Assembly: GCF_055900595.2 (NCBI RefSeq) | Contig: NZ_CM148325.1 | Direction: 5' to 3' (one strand) | Length of the DNA: 64,000 bases | Shown: positions 1 through 64,000 of the stretch, piece after piece | Layout: every line of letters starts with the position of its first letter | Numbering within the stretch: position 1 is the first letter of the stretch | Program-made: the position numbers and the translations under genes | The notes under the pieces: model-generated | What the model was told of the DNA's origin: nothing | Seen by the model: only the letters and a program-made list of their open reading frames with translations | The model's database searches: none

Positions 1-1
1 T

Positions 2-670
2 GCGGAAGTCTCGGATATAAAAAAACACCCGCGACTTGAGGACGTCAATAAGGGGTGGCTGCAGGATATCAGGGACCAGGCCCCGCAACGCGTCATGAAA
101 GACGTGATGCTGACTGCGCGCAATATGGACAATTCGGTGGCATACACAGGCAGATACGCCAATCCCGATGCACTGGTCCAGGATGCACGCTCATCCCTGC
201 TTGATGAATGGCACAAGGACGCAGACGACCTCGTTGTCATCATGGGGCGAAACCTCTTTAACTCCCTGCGCCTGCCGGTCCTGAACAGTATCAGCATGCA
301 GAATGCGAATGCCGAACTGCTTGCCGGACAGCTCATTGTGTCAACGCGGACCATTGGCGGCCTTGATGTGTACCTTGCGCCATTTTTCCCGGCTCAGTCA
401 ATGCTCATCACCTCATTCAGCAACCTGTCGGTTTACTGGCAGAAGGGGTCCATGCGTCGTCTCATGAAGGATGAGCCCGAATACAACCGTATCGCCATCT
501 ATCAGTCCGTTAACGACTGCTATGTGGTTGAGGACCATGGTAAGTGCGCACTGATTGAGAATATCAGCTTTGCCACATATGACCATGACGCGCCGGACTG
601 GTACCGGGAGGGCATAAAAGCACTGTCAGCGCAGGCTGAAGACAAGGATGCAGGGGAAGAGGAGGATTAA
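2..670 (+). CDS. Phage major capsid protein, C-terminal portion (P2 gpN-like); 5' end lies outside the window
   Basis: Reading frame is open from position 2; sits immediately upstream of a gpM-like terminase subunit as in the P2 N-M-L order; acidic C-terminal tail. Confidence 0.55.
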   Translation, partial: AEVSDIKKHPRLEDVNKGWLQDIRDQAPQRVMKDVMLTARNMDNSVAYTGRYANPDALVQDARSSLLDEWHKDADDLVVIMGRNLFNSLRLPVLNSISMQNANAELLAGQLIVSTRTIGGLDVYLAPFFPAQSMLITSFSNLSVYWQKGSMRRLMKDEPEYNRIAIYQSVNDCYVVEDHGKCALIENISFATYDHDAPDWYREGIKALSAQAEDKDAGEEED

Positions 671-672
671 CC

Positions 673-1449
673 ATGCTGACACCGGCACAGGCTCATTTCC
701 AGCACGTGATGGCTTTACGGGCAGGAACGGCAGCAGAAAACGAGGATATCGTGGCCCGCACGGCTCATGAGCAGGTCCTTCACCGTCTGCGCCTGGCACA
801 GCAACGCATAAAGGGCGTCCAGGCAAAAGCGGCAAAGGCCGCGCTCAAGCGTGAAATGCTGCCGGGTTTTGCAGGCTGGATAGACGGCACGCTGGAAGCC
901 GACGGCGGACAGCAGGATGAGGTGATAGCCACACTCATGGTGTGGGCCGTGGACTGTGGCGACCTGGCGCTTGCACTGCGCATCGGGGATTATGTGGTTC
1001 GCCACAACCTCACGATGCCTGACAACTTCGGGCGTACGGCAGCCACGGTACTGACCGAGGAAATCTGCAACCCTGTTCTGACACAGGCCGGAACGGATGC
1101 ACACGCCGATTTGTCCGGCTACATCGAACCGCTGGACACCCTCTGGCAAATTGTCGCGAACCGGGACATGCCCGATGAGGTCCGCGCCAAGCTGTGCAAG
1201 GCATGCGCCTTTGCCCGTCGTGGCCTGACCGATGCCGACAGCATGGCGGTGAGTCTGAAGCTGTTCCGTGAGGCAATGCACCTTAACCCGAATGCGGGGG
1301 TAAAACGTGAGATTGCCACGCTTTCACGGGCCCTGAAAAAGGCCGGACAGGATGAAGCCGCTGCCGCACAGGAGCCTGCGGCACAGAAAGATACAACCAG
1401 AGAACAGACCACGACGCCGAAGGCGAAAGCGAAGGCGAAACGTGGTTAA
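673..1449 (+). CDS. Phage terminase endonuclease (small) subunit, P2 gpM-like
   Basis: 258-aa ORF; size and position between capsid and head-completion genes match P2 gpM (about 247 aa). Confidence 0.65.
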   Translation: MLTPAQAHFQHVMALRAGTAAENEDIVARTAHEQVLHRLRLAQQRIKGVQAKAAKAALKREMLPGFAGWIDGTLEADGGQQDEVIATLMVWAVDCGDLALALRIGDYVVRHNLTMPDNFGRTAATVLTEEICNPVLTQAGTDAHADLSGYIEPLDTLWQIVANRDMPDEVRAKLCKACAFARRGLTDADSMAVSLKLFREAMHLNPNAGVKREIATLSRALKKAGQDEAAAAQEPAAQKDTTREQTTTPKAKAKAKRG

Positions 1450-1550
1450 CGGCTGACCCCGTCAGAAGGCGGCGTGCCGGGCGTTCCGGTTACGGTTTTC
1501 CGTTCCCCTTACACCCGGCACCCACCGCTTTTTTTCTGAAGGAGCGATTT

Positions 1551-2045
1551 ATGAGCATGGTCGCAAGACCGGAAGCCGCCCCTGCACGGGACGATATCCC
1601 CGACACCGACGACGGCGACGCCACCATCACCGCCGGGGCATTCTGGCCGGAGATTGTGCTGCGGGAGCTGCGCCTTGCAGTACGCCTGCCGGGCCGCATC
1701 ACCTCCACACGTCTGGCGCACGTTGCCACGGGAGCCGTGGCTCACGTCACGCGGGAGCTGGAAGAGTGGCAGAAGGCGCAGTCTGCCGCAGGGTTCAGCA
1801 TCCTCGCAGAAGTGCCTGCCGCCACCATCAACGGTGAGAGCGTCAACGTATGGCATTACCGCAACGCCGTCTACAGCGCCACCCGCGCCCTGATTCTGGA
1901 ACGCTGGCGGGATGTGGACACCACTGATAAAGGGGACCGCCGGGCTGACGCACTGGATGAGCAGATGGAAGACTTATGGCGCGATGTGCGCTGGTCCGTG
2001 GCAGATATTCTGGGTCGCCCCCGTCTTTTTGCGGAGCTGGTGTGA
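1551..2045 (+). CDS. Head completion/stabilisation protein, P2 gpL-like
   Basis: 164-aa ORF (P2 gpL about 169 aa); stop overlaps start of the next gene (ATGA at 2043-2047). Confidence 0.65.
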   Translation: MSMVARPEAAPARDDIPDTDDGDATITAGAFWPEIVLRELRLAVRLPGRITSTRLAHVATGAVAHVTRELEEWQKAQSAAGFSILAEVPAATINGESVNVWHYRNAVYSATRALILERWRDVDTTDKGDRRADALDEQMEDLWRDVRWSVADILGRPRLFAELV

Positions 2046-2242
2046 TGAAAGTGAGGGCACTCCAGGGGGATACCGTCGATTTACTCTGTTTCCGGCACTA
2101 CGGCACCACGCAGGGGGTGACCGCACAGGTACTTGATGCCAATCCAGGGCTCTGCCGCCAGGTAATTCTGGAAGCGGGACAGGAGGTGGAGATGCCGGAG
2201 CCGGAAAGGAAACAGCAACGCGAAAAGGTAAAGCTATGGTGA
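2045..2242 (+). CDS. Small tail protein, P2 gpX-like
   Basis: Internal ATG at 2045 of the 1976..2242 ORF gives a 65-aa product starting MKVRALQGDTVD, resembling P2 gpX (about 67 aa). Confidence 0.6.
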   Translation: MKVRALQGDTVDLLCFRHYGTTQGVTAQVLDANPGLCRQVILEAGQEVEMPEPERKQQREKVKLW

Positions 2243-2526
2243 CGGGATTTTTTCAGCGCGTCAGTGACTGGATCACCTTCTGGGCGTCAGTGACGGCAAC
2301 AACCATTGGTGTTATGACCATCAGCGAAAAAATTGCGCTGGCCGGGCTGCTTCTGGGGTCACTTTCCGCCATCCATGCCTGGTGCCACCGCAGGCGTACG
2401 GAGCAGGCAATGAAGCGCCGCAATGACCTTATCGCCCGCATCCTGGCACGTTCAGAAAACCGCGAGCTTCACGACGGTGAGAGACGGGCACTGGACAGCG
2501 TGAGACAGGACGGAGAAGAGCGGTGA
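2236..2526 (+). CDS. Holin (two predicted transmembrane segments, basic C-terminus)
   Basis: 96-aa ORF with hydrophobic stretches followed by a charged tail; directly upstream of the endolysin. Confidence 0.55.
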   Translation: MVTGFFQRVSDWITFWASVTATTIGVMTISEKIALAGLLLGSLSAIHAWCHRRRTEQAMKRRNDLIARILARSENRELHDGERRALDSVRQDGEER

Positions 2527-3068
2527 AACTGCCGGTAAAACGTTATGCGGTGGCGGCCATTGTGGCGCTGGGCGTCTCCATGGCACCCGGTGAACTGAGA
2601 ACCTCACGGGAAGCACAGATAAAAATCGCCACCCGGGAAGAGTGCCGGGCGACACCGTACCGTGATATTGCAGGAGTAATGACCGTGGGATGTGGTTCAA
2701 CAGGGGGCGTGGAGAACCGGGTTTACGGAGAAAAGGAGGTGGCCCGCCGCTGGGTGAATGACCTGCGGCACGCGGAAAACTGTATCAACCAGAACTTCAG
2801 CGGTGCCGCCATGCCCCAGTCCGCCTTTGAGGCGATGACCGACGCGGCGTTCAACGTCGGCTGTACCGGCCTGATGTGGTACCGGGACAGGAGCGGCAAC
2901 CGGCAGCGCACCACCATCTGGAAGCACGCACAGGCGCACCGCTGGGTGGCGATGTGCGGGAGACTGACCGATTTTGTCAACAGTGGCGGACGCCGCTCAC
3001 AGGGGCTGGTTAACCGCCGGGAGGAGTTCAGACAGTGGTGTCTTCGCGACACGGGAGGCAGCACATGA
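2523..3068 (+). CDS. SAR (signal-anchor-release) endolysin, T4-lysozyme-like (GH24)
   Basis: N-terminal weakly hydrophobic Ala/Gly/Val-rich segment (AVAAIVALGVSMAPG), then an E-x8-D-x5-T spacing (EECRATPYRDIAGVMT); resembles the phage 21 R / P1 Lyz class. Confidence 0.7.
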   Translation: MKLPVKRYAVAAIVALGVSMAPGELRTSREAQIKIATREECRATPYRDIAGVMTVGCGSTGGVENRVYGEKEVARRWVNDLRHAENCINQNFSGAAMPQSAFEAMTDAAFNVGCTGLMWYRDRSGNRQRTTIWKHAQAHRWVAMCGRLTDFVNSGGRRSQGLVNRREEFRQWCLRDTGGST

Positions 3069-3472
3069 GACCGGTTTACGCCGTGATTGTTGCCCTCATG
3101 GTGACCACCCTGACGGCGGCGGCCATGTGGCAGTCATACCGGCTGGGGCGTGCCGGTGAGGCACGTGACGCCGCAGAGCAGCAGCTGGGCGAATACAGCC
3201 GGGCGCTGCGTGAGTCCTCCGCCGTTATCAGCGATGCCTCCGCCGTACTGCATGAGGTGATGACGCAGCGACAGAAAAGGGCACAGGAAGGAGAAGTCAG
3301 ACGTGAACAGCTTCGCGAAATTGCTGCGACGGATGAGTGCGCCGGCACTCTTCCTGACCACCGTTTTACTGACCGGCTGCGCGAACACACGGAACGCGCC
3401 ACTGCCCGCGCCCTCCTTCCGGTTCATTCCGGCGGGACTGACGACGGGAACACGGCCCCCGCCCTTCCCTGA
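3065..3472 (+). CDS. i-spanin (Rz / LysB-like)
   Basis: ATG at 3065 overlaps the endolysin stop; N-terminal TM segment followed by a charged, coiled-coil-like periplasmic domain. Confidence 0.55.
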   Translation: MRPVYAVIVALMVTTLTAAAMWQSYRLGRAGEARDAAEQQLGEYSRALRESSAVISDASAVLHEVMTQRQKRAQEGEVRREQLREIAATDECAGTLPDHRFTDRLREHTERATARALLPVHSGGTDDGNTAPALP

Positions 3473-3617
3473 ACACCCCACCTGGGGAAATATCGGGATA
3501 TGGAGCGACAGCCTCCTGGATGCACTGGAAACCTGCAACGCAGACAAACGGGCCATTGAGGCGATGGAGCGCCGGAGACTCAACCGACAGAACGGAGAGG
3601 CGCATGCTGAAAAGTAA
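3303..3617 (+). CDS. o-spanin lipoprotein (Rz1 / LysC-like), overlapping the i-spanin out of frame
   Basis: Lipobox LLTGC after a signal-like segment, proline-rich mature region; starts inside the Rz-like gene in another frame and runs past its stop. Confidence 0.5.
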   Translation: MNSFAKLLRRMSAPALFLTTVLLTGCANTRNAPLPAPSFRFIPAGLTTGTRPPPFPEHPTWGNIGIWSDSLLDALETCNADKRAIEAMERRRLNRQNGEAHAEK

Positions 3618-4068
3618 ATCCCTGAGCACACACATGAGTACAGCGTGCCGGTGGTGCAGGGCCAACCCGGAAAAGTTCACCGTGTTCATTGAACGTGGCG
3701 GGATAGAGACCACCGGCGAGACGCCGACGTTCGTGTACAACTACCGGCTGGTGATGTTCGTGATGGACTACACGGGCGATCTGGACAACCTGACGCTTCC
3801 ACTGATTGTCTGGCTGGCAGAGAACCAGCCGCAGTTGCTGCTTAATCCTGAGCGCAACAACGATATTCAGTTCACGGCGGCCATTAACGACGACGACAGC
3901 GCGGACGTGCTGTTTGAGCTGCCGTTACGTGAACGCGTGCGCGTCACCCGCAGGGATGACGGCACCCTCATGACAGAACATCTACCGGAGCCGAAATCAC
4001 GCATCCCGCAGGACGGCGACTGGTCACACATTCTGGAGGATGTGACGTGGAACATTGTCACCGGATAA
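3604..4068 (+). CDS. Tail completion protein, P2 gpR-like
   Basis: ATG at 3604 gives 154 aa (P2 gpR about 155 aa); position after the lysis cassette matches P2. Confidence 0.6.
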   Translation: MLKSKSLSTHMSTACRWCRANPEKFTVFIERGGIETTGETPTFVYNYRLVMFVMDYTGDLDNLTLPLIVWLAENQPQLLLNPERNNDIQFTAAINDDDSADVLFELPLRERVRVTRRDDGTLMTEHLPEPKSRIPQDGDWSHILEDVTWNIVTG

Positions 4069-4083
4069 CACGCGGAGAATGTT

Positions 4084-4740
4084 ATGGGGAAACTGAGATA
4101 CCGTAACCTCGTTCCCGCTGAAGGAATGAGTAACATGTTTGTCAATATCCGGCTGGCAACCAGCCCGCAGGCAGTGAAGCGCATTGCCGCGCATGTGGGT
4201 AAGGAGCTGCGGCGCGTGAACCAGAGCCGGATGCGCGCCCAGAAAGCGCCGGACGGTTCGGTGTGGACACGCCGTAAACGCCGTATATCACGCCTTCAGG
4301 AGCGCATCAGCTTTATCTGGCAAAACCAGAACCGCACCCTGAAAAACTGGCATCACGGTTCAGGAAAATACGGCCAGACCATCACCGGCTGGGATGAAGA
4401 CCGGAGCGGCATACGTACCTTTTACCGGAGTGATATCCTCCGTTTCCTTGAAATCAGGACACGCCGCATCAACCGTGACACCACAAAAACGGTGCCGATG
4501 TTTGCGAAGCTGCGCACGGCCCGTTATCTGAAAGTGAAGGCGGACGCATCAGGCGTGACGGTGGGCTACAGCGGCGTGGCGGCACGCATTGCCCGCGTTC
4601 ACCAGTTCGGGGAGCGCGACCGGGTGGCCGCAGGGATGTATACGGATTATCCGGCCCGTGAACTTCTTGGAATAACACCGGCAGATGAACGACTTATTCA
4701 GCGTATCATTATGGACAATATCGCGAGGGCTGTGGCATGA
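4084..4740 (+). CDS. Tail completion / virion morphogenesis protein, P2 gpS-like (longer than P2 gpS)
   Basis: 218-aa ORF between R-like and V-like genes; start codon uncertain. Confidence 0.55.
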   Translation: MGKLRYRNLVPAEGMSNMFVNIRLATSPQAVKRIAAHVGKELRRVNQSRMRAQKAPDGSVWTRRKRRISRLQERISFIWQNQNRTLKNWHHGSGKYGQTITGWDEDRSGIRTFYRSDILRFLEIRTRRINRDTTKTVPMFAKLRTARYLKVKADASGVTVGYSGVAARIARVHQFGERDRVAAGMYTDYPARELLGITPADERLIQRIIMDNIARAVA

Positions 4741-5318
4741 ACGCGGAATTAATGCGCCTTATCAGCAACATCATCAGAACCGGCGTGATTTTCGACGTGA
4801 ACCCGCAGACCTGGGAGGTCCGGGTGCGCAGTGGCGGACTGGAGACAGGCTGGCTTCGCTGGAGCACCGCGCGGGCGGGCGCGTTCAGTGTCTGGGTGCC
4901 GCCAGCCACCGGTGAACAGGTGGCGTTCGTCTGTATCGGTGGTAATCCCGAAACCGCGATAATCATCGGCAGCCTCTGGAGCGATGATATCCCGGCACCG
5001 GGCAGCACACTGAAGGAAATCATCATGACAGCACCGGACGGTGCGGTATTCCGCTACGATGCAGACGCCGGTGCACTGGAGGTTAAGGGGATTAAAACAG
5101 CCAGCATTCAGGCCGACACGCGCATCACCCTGGACACGTCGGAGGTGGTGTGTACCCGCAAACTTATCACCGCCACCCTGGAGGTGCAGAACGGCGGCGA
5201 GATGCGCGGCAGCATATCCCACAGCGGCGGCAGCCTGACATCCAACGGTATCACCGTTCATACGCACACCCACGGTGGCGTCAGGACGGGCCCGGGCACC
5301 ACGGGAGGCCCGCAATGA
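4737..5318 (+). CDS. Baseplate assembly / spike protein, P2 gpV-like
   Basis: 193-aa ORF with Gly-rich C-terminus (HTHTHGGVRTGPGTTGGPQ); overlaps neighbours by 4 nt on each side. Confidence 0.7.
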   Translation: MNAELMRLISNIIRTGVIFDVNPQTWEVRVRSGGLETGWLRWSTARAGAFSVWVPPATGEQVAFVCIGGNPETAIIIGSLWSDDIPAPGSTLKEIIMTAPDGAVFRYDADAGALEVKGIKTASIQADTRITLDTSEVVCTRKLITATLEVQNGGEMRGSISHSGGSLTSNGITVHTHTHGGVRTGPGTTGGPQ

Positions 5319-5665
5319 CCGCTGTTTACAGGGGGATGAACCCGCAGGGAACCGGCACGCTGAGCGACAGCGAACACCTGAAAAACAGCGTGCGGGATAT
5401 CCTGACCACACCGCCAGGCAGCCGGGTGATGCGCCGCGAATACGGCAGCCTGTTACCGGACCTCATCGACGAGCCCATGAACGACACCACGCGTTTACAG
5501 TGCATGAGCGCCACGGTGACTGCGCTGGCGCGCCATGAACCCCGTATAGCACTGCAGAACGTCGATGTGAACTGGCGGGCTGGCGGACGCGCCGTGGTGA
5601 CGTTATCCGGCATCATCACCGAAACCATGCAGAACATCACATTCAGTATCACCCTGAGGGAGTAA
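5315..5665 (+). CDS. Baseplate wedge protein, P2 gpW-like (gp25-like)
   Basis: ATG at 5315 overlapping the V-like stop; 116 aa (P2 gpW 115 aa). Confidence 0.7.
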   Translation: MTAVYRGMNPQGTGTLSDSEHLKNSVRDILTTPPGSRVMRREYGSLLPDLIDEPMNDTTRLQCMSATVTALARHEPRIALQNVDVNWRAGGRAVVTLSGIITETMQNITFSITLRE

Positions 5666-5668
5666 ATC

Positions 5669-6565
5669 ATGCCTTCCGTTGACCTGTCACAGTTACCGGA
5701 ACCGGCCATCATCGCGCAGCCGGATTTTGAGTCCATCCTGGCAGACATTAAAACCATGATGGTGAGCTCCTTCCCGGAAGAATACCGCGCCGCCGTCACC
5801 CGTGCCCTTACTCTGGAATCCGAGCCATTGAACATCATTTCCCAGGCCATGGCCTTTCGTGAAATGCTGCTTCGCCAGCGCATCAATGAAGCCGCCCGCG
5901 CCTGCATGCTCAGCCTCAGCCGGGGCAGTGACCTGGACAATCTGGCCGCCAACAACAACACCCGCCGCCTGGTCATTCATCCGGCCACTGATACCACGGA
6001 AGCAGTGATGGAAAGCGACACATCGCTGCGTCTGCGTGCCCAGTCAGCCTGGGACGGCCTGAGTGTGGCCGGACCGTCCGGCGCGTATGAGTATTTTGCC
6101 CGGAGCGCAAGCGGTCTTGTCCGTGATGCGCGCGCCATCAGCCCGTCACCGGCCACAGTCACCGTCTCCATCCTGTCAGCAGACGGTGACGGCACCGCCG
6201 GTGAGGCGTTACTGAACACGGTGCGCACCGCCCTGAATGCCGAGAACGTGCGCCCGGTTGCCGACCGCCTGACTGTGCAGAGTGCTACCATCGTGAACTG
6301 GGTAATGGAAGCGAAGCTGTATTTTTATCCAGGGCCGGAGTCTGAACCCATGCTTGCGGCCGCTGACGCCGCTTTCCGTGCATGGCTGGCAGACCAGGGC
6401 CGTATCGGTCAGGACGTGGCCCTGTCAGCCATCACTGCAGCGCTGCATGTTCACGGTGTCCAGCGCGTTGAGGTCATAAAACCCACGCAGAACATCACCA
6501 TCAGTGACACTCAGGCAGCCAGATGTACCACATTCAGCATCAGCGAAGGAGGACGCAATGAGTGA
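5669..6565 (+). CDS. Baseplate assembly protein, P2 gpJ-like
   Basis: 298 aa (P2 gpJ about 302 aa), conserved position. Confidence 0.7.
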   Translation: MPSVDLSQLPEPAIIAQPDFESILADIKTMMVSSFPEEYRAAVTRALTLESEPLNIISQAMAFREMLLRQRINEAARACMLSLSRGSDLDNLAANNNTRRLVIHPATDTTEAVMESDTSLRLRAQSAWDGLSVAGPSGAYEYFARSASGLVRDARAISPSPATVTVSILSADGDGTAGEALLNTVRTALNAENVRPVADRLTVQSATIVNWVMEAKLYFYPGPESEPMLAAADAAFRAWLADQGRIGQDVALSAITAALHVHGVQRVEVIKPTQNITISDTQAARCTTFSISEGGRNE

Positions 6566-7121
6566 CAGGAAAAAAACAGACAGCGCACAGCACAGTACAT
6601 CACTGCTTCCACCGTCCGCAGGGCCATTCATGCGCGCCACAGAGGCGACAGGAGTACGCATCAGTACCATACCGGTGGACGCCGACACCCTGTGGTCGCC
6701 GGACCGCTGCCCTGCTCACCTCCTGCCCTACCTTGCATGGGCATGTTCCGTTGACTGCTGGGACCGCAACTGGCCGGAAGAGACCAGGCGACAGGTGATT
6801 CGGGACGCATGGATGATACATCGCCACAAAGGGACCATCAGTGCACTCCGCCGCATCGTTGAACCACTGGGCTACCTCATCCGTGTATCAGAATGGTGGG
6901 AGTTTGACGGCTCGCCCGGGACCTTCACCATTGAGATTGGCACACTTGAAACCGGAGTAAGTGAAGAGCTGCATGAAGAAATGGAGCGTCTGATTGCCGA
7001 TGCGCGCCCCGTCAGCCGCCACCTCGTGGGGCTTAGTATCATCCAGGAAATACACGGTGCCATTTACGACGCTGCCGCAGGTTACGACGGCGACATCATC
7101 ACCATTTACCCGGAAGACTGA
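6558..7121 (+). CDS. Baseplate/tail protein, P2 gpI-like
   Basis: ATG at 6558 overlaps the J-like stop by 8 nt; 187 aa. Confidence 0.65.
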   Translation: MSDRKKTDSAQHSTSLLPPSAGPFMRATEATGVRISTIPVDADTLWSPDRCPAHLLPYLAWACSVDCWDRNWPEETRRQVIRDAWMIHRHKGTISALRRIVEPLGYLIRVSEWWEFDGSPGTFTIEIGTLETGVSEELHEEMERLIADARPVSRHLVGLSIIQEIHGAIYDAAAGYDGDIITIYPED

Positions 7122-7124
7122 ACC

Positions 7125-9359
7125 ATGAGCACGAGAAAATTCAGAACCCTTATCACCGACATCGGGCTGGCAAAGCTGGCCGCAACAACGGCGCCTGGCG
7201 GTAGACCTGTACGCCTTACGCACATGGCTGTAGGGGACGGCAATGGAGAGCTTCGTCAGCCGCAGAAAAACCAGACATCGCTTTACAATGAGGTTTGGCG
7301 CCAGTCTGTCAACCGCGTCTTCACCGACCCGGAGAACCCGAACCGCCTCATCGCCGAACTGGTCATTCCTCCTGAAACCGGCGGATTCTGGGTGCGTGAA
7401 ATTGGTGTGTTTGATGATACAGGTACAATGATTGCAGTAGGAAATACCGCTGAAAGTTACAAGCCCACCAGAGAGGAAGGTTCAGGGCGGGCGCAGATAT
7501 TCCGTGCAGTAATCACCGTCACCTCCGACGCCGTGGTGGAACTGGTCATGGACACAACAACAATTCTGCCGACCACGGACTACATTGATGAGAAAATGGC
7601 GGAACACGCACGTTCCCGTAACCACCCTGACGCGACACTGACAGAAAAAGGATTCACCCAACTGAGCAGCGCCACAAACAGCACCTCTGAAACACTGGCC
7701 GCCACACCGAAGGCCGTCAAGGCTGCATATGACCTTGCAGCCGGTAAAGCACCCGCCAGCCACACCCACCCGTGGAATCAGATAACTGGTGTGCCATCAG
7801 CCTCGCTGACGGCAAAAGGCACCGTACAGCTGAGCAGTGCCACAAACAGTGAGTCAGAGACTGAGGCGGCCACCCCCAAAGCGGTTAAAGCCTTACACGA
7901 TATGGTGACGAGCAAGTATACAGGACAGGATGCAACCACCGGACGCAAAGGCATCGTACAGCTGAGCAGCGCCACAAACAGCAATTCCGAAACACTGGCG
8001 GCCACACCGAAGGCAGTAAGTGATGCACTGAGCATGGCGTTCGTGAAGCCAACAACATCCCTGGGGGAAACAGACCTGAACACTCTGGGGCGTAAGGAAG
8101 ACGCGGGAGATTATTACCAGCAGAGTGACTCAGGTGCGAGAACAGACAGAAACTATCCTGTAGAGAAGGCAGGAGAGTTACGCATCCGTGTTGGTGCATG
8201 GGGATTCTGCCAGCATGAATACACGAGCTGGGATCCGCCACGAAAATTTATCAGGACAGTTACCGGAAACTTTAACGGTAACGGCCCATGGTCAGAGTGG
8301 GTGGAGGTGACAAACACAGATGCAACAACTGGACGCAAAGGCATCGTACAGCTGAGCAGCGATACAAACAGCAATTCCGAAACGCTGGCGGCCACACCAA
8401 GAGCCGTCAAGGCTGCATATGACCTTGCAGCCGGTAAAGCACCCGCCAGCCACACCCACCCGTGGAATCAGATAACAGGTGTGCCATCAGCCTCGCTGAC
8501 GGCAAAAGGCACCGTACAGCTGAGCAGTGCCACAAACAGTGAGTCAGAGACTGAGGCCGCCACCCCCAAAGCGGTTAAAGCCTTACACGATATGCTGACG
8601 AGCAAGTATACAGGACAGGATGCAACCACCGGACGCAAAGGCATCGTACAGCTAAGCAGCGCCACAAACAGCAATTCCGAAACGCTGGCGGCCACACCAA
8701 AAGCTGTTAAAGCTGCGTATGACCTTGCCAACAGCAAAGCCTCGGCAGCCCACACTCATCGCTGGGCTCAGATCACAGACGCCCCTGTTTTTTCGTCTGT
8801 TGCCCGCGTCATCATGGGTAAACAAAGCATAAAAGATATTCTTGATTACTTTGGTTTAGGAGAAGGCTCGACGCTGCCAGTTGGCGTACCCGTTCCGTGG
8901 CCTTCGTCAAGACCACCTGAGGGGTGGTTACAGTGCAACGGTGCCGCATTCACGCGTACAAAATACCCAAAACTGGCGGTGGCCTACCCTGACCTCAGGC
9001 TACCAGATTTGCGCGGGGAATTTATTCGTGGATGGGATGACCTGCGAATGATTGACAGGGGACGCTTATTGTTATCCACACAGGAAGCAACATATATTTG
9101 TACCGCCATACAGGCGTACCACGGCGTAGCGGGAGGTGCAGATATTCAGGCAGGGATTTCATTTGCATCACATGATAACGACATCATAAACATAACCCCT
9201 GATCAACCCAGAACCGGTAACGGCATCCTGTACGGCACAAAACCAGTTGACAGATGGGCAATAGCCAGAGCCGGTAAGCTGGTGAGTAATGAAAAAGACA
9301 GATGGATAGCGATCAGACCGCGCAATATCGCTTTTAATTATATTGTGAGGGCAGTTTAA
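7125..9359 (+). CDS. Tail fibre protein, P2 gpH-like, with internal repeat modules and a collar-like C-terminal domain
   Basis: 744 aa; conserved gpH-type N-terminus (MSTRKFRTLITDIGLAKLAATTAPGG...); repeated GIVQLSSATNS...ATPKAVKA motifs; C-terminus ends NIAFNYIVRAV. Confidence 0.75.
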   Translation: MSTRKFRTLITDIGLAKLAATTAPGGRPVRLTHMAVGDGNGELRQPQKNQTSLYNEVWRQSVNRVFTDPENPNRLIAELVIPPETGGFWVREIGVFDDTGTMIAVGNTAESYKPTREEGSGRAQIFRAVITVTSDAVVELVMDTTTILPTTDYIDEKMAEHARSRNHPDATLTEKGFTQLSSATNSTSETLAATPKAVKAAYDLAAGKAPASHTHPWNQITGVPSASLTAKGTVQLSSATNSESETEAATPKAVKALHDMVTSKYTGQDATTGRKGIVQLSSATNSNSETLAATPKAVSDALSMAFVKPTTSLGETDLNTLGRKEDAGDYYQQSDSGARTDRNYPVEKAGELRIRVGAWGFCQHEYTSWDPPRKFIRTVTGNFNGNGPWSEWVEVTNTDATTGRKGIVQLSSDTNSNSETLAATPRAVKAAYDLAAGKAPASHTHPWNQITGVPSASLTAKGTVQLSSATNSESETEAATPKAVKALHDMLTSKYTGQDATTGRKGIVQLSSATNSNSETLAATPKAVKAAYDLANSKASAAHTHRWAQITDAPVFSSVARVIMGKQSIKDILDYFGLGEGSTLPVGVPVPWPSSRPPEGWLQCNGAAFTRTKYPKLAVAYPDLRLPDLRGEFIRGWDDLRMIDRGRLLLSTQEATYICTAIQAYHGVAGGADIQAGISFASHDNDIINITPDQPRTGNGILYGTKPVDRWAIARAGKLVSNEKDRWIAIRPRNIAFNYIVRAV
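7705..8010. repeat. Direct repeat copy A inside the tail fibre gene (about 300 bp, near-identical to 8395-8700)
   Basis: Read by eye: the stretch gccgtcaaggctgcatatgaccttgcagccggtaaagcacccgccagccacacccacccgtggaatcagataac... recurs almost exactly. Confidence 0.6.
8395..8700. repeat. Direct repeat copy B inside the tail fibre gene
   Basis: Near-identical to 7705-8010; shorter partial copies of the GIVQLSSATNS module occur at about 7925 and 8630. Confidence 0.6.
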
Positions 9360-9970
9360 TGAGTAACACTGCAGTTCTGGATGAAAACGGTATCGCCACT
9401 TTCGCAGGCGATATCACTGTATATCACTATGATGAGGAAACCCGGGAATACACCTCATCCTCTGTGGAGTATCTCGCCCTGGGGGTGGGTACCCCGGCAC
9501 ATTCATGCGCCGATGCCCCGCCAGAGGCAATGCCGGGTTACGTGATTTGCCGGACGTCCACGCTGGACGGGTGGGAGTATGTCCCCGATCATCGTGGAGA
9601 GACGGTATACAGCACAGAGAACGGTAATCCGGTCCAGATTACCCAACCAGGTGACTACCCGGAAGGGACAACGACAAAACAGCCTGCCACACCATGGGAT
9701 ACCTGGAACGGTGAGGCGTGGGTAACCGATACAGAACGGCAGCAAGCCGAAGAGCTGGAGGTTGCCAGACAGCAACGCAAGGAACGGGTGGATCAGGCGA
9801 TGAAGTCCATCGACCTCATCAACCTTAAGTTGCGGGCAGGTCGCAGTCTGACACCAGAAGAAACGGCAAAACTGAATGCCGTGCTGGATTATATCGACGA
9901 GCTGAACGCACTGGATATCAGCACGGAGCCTGAAATAAGCTGGCCGGAAACACCACCAGAAATGGAATGA
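9359..9970 (+). CDS. Tail fibre assembly chaperone (gpG / Tfa-like)
   Basis: 203-aa ORF starting at the tail fibre stop (TAATG overlap); typical Tfa N-terminus MSNTAVLDENGIATFAGDITVYHYDEETREY. Confidence 0.7.
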   Translation: MSNTAVLDENGIATFAGDITVYHYDEETREYTSSSVEYLALGVGTPAHSCADAPPEAMPGYVICRTSTLDGWEYVPDHRGETVYSTENGNPVQITQPGDYPEGTTTKQPATPWDTWNGEAWVTDTERQQAEELEVARQQRKERVDQAMKSIDLINLKLRAGRSLTPEETAKLNAVLDYIDELNALDISTEPEISWPETPPEME

Positions 9971-10040
9971 GCGGGGAAAAGGAACGGGCATTCATAAATA
10001 ATTCATCATGCAGGTGCCGCAAGAATGCGGCACATTACCT

Positions 10041-10529
10041 TCACATCAGATCATTTACGCCGCTTACTGTGGTATTCCAGACCGAACTTAACTTCCCTTT
10101 CATTCCCGAAAGCATATCAGACACCGGCGACGAGGCCATACTCTCCCGCAAATCCTCATCACAGCGTTCCAGACTGACAGTGAACTCAATTTTTTTGGCC
10201 TTACCGTGGCGGTCAAGTTCGCTTCGCGTTGTGCGGACAGCCGTTATCACATACATGCCGTATATCTGCCCCACACCGTCAATCAGCGGCCATGGGCGAC
10301 CAGTGTAAGCCTGCGTCGTTAAAAGGCTGAGGGAAACCTCACCGCCGGTAATTTCGGGATAAAGCACACCGGACAACGTGATCTGGTCGTCACCCGCCCC
10401 GATATACTGCCAGCTGGCCGAACGATTGATGCGTTCATTTTTAACGTGGCGCCAGGTTTTATTATGTTGCAGTTGTTGATGAGGCAGCGTACGCAACTCA
10501 AAAACAAACATGCCGTAAATCATCATCAT
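10041..10529 (-). CDS. Tail protein, P2 gpU-like
   Basis: 162 aa, N-terminus MMMIYGMFVFELRTLPHQQLQHNKTWRH closely resembles P2 gpU (159 aa); on the opposite strand to H/G. Confidence 0.7.
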   Translation of the reverse strand: MMMIYGMFVFELRTLPHQQLQHNKTWRHVKNERINRSASWQYIGAGDDQITLSGVLYPEITGGEVSLSLLTTQAYTGRPWPLIDGVGQIYGMYVITAVRTTRSELDRHGKAKKIEFTVSLERCDEDLRESMASSPVSDMLSGMKGKLSSVWNTTVSGVNDLM

Positions 10530-10540
10530 GCGAGGTACTC

Positions 10541-13500
10541 CTAATCTCTGTCACGGAAACTACCGACTGTCTGGCGGATACGGCGTTCCATTTCCGCACG
10601 GACGGCATCACCCACCATTTTTGCCAGTTCGCGCGGGTTTTGCGTGTGAACATCATGCAGGTGAATATGCAGTTCGCCAGTTAATCCCCATGGTGCCGGC
10701 TCACTCTGGCGCGGTCGGGGCGATGCGGGGGATATGGGCTGGCGCACAGCCTCAACCACCGGACGGGATGTTGCCGCCATCACTGGTGTCATTAGCGGGG
10801 AGAACGTCGGCATGACATCGTGAGTCATAACCGGTTTGATCACCGGCGGAACCACTGGCGTAATATTACCGGACAGTACCGGACGGACGACCGGAGGAAT
10901 AACCGGCACATTATTCACGGACACCACCGGCTTCACGACCGGCGACACGTTCGCCGTGGTGGATATCAGCGGCGAAACACTGACAGGCGGTGGCGCTGGC
11001 AGCGGTGGCAACGAAGGCACACTGACCGACGGCACCTGCGGCAGTCTGACAGGTGGCTCACTGACACTACCCGGTAACAGGGAAGCTGCTCGGTTAAAGC
11101 GTTCCTCCTTCCACTCACCACGAACGGCCAGCGCTTCCGGCAGGTTTTTAAAGATAATATCGCCGGGACCAGCGCGTTTTTTCGCCTGTTTCGCCTCATC
11201 CAGCAGACCACCGGTGTTATCGACGATTTTGTTCAGGCGGCGCATAGTGCCGGTATTCTCCCCCGTCAGGGGTGGTTGCCCCCCTTTGGGTTTTTCGCCG
11301 TCTTTTTTATCCTCGTCCTTTTTCGGCGGATTAATGACGTTAACATCCGCCAGAAGCATGGCAGCTTTCTCGTTCAGCAACTCCTTCTGTTTTAGTTCTT
11401 CCGCCTTTTTCCGGGCGCGCTCAACCGCCGACGGAATCAGCCCGAGTTTTTCCAGCACCCGGGTTAATGAGTCAATCAGCAGCGTAACCGGACCGGTCAC
11501 CAGATTGCTGATAAACTCCCCGACCTTCTGCCCGAACGTACGCCCGGCTTCCGTGCACTTGTCCAGCTCATCCTTTGTTGTGCTTACCGGCGCGAACAAA
11601 TCCACGAACCACTGCCACACACGCCCGATTGTCTGCCCGACATACTCAAACAGCGGTCCCAGTGGTGCCACAGCCTCGCGCAGTGGCGTAAGCCCCTGCC
11701 ACAGGCCGGACAAGAACCCGCCCACGACAGCCTTCAGCTGGTCCCAGTGCCGCCAGATAAGCACTGCCGCACCGACCAGTGTCGCCACCACAAGGCCCAC
11801 CGGACTTAACAGAAAACCCAGCGCCCCGCCAAGTGCGCCCACCGCACCACTCACCATCCCCCACAGTGCGGGCAGACCTGACAGTCTGAGCGCCAGTATT
11901 CCGATACCGCGCCCCAGTGAAATCAGTGCGCCGCCAGGTGAAGTGAACGCAGCCAGCAGACCACCACGCAGCGCGCCAAGTCCCGCCTGCACACCACGAA
12001 GCCGCCCCGCAACTACGCCCAGCAGTGCAGCAAACCGTCCGGCACCGGAGGTGATACCGACAAACAGCACGCGCCAGCCACCGATACCGCCCAGCGGACC
12101 ACCGAGTACGCCGCGCAGCTGCGTCAGTAACGGCAGCGCACGACCGAGGCCGGATGTGCCGGTCAGCAGGGCAAACCCAAGACGCAGTTTTGCCAGCGGC
12201 CCCATCAACACACCAGTGGCAAGTGACAGCGCCCCCATGGCCGCAACCGCAGCCAGCAGTACACCACCGGCAATCAGCAGTTGTTTTGTCAGTTCAGGGT
12301 GCGCCTGAGCCAGCGCGGTGACTTTCGCAATAACCCGGGTGAACGACTGCGTGACAGAACGCAGCGGCCCGTCAACGAGGTCAGCGACACGGATACGCAG
12401 TCCTTCCCATGCGCTGTTCAGTGATTTCAGGTCACCGTCCAGGTTATCAGCCATAACACGGGCAGTGTGATTAAGTTCCCCGGTGGCCAGTTCAATCTCC
12501 TGCGTAAGACGGGGAAGATTATTTTCCCCCGCCGCAGTGACAAGATTCATCAGGGAAACATAGGACTCCTGCCCGGCAATAGCCCTGAAAAAGGAGACCT
12601 GCGCGGCATTACCGTATTTTCGGGTGGCCTGGTACAGCTCATTCAGGATATTTTCCATCCGGCGCATGTTCCCGTAAGCATCCTGCGTCTCCACGCCAAG
12701 CTCTTTCAGTGCCATTGCAGCGGCCTTCGGCGGATCAACCAGACGTGACAGACTGGCACGCAGCGCCGTACCTGCATCACTTCCACGGATCCCCACACTG
12801 CCAAGGACACCCGTCATGGCTGCCGCCTGTTCAAGGGACAGGCCAAGTGAAGCTGCAACCGGACCCGTGTACTTCATGGTTTCACCCAGCGAACGGAGAT
12901 CCGTATTGGTTCGTGTGAAGGTGGCGGCCAGCGTGTCACCCACGCGATCCATCTGGTCAGCGGACAGACCAAACTGTGTGAGGATATTCGAACTGATATC
13001 GGCAGTCTGTCCCAGGTCCATCCCTGCAGCCATTGCCAGATCAAGCACGCCGGGTAGCGCCGCCTGTATGGCCTGTGGTGTGAAGCCGGCCATGGCAAGG
13101 AACGCCTGACCGCTGGCAGCATCACCGGCGGTAAACTGCGTTTCAGAGCCCAGCTTAATGGCCTGTTCGCGCAGCGCCTTAAACTGCGGACTGTTTTTGT
13201 CAATACGGGTCAGCGCCTGGACGCGCGACATCTCCTTACCAAAACTGACCGCCGGTTGCAGGAAACGTCCGGCCGCATAGCCGCCTGCCGCCGCCGTACC
13301 AACCGCCGTAAGTCCGACCGTTTTAAGTTTTCCCGCCGTCTCCTGAGCACGGGAATATTGCTGGCGTGCCTGCGTGACACGTGCCAGCGCCTGCCGTTCG
13401 CGTTCCAGCTGGTCGTTGTATTGCTGTGTTCGCCGTATGGCCTGTTGAATGGTGTTGTCACTGCCGGAAAGCGCAATACCGTGGCGCCGCAGCTCACCAC

Positions 13501-13888
13501 CCAGTTCGCGCATTCGCTGAACTTCACGCGCACGGACCTCATTGAGACGCTCAAGTTTGAGGCTCAAATCGTTCATCAGCTTTTTCTGTTTGTCAGACAG
13601 CACGGTTCCGGCGCGCTGAATTTGCTGAAGTGCGCTTAACTGGCGTTGCGCCCTGACAATGCCGTTTCCGGCCTTGTTTGCAGCCTCGCGGGCGCGATCA
13701 AATGAACGGGCGTGGCGTTCCAGGTTTTTGATCGCACCCTGCGTTCTCTGTATGGAGTCGCCAAGCTGGCCCATCATGCGACGGGCGTTTTCGGTGGGAC
13801 GGGTCAGCCTGTCAACAGCGCTGAAGGCGACCCGTATATCAAGCGTTTTCATGCTCTGCGTTCCCGCTGCGAAGGGCCGCCCGCTCAC
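10541..13888 (-). CDS. Tail tape measure protein, P2 gpT-like
   Basis: 1115-aa ORF; coiled-coil N-terminal region, Gly/Ala-rich hydrophobic centre, Pro/Val-rich C-terminal part; track start is GTG at 13888, an in-frame ATG also lies at 13852. Confidence 0.8.
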   Translation of the reverse strand: MSGRPFAAGTQSMKTLDIRVAFSAVDRLTRPTENARRMMGQLGDSIQRTQGAIKNLERHARSFDRAREAANKAGNGIVRAQRQLSALQQIQRAGTVLSDKQKKLMNDLSLKLERLNEVRAREVQRMRELGGELRRHGIALSGSDNTIQQAIRRTQQYNDQLERERQALARVTQARQQYSRAQETAGKLKTVGLTAVGTAAAGGYAAGRFLQPAVSFGKEMSRVQALTRIDKNSPQFKALREQAIKLGSETQFTAGDAASGQAFLAMAGFTPQAIQAALPGVLDLAMAAGMDLGQTADISSNILTQFGLSADQMDRVGDTLAATFTRTNTDLRSLGETMKYTGPVAASLGLSLEQAAAMTGVLGSVGIRGSDAGTALRASLSRLVDPPKAAAMALKELGVETQDAYGNMRRMENILNELYQATRKYGNAAQVSFFRAIAGQESYVSLMNLVTAAGENNLPRLTQEIELATGELNHTARVMADNLDGDLKSLNSAWEGLRIRVADLVDGPLRSVTQSFTRVIAKVTALAQAHPELTKQLLIAGGVLLAAVAAMGALSLATGVLMGPLAKLRLGFALLTGTSGLGRALPLLTQLRGVLGGPLGGIGGWRVLFVGITSGAGRFAALLGVVAGRLRGVQAGLGALRGGLLAAFTSPGGALISLGRGIGILALRLSGLPALWGMVSGAVGALGGALGFLLSPVGLVVATLVGAAVLIWRHWDQLKAVVGGFLSGLWQGLTPLREAVAPLGPLFEYVGQTIGRVWQWFVDLFAPVSTTKDELDKCTEAGRTFGQKVGEFISNLVTGPVTLLIDSLTRVLEKLGLIPSAVERARKKAEELKQKELLNEKAAMLLADVNVINPPKKDEDKKDGEKPKGGQPPLTGENTGTMRRLNKIVDNTGGLLDEAKQAKKRAGPGDIIFKNLPEALAVRGEWKEERFNRAASLLPGSVSEPPVRLPQVPSVSVPSLPPLPAPPPVSVSPLISTTANVSPVVKPVVSVNNVPVIPPVVRPVLSGNITPVVPPVIKPVMTHDVMPTFSPLMTPVMAATSRPVVEAVRQPISPASPRPRQSEPAPWGLTGELHIHLHDVHTQNPRELAKMVGDAVRAEMERRIRQTVGSFRDRD

Positions 13889-14365
13889 GCCAGGCGACCA
13901 CCTCGCCGGGATCCATCAGGAAGATTTCAGCGGGAGACCAGTTGAAAATAACGGCGATATCCGCCACAAAGTCTTCAATGTGCTCAAAGGGCACGACGGT
14001 TATCAGCCTGCCGTCGCCGCCCCACTCTTCCCGCCAGAGTCCTGACCGGCCAAAAAATTAACCGCCACCCCGCACAGCTGAATAAAATCAGCGGACCCCA
14101 TGCGCTTAAGCAGAACCTCGTCCAGTCGCGGCGAAGTGACGCGCGGGAGTAACTCAAACATCGCGTCCGTTTTCATGTTCAGCACGTCAAGCAGTGACAG
14201 CCCGCGCAGTGAACCGGCCTGCTGTACAGCAGGCGTGATTTCCACATACGTGATTTTTTTGTTACCGAGCACAAGGGGCGTTTTCAGCGTCACGCCGCGC
14301 TCACTGGTCACGTCCGCCGCATCAGCACCGTCAGTAACAGGGGCAACAACCGGATTTTCTTTCAT
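13839..14365 (-). CDS. Putative E+E' fusion made by programmed -1 ribosomal frameshift
   Basis: TTTTTTG on the coding strand at 14051-14057; the -1 frame stays open for about 70 codons and stops at TGA 13839-13841, just inside the tape measure 5' end. Confidence 0.45.
14003..14365 (-). CDS. Tail assembly chaperone, P2 gpE-like (zero-frame product)
   Basis: 120-aa ORF between the tube gene and tape measure gene; contains the slippery heptamer near its 3' end. Confidence 0.6.
   Translation of the reverse strand: MKENPVVAPVTDGADAADVTSERGVTLKTPLVLGNKKITYVEITPAVQQAGSLRGLSLLDVLNMKTDAMFELLPRVTSPRLDEVLLKRMGSADFIQLCGVAVNFLAGQDSGGKSGAATAG
14051..14057 (-). other. Slippery heptamer T_TTT_TTG (candidate -1 frameshift site)
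   Basis: Plus strand reads caaaaaa at 14051-14057; reverse complement is TTTTTTG in the E reading frame (AVNFLAGQ). Confidence 0.45.
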
Positions 14366-14415
14366 GCATAAAACCTCAAATCAGGGGGCGACGCCGCGCG
14401 CCGCCGTGGGAAACA

Positions 14416-14934
14416 TTAACCACCAAGACCAATCGCCGAGCGCACGCGGTCCGGGAAGACGTTTTTGCCGTCCTTGCGTTCGATGTGGTTCAGTAAATCA
14501 ATCTCCAGCACCGGACGGTCGTTAATGCTGAGTTTGTAGTAGGTACTCCTGACCGCATAGGTGTGAGACGTGACCTCACCCTGTTTTGCCTCCCCCGTAT
14601 CAATTTCCGTCACGCGGCCGCGAAGCTCAATTTCATACAGGTCGCTCTGCTCTTCATCGTTGTAGTACTCACCGACAAAGCGCAGCAGCGTACCGTCGAT
14701 CGTGCCGCCGTACTTAAGGAACAGTTCGCGGGTCGGCCCGCCCATGGTGAAACTCGCATCCAGCGCGCCGTCATCCAGACCAAGGTCGATATTCACCGCG
14801 CCGGCCATACCACCACCGCGATAGGCTTCCGTTTTACGGGTCAGTTTGGGGGGGGTGAAGCCGGTCACCCTGCCAATCTGGTTCACCCCGTCAGTAAACA
14901 GCGTGAACACCCTGAGATTTTTTGGTACGGCCAT
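14416..14934 (-). CDS. Tail tube protein, P2 gpFII-like
   Basis: 172 aa, same length as P2 FII; directly downstream of the sheath gene. Confidence 0.75.
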   Translation of the reverse strand: MAVPKNLRVFTLFTDGVNQIGRVTGFTPPKLTRKTEAYRGGGMAGAVNIDLGLDDGALDASFTMGGPTRELFLKYGGTIDGTLLRFVGEYYNDEEQSDLYEIELRGRVTEIDTGEAKQGEVTSHTYAVRSTYYKLSINDRPVLEIDLLNHIERKDGKNVFPDRVRSAIGLGG

Positions 14935-16124
14935 TAAGCACCTCCAAGCGTCGCAAATGCAGGACCAAAGAATTCATCAGTAAACGTCTGGTAAAGTTCC
15001 ATATCCTCAAGCGGCGGAACGGGCGTGTACTTGTAGCGGATACGCACGCGTCCCTGACGAAGTTCCGTGGTGCTGTTATCCACCACGTCATACCAGCACT
15101 CCGCACCAATGAGACGTCCTGACGTAACCAGCGCATCCAGTTTTGCGCGAATTGCGCTTAACACGTCTTTCACATTAGCAGGGGTCAGCGGGGCATCAAT
15201 CGTTTCAAACTGCGCTTCCGCAATGGAATCAGCCAGCACCTGAGCGGTTCGCGTGTACACCTCAAAGAGATACGCCTTCGTTTCCGGCGTACGGTTGCCC
15301 CAGAAGCGGAAACCGTTACGGCAAATGATGGTAGTGATTTCCTTGTTGTTGAGATTGTTGGCATCGCTGTCTTCGGACTGAAGGGACCAGAACACCGGGC
15401 TGGAAATACCCAGCACATTTCTTACCGGCACGTTGGACAGCGATTTATGCCAGCCCTGTTCGTGGTCAATACGTGCACGTAAACCGCAGGCGTACGCCGC
15501 AGCCGGGAAGACCTCATTAGCGCCGGATTTCGGGTTATGGGCGATGAAGTCCGGCCAGACCAGCATAAGTTCGCGCTCGTTAAATCTGGCGCGGTAGCTG
15601 ATTGCATCGGCGGGCTTCTTGCAGTTGTGACAGCCCGCGTAGACAAATGCGCGAAGTTTTTCTGCAATTACACACAGGGATTTTGTGACAGCTTCAGTAT
15701 CCAGTCCGGGAGCTGCGATGATGCGCGGACGGTAACCGATGGCATCATCCTGTTCAGCTATCAGAAGTGCATACATGCCGGTATAGTTTCCGTCATCATC
15801 AGAACCACCGATAACGAGTTTGTCCTGGGTTTGTCCTGAATGCGTCTCTTCCTTAAATTCAGGAACGCGCACCACAATCACCTTCGTGCTCACCTGGTCG
15901 GCGACAGCCTTAAGCGATTTGTAAAGCGTCCCCTTTGTGCCGGCCTTACCCAGCACATCACTGACGCGGGTCAGCAGTGTGGGTTTGTTCAGCGGGAACA
16001 GAGTTTCATCCGCGTCATCTGCCGTAGCCACAATACCAATAACACTGGAATCCACATCATTAATGGCGGTGGCAAGGCCGGTACTTTCCCTTACGCGCGC
16101 ACCATGAAAGCGTGTTTCACTCAT
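14934..16124 (-). CDS. Contractile tail sheath protein, P2 gpFI-like
   Basis: Internal ATG at 16124 (MSETRFHGARV...) gives 396 aa, same length as P2 FI; conserved motifs such as RNGFRFWGNRT. Confidence 0.8.
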   Translation of the reverse strand: MSETRFHGARVRESTGLATAINDVDSSVIGIVATADDADETLFPLNKPTLLTRVSDVLGKAGTKGTLYKSLKAVADQVSTKVIVVRVPEFKEETHSGQTQDKLVIGGSDDDGNYTGMYALLIAEQDDAIGYRPRIIAAPGLDTEAVTKSLCVIAEKLRAFVYAGCHNCKKPADAISYRARFNERELMLVWPDFIAHNPKSGANEVFPAAAYACGLRARIDHEQGWHKSLSNVPVRNVLGISSPVFWSLQSEDSDANNLNNKEITTIICRNGFRFWGNRTPETKAYLFEVYTRTAQVLADSIAEAQFETIDAPLTPANVKDVLSAIRAKLDALVTSGRLIGAECWYDVVDNSTTELRQGRVRIRYKYTPVPPLEDMELYQTFTDEFFGPAFATLGGA

Positions 16125-16200
16125 ATGTTTCACCCTTGTCTGGCTGGTTGATTTTGCGTAATCATTACCCACACACGCGGTAATCTCACCCCTTTGATGT

Positions 16201-16218
16201 TGTCTCCTGACAGCGACA
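16201..16218. promoter_or_regulatory. TGT-N12-ACA dyad, candidate Ogr/Delta-type late activator site between divergent FI and D
   Basis: tgtctcctgacagcgaca lies inside a longer palindrome (ttgttgtc...gacaacaa); about 77 bp from the FI start and about 68 bp from the D start. Confidence 0.4.
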
Positions 16219-16285
16219 ACAAAACAGCCATTCAACGCCGCTGCGGTGCATGAAACCATTACAGAACGCACCAGGAGAGAACACC

Positions 16286-17377
16286 ATGAAAGAGCTGTCA
16301 GTTACCGTTCCGTCACCGGATATCGACATCACCATCAACAACAACACACTGGCAAACCTCACAGAGCGACTCATGACGCTGACCCTGACGGATAACCGGG
16401 CCTTTGAGGCAGACCGCGTCACCCTCACCCTTGACGATACGGACGGGCAGTTACAGTTGCCACCACGTGGCGCACGCCTGAGAGTGATGATTGGCTGGCG
16501 AGGAGAATCACTGGTTAACAAGGGCACCTACGTCGTTGATGAGGTTGCGTGGGAAGGACCTCCAGATAAACTGATCATCACCGCCAGCAGCGCAGATTTT
16601 CGGGAAGAGTTCAACGTGAGGCGGGAGGTATCCTGGCACGACGTGACCGTAAAACAGGTTGTGTCAGCCATCGCTCACCGCTACGGCCTGAAGACACAGA
16701 TAAGCGAAATCCTCATGGATATCGAAATTGACCACGCTGACCAGACCGAAGAGAGCGATATATCCTTCCTGACCCGCATGGCTGAAATGCTGGGTGCGAT
16801 TGCCACCGTAAAAAACGGCAGCCTGTTATTCATTCTGCCGGGTGGCGGAACCGGGCCGGACGGAAGAGCCCTGCCTTCGTTCGCCATTACCCGCAGCAGC
16901 GGCGACAGTCACCGCTTTCGCATTGCTGACCGTGATGCGTATACGGGGGTCCGGGCGCACTGGCTCGATCTGAAGTTCGGGCAAAAGAAAAAAGTGAACG
17001 TGAAGCGACGCAGGGAAGCCGGGAAACAGAAACAGGAGAAGAGCAGCAGCCGGGAGGGTGATTACATGGAAGGCGCGGAAGGGAACGTCTACGTTCTGCG
17101 CAGGACTTACCAGAATGAAGAAACCGCACGACGTGCAGCTGCGGCAAAGTGGCAGGAGTTACAGCGGGGAGCAGCGGCATTCTCCATCACTCTGGCACGG
17201 GGTCGTGCCGACCTGTATCCCGAAATGCACGGCAGGGTAACAGGTTTTAAAAGCGAGGTGGACAATCAGGACTGGATTATTGCCAGGGTGGAGCACATCA
17301 TAGATGAAAGCGGCTTCACCACACAACTGGAGCTGGAAGCGAAAATCCCCGAATGGATAGCAGATTCAGGCGGATAA
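16286..17377 (+). CDS. Tail protein D (late control gene D family), P2 gpD-like
   Basis: ATG at 16286 preceded by aggagag; 363 aa with gpD-type motifs (LTLTDNR.FEAD, FSITLARGRADLYPE). Confidence 0.7.
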   Translation: MKELSVTVPSPDIDITINNNTLANLTERLMTLTLTDNRAFEADRVTLTLDDTDGQLQLPPRGARLRVMIGWRGESLVNKGTYVVDEVAWEGPPDKLIITASSADFREEFNVRREVSWHDVTVKQVVSAIAHRYGLKTQISEILMDIEIDHADQTEESDISFLTRMAEMLGAIATVKNGSLLFILPGGGTGPDGRALPSFAITRSSGDSHRFRIADRDAYTGVRAHWLDLKFGQKKKVNVKRRREAGKQKQEKSSSREGDYMEGAEGNVYVLRRTYQNEETARRAAAAKWQELQRGAAAFSITLARGRADLYPEMHGRVTGFKSEVDNQDWIIARVEHIIDESGFTTQLELEAKIPEWIADSGG

Positions 17378-17420
17378 AATTAAAATGAGCCATCTCCACT
17401 CAGCCAGATAAGGAGAAGCC

Positions 17421-17672
17421 ATGTTCCGTTGTCCCCTATGCGGTGCATCCGCACGTATCCGCACCAGTCGCAATGAAAATGATTCAGGCACAGTTCGCCT
17501 GAAGTACTACCAGTGCAATAACCTCGAATGCGGGATCGGCTTTACCACACTGGAGGGTTTTAACAAATTCACATCAAAACGCGCCCCGTCGCCGCAGGGT
17601 ACAGAGCGGATACCGTGGGAAGATTTTCCGGGATCTCACAGGGGGAATACTCAGATTAATCTTGATATTTAA
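17421..17672 (+). CDS. ogr: Ogr/Delta-family zinc-finger late transcription activator
   Basis: 83 aa; N-terminus MFRCPLCGASARIRTSR...YYQCNNLEC carries the four-Cys Ogr signature; last gene of the P2-type late region. Confidence 0.7.
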   Translation: MFRCPLCGASARIRTSRNENDSGTVRLKYYQCNNLECGIGFTTLEGFNKFTSKRAPSPQGTERIPWEDFPGSHRGNTQINLDI

Positions 17673-17790
17673 GAACAATAATCAGGTTGAGAGGACATCA
17701 TAAGGCAAGTAGATTAACGGCAGATACTTTCCCGCAACCACGGGCAAGTATTTAATTATCCATGATGAAATATGACCTAAATTGTTTTTT

Positions 17791-17816
17791 GCCCGCCGGA
17801 AAGCGGGCATTTTTTT
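17791..17816 (+). terminator. Intrinsic terminator (GC hairpin plus T7), first of a recurring family in the array
   Basis: gcccgccggaaagcgggc then attttttt; T-run only on the plus-strand side. Confidence 0.55.
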
Positions 17817-18030
17817 ATTCTTTTGTGGTTATGGGGTCATCAGGAACCACGTGCAGATTATATTTTTGTTTTTTTGGCGTTCCTCCGGCAGCAACGAGTT
17901 CATCAATAAGACACTGACACGCCTGAACATCCCGGGCATGTCTTAGTTTCACCTTTATTGATTTAACCTTATCCTCACCGGAGGAGAAATGCAGTTCAAT
18001 CTCAATATCGTTTCTTCGGAACAATCTCAT
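17815..18030 (-). CDS. Hypothetical small protein (71 aa) encoded in the 450-bp repeat unit; only this copy is full length
   Basis: MRLFRRNDIEIELHFSSGEDKVKS...; copy at about 19.2 kb differs by two synonymous and one non-synonymous change in the first 7 codons and is truncated to about 35 codons; third copy degenerate. Confidence 0.35.
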   Translation of the reverse strand: MRLFRRNDIEIELHFSSGEDKVKSIKVKLRHARDVQACQCLIDELVAAGGTPKKQKYNLHVVPDDPITTKE

Positions 18031-18254
18031 ACGCCCCCTGAATATATCAGAAATACTAGTATCGAAAAATGAGAAAACAGTTAGACAGGAGAAACATATT
18101 AACACAAATCATTTATACCTATAGATGAAATTATAATTTCATTCATGAATATGATAGATAACTATATTGTGAACAAAATGAAAAATGGCTAAATTAAAAA
18201 TGGGCATGGAGGAATGCCCGGTTATCAATATAATGTGACGTAGATCATTGTTTT

Positions 18255-18281
18255 GCCCGCCGGAGAGCGGGCATTTTTTTT
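18255..18281 (+). terminator. Intrinsic terminator (repeat family)
   Basis: gcccgccggagagcgggc followed by a T8 run. Confidence 0.5.
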
Positions 18282-18465
18282 GCGCCTGCCATCGAGGCGC
18301 CTTCCCTGGCGCACACAAAGCAGCCCTGATTTTCCATGAAAACTTCAGGGTTGAGCTGCGGGCACAAAGTGAGTAGATTAGCTACGGGTACCTCCCCCTG
18401 ACAACAGGAAGGGTGTCCATTATCCATGATATACAAACGAAAAGTCTTGTTTTTTGCCCGCCGAA

Positions 18466-18491
18466 GCGCGGGCATTTTTTTATGCATCAGA
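18466..18491 (+). terminator. Intrinsic terminator (repeat family), immediately upstream of the hok-like locus
   Basis: gcccgccgaagcgcgggc followed by a T7 run. Confidence 0.5.
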
Positions 18492-18607
18492 CAAGATACA
18501 GCCCACCCCAACTGACACCTGAAATATTGCCGCAACAAAAAGAAACAGTTAAATTACGCGCGGGTGCCTTTCGGCTGATGGCCGGAGGGAAAACCTGAAG
18601 GCCGGAT

Positions 18608-18841
18608 GTGGAAAGGCCCCGGAAAACATTTCTGTTTAACCGAGGCCCTAACCGCATTACCTTGACAAGTGAAAGGTTAGCGCCTCTCCGGAAAAGGAGC
18701 AAGTGCTATGTCGCAAAAATCGCTTACGGCCATCACGTTCTGCGTGACGGCAATCCTCATCATCTGGATATTGCACGGTTCGCTGTGCGAAATACGGATG
18801 AGCTTCTGGGGAGCGGAGTTTGCGGCGTTCTTACAATGTAA
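18608..18841 (+). CDS. mok-like overlapping reading frame of the hok-like locus
   Basis: 77-codon frame starting at GTG 100 nt upstream of the hok-like ATG and covering it in another frame, as in hok/mok/sok modules. Confidence 0.4.
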   Translation: MERPRKTFLFNRGPNRITLTSERLAPLRKRSKCYVAKIAYGHHVLRDGNPHHLDIARFAVRNTDELLGSGVCGVLTM

Positions 18842-18848
18842 GAAGTAA
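18708..18848 (+). CDS. Hok-family type I toxin (46 aa), apparently intact
   Basis: ATG at 18708 preceded by aaggag with 8-nt spacing; MSQKSLTAITFCVTAILIIWILHGSLCEIRMSFWGAEFAAFLQCKK has a single TM helix, the Hok SLCEIR motif and the E(F/V)AAF motif; too short for the ORF track. Confidence 0.6.
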   Translation: MSQKSLTAITFCVTAILIIWILHGSLCEIRMSFWGAEFAAFLQCKK

Positions 18849-18947
18849 GGAAACCGCGACGGGGGAGCAATCCCCCGTCAATCGGTTGCCAGGGTAAGGT
18901 CGATAAGGCACCCTATCTCACAGACATGAACAACAAACCCGCAGCAT

Positions 18948-18979
18948 AAAAACTGCGGGTTTTCTTTTTGGTGTCCTCA
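18948..18979 (+). terminator. Intrinsic terminator downstream of the hok-like gene
   Basis: cccgcag cataaaaa ctgcggg followed by tttctttttgg. Confidence 0.5.
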
Positions 18980-20612
18980 CCGACTTGAAACAGTGATCAG
19001 ACTATAAGACAAAGCCCGCAATGTTGCGGGCTTACTCTACCTCTCGAAAATGTGGTCACTGCGTGGACATACGCTGATACAAATCCTTTATATCAATAAA
19101 TTAAATCTTTGTTTTTTTCATCAACAATGATTTAACCTTATCCTCACCGGAGGAGAAATGCAGTTCAATCTCAATATCGTTTCTGTGGAACAGCCTCATA
19201 AGACAACCTCCTGAATTCATCAGAAACACAGTCAACTGAAAACCAGAAAGCAGACAAACAGTGGACACACATTAATACAAATCATTTATACCTATAGATG
19301 AAATTGCAGTTTCATCTATAACATGACAGGTAACAATATTGTGAAAAAACTCAAAACTCGTTAGATTAAAGACGGACAGAGCAATGCTACTTTATCAATA
19401 ACATGTAACCTGTACTTCCTTATTTTGCCCGCCGAAGCACGGGCATTTTTTTTGCGCCTGCCATCGAGGCGCCTTCCCTGGCGCACACAAAGCAGCCCTG
19501 ATTTTCCATGAAAACTTCAGGGTTGAGCCAAAAGCACAAAGACAGTAGATTAACCACGGGTGCCTTCCACCTGACAACAGGAAGGGTGTCCAGTATCAAT
19601 GACAGACAACTCACATTGCTGTTTTGCCCGCCGGAAAGCGGGCATTTTTTTATTCTTTTGTGGTTATTGGGTCATCAGGAACAACATGCAGATTATGCTT
19701 TGATTTTTTTGGTGTTATTACAGCAGCAACGAGTTTATTAATAAGACACTGACATGCCTGAACATCCCTGACATATCATAATTTCACTTTATTTTTTTAG
19801 CTTGTCCTTTCTGGAGCAGAAATATCTCAACATCGTTTCTGTGGAACAACCTCATTTGCCCCTGAATGTATCATAAATATCAGCATCGGAAAACCAACAG
19901 CAATACAGAAGAAACATGTTAATGCAAATCACTTATACCTATAGATGAAATTACAGTTTTGTTCATAAATATGATAAGTAACTATATTGTGAATAAAATG
20001 AAAACTAGCTAAATTAAACGTGGGCATGGTGGAATGCCTCGTAATCAATAATACATGATCCGTACTTCCTTGTTTTGCCCGCCGGAAAGCGGGCATTTTT
20101 TTGGCGGTTACCATCGCCTCACCTTCCTGGTTCACATGAAGCAACCCTGATTTTCCATGAAAACTTCAGGGTTGAGACAAAAGCACAAAGACAGTAGATT
20201 AACCACGGGTACCTTCCACCTGACAACAGGAAGGCTGTCCAGTATCAATGACAGACAACTCACATTGCTGTTTTGCCCGCCGGAAAGCGGGCTTTTTTTG
20301 GCAGTTATCATAGCCGCACCTTCCTGGCACATATGAAGCAACCCTGATTTTCCATGAAAACTTCAGGGTTGAGACAAAAGCACAAAAACAGTAGATTAAC
20401 CACGGGTGCCTGCCACCTGACAACAGGAAGGGGTGTCCATTATCCATGATATACAAACGAAAAGTCTTGTCTTTTGCCCGCCAAAGCGCGGGCATTTTTT
20501 TATGCATCAGACAAGATACAGCCCACCCCAACTAACACCTGAAATATTGCCGCAACAAAAAGAAACGGGTGCCTTTCGGCTGATGGCCGGAGGGAAAACC
20601 TGAAGACCGGAT

Positions 20613-20795
20613 GTGGAAAGGCCCCGGAAAACATCTGTGTTTAACCGAGGCCTGACCCTTCCTACCGTGACAAGTGGAAGGTTAGCGCCTCTTTGTAAAA
20701 GGAGCAAGCGCTATACCGCAAAAAACGATTATTGTTGGCATTTTATGCCTGACAATAACCCTGGTCATCTGGATGGTCCACGATTCGTTATGTGA
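20613..20795 (+). CDS. mok-like frame of the second (decayed) hok-like locus
   Basis: 60-codon frame from GTG, homologous to 18608..18841. Confidence 0.3.
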   Translation: MERPRKTSVFNRGLTLPTVTSGRLAPLCKRSKRYTAKNDYCWHFMPDNNPGHLDGPRFVM

Positions 20796-20853
20796 ATTCA
20801 GCTTTGATATCTGAGGAGCGCGTTTTGCGGCGTTCTTGCAGTGTAAACCGTAA
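20713..20853 (+). pseudogene. Decayed hok-like toxin gene (start codon lost, in-frame nonsense codon)
   Basis: Alignment to copy 1 by eye: ATG is ATA at 20713-20715 and TGG is TGA at 20812-20814; remaining frame IPQKTIIVGILCLTITLVIWMVHDSLCEFSFDI* still shows the Hok core. Confidence 0.5.
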
Positions 20854-21003
20854 GAAACCGCAGCGGGGGAGAAATTCCCCGCTATCCGGTTGTTGGGGTG
20901 GGCCGATATGGCGCCCTTTCCCTGTAGAGACAAAACAAAAAACCAGATTTGCCCGCCATTGAGAGGGCTTTTTTGTCACCCTCACCAGTGAGGGCATCAT
21001 CAT

Positions 21004-21231
21004 TCAGAGGCGCGTAAGCCACCCGGCGTTAACATCCTGCCTGTCAACCCTGGCCGCAGAGTCTGAACGGCAGGTACCGGAAGGAGTACCAAAAACATCC
21101 CTGACAAGTTCCGCCACCTTCCCGATATCATCAGGTGTCACATTCCTCACCTCGGCCGTGATCCGTGGCGTACCATCATCGTTAACAAGAGTGGCTTTAA
21201 AGCTGGTGCGAAGGGAAAACAACATCAACAT
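21004..21231 (-). CDS. Hypothetical small protein (75 aa) between the repeat array and serS
   Basis: ORF only; not recognised; absent from my recollection of the K-12 serS-dmsA spacer. Confidence 0.25.
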   Translation of the reverse strand: MLMLFSLRTSFKATLVNDDGTPRITAEVRNVTPDDIGKVAELVRDVFGTPSGTCRSDSAARVDRQDVNAGWLTRL

Positions 21232-21386
21232 CCCCTCCCTTTGGTTCGTTGCACTGACGGCACGACACCATCAGGAAAAAGAAAAGCCCACAACGTCAGT
21301 ATTGTGGACTTTTTTCTTCAAAGATGGACATTATCTGGACACATGAAAATAAAATCCATTTATTTTCATATAGTTAAGTACCATGC

Positions 21387-21410
21387 AAAAGCGCCCGCAG
21401 GCGCTTTTTA
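21387..21410 (-). terminator. serS terminator (bidirectional-looking hairpin)
   Basis: aaaagcgcc cgca ggcgctttt immediately 3' of the serS stop. Confidence 0.55.
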
Positions 21411-21429
21411 GATTCAGAAAAATTGGGTA

Positions 21430-22743
<1,314 letters not shown>

Positions 22744-22812
22744 TTAAATGGGAGATGTGGCCACAGCCTGCGACCACAGGGATACAGTAACAACATTACC
22801 GCAACGATAACA

Positions 22813-24156
22813 TTAACGGTAGCGTTTTATGGGGCTATTTTGATCCTGTTCAGCCAGCCAGGCGAGCTTTTCGCCAATCTTGCCTTCAAGGCCCCTGTTT
22901 GTCGGGAAATAATAGCGTGTTTGTGCTATTTCCGGCGGGAAGTAAACCTCACCGGCAGCATAAGCGTTTGCTTCATCATGAGCATAACGATATTCCTGAC
23001 CGTAGCCCATTTCCTTCATTAATTTCGTCGGCGCATTACGCAAATGAACCGGCACGTCATAATCCGGACGTTCGCGAGCATCGGCCAGCGCGGCTTTAAA
23101 TGCGGTATAGACAGCGTTACTTTTTGGCGCGCAGGCCAGGTAAACAATCGCCTGAGCAATGGCACGTTCACCTTCAGCCGGACCAACGCGAGTAAAGCAA
23201 TCCCAGGCCGCAATTGCCACCTGCATCGCCCGTGGGTCAGCATTACCCACATCTTCAGACGCAATCGCCAGGCAGCGACGCGCGACATATAACGGATCTC
23301 CACCGGCGGTAATAATTCGCGCATACCAGTACAGCGCCGCATCGGGTGCGCTCCCACGCACCGATTTATGCAGTGCAGAGATCAGATCGTAAAAGCGATC
23401 GCCTTTGTTATCAAAGCGGGCGCTACGCTCACCGGCGATTTCGGTCAGTAATTCAGGCTTCAGGACTCGCTTACCGCTATCATCGACTTCAGCCATATCC
23501 GCCATCATTTCCAGCGTATTTAACGCGCGGCGCGCGTCGCCATTCACCAATTCAGCGATGGCGCGTCTTGTTTCACCCGGCAGAACGATATCCTGACCAC
23601 CATAACCGCGGGTTTTGTCTTCCATCGCCTGAGTCAGTACCTGTTCGATATCCTCTGTACTCAGGGATTTCAACAGGTAGACACGGGCACGGGAAAGCAG
23701 TGCCGAATTAAGCTCAAATGACGGGTTTTCAGTGGTTGCACCAATAAAAGTGATGGTGCCGTCTTCGATATGTGGCAGAAATGCATCCTGCTGACTTTTG
23801 TTGAAACGGTGAACTTCGTCAACAAAAAGAATAGTGCGGCGACCAGCATTGCGGTTTTGCCGAGCGCGCTCGATCGCCTCGCGAATCTCTTTCACGCCAG
23901 AGGTGACGGCAGAAATACGTTCCACATCAGCGTTCGCATAACGGGCTATAACTTCAGCGAGGGTTGTTTTGCCGGTACCCGGTGGCCCCCAGAGGATCAT
24001 AGAATGCAAATGCCCAGCTTCGATAGCGCGCGGCAATGGCTTCCCGGCAGCCAGCAAATGTTGCTGGCCGATATACTGTGCTAAATTTTCTGGCCGCATA
24101 CGCGCGGCCAGAGGTTGAAAAGTATTATCCGAAAAATCGAGCGACAGATTGCTCAC
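22813..24156 (-). CDS. rarA: Replication-associated recombination protein A (AAA+ ATPase)
   Basis: 447 aa; Walker [10 protein letters not shown]; conserved position between lolA and serS. Confidence 0.93.
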
Positions 24157-24166
24157 TCAGGTGCCT

Positions 24167-24781
24167 CTACTTACGTTGATCATCTACCGTGACGCCTTGC
24201 GGCGGGGTGAAGGTAAATTTCGCTGCATCCACAGCCCCATTTTGCTGGGATTTCAGCTGATAACTGCTGCGCTGATCGTCCTGCTCCACCGCGCTAAACT
24301 GATGGATTGTGCCATCACGCCCTACGTTAATGGTGAACTGCTTCAAATTGCCATTGCTGGCTTTCGGCGTCAGGACAAAGTCATCGCCATTCTGTTTGAT
24401 ATTGTACTGCTGCCAGTCGCTGGACTGGTTGCGGGCAATCAGCATAAACGGCGTATTACCGGTGGCATCTTTCAGCCAGGTTGCCGTAGCTTGCTCAACG
24501 AACGGGTTATAGAACCACAGTGTTTTACCGTCAGAAACCAGAATGCTTTCGTCAGGTTGAGTCATATGCCAGTTGAATAAGTTTGGACGTTTCACCCACA
24601 GATCGCCCTGACCTTCCTGCACCGCAGCGCCGCTACCGTCAGTCACTTTTTGTGTGAAACTGGCGTGGAAGCTGCTGACTTTATCCAGACGGCTTTTCAG
24701 ATCGCTTGCGGCATCAGCCCAAACACTGGACGCCACTAAACTTGAGAGTAATGCACAGGTGATGGCAATTTTTTTCATCAT
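24167..24781 (-). CDS. lolA: Outer-membrane lipoprotein carrier protein
   Basis: 204 aa with N-terminal signal peptide; conserved position downstream of ftsK. Confidence 0.93.
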
Positions 24782-24936
24782 TGTTCCTCAAATTACGTCA
24801 CTCCCGATCGGGAGTTCCCTCTACTCTCTATTCCAGGCTAATAATCAGCTTGAGGAAAGAAGAAAATACTGAATTTTCAGTTGATAGAGTGCCGGATGCA
24901 ACGCTACCTCGCCTTATCCGGCCTACGATGCATTAA

Positions 24937-27900
24937 TTAGTCAAACGGCGGTGGGGCCAGCACTTCACGATTACCGTTGTGCCCCTGTTCGCTGACAATC
25001 CCTTGCGCTTCCATCTGTTCGATAATACGCGCTGCACGGTTATAACCAATGCGGAACTGACGCTGTACGCCTGAAATTGACGCTTTGCGTTTTTCAATGA
25101 CAAACTGCACCGCCTGATCGAACAACGGATCCAATTCTTCAGCGCCATCGAAACCACCCGCACCACCTTCGCTTTCGCTGTCGGAGGTGATGCCGTCAAC
25201 ATACTGTGGGCGACCACGCGCTTTCCAGTCCTGCACCACGGCATGAACTTCCTGATCGCGAACAAAAGCACCATGAACACGTACCGGCAACGTGGAGTTC
25301 GGCCCAGAGTAAAGCATATCCCCCATACCCAGCAGTGATTCCGCGCCAGCCTGATCAAGAATGGTACGGGAGTCAATCTTGCTGGAAACGGTAAAGGCAA
25401 TACGGGTCGGAATATTCGCTTTAATCAGACCAGTAATAACATCAACCGATGGACGCTGCGTTGCCAGTACGAGGTGGATACCTGCAGCACGGGCTTTTTG
25501 CGCCAGACGTGCTATCAGCTCTTCCACTTTTTTACCTACCGTCATCATCAGGTCGGCAAATTCGTCCACCAACACCACAATGTACGGTTCTTTTTTCAGC
25601 ACCGGATGCTGGGCATCCATACTGTCACCCGGCTTCCAGTACGGGTCTGGAATCGGACGCATCATGCGATCGGCTTCAGCAATTTTTTCGTTATAACCCG
25701 CCAGATTACGCACACCCAGTGCAGACATCAGTTTATAACGACGCTCCATCTCGTTAACACACCAGCGCAGCGCGTTGGCGGCATCTTTCATATCGGTAAC
25801 AACTTCCGTTAACAGGTGCGGAATGCCTTCATAAACCGAAAGCTCCAGCATTTTCGGGTCGATCATGATGAAACGCACATCTTCTGGCTGTGCTTTATAA
25901 AGCATGCTCAGGATCATCGCGTTCACACCGACAGATTTACCGGAACCGGTAGTCCCCGCAACCAACAAGTGCGGCATCTTCGCCAGATCGGCAACCACCG
26001 GCTCACCGGCGATATCTTTACCCAGCACCACGGTTAATGGCGACGGATTATCGCGGAATTTGGCGTTATCCAAAACTTCGCGCAGATAAACGGTTTGTCG
26101 TTTTTTATTCGGTAACTCCAGACCTACATAAGGTTTGCCAGGAATAACTTCAACGACACGCACCGCGACCGTCGAAAGTGAACGGGCAAGGTCACGAGAC
26201 AAGTTAGAAATGCGCGCCGCTTTTACGCCCGGTGCCAGATTCAATTCAAAGCGAGTGATAACCGGTCCCGGAGAGTAATTGACGACATCGGCTTTAATAC
26301 GGAAATCAGCCAGACGCGCTTCCACCAGACGCGCCATTTGTTCAAGCGCAAAGGTATCTACCGGTTCCACTTCGCTCGGTGGCGGTGTCAGCAAATCCAG
26401 AGAAGGCAGCGGCGTCGTCGGTTTATGCAACGGACGGCTGTCGCCATTACGCATCAACAGCGGATGAAGCAGGGTATCCTGCGGCTGCGGCGCAACCGGT
26501 TGTTGTGGCTGCTGATACTGCGGCTGCGGCGCAACTGGCTGTTGCGGCTGCTGATATTGCTGCTGTGGTGCAACCGGCTGTTGCGGCTGCTGATATTGCT
26601 GCTGCGGTGCAACCGGTTGTTGTGGCTGCTGATATTGCTGCTGCGGCGCTACCGGTTGTTGTGGCTGCTGGTATTGCTGCTGCGGCGCTATCGGTTGTTG
26701 CGGCTGCTGATACTGCGCCTGTGGCACTACCGGTTGTTGCGGCTGCTGTACAGGTTCAACAATTGGCGTAAACAGCGGTTCGTGTGGCCCATCATCCAGC
26801 AAAGCTTTCATTGGCGAAAATTCGAAATCATCCAGCGAGAACGGATTCGCCCCAGCCGGTTGTTCGCCCGAATAACGTTGCTGTTGAGTTTGAGCAAACT
26901 GACGAGCCAGTTCTGCCTCTGCTGCAGCATCTGTATCTTCTGCGTTGACTGGCACATCATGTTGATACTGTTCGCCATAGCGTTGCTGCTGCGTCTGGGC
27001 GAACTGACGCGCCAGTTCATCCTGCTGCATCGCATCGATTTCATCATCGTTATACTGATCGCCGGAATCGTACTGATTGCGCTGGGCTTCACGGGCTTTT
27101 TCTTCTGCTGCACGCTGTGAGGGCAGCTTAATGCCATATGACGCCAGTTCACGACGAGTTGGCACCCGGATACGTTTCGGTCGTGGCAACTGCGGGCCAA
27201 TCCCCTCTTTAACCTGCGGACGCGGTCCACCGCTATTTGCCAGACTGAAGACTGGTGCGGCAACGGTTGCGGCAGCCCCCGTCGCCAATGTCGCTTTTTT
27301 CACGCCAGATGCCAGCGGAGAAACAGCGGCAGCGGCTTCTACTGGAGGTACTGCTGTAACAGAAGGTGCTTTCAGCGATGATTTAATCGGTTCTGGTTCT
27401 TTAACCGGTTCAGGAATCGGTTGATACCAGGCCGCAAGTTGTTCACGTTCACGGGCACGCTTCTCTTCCACTTCTTCAAAATAGTAAAGCGGCGGACGTG
27501 CGGGTTTTGTCTCTTCTACAACGGGTTCAGGCTCCGCAACAGGCTGCTGTTCAACGGATTGCGGCTGTTGGTATAACGGTTCTTGAGCGGCTGGCTGCTG
27601 ATAAGTTTGCTCCGTCTGGTATGTAGACTGTGGAGCAAAAGTGGATTGCTGCTCTTCGGCTTGCCAGGCGTTACCTGCCACCGGTTGTTCTGGCGCAGGG
27701 GCGTAATACGGCTGTTGCGCAGACTGTTCCGGCGCAGGAGCGTAGTAAGGTTGTTGCACAGGCTGTTCAGCTGCAGGCGCATAATACGGCTGCTGTGGCT
27801 GTACAGGTTGTTGCAGCGGCTCATTATATTGCACTGCAGGCTGCGCATATTGTGGCTGCTGAGGGTAACCTTCCGGTGCAGGAGCAATAACCGGCTCTCC

Positions 27901-29004
27901 CGTTTGTGGCCCCGGTACAGGCTGCCAGGCTACTGTAGGTTGCGCAGGTGGAACATCAACAGAGGCAACTGGCGGCGTCTGAGTCACAGGTTCAACCGGT
28001 GCAGCCCAGCTTTGTGTCGCCGTGGTAGCAGCAGCTGCTACAGCAACAGGTTCGGTAATTGGCGCACCGTTTAATAATGGATCGTATTCGTCATATTCTG
28101 GCTGCGTTGCACGATTGCCCGAAAAGAGGACGTCGTCAGGGTCGGCAGCCACACCGCGTGCAGTGTAGGTAATCTCTTCTTCATCATCCATCCGCTTACC
28201 GGAGAACAACGCAGCATCTGTTTGCCGCCCCATCGGATTAATGAATTTTTCCGCCAGACGTTTACGACGTGCTAGCGCGCCGCGAAGAATACGGGCACGG
28301 CGCGATTCATGCTGTTTGCCGCGATTTTCATCTTCATATTCTTCGTCGTCTTCATACTCATCTTCATCGACCCAGGTATCATCGCGACGGGTACGATTAC
28401 TGGCGAAGGTGAGAATGTTTAAAATCCAGCCGCCGAGTTTTTCAGCAATGGTCACCCATGACCAACCGGTGAACAGCGTCAGGCCCGCTGCCCAAACGCA
28501 GAGCAGCGCAATAGTTCCCCCGCTACTGTGTAGCAGTGGTTGTAGCGTAGTGCTTAGTAAGCTGCCGATGACGCCACCAGAGGCAAAATACCAGATATCG
28601 TCAGCGTTGATTGCCGCCAGACCACAAGAGGTAAGGATGAGCGCCAAAACGCCAATGATGCGTAGCGAAACGGCAAAATAATCAATGTATTCGTCACTGG
28701 ACTGATGACGCCAGGCAAACCAACAGCCGCCGACGATAATGACGGGAATGGTGTAAGCCATCACGCCAAAAATAAAGAACAGCGTATCTGCCAGCCACGC
28801 ACCGGGCATTCCACCTAAATTATGGATAGGCTCATGCCAGGCCGTTTGCGACCAGCTGGGGTCCGAAGGGTTAAAGCTTAGTAAGGCAGCCATCAACCAG
28901 ACGGCAAACAGGACAATAAGGATCAGCAACGCCTCCAGAAGGCGGCGGCCGCTACTTAACTTTGTCAATGTGACTTCTTTGTCTTCAGTGTATTCCTGGC
29001 TCAA
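24937..29004 (-). CDS. ftsK: DNA translocase FtsK (N-terminal membrane domain, Pro/Gln-rich linker, C-terminal motor and gamma domain)
   Basis: 1355 aa; Walker A GTTGSGKS; long [13 protein letters not shown] linker repeats. Confidence 0.95.
26455..26760. repeat. Tandem nucleotide repeats encoding the FtsK PQ-rich linker
   Basis: Units such as ccggttgttgtggctgctgatattgctgctgcggcgc recur about 8 times. Confidence 0.6.
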
Positions 29005-29082
29005 GAAAGGCTCTCCAGGTTACAGGCTTTTCCTGCCCGATGCTAAAACGGACAACAGTACCAGGTTACCCCAGTACTGTTG

Positions 29083-29098
29083 CTGTATGGATTAACAG
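29083..29098. promoter_or_regulatory. Candidate LexA (SOS) box upstream of ftsK
   Basis: ctgtatggattaacag fits CTG-N10-CAG about 80 bp upstream of the ftsK start; ftsK is known to have an SOS-inducible promoter (dinH). Confidence 0.4.
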
Positions 29099-29137
29099 GA
29101 GTGTAATCAAAATACGCCGATTTTGCACCTGTTCGTG

Positions 29138-29632
29138 TTAGCGCGTCTTAATAACCAGACGATTACTCTGCTTGACTTCTTCCATAACAACGTATGTCCG
29201 TGTGTCATTGACGCCAGGCAGACGCAGCAGGGTTTCCCCCAACAACTTACGGTAAGCTGACATATCCGGCACGCGTGTTTTCAACAGGTAGTCGAAATCA
29301 CCGGATACTAAATGACACTCCTGAATTTCTTCAAGTTTTTGTACAGCGGTATTGAATTGTTCAAACACATCCGGTGCGCCACGATTCAGAGTAATCTCAA
29401 CGAATACCAGAAGTGATGCATCCAGATAATGGGGGTTCAGCAGCGCTGTATAGCCCTGAATAAACCCTTGTCTTTCCAGCCGACGCACACGCTCAAGGCA
29501 CGGCGTTGGGGAAAGTCCCACACGTTTAGAAAGCTCGACGTTAGAAATACGCCCATCCTTTTGCAACTCATTAAGAATGTTACGATCGATACGGTCGAGA
29601 TCTTTGCCAGGGCGCTTCTTGCTATCTACCAT
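29138..29632 (-). CDS. lrp: Leucine-responsive regulatory protein
   Basis: Internal ATG at 29632 gives the 164-aa protein MVDSKKRPGKDLDRIDRNILNELQKDGRISNVELSKRVGLSPTPCLERVRRLERQG...; the 18-codon upstream extension in the track is rejected. Confidence 0.95.
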   Translation of the reverse strand: MVDSKKRPGKDLDRIDRNILNELQKDGRISNVELSKRVGLSPTPCLERVRRLERQGFIQGYTALLNPHYLDASLLVFVEITLNRGAPDVFEQFNTAVQKLEEIQECHLVSGDFDYLLKTRVPDMSAYRKLLGETLLRLPGVNDTRTYVVMEEVKQSNRLVIKTR

Positions 29633-30059
29633 TATTATTGTCTCTCTGTATTCCTTCCCTACTCCTGTCTGACCCTGAAACATCACTGTTCAGAGTCGCT
29701 ACCCGTCACGATAGACCGAAATCATTAAGATTCACGGCGCGCAATGCCTGGTCTACGGTGAGAAGACCGTTGCCTGGTGGCAGCTATCGACATCACGAAT
29801 GGCGTCTGTCCACGCCATACGTAGATTTCACTAGCACGGTAAACATGGTATTTACATGCATGGTTATGCGCATATAAGAATACTGTTTTTTTTCTTCCTC
29901 GAATGTTTTCGCAAAACACCAGGGGATTGTCAAAGCAAAACATCGATTTTTAGTACAACATGCCAGATATTCATTAACAGGGGCGTTTATTCATCATTTA
30001 ATCGGCTTATAACGCGGGAAATTTAAGTAGCAGAGGTGATAATGCCGGAGGGAGTTTGA

Positions 30060-31142
<1,083 letters not shown>

Positions 31143-31170
31143 TTTTACAAATCAGTAACAAAAGTAAAGA

Positions 31171-31208
31171 AGGCGACACCATGCGACTATGGGTCGCCTT
31201 TATTTTTT
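31171..31208 (+). terminator. trxB intrinsic terminator
   Basis: aggcgac...gtcgcct hairpin followed by tttatttttt. Confidence 0.55.
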
Positions 31209-31264
31209 CCCCGTTGTAACATTGCTCTGCAAATAATTCTGATAACTCACCTGCTAAGCGTGCA

Positions 31265-33031
31265 ATGAATAAATCCCGTCAAAAAGAGTTAACCCGCTGG
31301 TTAAAACAGCAAAGCGTCATCTCCCAACGTTGGCTGAATATTTCTCGTCTACTGGGCTTTGTGAGCGGCATATTGATCATTGCCCAGGCCTGGTTCATGG
31401 CGCGAATTCTGCAACATATGATTATGGAGAATATTCCCCGTGAAGCCCTGCTGCTTCCCTTTACGTTACTGGTTCTGACCTTTGTACTGCGCGCATGGGT
31501 GGTCTGGTTACGAGAACGGGTGGGTTATCACGCCGGGCAGCATATCCGCTTTGCCATCCGACGTCAGGTTCTCGACCGTCTGCAACAAGCAGGGCCAGCG
31601 TGGATTCAGGGTAAACCGGCGGGGAGCTGGGCGACGCTGGTACTCGAGCAAATTGACGATATGCATGATTACTATGCGCGCTACCTGCCGCAAATGGCGC
31701 TGGCAGTGTCGGTGCCGTTGCTGATTGTGGTGGCTATCTTCCCCTCTAACTGGGCTGCGGCGCTCATTCTGCTGGGCACTGCTCCGTTAATTCCGTTGTT
31801 TATGGCGCTGGTTGGAATGGGGGCTGCCGATGCTAACCGACGTAACTTTCTCGCTCTTGCTCGCTTAAGTGGGCATTTTCTTGATCGCCTGCGCGGCATG
31901 GAAACATTGCGTATTTTTGGTCGTGGCGAAGCTGAAATTGAAAGTATTCGTTCTGCTTCGGAAGATTTCCGCCAACGGACAATGGAAGTGCTACGGCTGG
32001 CGTTTTTATCCTCCGGCATTCTGGAATTCTTTACCTCGCTGTCGATTGCTCTGGTGGCGGTCTATTTTGGTTTCTCCTATCTCGGTGAGCTGAATTTTGG
32101 TCACTACGATACTGGCGTGACGCTAGCTGCGGGTTTTCTGGCCCTGATCCTTGCGCCGGAGTTTTTCCAGCCATTGCGCGATCTGGGTACGTTTTATCAT
32201 GCTAAAGCCCAGGCTGTTGGCGCGGCGGACAGTCTGAAAACGTTTATGGAAACCCCGCTCGCCCATCCGCAGCGCGGTGAGGCTGAATTAACGTCGACCG
32301 ATCCGGTGACCATTGAGGCCGAGGATCTGTTTATCACGTCGCCGGAAGGTAAAACGCTGGCAGGTCCGTTGAACTTTACTTTGCCAGCAGGCCAACGAGC
32401 GGTGTTGGTTGGTCGTAGCGGTTCAGGTAAAAGCTCACTACTGAATGCGCTTTCCGGTTTTCTTTCATATCAGGGATCGCTACGAATCAACGGAATAGAA
32501 TTACGTGATTTATCACCGGAATCATGGCGTAAGCATCTCTCCTGGGTTGGTCAAAATCCACAATTACCAGCAGCAACACTACGAGATAACGTACTGCTGG
32601 CACGACCTGATGCCAGCGAACAAGAGTTACAAACAGCACTGGATAACGCGTGGGTCAGTGAGTTTCTACCGCTCCTGCCACAAGGAGTTGATACGCCTGT
32701 TGGCGACCAGGCTGCCCGCCTTTCCGTAGGCCAGGCACAACGTGTGGCGGTGGCGCGTGCATTACTGAATCCCTGTTCGCTATTACTGTTGGATGAACCC
32801 GCAGCAAGCCTTGATGCTCACAGTGAACAGCGCGTAATGGAGGCGCTGAATGCCGCCTCTCTGCACCAGACAACGTTAATGGTCACCCACCAGTTAGAAG
32901 ATCTTGCTGACTGGGATGTCATTTGGGTAATGCAGGATGGTCAGATTATCGAGCAAGGACGTTACGCGGAATTAAGCGTGGCTGGTGGTCCTTTCGCCAC
33001 ATTGCTGGCCCATCGTCAGGAGGAGATTTAA
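31265..33031 (+). CDS. cydD: Cysteine/glutathione ABC exporter, permease/ATPase subunit CydD
   Basis: 588 aa; N-terminal TM domain plus C-terminal ABC ATPase (GRSGSGKSS, LSVGQAQRVAVARAL). Confidence 0.9.
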   Translation: MNKSRQKELTRWLKQQSVISQRWLNISRLLGFVSGILIIAQAWFMARILQHMIMENIPREALLLPFTLLVLTFVLRAWVVWLRERVGYHAGQHIRFAIRRQVLDRLQQAGPAWIQGKPAGSWATLVLEQIDDMHDYYARYLPQMALAVSVPLLIVVAIFPSNWAAALILLGTAPLIPLFMALVGMGAADANRRNFLALARLSGHFLDRLRGMETLRIFGRGEAEIESIRSASEDFRQRTMEVLRLAFLSSGILEFFTSLSIALVAVYFGFSYLGELNFGHYDTGVTLAAGFLALILAPEFFQPLRDLGTFYHAKAQAVGAADSLKTFMETPLAHPQRGEAELTSTDPVTIEAEDLFITSPEGKTLAGPLNFTLPAGQRAVLVGRSGSGKSSLLNALSGFLSYQGSLRINGIELRDLSPESWRKHLSWVGQNPQLPAATLRDNVLLARPDASEQELQTALDNAWVSEFLPLLPQGVDTPVGDQAARLSVGQAQRVAVARALLNPCSLLLLDEPAASLDAHSEQRVMEALNAASLHQTTLMVTHQLEDLADWDVIWVMQDGQIIEQGRYAELSVAGGPFATLLAHRQEEI

Positions 33032-34753
33032 ATGCGCGCTTTGCTACCCTATCTGGCACTGTATAAACGTCATAAATGGATGTTAAGTCTTGGTATTGTG
33101 CTGGCAATTGTCACGCTGCTCGCCAGTATCGGTCTGTTGACACTTTCCGGCTGGTTCCTCTCGGCCTCAGCGGTAGCGGGGGTTGCCGGACTGTACAGCT
33201 TCAACTATATGCTACCCGCTGCGGGCGTGCGTGGTGCAGCAATCACCCGTACTGCCGGGCGCTATTTTGAACGTCTGGTAAGTCACGACGCGACTTTCCG
33301 CGTGTTGCAGCATCTGCGTATTTACACCTTCAGCAAATTGCTCCCCCTCTCCCCTGCCGGACTGGCGCGCTATCGTCAGGGCGAATTGCTCAACCGCGTG
33401 GTGGCGGATGTTGATACGCTCGATCATCTTTACCTGCGCGTTATCTCGCCGCTGGTGGGCGCTTTTGTGGTGATTATGGTGGTGACAATCGGGTTAAGTT
33501 TCCTTGATTTCACCCTCGCCTTTACGCTGGGCGGCATTATGTTACTGACGCTTTTGCTGATGCCACCGCTGTTTTATCGTGCGGGAAAAAGCACCGGGCA
33601 AAATCTGACTCATCTTCGCGGGCAGTATCGCCAACAACTGACAGCCTGGCTGCAAGGGCAAGCTGAGCTGACCATTTTTGGTGCCAGCGATCGTTATCGC
33701 ACGCAATTAGAGAATACTGAAATTCAGTGGCTGGAAGCGCAACGCCGTCAATCTGAACTGACAGCTTTGTCGCAAGCAATAATGCTGTTAATTGGCGCGT
33801 TAGCGGTGATCCTGATGCTGTGGATGGCGTCTGGCGGCGTTGGTGGCAATACTCAACCAGGCGCGTTAATTGCCCTGTTTGTCTTCTGTGCGTTAGCCGC
33901 GTTTGAAGCACTGGCACCGGTAACGGGTGCATTTCAGCATCTGGGGCAAGTCATTGCCTCTGCCGTACGGATCACTGATTTAACGGATCAAAAACCGGAA
34001 GTCACCTTCCCTGATACCCAAACCCATGTTGCCGATCGTGTTTCGCTGACGTTACGGGATGTTCAGTTCACTTATCCGGAGCAGTCCCAACAGGCACTTA
34101 AAGGGATTTCTCTTCAGGTAAACGCCGGAGAACATATGGCGATTCTCGGGCGAACCGGATGCGGCAAATCAACACTGTTACAACTGCTGACCCGCGCATG
34201 GGACCCGCAACAGGGCGAGATTTTGCTTAACGATAGCCCCATAGCCAGCCTGAATGAAGCGACTCTACGACAGACCATCAGCGTTGTTCCTCAGCGAGTG
34301 CATCTGTTTAGCGCCACGCTGCGTGATAATCTGTTACTCGCCTCCCCTGGCAGTAGTGATGAAGTTTTGGCGGAGATCTTGCGTCGAGTTGGTCTGGAGA
34401 AGCTGCTCGAGGATGCAGGTCTCAACAGTTGGTTAGGTGAAGGCGGACGCCAGCTCTCCGGTGGTGAACTGCGCCGTCTGGCTATCGCCCGTGCGCTGTT
34501 ACATGATGCGCCACTGGTATTGCTGGATGAACCTACCGAAGGCTTAGATGCCACAACTGAAAGTCAGATCCTTGAATTACTTGCAGAAATGATGCGTGAG
34601 AAAACGGTGTTAATGGTCACCCATCGACTTCGCGGGCTCTCTCGTTTCCAGCAAATAATAGTGATGGACAACGGGCAAATTATTGAGCAAGGTACTCACG
34701 CAGAACTGCTTGCCAGACAGGGGCGTTATTACCAGTTTAAGCAGGGTTTGTAA
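33032..34753 (+). CDS. cydC: Cysteine/glutathione ABC exporter, permease/ATPase subunit CydC
   Basis: 573 aa; starts at the cydD stop; ABC motifs GRTGCGKST, LSGGELRRLAIARAL. Confidence 0.9.
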   Translation: MRALLPYLALYKRHKWMLSLGIVLAIVTLLASIGLLTLSGWFLSASAVAGVAGLYSFNYMLPAAGVRGAAITRTAGRYFERLVSHDATFRVLQHLRIYTFSKLLPLSPAGLARYRQGELLNRVVADVDTLDHLYLRVISPLVGAFVVIMVVTIGLSFLDFTLAFTLGGIMLLTLLLMPPLFYRAGKSTGQNLTHLRGQYRQQLTAWLQGQAELTIFGASDRYRTQLENTEIQWLEAQRRQSELTALSQAIMLLIGALAVILMLWMASGGVGGNTQPGALIALFVFCALAAFEALAPVTGAFQHLGQVIASAVRITDLTDQKPEVTFPDTQTHVADRVSLTLRDVQFTYPEQSQQALKGISLQVNAGEHMAILGRTGCGKSTLLQLLTRAWDPQQGEILLNDSPIASLNEATLRQTISVVPQRVHLFSATLRDNLLLASPGSSDEVLAEILRRVGLEKLLEDAGLNSWLGEGGRQLSGGELRRLAIARALLHDAPLVLLDEPTEGLDATTESQILELLAEMMREKTVLMVTHRLRGLSRFQQIIVMDNGQIIEQGTHAELLARQGRYYQFKQGL

Positions 34754-34794
34754 GCTATTATTGAACGATCCGACTTGCGTGGAGTTTTGCGGTC

Positions 34795-35499
34795 ATGCGC
34801 CTGGTTCAGCTTTCTCGCCATTCAATAGCCTTCCCTTCCCCGGAAGGCGCATTACGTGAGCCTAACGGCCTGCTGGCACTGGGGGGCGATCTTAGCCCTG
34901 CGCGCCTGTTAATGGCTTACCAGCGTGGTATTTTTCCGTGGTTTTCTCCAGGCGACCCCATCCTCTGGTGGTCGCCCGATCCTCGCGCGGTGCTATGGCC
35001 AGAATCACTGCATATCAGCCGTAGTATGAAGCGATTTCATAAACGCTCGCCCTATCGTGTCACGATGAATTACGCCTTTGGTCAGGTCATTGAAGGCTGT
35101 GCCAGCGATCGCGAAGAAGGAACCTGGATCACGCGTGGCGTGGTCGAAGCCTACCATCGTCTTCACGAACTCGGTCATGCCCACTCCATCGAAGTCTGGT
35201 GTGAAGATGAGCTTGTTGGCGGTATGTACGGCGTGGCCCAGGGAACGCTATTTTGTGGCGAGTCCATGTTCAGCCGGATGGAAAACGCGTCCAAAACGGC
35301 GCTACTGGTCTTCTGTGAGGAATTTATCCGTCACGGTGGCAAACTTATCGACTGCCAGGTCCTTAACGATCACACAGCTTCGCTTGGTGCCTGCGAAATT
35401 CCCCGCCGGGATTATCTAAATTATCTCAATCAAATGCGCCTCGGACGATTGCCGAATAATTTCTGGGTACCACGGTGCTTGTTTTCACCACAAGAATGA
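34795..35499 (+). CDS. aat: Leucyl/phenylalanyl-tRNA--protein transferase
   Basis: 234 aa, [50 protein letters not shown]... Confidence 0.9.
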
Positions 35500-35780
35500 A
35501 TGTTTTCGGCACTTTTCTCCCCAGAGTGTTATAATTGCGGTCGCAGAGTTGGTTACGCTCATTACCCCGCTGCCGATAAGGAATTTTTCGCGTCAGGTAA
35601 CGCCCATCGTTTATCTCACCGCTCCCTTATACGTTGCGCTTTTGGTGCGGCTTAGCCGTGTGTTTTCGGAGTAATGTGCCGAACCTGTTTGTTGCGATTT
35701 AGCGCGCAAATCTTTACTTATTTACAGAACTTCGGCATTATCTTGCCGGTTCAAATTACGGTAGTGATACCCCAGAGGAT

Positions 35781-36002
<222 letters not shown>

Positions 36003-36250
36003 TTGTTTTACCGCCTGATGGGCGAAGAGAAAGAACGAGTAAAAGGTCGGTTTAACCGGCCTTTTTATTTTGTACGAAGAACGCTGGAAGTATAAGTACA
36101 TAACTTGTCTCGATGTAGATATACTGCACAACTTGTTTACAGTATGAGCAAACGAGAATTGTCAGTAAAATTCTTCTTGACCGTTTTACTCCAACTCCCT
36201 ATAGTAGCGCCCCGTTGCCCCCCCATGAGGTCAGGCAGCAAAACAATTTG

Positions 36251-36337
36251 GTGAGGTGTCCGAGTGGCTGAAGGAGCACGCCTGGAAAGTGTGTATACGG
36301 CAACGTATCGGGGGTTCGAATCCCCCCCTCACCGCCA
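36251..36337 (+). tRNA. serW: tRNA-Ser (GGA anticodon)
   Basis: ggtgaggtgtccgagtggctgaaggagcacgcctggaaagtgtgtatacggcaacgtatcgggggttcgaatccccccctcaccgcca: 7-bp acceptor stem, long variable arm, T-loop GGTTCGAATCC, encoded CCA. Confidence 0.9.
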
Positions 36338-36351
36338 TATTTGAAGAAGAG

Positions 36352-36378
36352 CTCGTACGAAAGTACGGGCTTTTTTTT
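36352..36378 (+). terminator. serW intrinsic terminator
   Basis: cgtac gaaa gtacg hairpin followed by a T8 run. Confidence 0.55.
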
Positions 36379-36682
36379 CGCATTTTATCTGCCTGTACGG
36401 CAGTGAACGGTATAAAAATCGAGTTTTCCTTTCGGTTGGCTTTCTAAGCTGCCTGTACGGCAGTGAACTCAAATACTACACGTCTAGCCCGTTGTTAATA
36501 AAGCAAAACCATCTCATTTTCCTGCTGCCCCCCCTTTTTTATCCTTACCTTTCAGCTGCACTACTTATCAACAACTTACCATCATCATCAAAAAAAGGGT
36601 CTGAACCTCCTCCACCCCATAAATAAAAAGTCCGTAACCTCTTTCGAGATTACGGACTTCACCAACCTACCTAACAATTAGA

Positions 36683-38959
36683 TTAATGCGCTGCTTCCGC
36701 CTTGTGCTTTTGTGCACTCTGAAATCCGTAAGTCAGCTCATTTTTCTCTTTATCCAGCGCAACCGTCACCTGACCGCCGTCCACCAGCGAACCAAACAAC
36801 AGTTCGTTGGCGAGCGGTTTTTTCAGGTTGTCCTGGATGACACGCGCCATCGGACGTGCGCCCATTGCCCGGTCGTAACCTTTCTCGGCCAGCCAGTTAC
36901 GCGCTTCCTGGCTCACTTCCAGAGAAACACCTTTCTGATCCAACTGAACCTGCAACTCGACGATGAATTTATCCACTACCTGATGGATCACGTCGGTGGA
37001 GAGATGATCGAACCAGATAATGTTGTCGAGACGGTTACGGAATTCCGGTGTAAAGATCTTCTTGATCTCTTCCATCGCATCGGTGCTGTTATCCTGGTGG
37101 ATAAGACCAATGGATTTACGCTCAGTTTCCCGTACCCCGGCATTAGTGGTCATCACCAGCACCACGTTACGGAAGTCCGCTTTGCGTCCGTTGTTATCGG
37201 TCAGCGTACCGTTGTCCATCACCTGCAACAGAATATTGAACACGTCCGGGTGCGCTTTCTCGATTTCGTCCAGCAGCAGCACCGCATGAGGATGCTTGAT
37301 GACCGCATCAGTCAGCAAACCGCCCTGATCAAAACCAACGTATCCCGGAGGCGCACCAATCAGACGGCTGACGGTATGGCGTTCCATATACTCGGACATA
37401 TCAAAGCGCAGAAGCTCAATGCCCAAAGCTTTCGAAAGCTGTACCGTCACCTCTGTTTTCCCGACCCCGGTAGGGCCGGCAAACAGGAACGAACCGACTG
37501 GTTTATGTTCGTGACCTAAACCTGCACGCGCCATCTTAATGGCTTCAGTCAGCGCCTCAATGGCTTTATCCTGACCGAAGACCAGCATTTTCAGGCGATC
37601 GCTGAGGTTTTTCAGGGTATCGCGGTCACTCTGAGAAACACTCTTCTCTGGAATGCGCGCAATACGGGCCACCACGGACTCAATATCCGCCACATTAACG
37701 GTTTTCTTGCGTTTGCTTACCGGCATCAGGCGTGCGCGAGCGCCCGCTTCGTCGATAACGTCAATGGCTTTATCCGGCAGATGACGATCGTTAATGTATT
37801 TCACCGCCAGCTCTACCGCTGCACGCACCGCTTTTGCGGTATAACGCACGTCATGGTGCGCTTCGTACTTCGGTTTCAGGCCGTTGATGATCTGTACGGT
37901 TTCTTCGATCGACGGTTCAGTAATATCAATTTTCTGGAAGCGACGCGCCAGAGCACGGTCTTTCTCGAAAATGTTGCTGAACTCCTGATAGGTTGTCGAA
38001 CCAATTACGCGAATTTTACCGCTTGAGAGCAACGGTTTGATCAGGTTAGCCGCATCAACCTGACCACCAGAGGCTGCACCCGCACCGATAATGGTGTGGA
38101 TCTCATCAATAAACAGGATGCTGTTAGTGTCCTGCTCCAGCTGCTTGAGCAACGCTTTAAAACGTTTTTCAAAGTCGCCGCGATATTTTGTGCCCGCTAA
38201 CAGAGAACCGATATCGAGAGAGTAAATCGTACAGTCAGCCATCACTTCCGGCACATCGCCCTGTACAATTCGCCAGGCAAGACCTTCCGCAATCGCGGTT
38301 TTGCCGACACCGGATTCCCCCACCAGCAGCGGGTTGTTTTTACGGCGACGGCAGAGAACCTGAATAGCACGCTCCAGCTCCTTCTCACGACCAATCAGTG
38401 GGTCGATTCCGCCCACACGCGCAAGCTGATTCAGGTTCGTCGTGAAATTCTCCATACGTTCCTCCCCACCAGCTTGTTCTTCGCTGTTTGGCTGGCTGCC
38501 AGGATCAGAAGACTGTGTCGGCTCGTCTTTACGCGTGCCATGAGAGATAAAGTTCACCACATCGAGACGGCTGACTTCATGTTTGCGCAACAGATATGCC
38601 GCCTGCGACTCCTGTTCGCTAAAGATAGCGACCAGAACGTTTGCACCGGTAACCTCATTGCGACCGGAGGACTGGACATGGAAGACCGCACGTTGCAGTA
38701 CACGCTGAAAACTCAGCGTTGGCTGTGTGTCGCGCTCCTCTTCACTGGCAGGCAGAACGGGTGTGGTTTGTTCAATAAAGGCTTCCAGTTCCTGACGGAG
38801 CGCAACCAAATCCACGGAACACGCTTCCAGCGCCTCCCGGGCAGATGGGTTACTGAGCAGCGCCAGTAACAAGTGCTCGACGGTCATAAACTCATGACGG
38901 TGCTCGCGCGCTCTGGCGAAAGCCATATTTAAACTGAGTTCCAGTTCTTGATTGAGCAT
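36683..38959 (-). CDS. clpA: ATP-dependent Clp protease ATP-binding subunit ClpA
   Basis: Start at internal ATG giving [35 protein letters not shown]... (758 aa); two AAA+ modules with Walker A motifs. Confidence 0.95.
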
Positions 38960-38989
38960 AGGCACCTCCCCCAATTTTTATGCCTGCAT

Positions 38990-39310
38990 TCAGGCTTTTT
39001 CTAGCGTACACAGCAATGGATGCTCATTCTCCCTCGCGTACTTGTTCACCATCGCCACTTTGGTTTCTGCAACCTCGGCGGTAAAGACTCCGCAAATGGC
39101 CTTCCCCTGGTAGTGAACAGCGAGCATCAATTGCGTTGCACGTTCTACATCATAAGAAAAGAATTTTTGTAACACGTCAATAACAAACTCCATCGGAGTG
39201 TAATCATCATTGACTAATATCACTTTATACATAGATGGCGGTTTTAGCGCGTCGCGAACTTTTTCTTCCGCCAGTTGATCAAAGTCCAGCCAGTCGTTCG
39301 TTTTACCCAT
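38990..39310 (-). CDS. clpS: ClpA adaptor / N-end rule recognition protein ClpS
   Basis: 106 aa, [51 protein letters not shown]... Confidence 0.95.
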
Positions 39311-39632
39311 TGTCAGTTATCATCTTCGGTTACGGTTATCGGCAGAACGCCCTGCCGCTGACAAGAGCTTATTTGCCTGACCAATCTACTCCACATGATA
39401 GATAACTATCATCTATCGTTGGCATCAGCGACATCTGTCACATTCCTGTCAATAGCGTTAACTGCTTCAAATTTTTGATTCATACCTGCCCCCTGGCCCC
39501 TGTCAAATGCTTGACGGCTCGCCCTAATTCTCTAAATTGTATTTCTAGAGTTGGCGAGGTTTTGAACAGCCCCCTCTCTGACCCCGGTTTATTCCATCTT
39601 ACTTGTATAAGATTTGCGAAGGATGTCGAAGC

Positions 39633-39857
39633 ATGGAAAAGGGTACTGTTAAGTGGTTCAACAATGCCAAAGGGTTTGGTTTCATCTGCCCTGAAGGCGG
39701 CGGCGAAGATATTTTCGCTCATTATTCCACCATTCAGATGGATGGTTACAGAACGCTAAAAGCTGGACAATCCGTTCAGTTTGATGTCCACCAGGGGCCA
39801 AAAGGCAATCACGCCAGTGTTATTGTGCCCGTCGAAGTAGAAGCGGCAGTCGCATAG
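39633..39857 (+). CDS. cspD: Cold-shock-domain protein CspD (stationary-phase replication inhibitor)
   Basis: Internal ATG gives 74 aa MEKGTVKWFNNAKGFGFICPEGGGEDIFAHYSTIQMDGYRTLKAGQSVQFDVHQGPKGNHASVIVPVEVEAAVA. Confidence 0.9.
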   Translation: MEKGTVKWFNNAKGFGFICPEGGGEDIFAHYSTIQMDGYRTLKAGQSVQFDVHQGPKGNHASVIVPVEVEAAVA

Positions 39858-39892
39858 CTCTTCTGTCTCATTGTGTACATCCTAAAGGCAAA

Positions 39893-39920
39893 ATGCCAGC
39901 CCGATCGGCTGGCATTTTTA
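39893..39920 (+). terminator. Hairpin terminator between convergent cspD and macB
   Basis: gccagcc cgat cggctggc followed by attttta. Confidence 0.5.
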
Positions 39921-39929
39921 TCTCAAAAA

Positions 39930-41876
39930 TTACTCTCGTGCCAGAGCATCTACTGGATCCAGTCGTGCCGCATTTCGTGCGGGTAACCAGCCAAATAAAA
40001 TCCCGGTGACCGTCGAGCAGAGAAACGCCAGCAGCAGCGCCAACGGTGAAAAACCAATCTCCCAGCCGGGTAAGAAAAGCTGCAAGGTGAAAGCAATTAA
40101 CAGTGACAGTGTTATTCCCAACGCGCCACCGACCAGGCAAACCAGTACGGCTTCGATCAGAAACTGTTGCAAAACATCGCTTGCTCGCGCACCTACAGCC
40201 ATGCGAATGCCAATTTCCCGCGTCCGCTCGGTCACTGACACCAGCATAATATTCATTACACCAATACCGCCCACCACCAGCGAAATCACCGCCACCAGCG
40301 TCAGAAACAGTTGTAAAGTACGTGTGGTCTTTTCAACGGTTTTCAAGACGCCGTCCATGTTCCAGGTAAAGAAATCCTTCTTACCGTGGCGCAGTGAAAG
40401 TAAACGCGTGAGTTGCTGTTCCGCCTCAGCGCTGTCAAATCCTTCTTTCACCCTGACAGTAATAGAGTTCAGCCACGACTGGCCCATAACTCGCCCGGAC
40501 ATCGTGCTGTAAGGTAACCACACGCGCAGCACTTTACTACTGCCAAACATCGACTGTTTTTCCTCTGCCACGCCGATGACTCTCGCTGGCATATTACCAA
40601 CCAAGATAACCTCGCCAACCACATTTGCTTTATGGGGGAAAAGCTGACGGCGAGTATTACTGTCGAGAACCACGACTTGCGCACGGCCATTCAGCTGTTC
40701 CTGATTAAAGGTATTCCCTTCGCTGAAGGTCATGCCATAGACATTGAAATAATCGCCGCTCACGCCATTGGCACTGGCAGCCACATCAACATTGTTATAA
40801 CGCAGGCGCAGGTTTTGCGAGACGGCAGGTGTGGCTGAGGCGACCCACGGTTGTTTCTGGATGGCAATTAAGTCGTCGTACTTTAGCGCCTGCTGATATT
40901 GCGGATCGTCATCGCCAAAATCTTTTCCGGGATAGACATCGATAGTATTCGTACCAATAGAACGGATATCCGCCAGCACCATTTGTTTGGCGGCATCGCC
41001 CACCACGACAATTGAAACCACCGACGCAATACCGATAATAATCCCCAGCATGGTTAGTAAAGTACGCATTTTATTCGCTGCCAGCGCCCGCCATGCCATC
41101 GTCAGCGCCTCGTTAAAACCGCTGACAAACTGCCGCCAGCCAGAGGCCATTTTGACAACAGGTGCCGTCCCGCCAGCAACATTCACTTTTTCAATGGCGG
41201 GAGGATTGCGCACAATTTCGCCGTCGCGAATTTCGATCACCCGCTCTGCCTGAGCAGCAACCTGCGGATCATGAGTGACGATAATCACCGTATGCCCGCG
41301 ATCGCGCAGCTGATGCAGGATCGCCATTACCTCCTCACCGGAATGGCTGTCCAGTGCGCCTGTCGGTTCATCGGCAAGAATTACCTGACCGCCGTTCATC
41401 AATGCCCGCGCGATGCTGACGCGCTGTTGCTGACCACCCGAAAGCTGTGCCGGATAATACTCTGTACGGTCTTCAAGCCCCAGTCGTTGCAATAACTTCT
41501 GGGCACGAAGCAGTCGCTGTTTCCGCTCAAGACCCGCATAGACGGCGGGTACTTCAACATTCTGCTCGGCGGTTAAATGTGAAAGCAAATGGTAACGCTG
41601 GAAAATAAAGCCGAAGTGTTCGCGACGCAGTTGCGCCAGCGCATCGGCGTCCAGCATGGCAACATCCTGACCGGCGACGCGATAGGTGCCGCTGGTGGCC
41701 TTATCCAGGCAGCCGAGAATATTCATCAGGGTCGATTTACCGGAACCCGAAGCGCCGACAATCGCCACCATCTCACCAGCATAAATATCGAGGGTGATGC
41801 CCTTCAGCACCTCAACCTGCTCATCACCGGCAGGATAGCTGCGACGAATATCCTTTAATTCGAGCAAGGGCGTCAT
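39930..41876 (-). CDS. macB: Macrolide export ABC transporter, ATPase/permease MacB
   Basis: 648 aa; N-terminal ABC ATPase (GASGSGKST), C-terminal FtsX-like permease; translationally coupled to macA. Confidence 0.9.
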
Positions 41877-42988
41877 TGTGCAGCTCCTGGTTTGGCCTCA
41901 CCAATCACCACTTCATCGCCAGCTTCCAGCCCTTTGACAATCTCAACGTCGGTGTCGTTACGTGCACCAATCGTCACTTCACGTTCGCGTGTTTCACCAT
42001 TACGCAACAATTTGACTTTATAACGATTATCACCGACTGGATCGCCTAACGCCGACAGAGGGATCGTCAGCACATTTTTCACATCGGTGAGTTGAATATG
42101 CACTTGCGCAGTCATATCCAGACGCAGCAAACCATTGGGGTTGGGTACTTCAAAACGGGCGTAATAGAAAATAGCGTCGTTAACCTTTTCCGGCGTCGGT
42201 AGCACATCCTTGATTTGCCCCTCGTAGCGCGTCAGCGGATCGCCAAGCACCGTAAACCAGGCTTTTTGCCCCGGCTTCAGGTGGATTACATCCGCTTCAG
42301 AAACCTGCGCTTTTACCAGCATGGTGCTCATATCTGCCAGCGTCAGAATGTTCGGTGCTTGTTGTGCGGCAATCACCGTCTGGCCTTGCAGAGTGGTGAT
42401 TTGCGTGACTTCCCCGGCCATCGGGGCAACGATGCGGGTGTAATCGAGATTGGTTTTAGCCGTATCGAGTGAGGCCTGATTGCGCTTGATTTGCGCGTCA
42501 ATGGTGCCAATTTGCGCCTGTTTCACAGCCATCTCCGTCGCGGCGGTATCGAGATCCTGCTGTGAAACCGCCTGCGTTTGTGCAAGACGTTGCTGACGGG
42601 AATACGTCACCCGCGCCAGTTTCAGCTCCGCTTCCGCCTGCTGCCGCTGCGCGCGTAGCTCCATCAGCGTTGCTTCCACCTCCTTGATCTGGTTTTCAGC
42701 TTGTTCAGGATCAATAACCCCTAAAAGCTGGTCTTTTTTTACTTTATCGCCAATCGCCACCGACAGCGTTTTCAACTGACCGCTGACCTGTGCACCCACG
42801 TCAACCTTACGCAGCGCGTCCAGCTTTCCGGTCGCCAGCACGCTTTGCTGTAAATCGCCTGGACGCACAATCAGCGTCTGATAAGTCGGCACGGGTGCGT
42901 TAAGAATTCTCCATAACGTAATCAGCCCGGCAATGACTATCACCAGCGCAATAACGTAACGCTTCTTCACGGTTTTCCGCTTTTTCAT
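41873..42988 (-). CDS. macA: Macrolide export membrane fusion protein MacA
   Basis: Start at internal [29 protein letters not shown]... (371 aa); coiled-coil/lipoyl/beta-barrel adaptor architecture. Confidence 0.88.
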
Positions 42989-43102
42989 AAATATTCTGAA
43001 TACTCCATATGCCAATCCGGGTCATTAACTTCAACGAAATATCAACAAAACCCTAAAATTTACGTTAGTAATCACACTATTGATGTTTGGTTAAGATACG
43101 CC

Positions 43103-44095
43103 ATGGTGAAATCGACGTTATGTATAACCATTGATTTCATGAATATGTCGCAGCTAACTGAACGGACCTTTACGCCATCTGAATCTCTCAGCAGCCTGTC
43201 ACTTTTTCTTAGTCTGGCACGTGGACAGTGTCGGCCGGGTAAATTTTGGCATCGCCGTAGTTTTCGCCAGAAATTTTTGCTGCGCTCGTTGATTATGCCG
43301 CGTTTAAGCGTTGAGTGGATGAACGAACTTTCCCACTGGCCGAATCTCCATGTGTTGTTAACGCGCCAGCCGCGACTGCCTGTGCGTCTGCATCGCCCTT
43401 ACCTTGCGGCGAATCTTAGCCGCAAGCAATTGCTGGAGGCGTTACGTTACCATTATGCATTGCTTCGTGCCTGCATGTCGGCAGAAGAATTCAGCTTATA
43501 TTTGAATACTCCCGGGCTGCAACTGGCGAAGCTGGAAGGCAAAAACGGCGAGCAGTTCACACTTGAGCTGACCATGATGATCTCAATGGATAAAGAAGGT
43601 GACAGCACAATCCTGTTCCGCAACAGCGAAGGTATTCCTCTGGCAGAGATCACCTTTACTCTGTGTGAATACCAGGGGAAAAGAACAATGTTTATTGGCG
43701 GGCTGCAAGGTGCGAAATGGGAAATTCCACATCAGGAAATCCAGAATGCGACGAAAGCCTGCCACGGGCTATTTCCCAAACGTCTCGTGATGGAAGCGGC
43801 CTGTCTGTTTGCCCAACGTTTGCAGGTAGAGCAGATCATTGCCGTCAGCAATGAAACACATATTTACCGCAGCCTGCGTTATCGCGATAAAGAAGGCAAG
43901 ATCCATGCTGATTACAACGCGTTCTGGGAGTCGGTTGGCGGCGTATGTGATGCTGAACGCCATTACCGCCTTCCGGCACAGATAGCACGAAAAGAGATTG
44001 CCGAAATCGCCAGTAAAAAACGGGCTGAATACCGTCGGCGCTATGAGATGCTCGACGCTATTCAGCCACAAATGGCCACGATGTTTCGCGGTTAA
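43103..44095 (+). CDS. ybjX: DUF535/VirK-family protein YbjX
   Basis: 330-aa ORF in the conserved position between macA and ybjD; exact start not verified. Confidence 0.7.
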   Translation: MVKSTLCITIDFMNMSQLTERTFTPSESLSSLSLFLSLARGQCRPGKFWHRRSFRQKFLLRSLIMPRLSVEWMNELSHWPNLHVLLTRQPRLPVRLHRPYLAANLSRKQLLEALRYHYALLRACMSAEEFSLYLNTPGLQLAKLEGKNGEQFTLELTMMISMDKEGDSTILFRNSEGIPLAEITFTLCEYQGKRTMFIGGLQGAKWEIPHQEIQNATKACHGLFPKRLVMEAACLFAQRLQVEQIIAVSNETHIYRSLRYRDKEGKIHADYNAFWESVGGVCDAERHYRLPAQIARKEIAEIASKKRAEYRRRYEMLDAIQPQMATMFRG

Positions 44096-45750
44096 TCCGC
44101 GCGACCGCGCGCCAGCCACAGCACGCGTGAGAACATTTTTTTCAGCAGCGTCGGTACGGAATCCACACCACGACGTCCTGCCTCCATTGCCACTTCAATG
44201 GCAAGATCGGGTTTGGAAGAGCGATGGATCGCTTTCGAGATAATTTTACGCAGATTCATCGGCACATTTTCCGGGATCTGCGCCACGCGGTGGAACACAT
44301 CGGAAAATCCCTGGCGATACATAAAATGTTCCATATCCAGCGCCGGTAACGCCGTTAAATGTTCTCGTTCGGCTTCCCGATCGTTATTCAACAGGCTGCG
44401 TACCGTAGCGGCATATTTCTTCCCTGCTTCATCGCCATCGACCAGTACATGCCATTCAATCCCCATCCGGCGGGCGAATTTAACCAGTGGCTTTAGCCCG
44501 GACTGGGCAAACTCAATGACCTTGATCCCTTCGGCATCAAAATGATGTCCACACTGACGCGCCAGTTCATTGATAACCCAGGTTTCCGTTTCGCCTTCCA
44601 CCAGCAGCCAGCAGCGAGCAAACAGCGATGACGGACGGTTAAAACGAATGTGGAAAGAGATACGTCGGCTGTCTTCGGTACTCAAGCCACTCGGACCCAA
44701 ACGCCAGGCGGCAACGCGAGAGGACTCACGTACCAGACGGCAAACATGCTCTACCGGCGTTAACGAAAGCAACTCACCCGAGTTGGTGGTGGCAATGCGC
44801 TGCAATGGCAGAAGATTCAACAGATGCCAGGCAACTGAAAGCATAATGGGGTGTAAACGGGTTTCTGGATCTTCGATCAGCAACAATGGACGGGCGTCTT
44901 TATCCAGTCGCAATGTGCCTTTTGCCTGCAATAAAGTAGCAAACAGGCCGAGCAAAATAACCCGATACGAGCGCCCTCCTGGTCGGTCAATCATCCGGTT
45001 GATGATATCCAGATAGCGCCAGCTTCGTTGCTCATTACTGGCCCGCCGCCGCATTAAACGATATCGCGCTTGTCCGGCCCCCTGTTCAGAGAAATAATGC
45101 TCAAGCAGCTGTACCATTGCGGAAAGTCCCTGACGAATCTGCCCATCAGAGAGATTTTGCGGATGTGAGGATAACTCACGGGCGAGGAAATCGAGCTGGC
45201 GCGCGGTGACTTCCACATTAGGGACATTTGGCACCGTGCCGTTACGAATACGGCGCATAAAACGGGCATCACGCAAGCGCAGCACCGGCATTAAACGCAC
45301 CAGATGGCGTGCCTGATCGTTAATATCCTCGACATCAATCGGATGTCCGTCTTTATCGAGAAAACTGCGGAGTGTCATCACACTGCCATCTTCCGCACTC
45401 TCTCCTTCCAGGCGATAAAAAATTCGATGATAACCATCGGTGCATGGCGTCCAGCACGCTTCCAGCGGCCGATAGCGGCGAACCCGATGTCGGCCTGGCA
45501 GCGATTCGCGGAAGGTCAAAATAATATGCAGATGATGTTCTCGCCCGTTGATATCTCCCGGCGGGAACCAGAAATCGTCGCGCTCAAAATGGTAGAGATC
45601 TGATTCTGGCGATAGCAGCAGAGTTAAGGCGTCCAGCAAGCTGGATTTACCCCACGCGTTCTCCCCAATCAGGACGTTGTTTTGTTCCAGCATCAACGAC
45701 AAACGGTTGATACCGCGAAAACCCACAATTTCAACGCGCTCAAGAATCAT
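44092..45750 (-). CDS. ybjD: OLD-family ATPase/nuclease homologue YbjD (AAA-like ATPase plus TOPRIM domain)
   Basis: 552 aa, MILERVEIVGFRGINRLSLMLEQNNVLIGENAWGKSSLLDALTLLL...; conserved position next to aqpZ. Confidence 0.8.
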   Translation of the reverse strand: MILERVEIVGFRGINRLSLMLEQNNVLIGENAWGKSSLLDALTLLLSPESDLYHFERDDFWFPPGDINGREHHLHIILTFRESLPGRHRVRRYRPLEACWTPCTDGYHRIFYRLEGESAEDGSVMTLRSFLDKDGHPIDVEDINDQARHLVRLMPVLRLRDARFMRRIRNGTVPNVPNVEVTARQLDFLARELSSHPQNLSDGQIRQGLSAMVQLLEHYFSEQGAGQARYRLMRRRASNEQRSWRYLDIINRMIDRPGGRSYRVILLGLFATLLQAKGTLRLDKDARPLLLIEDPETRLHPIMLSVAWHLLNLLPLQRIATTNSGELLSLTPVEHVCRLVRESSRVAAWRLGPSGLSTEDSRRISFHIRFNRPSSLFARCWLLVEGETETWVINELARQCGHHFDAEGIKVIEFAQSGLKPLVKFARRMGIEWHVLVDGDEAGKKYAATVRSLLNNDREAEREHLTALPALDMEHFMYRQGFSDVFHRVAQIPENVPMNLRKIISKAIHRSSKPDLAIEVAMEAGRRGVDSVPTLLKKMFSRVLWLARGRAD

Positions 45751-46175
45751 ATCCCCTCCAGAAATATGTGACTTATCCTTTACGCTGGCAGTATAACGGG
45801 AAAGGCCTTGCTAATACGTGATGACATCACATTTAAGCATGGCAAATGTCTGAAAAATGAGCGAATAATCGCGTTATACTCCCTCTTGCTGATAAGTCTG
45901 CAAAAACAACAAAATCAAATAATTAGCATGATAAATTATTTTTTATTACGCCTAAAGGATTAAATCTTTTGCTTGCACTACACTGTCAATCAGACAAATG
46001 ACTATATGGGGCAACCCGCTGTTGCCCTAAATCAAATTTACTGGATTTATTTATCTGGTGAATGACTCGCCTTCGTTTTTAAAATAGCCGCGCATTATTT
46101 CCGTCGTCACTTTTTTACGACGACCCTATAAAACGACCATATTTTTCACAGGGTCAATTTTTAATTGAGGTGGAT

Positions 46176-46871
46176 ATGTTCAGAAAATTAGCAGCTGAAT
46201 GTTTTGGTACTTTCTGGCTTGTTTTTGGTGGCTGTGGTAGTGCCGTACTGGCCGCAGGCTTCCCGGAATTAGGCATTGGTTTTGCCGGCGTGGCGCTGGC
46301 ATTCGGTTTAACCGTTCTGACGATGGCCTTCGCTGTTGGTCATATTTCTGGTGGTCATTTTAACCCGGCGGTCACTATTGGCTTATGGGCTGGCGGACGT
46401 TTTCCGGCAAAAGAAGTCGTTGGCTACGTAATTGCCCAGGTTGTCGGCGGTATTGTTGCAGCGGCGCTGCTGTATTTAATTGCCAGTGGTAAAACGGGAT
46501 TTGACGCGGCAGCCAGCGGTTTTGCTTCTAACGGTTATGGCGAGCATTCACCAGGCGGTTATTCCATGCTTTCCGCGCTGGTAGTTGAACTGGTATTGAG
46601 TGCAGGTTTCTTGCTGGTGATCCACGGCGCAACCGACAAATTCGCTCCGGCGGGTTTTGCACCAATTGCCATTGGTCTGGCATTAACGCTGATTCACTTA
46701 ATCAGTATTCCGGTGACTAACACTTCCGTTAACCCGGCGCGCAGTACTGCGGTTGCCATCTTCCAGGGCGGCTGGGCGTTAGAACAACTGTGGTTCTTCT
46801 GGGTAGTGCCAATTATCGGCGGTATTATCGGTGGTCTGATTTACCGGACTCTGCTGGAAAAACGTAATTAA
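46176..46871 (+). CDS. aqpZ: Aquaporin Z
   Basis: 231 aa from [21 protein letters not shown]; two NPA motifs (HFNPAVT, VNPARS). Confidence 0.95.
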
Positions 46872-46880
46872 TTAACGCAG

Positions 46881-46910
46881 AAGGCCTGGCGCAATGTCAG
46901 GCCTTTTTTA
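46881..46910 (+). terminator. aqpZ intrinsic terminator
   Basis: aggcctg gcgcaatgt caggcct followed by tttttta. Confidence 0.55.
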
Positions 46911-47355
46911 AATATATTGATTCATCTTCCTGTTGCGCTCCTTGATGTGTTAAGCCACATATAGTCACTGGCGCAGGGAGCGCGCAGGGGGCGGCCAATC
47001 GCCGCCGCCCCCTGCCCCCCCGGGCTCTGGCGAACAAAATCGCCGCTGCGCGGTGCCCTCGACTTATCCCTTGCGGCTACCGGGTCGGGCGCGAGGTAAC
47101 ATCCCGGTAAAACGCGCCCTCAGCCCACATCCATGTGGGCTGCCCCGGCCTTCAGGGAACGCCTCGGCGATTTTGACGCCACCAACACCGGTGCGGTTTG
47201 TAATTAAAGCGCAAGAATATCTTTAAATGAAAATGAATACCCTACCGATCCTTATGCATAACATTTCCTTTTAATTGCAACTTTACTCGTCCTTCCGCTT
47301 TCAGTAGTGTGTCATCGCGCATTTCGACTTCTTTCTTTGCAAGGACTGGTTTTTC

Positions 47356-48255
47356 ATGTTTTCTGGGCTGTTAATCATTCTGGTTCCCCTGATTGTGGGT
47401 TACCTCATTCCGCTTCGCCAAAAAGCTGCATTAAAGGTTATTAATCAGCTATTAAGCTGGATGGTTTACCTTATTCTCTTTTTTATGGGTATCAGTCTGG
47501 CGTTTCTCGATAACCTCGCCAGTAACCTGTTGGCGATTCTGCATTATTCCGCCGTCAGTATTACCGTTATTTTACTGTGTAATATTGCCGCCCTGATGTG
47601 GCTGGAGCGAGGCCTACCGTGGCGCAACCACCATCAGCAAGAAAAACTCCCGTCACGTATTGCGATGGCGCTGGAGTCCCTCAAGCTCTGCGGTGTGGTG
47701 GTGATTGGCTTTGCTATTGGCCTTAGCGGATTAGGTTTCTTACAACACGCTACGGAAGCCAGCGAATACACGTTAATTCTGCTACTTTTCCTCGTCGGTA
47801 TTCAGTTGCGCAATAATGGCATGACCTTAAAGCAGATTGTCCTTAATCGCCGGGGAATGATTGTCGCTGTGGTGGTGGTGGCCAGTTCTTTAATTGGTGG
47901 TTTAATTAACGCCTTTATTCTTGATCTTCCCATCAATACCGCGCTGGCAATGGCTTCCGGTTTCGGCTGGTATTCTCTTTCCGGTATTTTATTGACCGAA
48001 TCTTTTGGTCCGGTAATCGGGAGCGCGGCGTTTTTTAATGATTTGGCCCGTGAGCTGATTGCTATTATGTTGATCCCTGGGCTGATTCGCCGTAGCCGCT
48101 CGACTGCACTGGGCTTATGCGGTGCAACCTCGATGGATTTCACCCTGCCCGTTCTTCAACGTACTGGCGGGCTGGATATGGTCCCGGCGGCGATTGTTCA
48201 CGGTTTTATTCTCAGCCTGTTAGTACCTATCCTCATCGCCTTTTTCTCCGCGTAA
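47356..48255 (+). CDS. lysO: Lysine exporter LysO (YbjE)
   Basis: 299-aa polytopic membrane protein in the conserved position between aqpZ and hcp. Confidence 0.85.
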   Translation: MFSGLLIILVPLIVGYLIPLRQKAALKVINQLLSWMVYLILFFMGISLAFLDNLASNLLAILHYSAVSITVILLCNIAALMWLERGLPWRNHHQQEKLPSRIAMALESLKLCGVVVIGFAIGLSGLGFLQHATEASEYTLILLLFLVGIQLRNNGMTLKQIVLNRRGMIVAVVVVASSLIGGLINAFILDLPINTALAMASGFGWYSLSGILLTESFGPVIGSAAFFNDLARELIAIMLIPGLIRRSRSTALGLCGATSMDFTLPVLQRTGGLDMVPAAIVHGFILSLLVPILIAFFSA

Positions 48256-48398
48256 TACCTCTCTGGCGGTAGATCCCTGCCGCCAAAATTGCGCTAAATC
48301 AATCTCCCTTAAAGTTGGATGAAAAATCCCTTTTATCCCCGTGTTAAGCGTCTTAATCTTAAACATGTATATTAAATATAACTTTAAAAGGTGTGATC

Positions 48399-50051
48399 AT
48401 GTTTTGTGTGCAATGTGAACAAACTATCCGTACTCCGGCAGGAAACGGCTGCTCATACGCGCAGGGGATGTGTGGTAAAACGGCGGAAACCTCTGACCTT
48501 CAGGATTTACTCATTGCGGCGCTGCAAGGGCTTTCGGCCTGGGCGGTAAAAGCGCGTGAATACGGCATCATCAACCACGATGTAGACAGCTTCGCGCCGC
48601 GCGCATTTTTCTCAACTCTGACTAACGTTAACTTCGATTCTCCGCGTATTGTCGGCTACGCTCGTGAAGCAATTGCCCTGCGCGAGGCGCTGAAAGCACA
48701 GTGCCTGGCTGTAGATGCCAACGCCCACGTCGATAACCCGATGGCTGACCTGCAACTGGTGAGTGACGATCTCGGCGAACTGCAACGTCAGGCGGCGGAA
48801 TTTACTCCCAATAAAGATAAAGCGGCGATTGGCGAAAACATTCTCGGCCTGCGTCTGCTCTGCCTGTATGGCCTGAAAGGTGCTGCCGCCTATATGGAAC
48901 ACGCGCACGTTCTCGGTCAATATGACAACGATATTTACGCCCAGTACCATAAAATCATGGCATGGCTGGGTACCTGGCCTGCCGATATGAACGCACTTCT
49001 CGAGTGCTCCATGGAAATCGGCCAGATGAACTTCAAAGTGATGAGCATTCTGGACGCAGGCGAAACCGGTAAATACGGTCACCCGACGCCAACTCAGGTC
49101 AACGTCAAAGCGACGGCGGGTAAATGCATTCTGATTTCCGGTCACGATCTCAAAGATCTCTACAACTTGCTGGAACAGACCGAAGGCACGGGCGTTAATG
49201 TCTACACTCACGGCGAAATGCTGCCTGCCCACGGCTACCCGGAGCTGCGTAAATTCAAGCATCTGGTCGGTAACTACGGCAGCGGCTGGCAGAATCAGCA
49301 AGTAGAGTTCGCTCGCTTCCCTGGACCTATCGTGATGACCTCGAACTGCATCATCGACCCAACCGTAGGGGCTTATGACGATCGTATCTGGACCCGCAGC
49401 ATCGTTGGCTGGCCGGGTGTGCGTCATCTGGATGGTGATGATTTCTCAGCAGTTATTGCCCAGGCACAACAAATGGCGGGCTTCCCGTACAGCGAAATTC
49501 CGCACCTGATCACCGTGGGCTTTGGTCGTCAGACGCTGCTTGGCGCGGCGGATACGCTGATTGATCTGGTGAGCCGTGAAAAACTGCGTCATATCTTCCT
49601 GCTCGGTGGCTGTGACGGCGCACGCGGCGAGCGCCACTACTTCACCGATTTCGCCACCAGCGTGCCAGATGACTGCCTGATCCTGACTCTCGCCTGCGGT
49701 AAATATCGCTTTAACAAACTTGAGTTCGGCGATATCGAAGGTCTGCCGCGTCTGGTAGATGCTGGTCAATGTAACGATGCTTACTCAGCGATTATTCTGG
49801 CTGTCACTTTGGCAGAAAAACTGGGCTGCGGTGTCAACGATCTGCCGTTGTCGCTGGTACTCTCCTGGTTCGAACAAAAAGCGATTGTTATTCTGCTGAC
49901 GCTGCTTTCTTTGGGCGTGAAAAATATCGTTACCGGCCCGACTGCACCTGGCTTCCTGACGCCAGACCTGCTGGCGGTACTGAACGAGAAATTCGGCCTG
50001 CGTTCTATCACCACTGTTGAAGAAGATATGAAGCAACTGTTGAGCGCGTAA
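48399..50051 (+). CDS. hcp: Hydroxylamine reductase (hybrid-cluster protein)
   Basis: 550 aa from [28 protein letters not shown] (N-terminal Cys cluster). Confidence 0.92.
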
Positions 50052-50062
50052 GGAGTTTGTCG

Positions 50063-51031
50063 ATGACGATGCCAACCAATCAATGCCCCTGGCGGATGCA
50101 GGTTCATCACATTACGCAAGAAACGCCGGATGTGTGGACGATTTCCCTGATTTGCCACGATTACTACCCATATCGCGCCGGGCAATATGCACTGGTCAGC
50201 GTGCGAAACTCAGCGGAAACGCTGCGTGCTTACACCATTTCCTCCACGCCAGGCGTGAGTGAATACATCACTCTGACCGTGCGGCGGATTGATGACGGTG
50301 TCGGTTCCCAGTGGCTGACCCGCGATGTAAAACGCGGTGACTACCTCTGGCTTTCGGACGCGATGGGGGAATTTACCTGCGACGATAAAGCAGAAGATAA
50401 ATTCCTGTTGCTGGCGGCCGGTTGCGGCGTCACACCGATTATGTCGATGCGTCGCTGGCTGGCGAAAAATCGCCCGCAGGCGGATGTGCAGGTGATCTAC
50501 AACGTGCGTACGCCGCAGGATGTCATTTTCGCGGATGAGTGGCGTAATTACCCGGTGACACTGGTAGCGGAAAACGATGTTACGGAGGGATTCGTTGCCG
50601 GACGTCTGACACGTGAACTGCTGACAAGCGTTCCTGATTTAGCCTCTCGTACTGTGATGACCTGTGGCCCGGCTCCGTATATGGATTGGGTAGAACAGGA
50701 AGTGAAAGCGCTCGGCGTGACGCGTTTCTTTAAAGAGAAGTTCTTTACGCCAGTGGCGGAAGCAGCAACCAGCGGTCTGAAATTCACCAAACTGCAACCG
50801 GCGCAAGAATTTTACGCACCTGTTGGCACCACACTGCTGGAGGCTTTGGAAAGCAACAAAGTTCCGGTTGTCGCCGCCTGCCGTGCGGGTGTTTGCGGCT
50901 GCTGTAAAACGAAGGTGGTTTCCGGTGAATATACGGTGAGCAGCACGATGACGCTGACCGACGCCGAAATCGCTGAAGGTTACGTACTGGCCTGCTCCTG
51001 CCATCCGCAGGGGGATTTGGTTCTCGCATAA
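50063..51031 (+). CDS. hcr: NADH oxidoreductase for Hcp (FAD/NAD-binding, 2Fe-2S)
   Basis: 322 aa; C-terminal CRAGVCGCC ferredoxin motif; immediately downstream of hcp. Confidence 0.9.
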   Translation: MTMPTNQCPWRMQVHHITQETPDVWTISLICHDYYPYRAGQYALVSVRNSAETLRAYTISSTPGVSEYITLTVRRIDDGVGSQWLTRDVKRGDYLWLSDAMGEFTCDDKAEDKFLLLAAGCGVTPIMSMRRWLAKNRPQADVQVIYNVRTPQDVIFADEWRNYPVTLVAENDVTEGFVAGRLTRELLTSVPDLASRTVMTCGPAPYMDWVEQEVKALGVTRFFKEKFFTPVAEAATSGLKFTKLQPAQEFYAPVGTTLLEALESNKVPVVAACRAGVCGCCKTKVVSGEYTVSSTMTLTDAEIAEGYVLACSCHPQGDLVLA

Positions 51032-51163
51032 TCGTATTATGCCCGATGATATACCTGTCATCGGGCAGTTTAACCGTTAGTGCCTCATTTTTCTCCCATC
51101 TCTTCCCCCTCCGTCAGATGAACTAAACTTGTTACCGTTATCACATTCAGGAGATGGAGAACC

Positions 51164-52882
51164 ATGAAACAAACGGTTGCAGCTTATATCGCCAAAACAC
51201 TCGAATCAGCAGGGGTAAAACGCATTTGGGGAGTGACTGGCGACTCTCTGAACGGTCTTAGCGACAGTCTTAATCGCATGGGCACCATCGAGTGGATGTC
51301 CACCCGTCATGAAGAAGTGGCGGCCTTTGCCGCTGGCGCTGAAGCCCAACTTAGCGGGGAACTGGCGGTCTGCGCCGGATCATGCGGACCTGGCAACCTG
51401 CACTTAATCAATGGTTTGTTCGATTGTCACCGTAATCACGTTCCGGTACTGGCAATTGCCGCTCATATCCCTTCCAGCGAAATTGGCAGCGGCTATTTCC
51501 AGGAAACCCACCCGCAAGAGTTATTCCGCGAATGTAGCCATTATTGCGAGCTGGTTTCCAGCCCGGAGCAGATCCCACAAGTGCTGGCGATTGCTATGCG
51601 TAAAGCGGTGTTAAACCGTGGCGTTTCCGTTGTCGTGTTACCGGGCGACGTGGCGTTAAAACCGGCACCGGAAGGGGCAACCACGCACTGGTATCATGCG
51701 CCACAACCAGTCGTCACCCCAGAAGAGGAAGAGTTACGCAAACTGGCGCAACTGCTGCGTTACTCCAGCAATATCGCTCTGATGTGTGGCAGCGGTTGCG
51801 CGGGGGCGCATAAAGAGCTCGTCGAGTTTGCCGGAAAAATTAAAGCGCCTATTGTTCATGCCCTGCGCGGTAAAGAACATGTCGAATACGATAATCCGTA
51901 TGATGTCGGAATGACGGGATTAATCGGCTTCTCGTCAGGTTTTCATACCATGATGAACGCCGACACGTTAGTGCTGCTCGGCACCCAATTCCCCTACCGT
52001 GCGTTCTACCCGACCGATGCCAAAATTATTCAGATTGATATCAACCCGGCCAGCATCGGCGCGCACAGTAAGGTGGATATGGCACTGGTCGGTGATATCA
52101 AATCGACTCTGCGTGCATTGCTGCCTTTAGTGGAAGAAAAAACCGATCGCAAATTTCTGGATAAAGCGCTGGAAGATTACCGCGATGCCCGCAAAGGGCT
52201 GGACGATTTAGCTAAACCGAGTGAGAAAGCCATTCACCCGCAATATCTGGCGCAGCAAATTAGCCATTTTGCTGCCGATGACGCCATTTTCACCTGTGAT
52301 GTCGGCACACCAACGGTATGGGCGGCGCGTTATCTGAAAATGAACGGCAAGCGCCGCCTGTTAGGTTCGTTTAACCACGGTTCAATGGCCAACGCCATGC
52401 CGCAGGCGCTGGGTGCTCAGGCGACAGAGCCAGAACGTCAGGTGGTCGCCATGTGCGGTGATGGTGGTTTCAGTATGTTGATGGGCGATTTTCTCTCAGT
52501 GGTACAAATGAAGCTGCCAGTGAAAATTATCGTCTTTAACAACAGCGTGCTGGGCTTTGTAGCGATGGAGATGAAAGCCGGAGGCTACCTGACTGACGGC
52601 ACCGAACTGCACGACACCAACTTTGCCCGCATTGCTGAAGCGTGCGGTATTACGGGCATCCGCGTAGAAAAAGCCGCTGAAGTCGATGAAGCCTTGCAAC
52701 GCGCCTTTTCCATCGACGGCCCGGTGCTGGTGGATGTGGTAGTCGCGAAAGAAGAGTTAGCCATTCCGCCGCAGATCAAACTCGAACAGGCCAAAGGATT
52801 TAGCCTGTATATGTTGCGCGCAATCATCAGCGGACGCGGTGACGAAGTGATCGAACTGGCGAAAACGAACTGGCTAAGGTAA
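51164..52882 (+). CDS. poxB: Pyruvate oxidase (ubiquinone-dependent, ThDP/FAD)
   Basis: 572 aa, [32 protein letters not shown]... Confidence 0.95.
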
Positions 52883-52919
52883 AAAGGGTGGCATTTCCTG
52901 TCATAAATAAGGACATGCC

Positions 52920-53921
52920 ATGATTGATTTACGCAGTGATACCGTTACCCGACCGAGCCGCGCCATGCTCGAAGCAATGATGGCCGCCCCGGTTGGGGAC
53001 GACGTTTACGGAGACGACCCTACCGTTAATGCTCTGCAGGACTATGCGGCAGAGCTTTCCGGGAAAGAAGCCGCCATTTTTCTGCCTACCGGCACTCAGG
53101 CCAACCTGGTCGCTCTGCTCAGTCACTGCGAGCGCGGCGAAGAGTATATTGTCGGTCAGGCCGCGCATAACTATCTGTTTGAAGCCGGTGGCGCAGCGGT
53201 GCTGGGCAGTATTCAGCCGCAACCCATCGATGCTGACGCCGACGGTACGCTACCGCTGGATAAAGTCGCCATGAAAATCAAACCCGACGATATCCATTTC
53301 GCCCGCACCAAATTACTCAGTCTGGAAAACACCCACAATGGAAAAGTGCTGCCGCGGGAATACCTGAAAGAAGCATGGGAATTTACTCGCGAGCGCAATC
53401 TGGCACTGCATGTTGACGGTGCGCGCATCTTTAATGCCGTGGTGGCTTACGGCTGCGAACTGAAAGAGATCACGCAATATTGTGATTCGTTCACCATTTG
53501 TCTGTCGAAAGGTCTTGGTACGCCAGTCGGTTCATTACTGGTCGGCAATCGTGATTACATTAAACGCGCCATCCGCTGGCGGAAAATGACTGGCGGCGGG
53601 ATGCGTCAATCCGGCATTCTGGCTGCCGCAGGGATGTATGCGCTGAAAAATAACGTCGCACGCTTGCAGGAAGACCACGACAACGCAGCCTGGATGGCGG
53701 AGCAGTTGCGTGAAGCAGGCGCGGATGTGATGCGTCAGGACACCAATATGCTGTTTGTTCGCGTCGGACAAGAAAATGCTGCCGCGTTAGGCGAATACAT
53801 GAAAGCGAGAAACGTACTGATTAACGCCTCGCCGATTGTCCGCCTGGTAACCCATCTTGATGTCTCGCGTGAACAACTGGCAGAAGTCGCAGCCCACTGG
53901 CGCGCTTTCCTGGCGCGTTAA
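52920..53921 (+). CDS. ltaE: Low-specificity L-threonine aldolase
   Basis: 333 aa, [40 protein letters not shown]... Confidence 0.9.
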
Positions 53922-53931
53922 GGAGAGAGAC

Positions 53932-55362
53932 GTGCCGCAACGCATTTTAGTTCTCGGTGCCAGTGGCTATATTGGTCAGCATCTGGTGCACGCGCTCAGC
54001 CAACAAGGGCATCAGATCCTGGCGGCAGCACGTCACGTCGACAGGCTTGCAAAACTGCAACTGGCAAACGTCAGTTGCCATAAAGTCGATCTCAGCTGGC
54101 CGGATAACCTTCCGGCCCTGTTGCAGAATATCGATACCGTCTATTTTCTGGTGCACAGCATGGGCGAAGGCGGCGATTTTATCGCTCAGGAACGCCAGGT
54201 AGCTCTTAACGTCCGCGATGCGCTGCGCGAAGCACCGGTTAAACAATTAATCTTTCTGAGTTCATTGCAGGCCCCGCCTCACGAGCAGTCGGACCATCTG
54301 CGCGCCCGTCAGGCTACGGCGGATATTCTTCGTGAAGCGGGTGTCCCGGTGACCGAATTGCGTGCCGGAATTATCGTTGGCGCAGGTTCAGCGGCGTTCG
54401 AAGTTATGCGCGATATGGTCTACAACCTGGCGGTGTTAACCCCGCCGCGTTGGGTTCGTTCACGCACCACGCCCATTGCACTGGAAAACCTGCTGCATTA
54501 TCTGGTGGCGTTACTGGACCATCCAGCCTGGGAACATCGCATTTTCGAAGCCGCCGGACCAGAGGTGCTCAGTTATCAACAACAGTTTGAACATTTTATG
54601 GCGGTGAGCGGTAAGCGCCGCTGGTTAATCCCCATCCCCTTTCCCACCCGCTGGATTTCGGTGTGGTTTCTCAATGTGATTACTTCCGTACCGTCAACCA
54701 CCGCCAAAGCGTTGATTCAGGGGCTGAAACACGATCTGCTGGCGGATGACACCGCGCTACGTGCACTCATTCCACAACAACTGATCGCTTTCGATGACGC
54801 GGTACGTCGCACGTTGAAAGAAGAAGAAAAGCTGGTCAACTCCAGCGACTGGGGATACGACGCTCAGGCCTTTGCCCGCTGGCGACCGGAGTACGGTTAT
54901 TTCGCCAAACAGGCGGGGTTTACCGTTAAAACGTCCGCCAGCCTTGCGGCTTTATGGCAGGTGGTGAATCAAATCGGCGGTAAAGAGCGTTATTTCTTTG
55001 GCAATATTTTGTGGCAAACCCGGGCGTTGATGGACCGCGCGATCGGTCATAAGCTGGCGAAAGGCCGCCCGGAGCGTGAATATTTGCAGACCGGAGATGC
55101 GGTGGATAGCTGGAAAGTGATTGTCGTTGAACCGGAAAAACAACTTACGCTGTTATTTGGCATGAAAGCGCCGGGGCTGGGACGACTGTGTTTTACCCTG
55201 GAAGATAAAGGTGACTATCGTACTATCGATGTTCGCGCATTCTGGCATCCGCACGGTATGCCGGGGCTGTTTTACTGGTTATTGATGATCCCCGCGCATC
55301 TGTTTATTTTTCGCGGAATGGCAAAACGAATCGCCAGACTGGCAGAACAAAGCACAGATTAA
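53932..55362 (+). CDS. ybjT: NAD(P)-binding Rossmann-fold protein YbjT
   Basis: GTG start at 53932 preceded by aggagagag gives 476 aa ([18 protein letters not shown]...); the longer track ORF from 53857 would overlap ltaE and is rejected. Confidence 0.75.
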
Positions 55363-55460
55363 TCGACAAAACCTGCGTTATTCTTTCATGTTTCCCATTG
55401 CATCAAGGGGGAAATCACGGAAGAATGCGCACGTCATTTTCTCAACAACAGTGGATTGAT

Positions 55461-56474
55461 ATGAAGGTACTGGTTACCGGCGCCACCAGCGGCTTAGGTC
55501 GAAACGCGGTAGAGTTTTTATGCCAGAAAGGCATCAGCGTGCGTGCGACCGGTCGCAACGAGGCAATGGGTAAATTGCTGGAAAAAATGGGCGCAGAGTT
55601 TGTTCCAGCGGATCTGACCGAGCTGGTCTCATCACAAGCTAAAGTGATGCTCGCAGGCATTGATACGTTGTGGCACTGCTCCAGCTTTACCTCTCCGTGG
55701 GGGACACAACAGGCTTTCGATCTGGCTAACGTTCGCGCCACTCGCCGTCTGGGTGAATGGGCTGTCGCCTGGGGAGTACGTAACTTTATTCATATCTCTT
55801 CCCCCTCCCTGTACTTCGATTATCACCACCATCGCGATATTAAAGAAGATTTTCGCCCTCACCGCTTCGCTAACGAGTTTGCCCGCAGCAAGGCGGCCAG
55901 CGAAGAAGTGATCAATATGCTTTCGCAGGCGAATCCACAAACACGCTTTACTATTTTACGCCCACAAAGTCTGTTCGGGCCGCACGATAAAGTCTTTATT
56001 CCCCGTCTGGCGCATATGATGCACCACTACGGCAGCATTCTGTTACCACACGGCGGCAGTGCGCTGGTCGATATGACGTACTATGAAAATGCCGTGCACG
56101 CCATGTGGCTGGCAAGTCAGGAAGCCTGCGATAAGCTGCCTTCCGGGCGAGCATATAACATTACCAACGGCGAGCATCGCACTCTACGCAGCATCGTGCA
56201 AAAACTGATCGACGAGTTGAATATTGACTGTCGTATTCGTTCCGTCCCCTACCCGATGCTGGATATGATCGCCCGCAGCATGGAGCGTTTAGGCCGCAAG
56301 TCAGCAAAAGAGCCGCCGCTGACCCACTACGGCGTCTCCAAGTTGAATTTTGACTTTACGCTGGATATTACGCGTGCGCAGGAAGAGTTAGGTTATCAAC
56401 CAGTCCTCACCCTGGATGAAGGTATCGAGAAAACTGCCGCCTGGCTACGCGACCACGGAAAACTGCCGCGCTAA
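55461..56474 (+). CDS. ybjS: NAD-dependent epimerase/dehydratase-family protein YbjS
   Basis: Internal [20 protein letters not shown]... gives 337 aa with a Rossmann GxxGxxG motif. Confidence 0.75.

Positions 56475-64000: not shown

Follow-up and report, generated by a model that had tools for sequence, protein, structure and literature searches.

An intact Escherichia coli ftsK allele with copy-number differences at two 39-bp linker minisatellites

The stretch of DNA analysed here (hereafter the window) comprises 64,000 nucleotides of contig NZ_CM148325.1, from assembly GCF_055900595.2. Its ftsK gene is very probably normal and intact, and 26 codons longer than that of K-12 through in-frame copy-number differences at two 39-bp minisatellites, both situated in the linker, rich in proline and glutamine, that joins the membrane anchor of the protein to its motor. 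This is ordinary variation. Changes of repeat number in the FtsK linker are already known, and are already used for strain typing.

The gene occupies positions 24937..29004 on the minus strand, begins with TTG, and encodes a cell-division DNA translocase of 1355 aa, as first predicted; the open reading frame list, Pfam and synteny all support the assignment. The N-terminal four-helix membrane domain of FtsK/SpoIIIE translocases is present at aa 20–191 (FtsK_4TM, E = 5e-42, 143.8 bits against a cutoff of 23.1). The C-terminal alpha/beta motor, with its P-loop ATPase core, spans FtsK_alpha (aa 866–966) and FtsK_SpoIIIE (aa 974–1187; E = 9e-88), includes a Walker A motif (GTTGSGKS) and a ten-residue Walker B segment, and lies within the region aligned by the structure 2IUS (aa 844–1355, E = 0). 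The gamma domain, a winged helix that interacts with KOPS and XerD, follows at aa 1290–1350 (FtsK_gamma, E = 9e-29), where structures 2J5P and 5DCF align from aa 1271 and 1286, respectively, to aa 1355. The gene order lrp-ftsK-lolA-rarA, judged from open reading frames against the K-12 annotation, is the same in the window and in K-12, with colinear blastn matches across the region, and ftsK is annotated in 5,425 of 5,426 complete E. coli genomes. From motor to gamma domain the protein differs from that of K-12 by one substitution only, and the 97% identity of the two proteins overall predicts that this FtsK would carry out ATP-dependent, KOPS-directed translocation and would activate XerCD recombination at dif. 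Structures solved to date start only at aa 821–844, directly C-terminal of the second of the repeat arrays described below, and a review characterizes the FtsK linker as unstructured and different between species.

The FtsK of K-12 MG1655 (b0890, NP_415410.1), given in the original prediction as about 1329 aa, does have 1329 aa, is encoded by 3990 bp and likewise starts with TTG; it is the same gene in the same synteny, with the same order of domains. Outside the arrays the two genes are 97.2% identical in nucleotide sequence, and the two proteins share 1316 identical residues, differ by 13 substitutions, and have non-repeat portions of exactly the same length, 1218 aa. The original prediction held that the allele in the window carries extra repeat units, to be verified by aligning it with K-12 and counting. 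The repeat numbers do differ, and the window does have more units, but the PQ-rich array that had been noted supplies just 13 of the 26 additional residues. Global alignment with MAFFT places exactly two insertions of 13 aa in the window's FtsK, at aa 416–428 and aa 760–772, which rules out one array as the source of the whole difference. One array, here called A, has three units against two in K-12; the other, array B, has 6.9 against 5.9; each contributes 13 aa.

Array A, a 39-bp tandem repeat of a 13-residue peptide, lies at 27679..27795 on the minus strand (aa 404–442), some 340 residues upstream of array B. It was recognized by TRF (27686..27792), by unit dissection and by a separate repeat search, and corresponds to allele 3 of the MLVA locus ms06. 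It accounts for half of the length gap, and the first reading of the sequence overlooked it. Its units are 77–79% identical to one another. The first matches the first unit of K-12 with three nucleotide differences, and the third matches the second unit of K-12 with one. The unit between them (27718..27756, minus strand, aa 417–429) has no K-12 counterpart when units are compared; it differs from both K-12 units at 10–11 of 39 nucleotides (about 26–28%), and from its own neighbours at 9–11. Because it is so distant from both K-12 units, this middle unit must be old, rather than a recent gain.

Array B, also of 39-bp units encoding 13 residues, lies at 26479..26745 on the minus strand (aa 754–842), and is the MLVA locus CVN001/ms07. 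TRF reports 6.9 copies at 26480..26748, with 90% matches to the consensus, and a separate repeat search reports seven. The array is thus real, as had been proposed; the proposed seven or more copies of the PQ peptide, however, prove to be six complete codon-phased units and a truncated seventh, of which only three carry the quoted peptide exactly. Nor are the repeats 'near-perfect' in DNA: every unit differs from all the others, pairs of units average 84–86% identity, and the longest exact run at a lag of 39 is 29 nucleotides. The 13-aa gap relative to K-12 is drawn by MAFFT at aa 760–772 (26689..26727, minus strand), but scrambled orthology among the units makes any position for it inside the array arbitrary. 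The unit-by-unit distance matrix is a mosaic, with no colinear orthology between the window's array B and that of K-12, and the exact 'extra' unit therefore cannot be named.

The original prediction implied a recent expansion in this strain, by fresh slippage duplications of near-perfect repeats. The 39-bp tandem period, and the three consecutive units of array B that encode the same peptide, would fit such an event. The DNA itself tells a different story: none of the units are identical, the array A unit missing from K-12 is some 26–28% divergent from the K-12 units and almost as distant from its neighbours, and the first two units of array B have no close K-12 counterpart, differing by at least four nucleotides. 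Strains of the same lineage from Korea, Mali and Japan, moreover, have exactly the same arrays. We reject recent expansion, the chance of which we consider negligible. Mis-assembly of the repeat number we regard as just as unlikely. Tandem repeats are a classic cause of collapse and expansion in short-read assemblies, but this array is just 267 bp long, each of its units can be told apart in DNA, three complete genomes that were sequenced independently share its sequence, and no other copy numbers are as common in the species as those of the window.

Three long open reading frames on the plus strand, antisense to ftsK, had been set aside at the outset as spurious products of the repeats. Their coordinates stand, and so does the judgement that they are spurious, but they owe their length mostly to codon composition, not to repetition. 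The first, 26338..27120 (260 aa), and the third, 27583..28074 (163 aa, over array A), lie in exact antisense codon register; the second, 26379..26771 (130 aa), is the only one essentially coextensive with an array, array B, whose stop-free unit is repeated seven times. Shuffling the order of codons in the linker destroys the repeats yet leaves open frames equally long: for 26338..27120, 231 open codons were observed against a null mean of 232, and 45% of shuffles were at least as long. One off-register frame in the linker slightly exceeds its null (115 open codons, where the 95th percentile is 95), an excess that we attribute to the repeated stop-free unit and to the nine frame-by-segment combinations tested. 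None of the three has a Pfam domain, and the ftsK interval of K-12 is annotated with ftsK alone; that they are real genes can be dismissed.

How ordinary the window's allele is becomes apparent when others are examined. We counted the units of each array in a panel of 16 E. coli ftsK alleles. The sequence other than the two arrays has the same length in all 16, 1218 aa (3657 nt), every difference in length lies in the arrays, and none of the 16 is frameshifted. Array A has one, two, three or four units, array B has 4.9 to 8.9, and duplications of a five-residue sub-unit, PQYQQ, also occur. Both arrays thus behave as variable-number tandem repeats, with units head to tail at a period of 39 (by TRF, and with a spacing of 39 throughout) and copy numbers that differ from strain to strain. 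Total length is homoplasic: in the panel, 1329 aa arises from two units in array A and six in array B, from three and five, and from one and seven.

Frequencies were estimated from systematic samples of 40–60 rows from the 5,426 complete genomes, a clone-biased collection, and are to be read as such rather than as full counts. The span of ftsK, in a sample of 40, was 4107 bp in 13, 3990 bp in nine, 4068 bp in seven, 4044 bp in four, 4029 bp and 4146 bp in two each, and 4083 bp and 4020 bp in one each; one match was partial. Array B, in a sample of 60, spanned the same length as in the window in 27, was 39 bp shorter in 21, 24 bp shorter in three, 78 bp shorter in one and 15 bp longer in one; the alignments of the remaining seven were split, and the three of these that were inspected all have longer arrays. 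Array A, also in a sample of 60, had three units in 21, four in 20, two in 18 and one in one. In these samples, then, the window belongs to the commonest class at both arrays. The E. coli FtsK lengths that we saw range from 1329 to 1381 aa, and 1368 aa was the commonest in the sample. 'Extra' units are extra only in a relative sense, and it is K-12 that is among the shortest for the species.

The window's ftsK itself comes from a rare, deep-branching lineage of E. coli. Eight genomes are at least 99% identical to it over ftsK, and the same number is obtained for each array region and for rarA-lolA. Three of the eight match it in both the length and the array structure of ftsK. The FtsK of strains Z0117EC0005, E200086 and AST85 (WP_032302791.1, 1355 aa) has three units in array A and 6.9 in array B, and its gene is identical to the window's at 4065 of 4068 nucleotides. 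The three differences are all non-synonymous (V598I, L845R and Q1251E), and at each of these sites the window has the residue of the other panel alleles. The state of the arrays is fixed within the lineage.

Both arrays turn out to be established typing loci. In-silico PCR with the published CVN001, ms06 and ms07 primers was carried out on the window and on the panel alleles. CVN001 comes from the generic MLVA scheme for E. coli published by Lindstedt et al. in 2007, which PMC8143711 and PMC3877011 employ; ms06 and ms07 belong to a Shigella/E. coli panel used in PMC8215070. The primer pairs of CVN001 and ms07 both flank array B, with its 39-bp unit, in the window as in every one of the 16 panel alleles. 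Those of CVN001 match the window at 26843–26861 and 26378–26397 and yield 484 bp, allele 6, compared with 445 bp, allele 5, for K-12; the ms07 product is 626 bp (26383..27008). There is one mismatch in the CVN001 reverse site and one in the ms07 forward site, which reflect the divergence of the lineage. The published CVN001 formula returns whole-number alleles, 4–8, for 12 of the 16; the other four, which have a sub-unit indel of 15 bp, come out as non-integers.

The ms06 primers flank array A, likewise with a 39-bp unit, and yield 340 bp from the window (27566..27905, allele 3, with three mismatches in the reverse-primer site) against 301 bp from K-12 (allele 2). The predicted products of 301, 340 and 379 bp match the published range of 301–379 bp, alleles 2, 3 and 4 (PMC8215070); the one-unit allele of strain SW07164, 262 bp, falls outside the range reported there. 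The literature that our searches on ftsK and VNTR or MLVA returned consists of Salmonella papers only, none of which names E. coli ftsK, and the link to the E. coli loci emerged from the primer sequences alone. In Salmonella enterica the orthologue has a similar array—SENTR2, the same as STTR7—that is also an in-frame 39-bp VNTR of the PQ-rich linker used in typing, albeit in another genus and with a higher copy number, 9.3 in S. Enteritidis NCTC 13349.

The units of both arrays are old and constrained in peptide sequence, their differences being mostly synonymous, and not the result of fresh expansion. Synonymous divergence between units (pS) is 0.50 in array B and 0.82 in array A, with pN/pS of about 0.1, and the linker outside the repeats is under strong purifying selection, with dN/dS of 0.04–0.07. 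A hypermutable, phase-variable contingency locus was also considered and rejected: the 39-bp units are always in frame and, in array B, 84–86% identical with no exact lag-39 run beyond 29 nucleotides, and the state is the same in three lineage mates. To judge from the anatomy of the arrays, copy number would change when units occasionally recombine unequally or slip during replication, always in frame, 39 being 3 x 13, and would do so slowly because the units have only short exact matches in common. A unit of 13 residues more or less, in a flexible tether of some 650, would probably alter FtsK function little or not at all. This presumption of near-neutrality rests on the wide natural range of copy number and on one Salmonella experiment with a single phenotype: exchange in S. 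Enteritidis of ftsK linker-repeat alleles that differ by a natural indel left survival in egg white, the sole phenotype assayed, unchanged.

Might linker length be tuned adaptively, instead, with lineage-specific selection on copy number setting how far the motor reaches from the septum, or how many PQ modules are available to bind the divisome? The peptides of the units have been kept while their synonymous sites became half to fully saturated, the rest of the linker is strongly purified, copy number stays within narrow bounds (1–4 in array A, about 5–9 in array B), and, according to the review, regions of the linker contact FtsQ, L, I and Z. But the arrays show none of the hypermutability of contingency loci, their units having diverged and their state being fixed within lineages; different combinations of A and B give equal total lengths with no obvious pattern; the allele exchange in S. 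Enteritidis was without phenotype in the assay used; and in MLVA the locus acts as a phylogenetic marker. We think such tuning improbable, and prefer ordinary copy-number variation, which no result of the analysis contradicts. Conservation of the peptides shows that the sequence of the unit itself matters; that its copy number has some effect may also be so. Slightly better odds, though still long ones, attach to the broader proposition that the 13-residue PQ units are functional modules rather than mere spacer, and that variation at ms06 and CVN001 might adjust tether length or divisome contacts quantitatively, with optima that differ between lineages.

For those who compare genomes, the consequences are simple. 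The 1329 aa of FtsK in K-12 does not hold for E. coli as a whole, and a mismatch with it need not be flagged as unusual in genome scans. Nor can repeat state be read reliably from total length, which depends on two independent arrays and comes out equal for different combinations of them. In-silico typing assigns the window CVN001 allele 6 and ms06 allele 3. What remains of biological interest is one thing only: the repeat peptides of a supposedly unstructured linker are clearly under purifying selection.

The ftsK gene of the window (24937..29004, minus strand in the ORF list) starts with TTG and encodes a protein of 1355 amino acids (aa). Its counterpart in K-12 MG1655 (NC_000913.3 933224..937213), also with a TTG start, is 3990 bp long and encodes 1329 aa, as the original prediction had correctly stated. 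A global alignment of the two proteins pairs 1316 identical residues and contains 13 substitutions; its only two gaps, at window FtsK aa 416–428 and aa 760–772, are each 13 residues long. Each gap falls in a tandem repeat of 39 bp (13 aa) on the minus strand, within the linker. The first belongs to what we call array A (27679..27795), with three units against two in K-12; the second belongs to the PQ-rich array B (26479..26745; TRF places it at 26480..26748 and counts 6.9 copies, at 90% matches to the consensus), which comprises six complete units and a seventh that is truncated, where K-12 has 5.9. Two separate gaps rule out a single array as the source of all 26 aa and, because one of them lies in array A, array B accounts for only half of the length difference. 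The original prediction had named, as the probable source of the excess, extra units in one array of at least seven near-perfect copies. That array is real, and it does hold one unit more than that of K-12, but the count is 6.9, and half of the excess comes from array A, which went unmentioned. The observation stands, then, with its interpretation half right: there are two arrays, not one, and their units are not near-perfect.

No two of the array B units are identical in DNA sequence, and their mean pairwise identity is 84–86%. The longest exact match at a lag of 39 is 29 nt in array B, and 8 nt in array A. Synonymous codon differences outnumber non-synonymous ones among array B units 1–6 (54 versus 19), and pooled pS is 0.50 in array B and 0.82 in array A, with pN/pS about 0.1. 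Window unit 1 of array A resembles K-12 unit 1 (three differences), and window unit 3 resembles K-12 unit 2 (one difference). At 10–11 of its 39 positions the middle unit (27718..27756) departs from either K-12 unit, which excludes a fresh duplication and marks it as an old unit, absent from K-12. The distance matrix of array B units between window and K-12 is a mosaic without colinear orthology—the pattern that repeated unequal exchange would produce—and the extra B unit therefore cannot be named. The linker contains a third duplication, too, of a 14-residue peptide that occurs twice, 35 residues apart, in the window (26977–27018 and 26872–26913; ftsK aa 663–676 and 698–711) and in K-12; synonymous changes at 7 of 42 nucleotides are all that separates the copies. 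A weak 6-bp periodicity (28327–28368; seven copies, 69% matches by TRF) corresponds to an acidic stretch directly after the membrane domain, constant in length among the 16 E. coli alleles of our panel.

The domain architecture of the protein is complete: Pfam matches FtsK_4TM at aa 20–191, FtsK_alpha at 866–966, FtsK_SpoIIIE at 974–1187 and FtsK_gamma at 1290–1350. Residues 844–1355 can be aligned to the E. coli FtsK crystal structure 2IUS; none of the solved structures aligned to the window protein covers the linker. Gene order matches that of K-12, with lrp upstream and lolA and rarA downstream. Mechanical ORF calling begins lrp at an upstream GTG (29138–29686, 182 aa), whereas the gene is annotated in K-12 and all fetched relatives as 495 bp (164 aa), from an internal start at MVDSKKRPGKD; the longer ORF is a calling artefact and no genuine extension. 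Between lrp and ftsK, some 80 bp ahead of the ftsK start, lies the sole perfect match in the 64 kb to the LexA-box core CTGT-N8-ACAG (CTGTATGGATTAACAG, 29083–29098), which we take to fit the SOS-inducible dinH promoter of ftsK. Matches to this core with at most one mismatch occur across the 64-kb window at chance level in total.

Three long antisense ORFs had been noticed on the plus strand and attributed to the repeats. All three exist (26338..27120, 26379..26771 and 27583..28074), and none has a Pfam match, but their main cause is codon composition. The first and third occupy the exact antisense codon register, in which a stop arises only opposite one of the rare sense codons TTA, CTA or TCA; Leu and Ser together make up only 8% of the linker. 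When codon order within the linker was shuffled, destroying the repeats, the longest antisense open frame averaged 232 codons against 231 observed, and 45% of shuffles equalled or exceeded the observed value. These ORFs are thus mainly by-products of codon composition, and the motor domain behaves in the same way. In 26379..26771 alone, the length follows directly from seven copies of a unit that contains no stop.

The repeat state of the window is unremarkable in E. coli. Matches to ftsK were found in 5,425 of 5,426 complete genomes, and a systematic sample of 40 rows from their ranking gave gene spans of 4107 bp (13), 3990 bp (9), 4068 bp, that of the window (7), 4044 bp (4), 4029 and 4146 bp (2 each), and 4083 bp, 4020 bp and a partial match (1 each). 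These frequencies, like those of the arrays below, are those of a clone-biased database, not of nature. The K-12 span was the shortest. Region-specific searches, each sampled systematically at 60 rows, resolved the arrays separately. Array A had three units in 21 rows, four in 20, two in 18 and one in 1; array B had the window span in 27, the K-12 class (−39 bp) in 21, −78 bp in 1, +15 bp in 1, −24 bp in 3, and split alignments in 7, of which the three inspected (L012, L013 and L015) all have longer arrays. In 15 annotated alleles chosen to cover all length classes, the part of the protein outside both arrays measures exactly 1218 aa (3657 nt) throughout, with 1–4 units in array A and 4.9–8.9 in array B. 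Some array B alleles carry duplications of a 5-residue sub-unit, PQYQQ, whose 15 bp account for the lengths not divisible by 39. Repeat anatomy and polymorphism are both directly visible here, and total length is homoplasic: 1329 aa is reached with two A and six B units (K-12; 5.9 rounded), three and five (EC100) or one and seven (SW07164), and 1355 aa with three and seven (the window, APEC O78) or two and eight (Z1323HEC0067). In every search, eight matching places for the chromosomal ftsK and rarA–lolA lay on plasmid-labelled records; one of the 5,426 genomes lacked any match, and in strain N96 (NZ_CM169999.1) ftsK matched two places, the better covering only 70%. These cases may stem from replicons with wrong labels, from disruption of the gene or from faulty assembly.

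Such variation is ordinary and well known. A 39-bp ftsK VNTR, SENTR2 (STTR7), belongs to Salmonella MLVA schemes (PMC2430564), and published E. coli primers flank both arrays, which are thus long-established VNTR markers. The CVN001 primers of the generic E. coli MLVA (PMC8143711) match at 26843–26861 (no mismatches) and 26378–26397 (one), with array B between them; by the published formula, (PS-250)/39, the 484-bp window product is allele 6 and the 445-bp K-12 product allele 5. Array B contains one or two additional PQYQQ sub-units in some alleles and closes with PQPH rather than PQPQ in several (L004, L005, L007 and L013); such alleles give non-integer values (4.77, 5.38, 6.38 and 7.38), for which rounding is expected in MLVA practice. 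In the Shigella/E. coli panel (PMC8215070), ms06 (27566..27905; 340 bp, 301 bp in K-12) flanks array A and ms07 (26383..27008; 626 bp, 587 bp in K-12) flanks array B. The ms06 sizes predicted among our alleles, 301, 340 and 379 bp, coincide with the published range of 301–379 bp for alleles 2, 3 and 4. The ms06 reverse-primer site (27566–27585) has three mismatches in the window lineage, so standard PCR might amplify poorly or fail in such strains; the ms07 forward primer falls within the first copy of the 14-residue peptide.

Comparison of the rarA–lolA–ftsK–lrp stretch (22813–29686) shows that the window belongs to a rare, deep-branching lineage of E. coli. Its flanking genes are 95–99% identical to those of K-12, trxB and rarA only about 95%, and outside the arrays its ftsK is 96.7–97.2% identical to, and about equidistant from, every other panel allele. 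Across ftsK, each array region and rarA–lolA, exactly eight of the 5,426 genomes reach at least 99% identity. Three of these, one canine (Korea) and two human (Mali and Japan) in origin, share one identical ftsK (WP_032302791.1, 1355 aa), whose arrays are those of the window; copy number is therefore a stable property of the lineage, not an event specific to one strain. The window gene differs from theirs at only three nucleotides, all non-synonymous: V598I, L845R and Q1251E (window 27213, 26471 and 25254; ftsK nt 1792, 2534 and 3751). At all three, the window keeps the residue of the other panel alleles, which makes those of the relatives the derived ones. A set of three non-synonymous changes with no synonymous one is odd where dN/dS is about 0.03, though such numbers are too small for interpretation.

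The changes in copy number would be explained if diverged 39-bp units now and then recombined unequally or slipped during replication. Since 39 is 3 × 13, the reading frame would always be preserved, and since stretches of exact homology between units are short, such events would be infrequent. According to a review (PMC5357621), the linker is an unstructured PQ-rich tether of some 650 residues, widely variable in length between species, parts of which touch divisome proteins, and when natural S. Enteritidis ftsK alleles differing by two linker repeats were exchanged, survival in egg white was unchanged (PMC6137255). For these reasons, gain or loss of one 13-residue unit is most probably near-neutral. 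Even so, the linker is under constraint rather than free to drift: measured against other E. coli, the window gene has a dN/dS of 0.04–0.07 in the non-repeat linker, compared with 0.01–0.025 for the motor, and conservation extends to the repeat peptides. With such constraint, a quantitative effect of copy number has a small probability.

What the first reader, a model, noticed from the sequence alone, without database searches (positions are those of the whole stretch)
44092..45750. Chromosomal OLD-family nuclease homologue (ybjD) in the same window as a P2-type prophage
YbjD combines an ATPase domain with a TOPRIM-type nuclease domain, the architecture of the P2 Old exclusion protein. Here it is a core chromosomal gene in its usual place between ybjX and aqpZ, not part of the prophage, so it is expected rather than novel. 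The P2 old gene itself would lie in the part of the prophage outside this window.
Basis: established knowledge. Interest (0 to 1): 0.2.

Follow-up and report, generated by a model that had tools for sequence, protein, structure and literature searches.

The report
Core E. coli OLD-family nuclease gene ybjD
This is the ordinary, already-described E. coli core gene ybjD (recently proposed name oldB), an ATPase-plus-Toprim nuclease distantly related to phage P2's Old protein; it is unrelated to the P2-like prophage 23 kb away, and that prophage's closest complete copy carries no old gene.

Summary
A 552-aa ORF lies at 44092-45750 (-), between ybjX and aqpZ. It has an N-terminal ABC-type ATPase (DUF2813, E 2e-160) and an OLD-like TOPRIM domain (E 4e-16). 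Its predicted fold matches solved OLD nucleases best (GajA, Thermus OLD, retron-Eco8 OLD).

It is a core gene. The locus is in 5,424 of 5,426 complete E. coli genomes and is syntenic out to Serratia and Pectobacterium. The ORF is intact in 77 of 78 evaluable species representatives. Selection is strongly purifying (within E. coli, 36-55 synonymous against 0-2 nonsynonymous differences). No helicase, reverse transcriptase or other partner gene is adjacent, so it is a "Class 1" OLD by context.

All of this is already published: Schiltz 2019 (classification) and Atahualpa 2026 (proposed name oldB; anti-phage phenotypes only on overexpression).

Window 1-21,401 is indeed half of a P2-family prophage, inserted in the serS terminator. 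That is not borne out in the closest complete copy (99.8% identical), which has no old or tin.

One mildly interesting tension remains. The Toprim catalytic residues are invariant across the whole family and are the most conserved part of the protein, yet the published phenotype does not need Toprim. The native function is therefore probably still unknown.

Verdict: real, ordinary, already known; low interest.

The parts
44092..45750 (-). ybjD (proposed name oldB) coding sequence, 552 aa plus stop. The protein is identical to WP_000599806.1.
   Evidence: ORF list. Pfam DUF2813 + OLD-like_TOPRIM. Annotated ybjD in 5,424 of 5,426 E. coli genomes. Amino-acid identity to strain M19 / strain 135 YbjD.
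44620..45750 (-). ABC-type ATPase region (residues 1-377). It comprises nucleotide-binding lobes (about residues 1-160 and 286-377) split by a helical insert (about 161-285), which is the presumed dimerisation domain.
   Evidence: Pfam DUF2813 1-375, AAA_15, AAA_21, SMC_N. AlphaFold secondary structure shows helices 177-277, with low pLDDT at 162-176 and 222-244. Profile hits to GajA, Thermus OLD, PtuA, Rad50 and SMC heads.
45643..45666 (-). Walker A / P-loop, G29-E-N-A-W-G-K35-S36
   Evidence: K35 is conserved in 77/77 Enterobacterales orthologues and 41/46 family members. K35A was studied in Atahualpa 2026.
44863..44886 (-). Walker B (L289-LLIEDPE-296), followed by the D-loop His300
   Evidence: Aligns to P2 Old 'LIFIDEPELYLHP'. 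E293, D294, E296 and H300 are 77/77 in orthologues. D294 is variable in the wider family: D27/E13/N4.
44779..44790 (-). H-loop position, T321-T-N323-S324. Asn replaces the canonical His (P2 Old and GajA have STHS).
   Evidence: Pairwise alignments. N323 is 77/77 in orthologues and N33/H6/Y4 in the wider family. Schiltz 2020 notes that Asn occurs in some Class 1 OLDs and that H310A abolishes Thermus OLD ATPase activity.
44371..44619 (-). Toprim domain (residues 378-460). It carries E385/E387/E389 (44584-44598) and D438-G-D440 (44431-44439); the inferred metal-A ligands are E385, D438 and D440.
   Evidence: Pfam PF20469 376-440. These residues are invariant in 46/46 family members and 77/77 orthologues. 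This is the lowest-dN part of the protein (0.013 against Salmonella). Residue map from Schiltz 2020.
44095..44370 (-). C-terminal helical region (residues 461-552). It has an invariant D472-x-E474 (44329-44337; inferred metal-B ligands together with E389) and an invariant K513 (44212-44214; inferred catalytic Lys).
   Evidence: Invariant in 46/46 and 77/77 sequences. All-helical in the model. Covered by PADLOC GajA model PDLC00094, residues 260-549, E 7e-80. Equivalence to P2 Old D541/E543/K550 and to Burkholderia OLD T506/E508/K562 is inferred from the motif pattern, not aligned directly.
44092..44095 (.). 4-bp convergent overlap of the ybjD and ybjX stop codons (TTAA), with no terminator between the genes
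   Evidence: Sequence. The same overlap occurs in Salmonella (L009 7656-7659). ybjD-ybjX is listed as a convergent excludon from RNA-seq (PMC12288877).
45751..45859 (-). ybjD 5' region. It contains the Shine-Dalgarno GGAGG (45755-45759), a conserved block CCGTTATACTGC with a -10-like TATACT (45788-45799), and a conserved block CATTTTTCAGACATTTGCC (45841-45859).
   Evidence: E. coli / Salmonella alignment. The consensus promoter scan found nothing above chance, so the promoter assignment is only an inference.
1..21401 (.). Context, not part of ybjD: the right-hand half of a P2-family (Peduoviridae) prophage, from partial capsid gene N through ogr, plus a 3.8-kb cargo region. It is integrated in the serS terminator, with att core AAAAGCGCCCGCAGG at 21387-21401.
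   Evidence: P2 protein matches at 32-63% identity. Strain 135 annotation. Junction compared against the prophage-free strain E200086.

Best explanation
The ORF is ybjD (proposed name oldB), a vertically inherited core gene of Enterobacterales. It encodes a stand-alone ('Class 1' by gene context) OLD-family enzyme.

Architecture: an N-terminal ABC/SMC-like ATPase with a helical insert, fused to a Toprim nuclease and a helical C-terminal region.

Shown here:
- the domain architecture and the fold;
- complete conservation of the Walker A/B residues and of the Toprim acidic residues;
- an isolated gene context;
- conserved synteny;
- strong purifying selection.

Inferred mechanism:
- The protein oligomerises through the helical insert.
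- ATP binding holds it in a restrained state. This rests on the published K35A mutant being more toxic. Binding is probably accompanied by little hydrolysis, because the H-loop His is replaced by a fixed Asn.
- On an unknown trigger, the two-metal Toprim centre (E385/D438/D440 and E389/D472/E474, assisted by K513) nicks or cleaves nucleic acid.

The physiological substrate (DNA, as for Thermus, Vibrio and GajA OLDs; or tRNA, as for P2 Old) and the trigger are unknown.

The gene is unrelated to the P2-family prophage that happens to share the window.
For: Architecture:
- Pfam DUF2813 E 2e-160 plus OLD-like_TOPRIM E 4e-16.
- PADLOC GajA and Old models, E 7e-80 and 2e-24.
- Family profile against PDB sequences: GajA 1e-20, Thermus Class 1 OLD (6p74) 1.7e-18, retron-Eco8 OLD 2e-8.
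- AlphaFold model with pLDDT 83 and pTM 0.81. Its top Foldseek hits are GajA 3e-19, Thermus OLD 5e-17 and Eco8 OLD 2e-14.
- 28% identity to P2 Old over 198 aa, E 4e-12, with aligned Walker B, Toprim Glu and DxD motifs.

Core status and vertical inheritance:
- Present in 5,424 of 5,426 E. coli genomes.
- Same locus in Salmonella.
- The 80 best of at least 496 loci in species-representative genomes are all Enterobacterales, and identity tracks phylogeny from 97% down to 66%.
- Synteny hcp-lysO-(aqpZ)-ybjD-(ybjX)-macAB is kept out to Serratia. YbjD diverges at the same rate as MacAB and LysO.
- 77 of 78 evaluable ORFs are intact, with all motif residues conserved 77/77.

Selection:
- Within E. 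coli, omega is about 0.00-0.02.
- Against Salmonella, dN is 0.065 overall and 0.013 for the Toprim domain.

No partner gene:
- Neighbours are ybjX and aqpZ. The only large flanking ORFs in the 80 loci are Hcp and MacB.
- Seven more distant DUF2813 contexts are also isolated genes.

Published experiments:
- The gene is expressed.
- The knockout shows no phage phenotype.
- Overexpression inhibits phages Bas18 and Bas20.
- K35A is more toxic than wild type.
- Expression is not lethal in a recBC-ts strain.
Against: - The mechanism is inferred, not shown. No biochemistry exists for YbjD.
- In the only functional study, the Toprim domain and its three acidic residues were dispensable for the overexpression anti-phage phenotype, and the chromosomal knockout had no phage phenotype. 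A nuclease-based defence role is therefore not demonstrated.
- 'Class 1' is a context label, not a clade. By sequence and fold YbjD is at least as close to Class 2 GajA as to Thermus or P2 OLD.
- The assignment of D472/E474/K513 as metal-B ligands and catalytic Lys rests on invariance and motif pattern, not on a direct structural superposition.
Confidence: 0.85

Rival explanations
1. YbjD is not primarily an immune gene. It is a domesticated housekeeping OLD nuclease acting in DNA or RNA metabolism, comparable to the archaeal OLD ATPase Cran1 that functions in cell-cycle progression. On this reading, the published anti-phage effects are overexpression side-effects of the ATPase domain.
For: - Core gene and syntenic across Enterobacterales, diverging at the same rate as neighbouring housekeeping genes.
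- Omega of about 0.01 within E. coli, at least as low as aqpZ and ybjX. This is unlike typical accessory, fast-evolving defence genes. For contrast, the pentapeptide-repeat islet 12 kb away is present in only 21% of genomes, with alleles about 82% identical.
- More distant family members sit among housekeeping genes: ribH-nusB-thiL-pgpA / dxs-ispA-xseB, and anmK / hslUV / argS.
- The knockout has no phage phenotype and Toprim is dispensable for the overexpression phenotype. Yet the Toprim catalytic residues are invariant in 46/46 and 77/77 sequences, and this is the most constrained domain.
- Cran1 provides a precedent.
Against: - The gene is non-essential (a Keio knockout exists) and no growth or repair phenotype has been reported.
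- Overexpression effects are phage-specific (Bas18/20, Bas64-68) at non-toxic induction levels.
- Every other characterised bacterial OLD is a defence protein.
- Core location does not exclude immunity.
Confidence: 0.35
2. YbjD is an orphaned Gabija nuclease: a Class 2 GajA that lost its GajB helicase and persists as a remnant.
For: - The best PADLOC models are all 'GajA' (PDLC00094, E 7e-80).
- Top sequence and fold matches among solved structures are GajA.
- The C-terminal region is an all-helical bundle, as in Class 2.
- Gabija-like uvrD/'ybjD' gene pairs exist on SGI1 islands.
Against: - No UvrD/GajB-like ORF lies next to ybjD in the window, in Salmonella, in the 80 Enterobacterales loci or in 7 distant DUF2813 contexts.
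- The gene has been inherited vertically at one locus since before the Enterobacteriaceae/Yersiniaceae split, under strong purifying selection. It is therefore not a decaying remnant.
- At 552 aa it is shorter than GajA (575-598 aa chains).
- Thermus Class 1 OLD scores nearly as well as GajA.
Confidence: 0.07
3. The gene belongs to, or derives from, the P2-type prophage in the window. That is, it is the prophage's old gene, displaced.
For: Both lie in the same 64-kb window, and YbjD is homologous to P2 Old.
Against: - It is 22.7 kb from the prophage att site, separated by serS, rarA, lolA, ftsK, lrp, trxB, cydDC, aat, infA, clpAS, cspD, macAB and ybjX.
- It is present at 100% identity in prophage-free strain E200086 and in essentially all E. 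coli genomes.
- It is only 28% identical to P2 Old over a third of its length.
- Its GC content is typical of the chromosome.
Confidence: 0.01
4. The gene is a non-functional relic (a pseudogene in the making).
For: There is no knockout phenotype, and the ATPase H-loop is non-canonical.
Against: - The ORF is intact in 77 of 78 species representatives, with all catalytic residues conserved.
- Synonymous differences outnumber nonsynonymous ones by 36-55 to 0-2 within E. coli.
- The transcript is detected.
- Asn323 itself is fixed, not degenerate.
Confidence: 0.01

Closest known systems
E. coli K-12 YbjD (b0876), proposed name OldB; Class 1 OLD (Schiltz et al. 2019, PMC6755086; Atahualpa et al. 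2026, PMC13261556)
   Same: It is the same gene: same locus (ybjX-ybjD-aqpZ), same length of 552 aa, and allelic differences of 0-2 residues from other E. coli lineages.
   Different: Nothing of substance differs. The window carries the allele WP_000599806.1, in a lineage whose DNA is about 96-97% identical to most E. coli.
Bacteriophage P2 Old (NP_046798, 586 aa), the archetypal Class 1 OLD
   Same: - ATPase + Toprim architecture.
- Aligned Walker A, Walker B, D-loop His, Toprim Glu and DxD motifs.
- A single gene with no partner.
   Different: - Only 28% identity over 198 aa.
- P2 Old is phage-borne in the variable tin/old slot, whereas ybjD is a chromosomal core gene.
- P2 Old has an H-loop His (H332, essential), where YbjD has Asn323.
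- P2 Old kills recBC cells and cleaves tRNA; YbjD is reported not to kill a recBC-ts strain.
Thermus scotoductus OLD (PDB 6P74), the only full-length Class 1 structure
   Same: - Profile E 1.7e-18 and Foldseek E 5e-17.
- ABC ATPase with an inserted dimerisation domain plus Toprim.
- Corresponding metal-A and metal-B acidic residues.
   Different: - 17% identity.
[quoted passage not shown]
- Thermus OLD has H310 in the H-loop.
Gabija GajA (Class 2 OLD; e.g. Bacillus cereus VD045, PDB 8SM3 / 8U7I / 8X5I)
   Same: - Best PADLOC, sequence-profile and fold matches.
- ATP acts as a negative regulator of GajA, which is consistent with the toxic YbjD K35A mutant.
   Different: - GajA works in a 4:4 complex with the GajB helicase, encoded adjacently; ybjD never has such a neighbour.
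- 12-15% structural-alignment identity.
Vibrio cholerae Vc OLD (Class 1; Patel & Seed 2025, PMC12392090) and archaeal Cran1 (PMC12796447)
   Same: - Vc OLD is a stand-alone bacterial OLD with anti-phage activity.
- Cran1 is a chromosomal OLD ATPase with a non-defence cellular role. It is the precedent for the housekeeping reading.
   Different: - Vc OLD needs its ATPase residues for defence, is a nickase, and is found on a mobile or accessory background.
- Cran1 is essential and archaeal.
- YbjD is non-essential, and its ATP-binding mutant retains the phenotype.

Membership tests
OLD family nucleases (ATPase + Toprim) | [quoted passage not shown] | tested here: met
   Pfam DUF2813, AAA_15, AAA_21 and SMC_N. 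GxxxxGKS at residues 29-36 and hhhhEDPE at 289-296. Conserved 77/77 in orthologues.
OLD family nucleases (ATPase + Toprim) | C-terminal Toprim domain with an invariant Glu and a DxD motif (metal A) | tested here: met
   PF20469, E 3.8e-16. E385, D438 and D440 are invariant in 46/46 and 77/77 sequences.
OLD family nucleases (ATPase + Toprim) | Second acidic cluster (metal B) and a basic residue contributed by the region after Toprim | tested here: met
   E389, D472, E474 and K513 are invariant in 46/46 and 77/77 sequences. Their equivalence to P2 Old E402/D541/E543/K550 is inferred from the pattern, not from a superposition.
OLD family nucleases (ATPase + Toprim) | Overall fold similar to solved OLD structures, including a helical insert in the ATPase | tested here: met
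   AlphaFold pLDDT 83. Foldseek top 21 hits are all OLD proteins: GajA, Thermus OLD and Eco8 OLD.
OLD family nucleases (ATPase + Toprim) | Metal-dependent nuclease and ATPase activity | not testable with these tools
   No biochemistry has been published for YbjD.
OLD family nucleases (ATPase + Toprim) | Canonical H-loop histidine of the ABC ATPase | tested here: not met
   Asn323 replaces His. It is fixed 77/77 in orthologues and is N33/H6 in the wider family. Schiltz 2020 records this as a known variant among Class 1 OLDs, so it does not exclude membership.
Class 1 OLD (defined by context: isolated gene) | No conserved adjacent partner (no UvrD/GajB helicase, no reverse transcriptase/ncRNA, no AriB) | tested here: met
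   Neighbours are ybjX (DUF535) and aqpZ. No Rfam retron or ncRNA is nearby. The 80 Enterobacterales loci have only Hcp and MacB as large flanking ORFs. Distant relatives are also isolated.
Class 2 OLD / Gabija GajA | [quoted passage not shown] | tested here: not met
   No such ORF appears in any context examined.
Class 2 OLD / Gabija GajA | Match to GajA sequence models | tested here: met
   PADLOC PDLC00094, E 7e-80, and 18 further GajA models. This shows homology only; on its own it does not establish a Gabija system.
Class 3 (retron) and Class 4 (PARIS AriA) OLD-type ATPases | Adjacent reverse transcriptase + msr/msd ncRNA, or an adjacent AriB Toprim gene | tested here: not met
   Matches to Eco8, PtuA and AriA models cover only the first ~50 residues, the P-loop. 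No partner ORFs or RNAs are present.
P2 old (prophage lysogenic-conversion gene) | Located in the tin/old slot of a P2-family prophage, between gene A and the portal gene Q | tested here: not met
   ybjD lies 22.7 kb outside the prophage and is present in prophage-free genomes. The slot of the closest complete prophage holds unrelated small ORFs.
P2 old (prophage lysogenic-conversion gene) | RecBC-sensing lethality / exclusion of lambda | not testable with these tools
   The published test was negative for YbjD in a recBC-ts strain.

The most novel reading that the evidence does not exclude
The DUF2813/YbjD clade is a domesticated OLD nuclease lineage, vertically inherited since before the Enterobacteriaceae-Yersiniaceae split. 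It has a fixed hydrolysis-attenuating H-loop Asn and a perfectly conserved two-metal Toprim site. On this reading its real, Toprim-dependent function is a housekeeping or stress-linked nucleic-acid transaction rather than the Toprim-independent overexpression anti-phage effect reported so far. It would be the bacterial counterpart of archaeal Cran1.
Probability: 0.3. Interest if true: 0.5.

Novelty: already known. Interest (0 to 1): 0.17.

Why it matters
As stated, the finding does not matter much. It correctly recognises a known core gene of a known family.

The residual value is a sharpened question for people who work on OLD proteins. The only functional data for YbjD say that the Toprim domain is dispensable. 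Comparative data here say the opposite about its importance in nature:
- the catalytic residues are invariant across a family that diverges to 28% identity;
- the Toprim domain has the lowest dN in the protein;
- omega is about 0.01 within E. coli;
- synteny is conserved across Enterobacterales.

This argues that the native role of the E. coli core OLD nuclease is still unidentified. It could be tested directly with chromosomal Toprim point mutants.

The work also shows that a homologue of a phage gene sitting near a prophage of that phage's family can be pure coincidence.

Tried and rejected
1. I first assumed the window was colinear with the 100%-matching strain E200086. This was wrong. Only positions from 21,387 onward match, E200086 lacks the prophage, and it carries a satellite between clpS and cspD that the window lacks. 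I then used strain 135 as the prophage proxy.

2. Two sandbox runs failed because loci are bundled several to a file.

3. I searched the complete prophage for old and tin by tblastn and scanned the ORFs of the tin/old slot against Pfam and PADLOC. Nothing was found.

4. I suspected that the 1,000-1,900-aa relatives were OLD-helicase fusions. They are DUF2813 + Toprim proteins with large unannotated insertions and extensions, and no helicase domain.

5. I looked for GajB partners among relatives that match mainly in the C-terminal half. None was found.

6. E. coli-Salmonella dN/dS is unreliable because dS is saturated (above 1; NaN in one segment). I used dN alone and repeated the test within E. 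coli.

7. The promoter/terminator consensus scan around ybjD found nothing above the shuffled expectation for promoters. A perfect inverted repeat, GTGATG-T-CATCAC at 45818-45830, is not conserved in Salmonella and was dropped as a candidate operator.

8. I considered the H-loop His-to-Asn change as a possible novelty. It is already noted for Class 1 OLDs in Schiltz 2020.
Full report
**Observation**

The window has a 552-aa ORF at exactly 44092..45750 on the minus strand. It has an ATG start and a strong Shine-Dalgarno sequence (GGAGG, 45755-45759). Its stop codon overlaps that of the convergent ybjX gene within a TTAA at 44092-44095. Upstream, aqpZ runs divergently (NCBIfam aquaporin Z, E 1e-130).

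**Is it the core chromosomal ybjD?**

A 4-kb query across ybjX-ybjD-aqpZ matches 5,424 of 5,426 complete E. coli genomes. In 5,393 of them it matches over at least 80% of its length, always annotated 'ybjD: ATP-dependent endonuclease'.

Salmonella has the same arrangement: lysO-ybjD-ybjX-macAB-cspD-clpSA. Only aqpZ is missing, and the 4-bp convergent overlap is kept.

A scan of one genome per species found at least 496 loci. The 80 best are all Enterobacterales, and identity falls smoothly with phylogenetic distance:

| Taxon | Identity to window YbjD |
|---|---|
| E. albertii | 97% |
| Citrobacter / Salmonella | 90-91% |
| Klebsiella / Enterobacter | 84-86% |
| Buttiauxella / Cedecea | 80-81% |
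| Mangrovibacter | 75% |
| Pectobacterium / Serratia / Brenneria | 66-68% |

Synteny hcp-lysO-(aqpZ)-ybjD-(ybjX)-macAB persists to Serratia. YbjD diverges at the same rate as MacA/B and LysO, whereas ybjX and aqpZ are variably present. Of 78 evaluable orthologues, 77 are intact at 550-554 aa.

**Relation to the prophage**

I first assumed the window was colinear with the 100%-matching strain E200086. That was wrong: only positions from 21,387 onward match.

Window 1-21,401 is the right-hand half of a P2-family prophage.
- Eighteen P2 proteins, from capsid N to ogr, match at 32-63% identity.
- The FI-FII-E-T-U tail block is inverted relative to P2.
- The element sits in the serS terminator, with a 15-bp att core (AAAAGCGCCCGCAGG) at 21,387-21,401.

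ybjD lies 22.7 kb away, beyond about 20 core genes. It is present in the prophage-free E200086 at 100% identity. It is not part of the prophage.

The closest complete copy of the prophage is in E. coli strain 135, which is 99.8% identical over window 1-22,000.
- It has int, C, Cox, A, portal, terminase, scaffold and capsid genes in the unseen half.
- It has no old or tin homologue (best tblastn E 0.31).
- The ORFs in the A-to-Q slot match nothing in Pfam or PADLOC.

Strain 135's chromosome is only 95-96.6% identical to the window. So the same phage sits in two lineages, and this is evidence by proxy for a slot known to be variable.

**What the protein is**

YbjD aligns to P2 Old at 28% identity over 198 aa (E 4e-12). 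The alignment covers Walker B, the D-loop His, the Toprim Glu and DxD; the P-loop aligns separately.

PADLOC's best models are GajA (PDLC00094, E 7e-80 over residues 260-549), with the Old model at 2e-24. A family profile built from 46 sequences hits GajA (1e-20) and the Class 1 Thermus OLD 6P74 (1.7e-18) among solved structures.

An AlphaFold model (pLDDT 83, pTM 0.81) shows an ABC-type head split by a helical insert (helices at about 177-277), then a Toprim domain and a four-helix C-terminal region. Its top 21 Foldseek hits are all OLD proteins: GajA 3e-19, Thermus OLD 5e-17 and retron-Eco8 OLD 2e-14. PtuA, Rad50 and SMC heads follow. Membership of the OLD family is therefore established by sequence, motifs and fold.

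**Class**

No UvrD/GajB-like helicase, reverse transcriptase, retron RNA or AriB lies next to ybjD in any of these contexts:
- the window;
- Salmonella;
- the 80 Enterobacterales loci, where the only large flanking ORFs are Hcp and MacB;
- seven more distant DUF2813 contexts, which sit among housekeeping-type genes.

By the context definition it is Class 1, as already stated by Schiltz et al. 2019, who used YbjD as their search seed. By sequence and fold it is no closer to the characterised Class 1 proteins than to GajA. This fits the published view that the classes are not clades.

**Motifs and selection**

Across 46 family members (down to 28% identity), the following residues are invariant: E385, G386, E387, E389, D438, G439, D440, D472, E474, K513 and P514.

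The ATPase motifs are looser:
- K35 is conserved in 41/46.
- Walker B D294 is D27/E13/N4.
- The H-loop position is Asn in 33 sequences and His in only 6.

Within the Enterobacterales orthologues, every one of these residues, including Asn323, is conserved 77/77.

Using the residue map of Schiltz 2020, E385/D438/D440 correspond to metal A, and E389/D472/E474 to metal B. K513 is the likely catalytic Lys; that last assignment is inferred. The same paper notes that Asn replaces the H-loop His in a fraction of Class 1 OLDs and that H310A abolishes Thermus OLD ATPase activity. The substitution is therefore known, and it suggests weak hydrolysis.

Selection is strongly purifying.
- Within E. coli there are 36-55 synonymous against 0-2 nonsynonymous differences (omega about 0.00-0.02), at least as constrained as aqpZ and ybjX.
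- Against Salmonella, dS is saturated, so only dN is informative. dN is 0.065 overall, equal to lysO and hcr, lower than macAB at 0.11, and far lower than ybjX at 0.38.
- The Toprim domain is the most constrained segment, with dN 0.013.

**Literature**

Atahualpa et al. 2026 report the following:
- ybjD is expressed.
- The Keio knockout has no phage phenotype.
- pBAD overexpression reduces plaquing of Bas18 and Bas20 and shrinks plaques of Bas64-68.
- K35A keeps the phenotype and is more toxic.
- Unlike P2 Old, YbjD does not kill a recBC-ts strain.

They propose the name oldB. ybjD-ybjX is also listed as a convergent 'excludon'. 'ybjD' in SGI1 papers refers to a Gabija-like uvrD/OLD pair named after the COG.

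**Mechanism, committed**

YbjD is an oligomeric ABC-ATPase/Toprim nuclease.
- ATP binding restrains it. This rests on the published K35A toxicity, the fixed H-loop Asn and the GajA precedent.
- An unknown trigger releases two-metal cleavage of nucleic acid by the invariant Toprim centre.

The architecture, conservation and gene context are shown. The regulation, the substrate and the biological role are inferred.

The main rival (about 0.3-0.35) is that the clade is a domesticated housekeeping nuclease, like archaeal Cran1, and that the overexpression phage phenotypes are incidental. This would reconcile 'Toprim dispensable' with 'Toprim invariant'. The orphan-Gabija, prophage-derived and pseudogene readings are rejected by context, distribution and selection data.

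**Regulation**

The consensus promoter scan found nothing above chance. Alignment with Salmonella shows two conserved upstream blocks: CATTTTTCAGACATTTGCC at 45841-45859, and CCGTTATACTGC, which contains a -10-like TATACT, at 45788-45799. A perfect inverted repeat at 45818-45830 is not conserved. Regulation remains unresolved.

**Verdict**

The finding is real, correctly interpreted and already known. The only part that fails is the expectation that the prophage's unseen half carries old. Interest is low (about 0.17). The residual point of interest is the conflict between evolutionary constraint on the nuclease and its reported dispensability.

Noticed in passing
window 17,620-21,400: This is a 3.8-kb ORF-poor, low-GC cargo region between prophage ogr and attR; in P2, ogr abuts attP.
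- It holds two hok/sok modules: sub-threshold Rfam sok hits at 18562-18721 and 20567-20724, and a Hok ORF at 18708-18848.
- It holds eight + strand copies of the same strong terminator (TGCCCGCCGGAAAGCGGGCA followed by T7) at 17790, 18254, 18455, 19426, 19625, 20076, 20275 and 20475.
- The copies form two subtypes, each with its own conserved -35/-10 pair about 100 nt upstream (TTGAGA..TAGATT in 5 copies; TTGTGA..TAAATT in 3 copies). Each has a 5' stem-loop kept through different sequences and a conserved UAUCMAUGAU stretch.
- This is a candidate family of ~95-nt prophage small RNAs. It has no Rfam match, it is unannotated in strain 135, and only the hok/sok part is found in sequenced phages.
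   Followed up: partly
window 57,831-59,615 (-), islet about 57.7-60.2 kb: A 594-aa pentapeptide-repeat protein sits alone in a GC 0.31 islet between ybjQ and ybjP.
- It is accessory, present in 1,128 of 5,426 E. coli genomes.
- It has two deeply diverged alleles: at least 99% identity in 15 genomes, and about 82% identity in about 1,100 genomes including O157:H7.
- It has no PADLOC match.
- This is the opposite population pattern to ybjD, 12 kb away.
   Followed up: partly
window 36,441-36,468 (-): A single type I-F CRISPR repeat (Rfam CRISPR-DR4, 50 bits) lies between tRNA-Ser/infA and clpA. Strain E200086 has two repeats with a 32-nt spacer at the same place. This looks like the known relic of the E. 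coli CRISPR4 (I-F) locus; that attribution comes from my own knowledge and was not tested.
   Followed up: partly
L001 28,840-39,395 (E. coli E200086); the corresponding empty site is at window about 39,396-39,416: The strain whose backbone is identical to the window carries a ~10.5-kb phage-satellite-like element between clpS and cspD. It encodes an integrase, primase, Icd-like protein, major capsid, head decoration and small terminase proteins. The window lacks it; a 21-bp overlap at 39,396-39,416 marks the attachment site.
   Followed up: no
window 10,149-16,106 versus P2 (L004 17,652-22,791): The tail operon FI-FII-E-T-U of this P2-family prophage is inverted relative to D-ogr and to the P2 gene order. 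In strain 135 the tape-measure gene is annotated as fragmented, whereas the window has one 1,115-aa ORF at 10,541-13,888 (-).
   Followed up: no
window 1-22,000 versus 22,000-64,000, compared with strain 135 (L003, L097): The prophage is 99.8% identical between the window and strain 135, but the flanking chromosome is only 94.8-96.6% identical. The same phage has therefore integrated at the same serS-terminator site in two different E. coli lineages.
   Followed up: partly
proteins P0149, P0162, P0163, P0165, P0175 (metagenomic relatives): Some DUF2813 + Toprim relatives are 1,000-1,900 aa long. They have hundreds of residues inserted inside the ATPase head (SMC/Rad50-like position) and long C-terminal extensions with no Pfam match. 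They are not helicase fusions.
   Followed up: no
window 43,139-44,095 (+), ybjX: ybjX (VirK/DUF535), the convergent overlapping neighbour of ybjD, evolves far faster than everything around it. It is 56% identical between E. coli and Salmonella at the amino-acid level (dN 0.38, against 0.02-0.11 for its neighbours). It is missing from 24 of the 80 Enterobacterales loci; some of these absences may reflect short contigs.
   Followed up: no
window 63,888-63,968 (-): Rfam naRNA4 (nucleoid-associated ncRNA 4 / CssrE), 78 bits, downstream of the art operon.
   Followed up: no

What the first reader, a model, noticed from the sequence alone, without database searches (positions are those of the whole stretch)
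46915..47340. GC-rich, palindrome-containing element in the aqpZ-lysO spacer
The spacer begins with a highly GC-rich stretch (about 46970-47200) containing a long imperfect palindrome (cagggggcggccaatcgccgccgccccctg) and several shorter G/C runs, unlike the AT-rich promoter region that follows (47200-47350). It has no ORF of note and does not match the REP consensus seen at the end of the window. It could be a structured RNA, a different extragenic repeat family, or a remnant of an inserted element.
Basis: seen in the sequence. Interest (0 to 1): 0.35.

Follow-up and report, generated by a model that had tools for sequence, protein, structure and literature searches.

The report
TRIP1a repeat between aqpZ and lysO
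The GC-rich block is the E. coli "TRIP1a" intergenic repeat, first described in 1999 and of unknown function. Comparison across enteric bacteria shows a strongly conserved fold with two hairpin loops that look like binding sites for the regulator CsrA.

Summary
A block of about 275 bp at 46931-47205 is 65% G+C and holds a perfect 12-bp hairpin (46984-47015).

It is not new. It is the TRIP1a repeat (Rudd 1999; Li et al. 2024). The core is 95.7% identical to the K-12 copy in the same spacer. Matching DNA occurs in 5425 of 5426 complete E. coli genomes, with a median of 3 places per genome.

What I add:
- **Distribution.** I found copies in at least nine genera of Enterobacteriaceae.
- **Fold.** 52 copies share a multi-helix fold: 64 predicted pairs, 33 with compensatory changes, 97% of cells paired against 39-44% in slid controls.
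- **Strand.** G-U pairs and folding energy favour the strand antisense to aqpZ.
- **Loops.** On that strand two adjacent hairpins carry CANGGAYG loops. This is the CsrA/RsmA site consensus and the architecture of Rfam TwoAYGGAY, although scores stay below Rfam's threshold.

No promoter, transcript or CsrA crosslink was found. This copy's second loop is mutated, and it points away from both neighbouring genes.

A published RNA-polymerase-binding promoter for lysO has its -35 box inside the element. E. coli lineages carry the element in either orientation at the same loci, which I could not explain.

Verdict: a known repeat. The RNA and CsrA reading is an untested hypothesis.

The parts
46931..47205 (-). 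TRIP1a conserved core (275 bp, 65% G+C). The strand given is the one on which the fold is best supported.
   Evidence: nhmmer and alignments of 52-54 copies; 95.7% identical to K-12 TRIP1a; composition; position agrees with Li et al. 2024.
46921..47222 (.). Extent of DNA homology to other TRIP1 copies in E. coli, such as the dusC-yohP copy. The 10-25 bp beyond each end of the core are weakly conserved.
   Evidence: megablast query positions 50-351 of 46872-47355; alignments A1 and A2.
46984..47015 (-). Perfect 12-bp hairpin with an 8-nt loop.
   Evidence: The stem covaries across genera, e.g. GC to AU in 17 sequences at one pair (helix 14).
46935..46983 (-). Terminal helix (46935-46944 with 46974-46983, GGAGCGC/GCGCUCC) enclosing a variable small hairpin (46945-46960).
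   Evidence: helix 15 has 4 of 7 pairs with compensatory changes and 97.8% of cells paired.
47016..47196 (-). Large domain closed by long-range helices (47035-47045 with 47165-47175; 47028-47032 with 47177-47181; 47016-47026 with 47184-47196). It holds the two GGA hairpins.
   Evidence: helices 2-6 (99% of cells paired in helices 2 and 3, with compensatory changes).
47121..47142 (-). Hairpin 1: 9-bp stem with loop sequence CAUGGAUG (47128-47135), GGA at 47130-47132. It matches both AYGGAY and CANGGAYG.
   Evidence: The loop is identical in 52/52 copies, but it was part of the scan pattern, so this is biased. The stem covaries (helix 7, 5 of 8 pairs compensatory).
47087..47119 (-). Hairpin 2: 7-bp GC stem and an inner loop region UACCGGGAUGUUA, GGA at 47102-47104. 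In this strain the loop reads CCGGGAUG, one base off CANGGAYG (K-12 has CAGGGAUG).
   Evidence: 51/52 copies have CAnGGAyG; the window copy is the exception; C at 47106 where K-12 has A.
46881..46909 (+). aqpZ intrinsic terminator (AAGGCCTG...CAGGCCTT plus a T run). It is flanking context and not part of the conserved core.
   Evidence: sequence. It is absent from the inverted allele of O157, J2 and E69. Rudd, as quoted, places TRIP1a 31 bp downstream of this terminator.
47173..47204 (+). Promoter-like pair for lysO: TTGACG (47173-47178, inside the element) and TGTAAT (47199-47204, at its edge). I count a 20-nt spacer.
   Evidence: Genomic SELEX with RpoD holoenzyme lists TTGACG-19-TGTAAT for ybjE in the ybjE-aqpZ spacer (PMC3946193). 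I placed it on the sequence myself. The simple consensus scan did not call it.

Best explanation
**What it is (shown).** The block is the TRIP1a copy of the TRIP1 intergenic repeat family, sitting 60 bp after the aqpZ stop codon and about 150 bp before the lysO start codon. I found copies of the family in at least nine genera of Enterobacteriaceae. All copies keep one multi-helix fold through many compensatory base changes.

**Which strand (inferred).** The fold belongs to a single strand, most likely RNA, read antisense to aqpZ in this window.

**How it may work (inferred).** The fold works as a scaffold that displays two adjacent hairpin loops of sequence CANGGAYG. This is the recognition motif of the dimeric RNA-binding regulator CsrA. 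The element would then be a portable two-site CsrA-binding module. It would act only when a neighbouring transcript reads through it in the right orientation.

**This particular copy.** It is probably inert in that sense. It has no upstream gene in the same direction and no recognisable promoter, and its second loop is mutated. Its likely local effects are at the DNA level: it supplies the -35 box of a lysO promoter, and it serves as a substrate for chromosomal inversions.
For: **Identity.**
- Dispersed repeat in 5425 of 5426 E. coli genomes, median 3 places per genome.
- Core 95.7% identical to the K-12 copy in the same spacer.
- The literature description matches in position, length and G+C.

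**Family.** 94 nhmmer hits in fetched loci from Escherichia, Klebsiella, Raoultella, Enterobacter, Leclercia, Silvania, Atlantibacter, Pseudocitrobacter and Mangrovibacter.

**Fold.**
- 64 predicted pairs, 33 with compensatory changes.
- 97.0% of cells paired against 38.8-44.4% when partners are slid.
- Covariation score 0.323 against 0.039-0.065 in slid controls; 0 of 500 shuffles reach it.

**Strand.**
- G-U pairs: 52 cells in 21 pairs on the window minus strand, against 23 cells in 9 pairs on the plus strand.
- Minus strand folds 13 kcal/mol better, with z -5.6 against -4.0.

**Loops.**
- Hairpin 2 loop is CAnGGAyG in 51 of 52 copies, and it was not part of the scan pattern.
- 11 divergent copies found without the pattern keep CAnGGAnG loops on entirely different stems.
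- CANGGAYG in a hairpin loop is the published RsmA/RsmF (CsrA family) site (bioRxiv 10.1101/315341).
- Rfam TwoAYGGAY gives repeated same-strand sub-threshold hits. That family was itself proposed to bind CsrA (PMC4333381).

**Local DNA-level effects.** Promoter assignment; inversions between TRIP1 copies.
Against: **No sign of expression.**
- No sigma-70 promoter or terminator consensus on either strand.
- I found no published transcript.
- The transcription-start-site and sRNA catalogues I wanted are not held.

**No sign of CsrA binding.**
- The E. coli CsrA CLIP-seq tables that are held mark ybjE and dusC as not bound.
- No number beginning 9149-9153 in the held files is a K-12 coordinate at TRIP1a; I do not know whether the held files list peaks by coordinate.

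**Orientation is inconsistent.**
- The proposed RNA sense follows a gene in the same direction in only 28 of 44 cases.
- E. coli carries either orientation at the same locus.

**The element is dispensable.** Natural alleles delete the two hairpins (Ecol743) or more (SCU484).

**Other weaknesses.**
- Rfam's threshold for TwoAYGGAY is never reached (best 34.5 bits against 43).
- CANGGAYG alone is not enriched in the window (22 matches against 17.5 expected).
- The strand test by pair positions is only p = 0.04, and a folded DNA strand would give the same signal.
Confidence: 0.5

Rival explanations
1. TRIP1 is a selfish, non-autonomous DNA repeat, MITE-like or REP-doublet-like, with no host function. 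The fold and loop motifs would be kept because a folded single DNA strand is what an unidentified mobilising enzyme recognises, or because all copies descend from a few structured master copies.
For: - Copy number varies from 1 to 8 places in E. coli and reaches 13 in one K. pneumoniae chromosome.
- Presence/absence varies at alx-sstT.
- Both orientations occur at three loci.
- Internal deletions are tolerated.
- Tail-to-tail pairs occur in several genera.
- Copies sit among REP-type repeats in Klebsiella and Enterobacter flanks.
- No promoter was found and no CsrA crosslink.
Against: - No terminal inverted repeats or target duplications were recognised.
- No associated transposase was seen. 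Phage hits are absent and plasmid hits are chromosomal. The IMG/VR hits I checked lie in host flanks.
- Copies are fixed at orthologous loci from E. coli to E. albertii.
- The conserved loops match a host RNA-binding protein's motif exactly, which this view leaves as a coincidence.
Confidence: 0.3
2. At this locus the element matters as DNA. Its right end provides the -35 box (TTGACG) of a constitutive lysO promoter, and the repeat is a substrate for homologous recombination that inverts large chromosome segments. This can be true alongside either view of the family.
For: - Genomic SELEX with RpoD holoenzyme assigns TTGACG-19-TGTAAT to ybjE in this spacer. The hexamers map to 47173-47178 and 47199-47204.
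- The motif TTTTGACGCC is conserved in E. coli-type copies.
- Li et al. report 156 rearrangements, 88% of them between TRIP1a and TRIP1c.
Against: - The promoter sequence in that paper is a prediction within a bound fragment.
- My consensus scan did not call it, and the spacer is 20 nt.
- In the inverted allele the same motif points into aqpZ, yet lysO is retained.
- This view does not explain covariation across nine genera.
Confidence: 0.3
3. The plus strand is the functional RNA. The element would be a structured 3'-UTR block that stabilises or terminates the transcript of the gene upstream of it (aqpZ here), as REP elements do.
For: - In 34 of 45 copies the element's plus orientation lies 25-250 nt after the stop codon of a co-directional gene.
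- The plus strand also folds well (z -4.0).
Against: - Here aqpZ has its own terminator before the element.
- G-U pairs favour the other strand, 52 against 23 cells.
- The plus strand folds 13 kcal/mol worse and its ensemble is poorly defined: MFE frequency 0.0004, and the centroid is 18.6 kcal/mol above the MFE.
- The conserved loops read CAUCCAUG on this strand, which matches no known motif.
Confidence: 0.08

Closest known systems
TRIP1 repeats of E. coli (TRIP1a-e; Rudd 1999, Res Microbiol 150:653; Li et al. 2024, PMC10888264)
   Same: Same element, same locus, same length (about 266 bp) and same G+C (62-65%). The core is 95.7% identical to K-12 TRIP1a.
   Different: Nothing differs as to identity. 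The papers I could read treat it as an E. coli repeat. They do not report copies in other genera, covariation, a strand, or the GGA loops. This strain's copy has 12 substitutions against K-12, one of them in the second loop.
Rfam RF01731 TwoAYGGAY RNA (Weinberg 2010; human gut, gamma-Proteobacteria, Clostridiales)
   Same: Two adjacent hairpins with AYGGAY-type hexaloops inside an outer helix. cmscan aligns the whole model to the same strand of several copies.
   Different: - Scores of 26.4-34.5 bits never reach the gathering score of 43.
- The second loop is ANGGAY, with a pyrimidine at position 2 in only 13 of 52 copies.
- TRIP1 is about 100 nt longer, with two extra 3' helices.
- Clostridial matches to the TRIP1 pattern are chance.
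CsrA/RsmA-sequestering RNAs (CsrB, CsrC, McaS; RsmV, RsmY and RsmZ of Pseudomonas)
   Same: GGA presented in hairpin loops with the consensus CANGGAYG. McaS works with as few as two GGA sites.
   Different: - Those are expressed sRNA genes with their own promoters and terminators.
- CsrB has 18 GGA motifs.
- TRIP1 has two loop sites and no recognisable transcription signals.
- TRIP1 is multi-copy and shows no CLIP signal in the held tables.
Other enterobacterial intergenic repeats: REP/BIME, ERIC (IRU), BoxC, RSA (characterised from my own knowledge)
   Same: - Multi-copy and confined to intergenic DNA, often just after genes.
- Either orientation occurs.
- Strongly self-complementary.
- Insertion polymorphisms between strains.
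   Different: - No sequence similarity to REP.
- TRIP1 is much longer (about 270 bp against 35-150 bp).
- It has a branched fold rather than one hairpin.
- Copy number is very low.

Membership tests
TRIP1 repeat family (TRIP1a) | Sequence homology to K-12 TRIP1a (the published types share 84-94% identity) | tested here: met
   95.7% identity over 279 aligned core positions to NC_000913.3 915003-915289; 93.3% over the whole spacer.
TRIP1 repeat family (TRIP1a) | Locus: downstream of the aqpZ terminator (70 bp after the aqpZ stop in K-12) and 158 bp upstream of the ybjE/lysO start | tested here: met
   aqpZ ends at 46871, the core starts at 46931, and lysO starts at 47356. 47356 minus 158 gives 47198, which lies within the core's right end. 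The K-12 spacer is 10 bp longer.
TRIP1 repeat family (TRIP1a) | About 266 bp, 62-65% G+C, very stable predicted fold | tested here: met
   65% G+C. Minus strand: MFE -148 kcal/mol and ensemble energy -150.9 kcal/mol. Li et al. give -144 kcal/mol for TRIP1a.
Rfam RF01731 TwoAYGGAY | Score at or above the curated gathering threshold (43 bits) | tested here: not met
   26.4 bits for the window copy; 30.9 and 33.1 for other E. coli copies; 32.7 and 34.5 for a neighbouring module in Leclercia. Klebsiella copies give no hit at E <= 1.
Rfam RF01731 TwoAYGGAY | Two adjacent hairpins whose terminal loops read AYGGAY, enclosed by an outer stem | tested here: inconclusive
   Hairpin 1 is AUGGAU in 52/52 copies (biased by the scan pattern). 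Hairpin 2 is ANGGAY in 51/52, with a pyrimidine at position 2 in only 13/52. The outer helix is present and covaries.
CsrA/RsmA-binding or sequestering RNA | At least two GGA motifs in hairpin loops matching CANGGAYG | tested here: met
   True for the family. In this window's copy only hairpin 1 matches exactly (47128-47135). Hairpin 2 reads CCGGGAUG.
CsrA/RsmA-binding or sequestering RNA | The RNA strand carrying the sites is transcribed | tested here: inconclusive
   No promoter or terminator consensus; no transcript found in the searchable literature; catalogues not held. RNA-seq data cannot be read with these tools.
CsrA/RsmA-binding or sequestering RNA | Physical binding by CsrA | not testable with these tools
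   Only indirect evidence, and it is negative. The CLIP-seq tables of PMC5694010 that are held mark ybjE and dusC as not bound. No number beginning 9149-9153 in the held files is a K-12 coordinate at TRIP1a.
REP/BIME | REP consensus hairpin (matched by the REP-derived Rfam family naRNA4) | tested here: not met
   No naRNA4 match in 46700-47500 at E <= 10. REP copies in L002 and L003 score 51-56 bits.
Transposon-derived MITE | Terminal inverted repeats, target-site duplication, and a related autonomous element with a transposase | tested here: not met
   - No inverted terminal repeats or duplications were seen at the ends of copies compared across loci.
- No larger parent element: no phage match, and the plasmid matches are chromosomal DNA.
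- The IMG/VR matches I checked lie in host flanks.
- The exact ends could not be fixed, because no clean empty site was found.

The most novel reading that the evidence does not exclude
TRIP1 would be an undescribed family of structured RNA, absent from Rfam 15, found in at least nine genera of Enterobacteriaceae. It would be related in design to TwoAYGGAY. Its job would be to place a two-site CsrA clamp on whichever transcript runs through it. That would make it a mobile, orientation-dependent CsrA-response module. The orientation flips seen at aqpZ-lysO, dusC-yohP and alx-sstT would then switch which neighbouring gene is put under CsrA control.
Probability: 0.2. Interest if true: 0.6.

Novelty: already known. 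Interest (0 to 1): 0.3.

Why it matters
As a sequence feature it is ordinary. It has been a catalogued E. coli repeat since 1999, K-12 has it, and nothing in this window is special.

It still has some value, because no function has been assigned in 25 years and three results here make the question testable:
- The fold is under selection across the genera sampled, so it is not only a GC-rich accident.
- The strand can be inferred.
- The most conserved bases are two hairpin loops identical to the CsrA recognition motif.

If CsrA binds, TRIP1 would be a new kind of CsrA target, carried on a repeat. It would also be a reason to re-map CsrA CLIP data with repeat reads kept.

The element also matters in practice as a hot spot for megabase inversions and as part of the lysO promoter region.

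Tried and rejected
- **Rfam.** No family reaches threshold. The weak cow-rumen-3, SpF03 and HOTAIR matches are noise.
- **Phage or plasmid parent.** There are no phage matches. The plasmid matches are chromosomes or chromosomal segments filed as plasmids: H30 is TRIP1b between putP and efeU.
- **IMG/VR.** Six pattern matches, five of which are TRIP1. The four I inspected lie in host DNA next to a prophage or IS (rpoD-mug, aqpZ).
- **Small ORF with a Shine-Dalgarno sequence.** On the minus strand the element ends AAGGAGCGCAAC...ATG. I rejected this because GGAGCGC is one arm of the covarying terminal helix, and the ATG and peptide are not conserved among copies (read).
- **Protein coding.** Rejected because of single-base indels between lineages.
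- **Empty site to define the ends.** None was found.
  - Spacers of 319-322 and 414 bp are internal deletions.
  - The 456-457 bp spacers are the inverted allele.
  - K-12's alx-sstT spacer holds unrelated repeats instead.
- **Sequence link to clostridial TwoAYGGAY.** Pattern matches in Clostridia MAGs are chance. TRIP1 copies in 'Sporobacter', 'Desulfacinum' and 'Bacillus' assemblies look like contamination.
- **Promoter and terminator scans.** Nothing was found.
- **CsrA CLIP supplements.** No signal.
- **TSS and sRNA catalogues.** PMC4288677 and PMC3166833 are not held.
- **lysO and ArgP literature for a mapped start site.** Nothing usable.
- **Large inversions as the cause of the in-place flips.** An exchange between two inverted copies cannot flip a copy relative to both of its flanks. 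This is my own reasoning; the question is left unexplained.

Full report
**1. What is in the sequence**

aqpZ occupies 46176-46871 on the plus strand. Its terminator hairpin and T run follow at 46881-46909. lysO starts at 47356.

Between them, G+C rises to 0.64-0.73 over 46950-47199 and falls to 0.34-0.45 afterwards. The quoted palindrome is at 46985-47014 and forms a perfect 12-bp stem with an 8-nt loop.

The 275-nt core (46931-47205) folds far better than shuffled sequence on both strands:
- minus strand: -148 kcal/mol, z -5.6
- plus strand: -134.6 kcal/mol, z -4.0

Only mechanical ORFs of 46 and 57 aa overlap the region.

**2. It is a dispersed repeat that already has a name**

Megablast of the spacer against 5426 complete E. 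coli genomes gave these results:
- Matches in 5425 genomes, with a median of 3 and up to 8 places per genome.
- K-12 carries the same spacer at 93.3% identity.
- Some records' best match covers only positions 50-351 of the query.

That best match lies between dusC and yohP. A partial copy lies after putP. The K-12 RefSeq record annotates nothing in the aqpZ-lysO spacer.

A full-text search led to Li et al. 2024 (PMC10888264), which cites Rudd 1999. These are the TRIP1 repeats, described as follows:
- TRIP1a lies after the aqpZ terminator and 158 bp before ybjE (lysO).
- TRIP1b lies after putP, and TRIP1c after yohI (dusC).
- TRIP1d (alx-sstT) and TRIP1e (copA-ybaP) occur in some strains.
- They are 146-273 bp long, 62-65% G+C, and predicted to fold stably.
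- They cause large inversions.
- Their function is unknown.

The window core is 95.7% identical to K-12 TRIP1a.

**3. I found the family in other genera**

blastn found copies in Klebsiella (13 places in one chromosome), K. aerogenes and Citrobacter. It found none in phages.

I scanned one genome per species with an exact pattern taken from the conserved centre, then ran an nhmmer profile. This gave 94 hits in Escherichia, Klebsiella, Raoultella, Enterobacter, Leclercia, Silvania, Atlantibacter, Pseudocitrobacter and Mangrovibacter. Hits outside the family are either chance pattern matches or enterobacterial contigs in mis-binned assemblies.

**4. The fold is conserved by compensation**

I aligned 52 distinct copies with a mean column identity of 71%. 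RNAalifold predicts 64 pairs, 33 of which keep pairing through changes on both sides. Counting pairs on that structure gave:

| Measure | Structure | Control |
|---|---|---|
| Cells forming a standard pair | 97.0% | 38.8-44.4% (partners slid 1-3 columns) |
| Pairs with compensatory changes | 33 | 5-13 (slid) |
| Covariation score | 0.323 | 0.039-0.065 (slid) |
| Shuffles reaching the observed score | 0 of 500 | n/a |

The fold has five parts, listed 3' to 5' on the minus strand:
- a terminal helix (46935-46944 with 46974-46983);
- the 12-bp hairpin (46984-47015);
- a large domain closed by long-range helices (47016-47045 with 47165-47196);
- inside that domain, two adjacent hairpins at 47087-47119 and 47121-47142.

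Single-base indels between lineages exclude a protein-coding reading.

**5. Which strand**

Across 60 well-aligned pairs, G-U pairs occur in 52 cells at 21 pairs on the window minus strand. The plus strand has 23 cells at 9 pairs. The binomial p is 0.001 by cells, which are not independent, and 0.04 by pair positions.

The minus strand also folds 13 kcal/mol better and has a well-defined ensemble.

The minus strand, antisense to aqpZ and lysO here, is therefore the more likely folded strand. A folded DNA strand would give the same signal.

**6. The loops**

On the minus strand hairpin 1 ends in CAUGGAUG in all 52 copies. That loop was part of my scan pattern, so its constancy is partly built in.

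Hairpin 2 was not in the pattern. It reads CAnGGAyG in 51 of 52 copies, and its closing pairs switch between A-U and G-C.

Eleven divergent copies were found only because they lie next to a pattern hit. Each keeps one to three CAnGGAnG loops on completely different stems.

CANGGAYG presented in a hairpin loop is the published binding consensus of RsmA/RsmF, the CsrA family. From memory, it also matches the CsrA SELEX consensus RUACARGGAUGU.

Rfam's TwoAYGGAY model aligns end to end on the same strand of several copies at 26-33 bits. It hits a second two-hairpin module next to TRIP1 in Leclercia at 33-34.5 bits. All of these are below the 43-bit threshold. TwoAYGGAY was itself proposed to be a CsrA-binding RNA.

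So TRIP1 works like a TwoAYGGAY or CsrA-decoy design, but it fails the membership test for RF01731. Pattern matches in Clostridia are chance.

**7. Evidence against an expressed CsrA-binding RNA**

- No promoter or terminator consensus on either strand.
- No transcript in the searchable literature.
- The held CLIP-seq tables mark ybjE and dusC as not bound. No number beginning 9149-9153 in the held files is a K-12 coordinate at TRIP1a. Repeat reads may have been discarded in that study.
- The proposed RNA sense follows a co-directional gene in only 28 of 44 cases. The most constant feature is that its 3' end faces the 3' end of a convergent gene, in 34 of 45 cases.
- Natural alleles delete exactly the two hairpins (Ecol743) or more (SCU484).
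- In this window the copy has no co-directional upstream gene, and its second loop has C instead of A at 47106. CANGGAYG therefore matches only once in it, and the motif as such is not enriched in the window.

**8. Local and DNA-level aspects**

Genomic SELEX with RpoD holoenzyme lists a constitutive ybjE promoter, TTGACG-19-TGTAAT, in this spacer. I place the hexamers at 47173-47178, inside the element, and 47199-47204, at its edge. The element may therefore contribute the lysO -35 box.

E. coli lineages carry TRIP1 in opposite orientations at the same locus, with collinear outer genes:
- aqpZ-lysO: the window, K-12 and E. albertii have one orientation; O157, J2 and E69 have the other. The second group lacks the aqpZ terminator.
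- dusC-yohP.
- alx-sstT.

The 20-45 bp next to the core are weakly similar only after reverse-complementing. The flipped unit is therefore larger than the core. By my reasoning, exchanges between distant inverted copies cannot produce this. I leave it unexplained.

Every aqpZ-lysO spacer I looked at holds a TRIP1 copy or a remnant. Li et al. count TRIP1a in only 70% of genomes, and I could not tell how they scored the inverted allele.

**9. Verdict**

Identity is certain and already known. The best-supported account is a structured repeat whose fold is selected on the strand antisense to aqpZ and which displays two CsrA-type loops.

Whether it is an RNA that binds CsrA (my preferred mechanism, about 0.2-0.3) or the recognition structure of a selfish DNA element (about 0.3) cannot be decided without expression and binding data. 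This particular copy is probably inert as RNA. It is relevant mainly as part of the lysO promoter region and as a recombination substrate.

Noticed in passing
window 46875-47250 compared with L126, L129, L040; L002 with L003; L007 with L081: TRIP1 sits in opposite orientations at the same three intergenic loci in different E. coli lineages. The outer genes are collinear, and the immediate flanks are similar only after reverse-complementing. Large inversions between copies do not explain this.
   Followed up: partly
L128 (strain Ecol_743) and L127 (strain SCU-484), aqpZ-lysO spacers: These are natural deletion alleles of TRIP1a. One removes exactly the two GGA hairpins (414-bp spacer). The other removes most of the large domain (322-bp spacer).
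   Followed up: partly
L110:12961-13022 (+), L108:6955-7016 (-); also L036, L093, L043, L074, L075, L087, L088: In Leclercia a second two-GGA-hairpin module lies about 65 nt beyond the right end of TRIP1 on the other strand (TwoAYGGAY 32.7-34.5 bits). In Atlantibacter, Silvania and Pseudocitrobacter, TRIP1-like copies occur as pairs with their right ends facing each other.
   Followed up: partly
window 47173-47204: A published RpoD-holoenzyme-bound promoter for ybjE/lysO (TTGACG-19-TGTAAT) has its -35 box inside TRIP1a. By my count the spacer is 20 nt.
   Followed up: partly
window 17421-20900: An Ogr/Delta-like zinc-finger ORF (17421-17672) is followed by about 3 kb packed with families of direct repeats. 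The units end in a GC hairpin plus a T8 terminator, and there are almost no long ORFs. This may be a cargo region at the end of a P2-like prophage.
   Followed up: no
window 7122-9356: A 745-aa ORF has 300-nt periodic internal repeats (7629-8778). Its N-terminus looks like a P2-type tail fibre, judged from memory only.
   Followed up: no
window 26441-26791: Seven copies of a 39-bp tandem repeat lie inside a 1360-aa ORF (24940-29019, minus strand). Its C-terminus looks like FtsK, judged from memory only, so the repeat would be its Pro/Gln-rich linker.
   Followed up: partly
L073, L012, L111, L035: Near-identical Klebsiella-type or E. coli-type TRIP1 copies sit on contigs binned as Sporobacter termitidis, Desulfacinum, Bacillus sp. 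and an unclassified Proteobacteria MAG. This is probably contamination of those assemblies.
   Followed up: no
L004 (pEC16-AU-EG1, 243 kb): A replicon labelled as a plasmid carries the chromosomal block putA-putP-TRIP1b-efeUOB-phoH.
   Followed up: no
literature (bioRxiv 10.1101/315341): In P. aeruginosa the RsmA/RsmF-sequestering sRNA RsmV, which has CANGGAYG loops, is encoded in the mucE-aqpZ spacer, next to aqpZ. TRIP1a also lies next to aqpZ in E. coli. This is probably a coincidence, and I did not test for homology.
   Followed up: no
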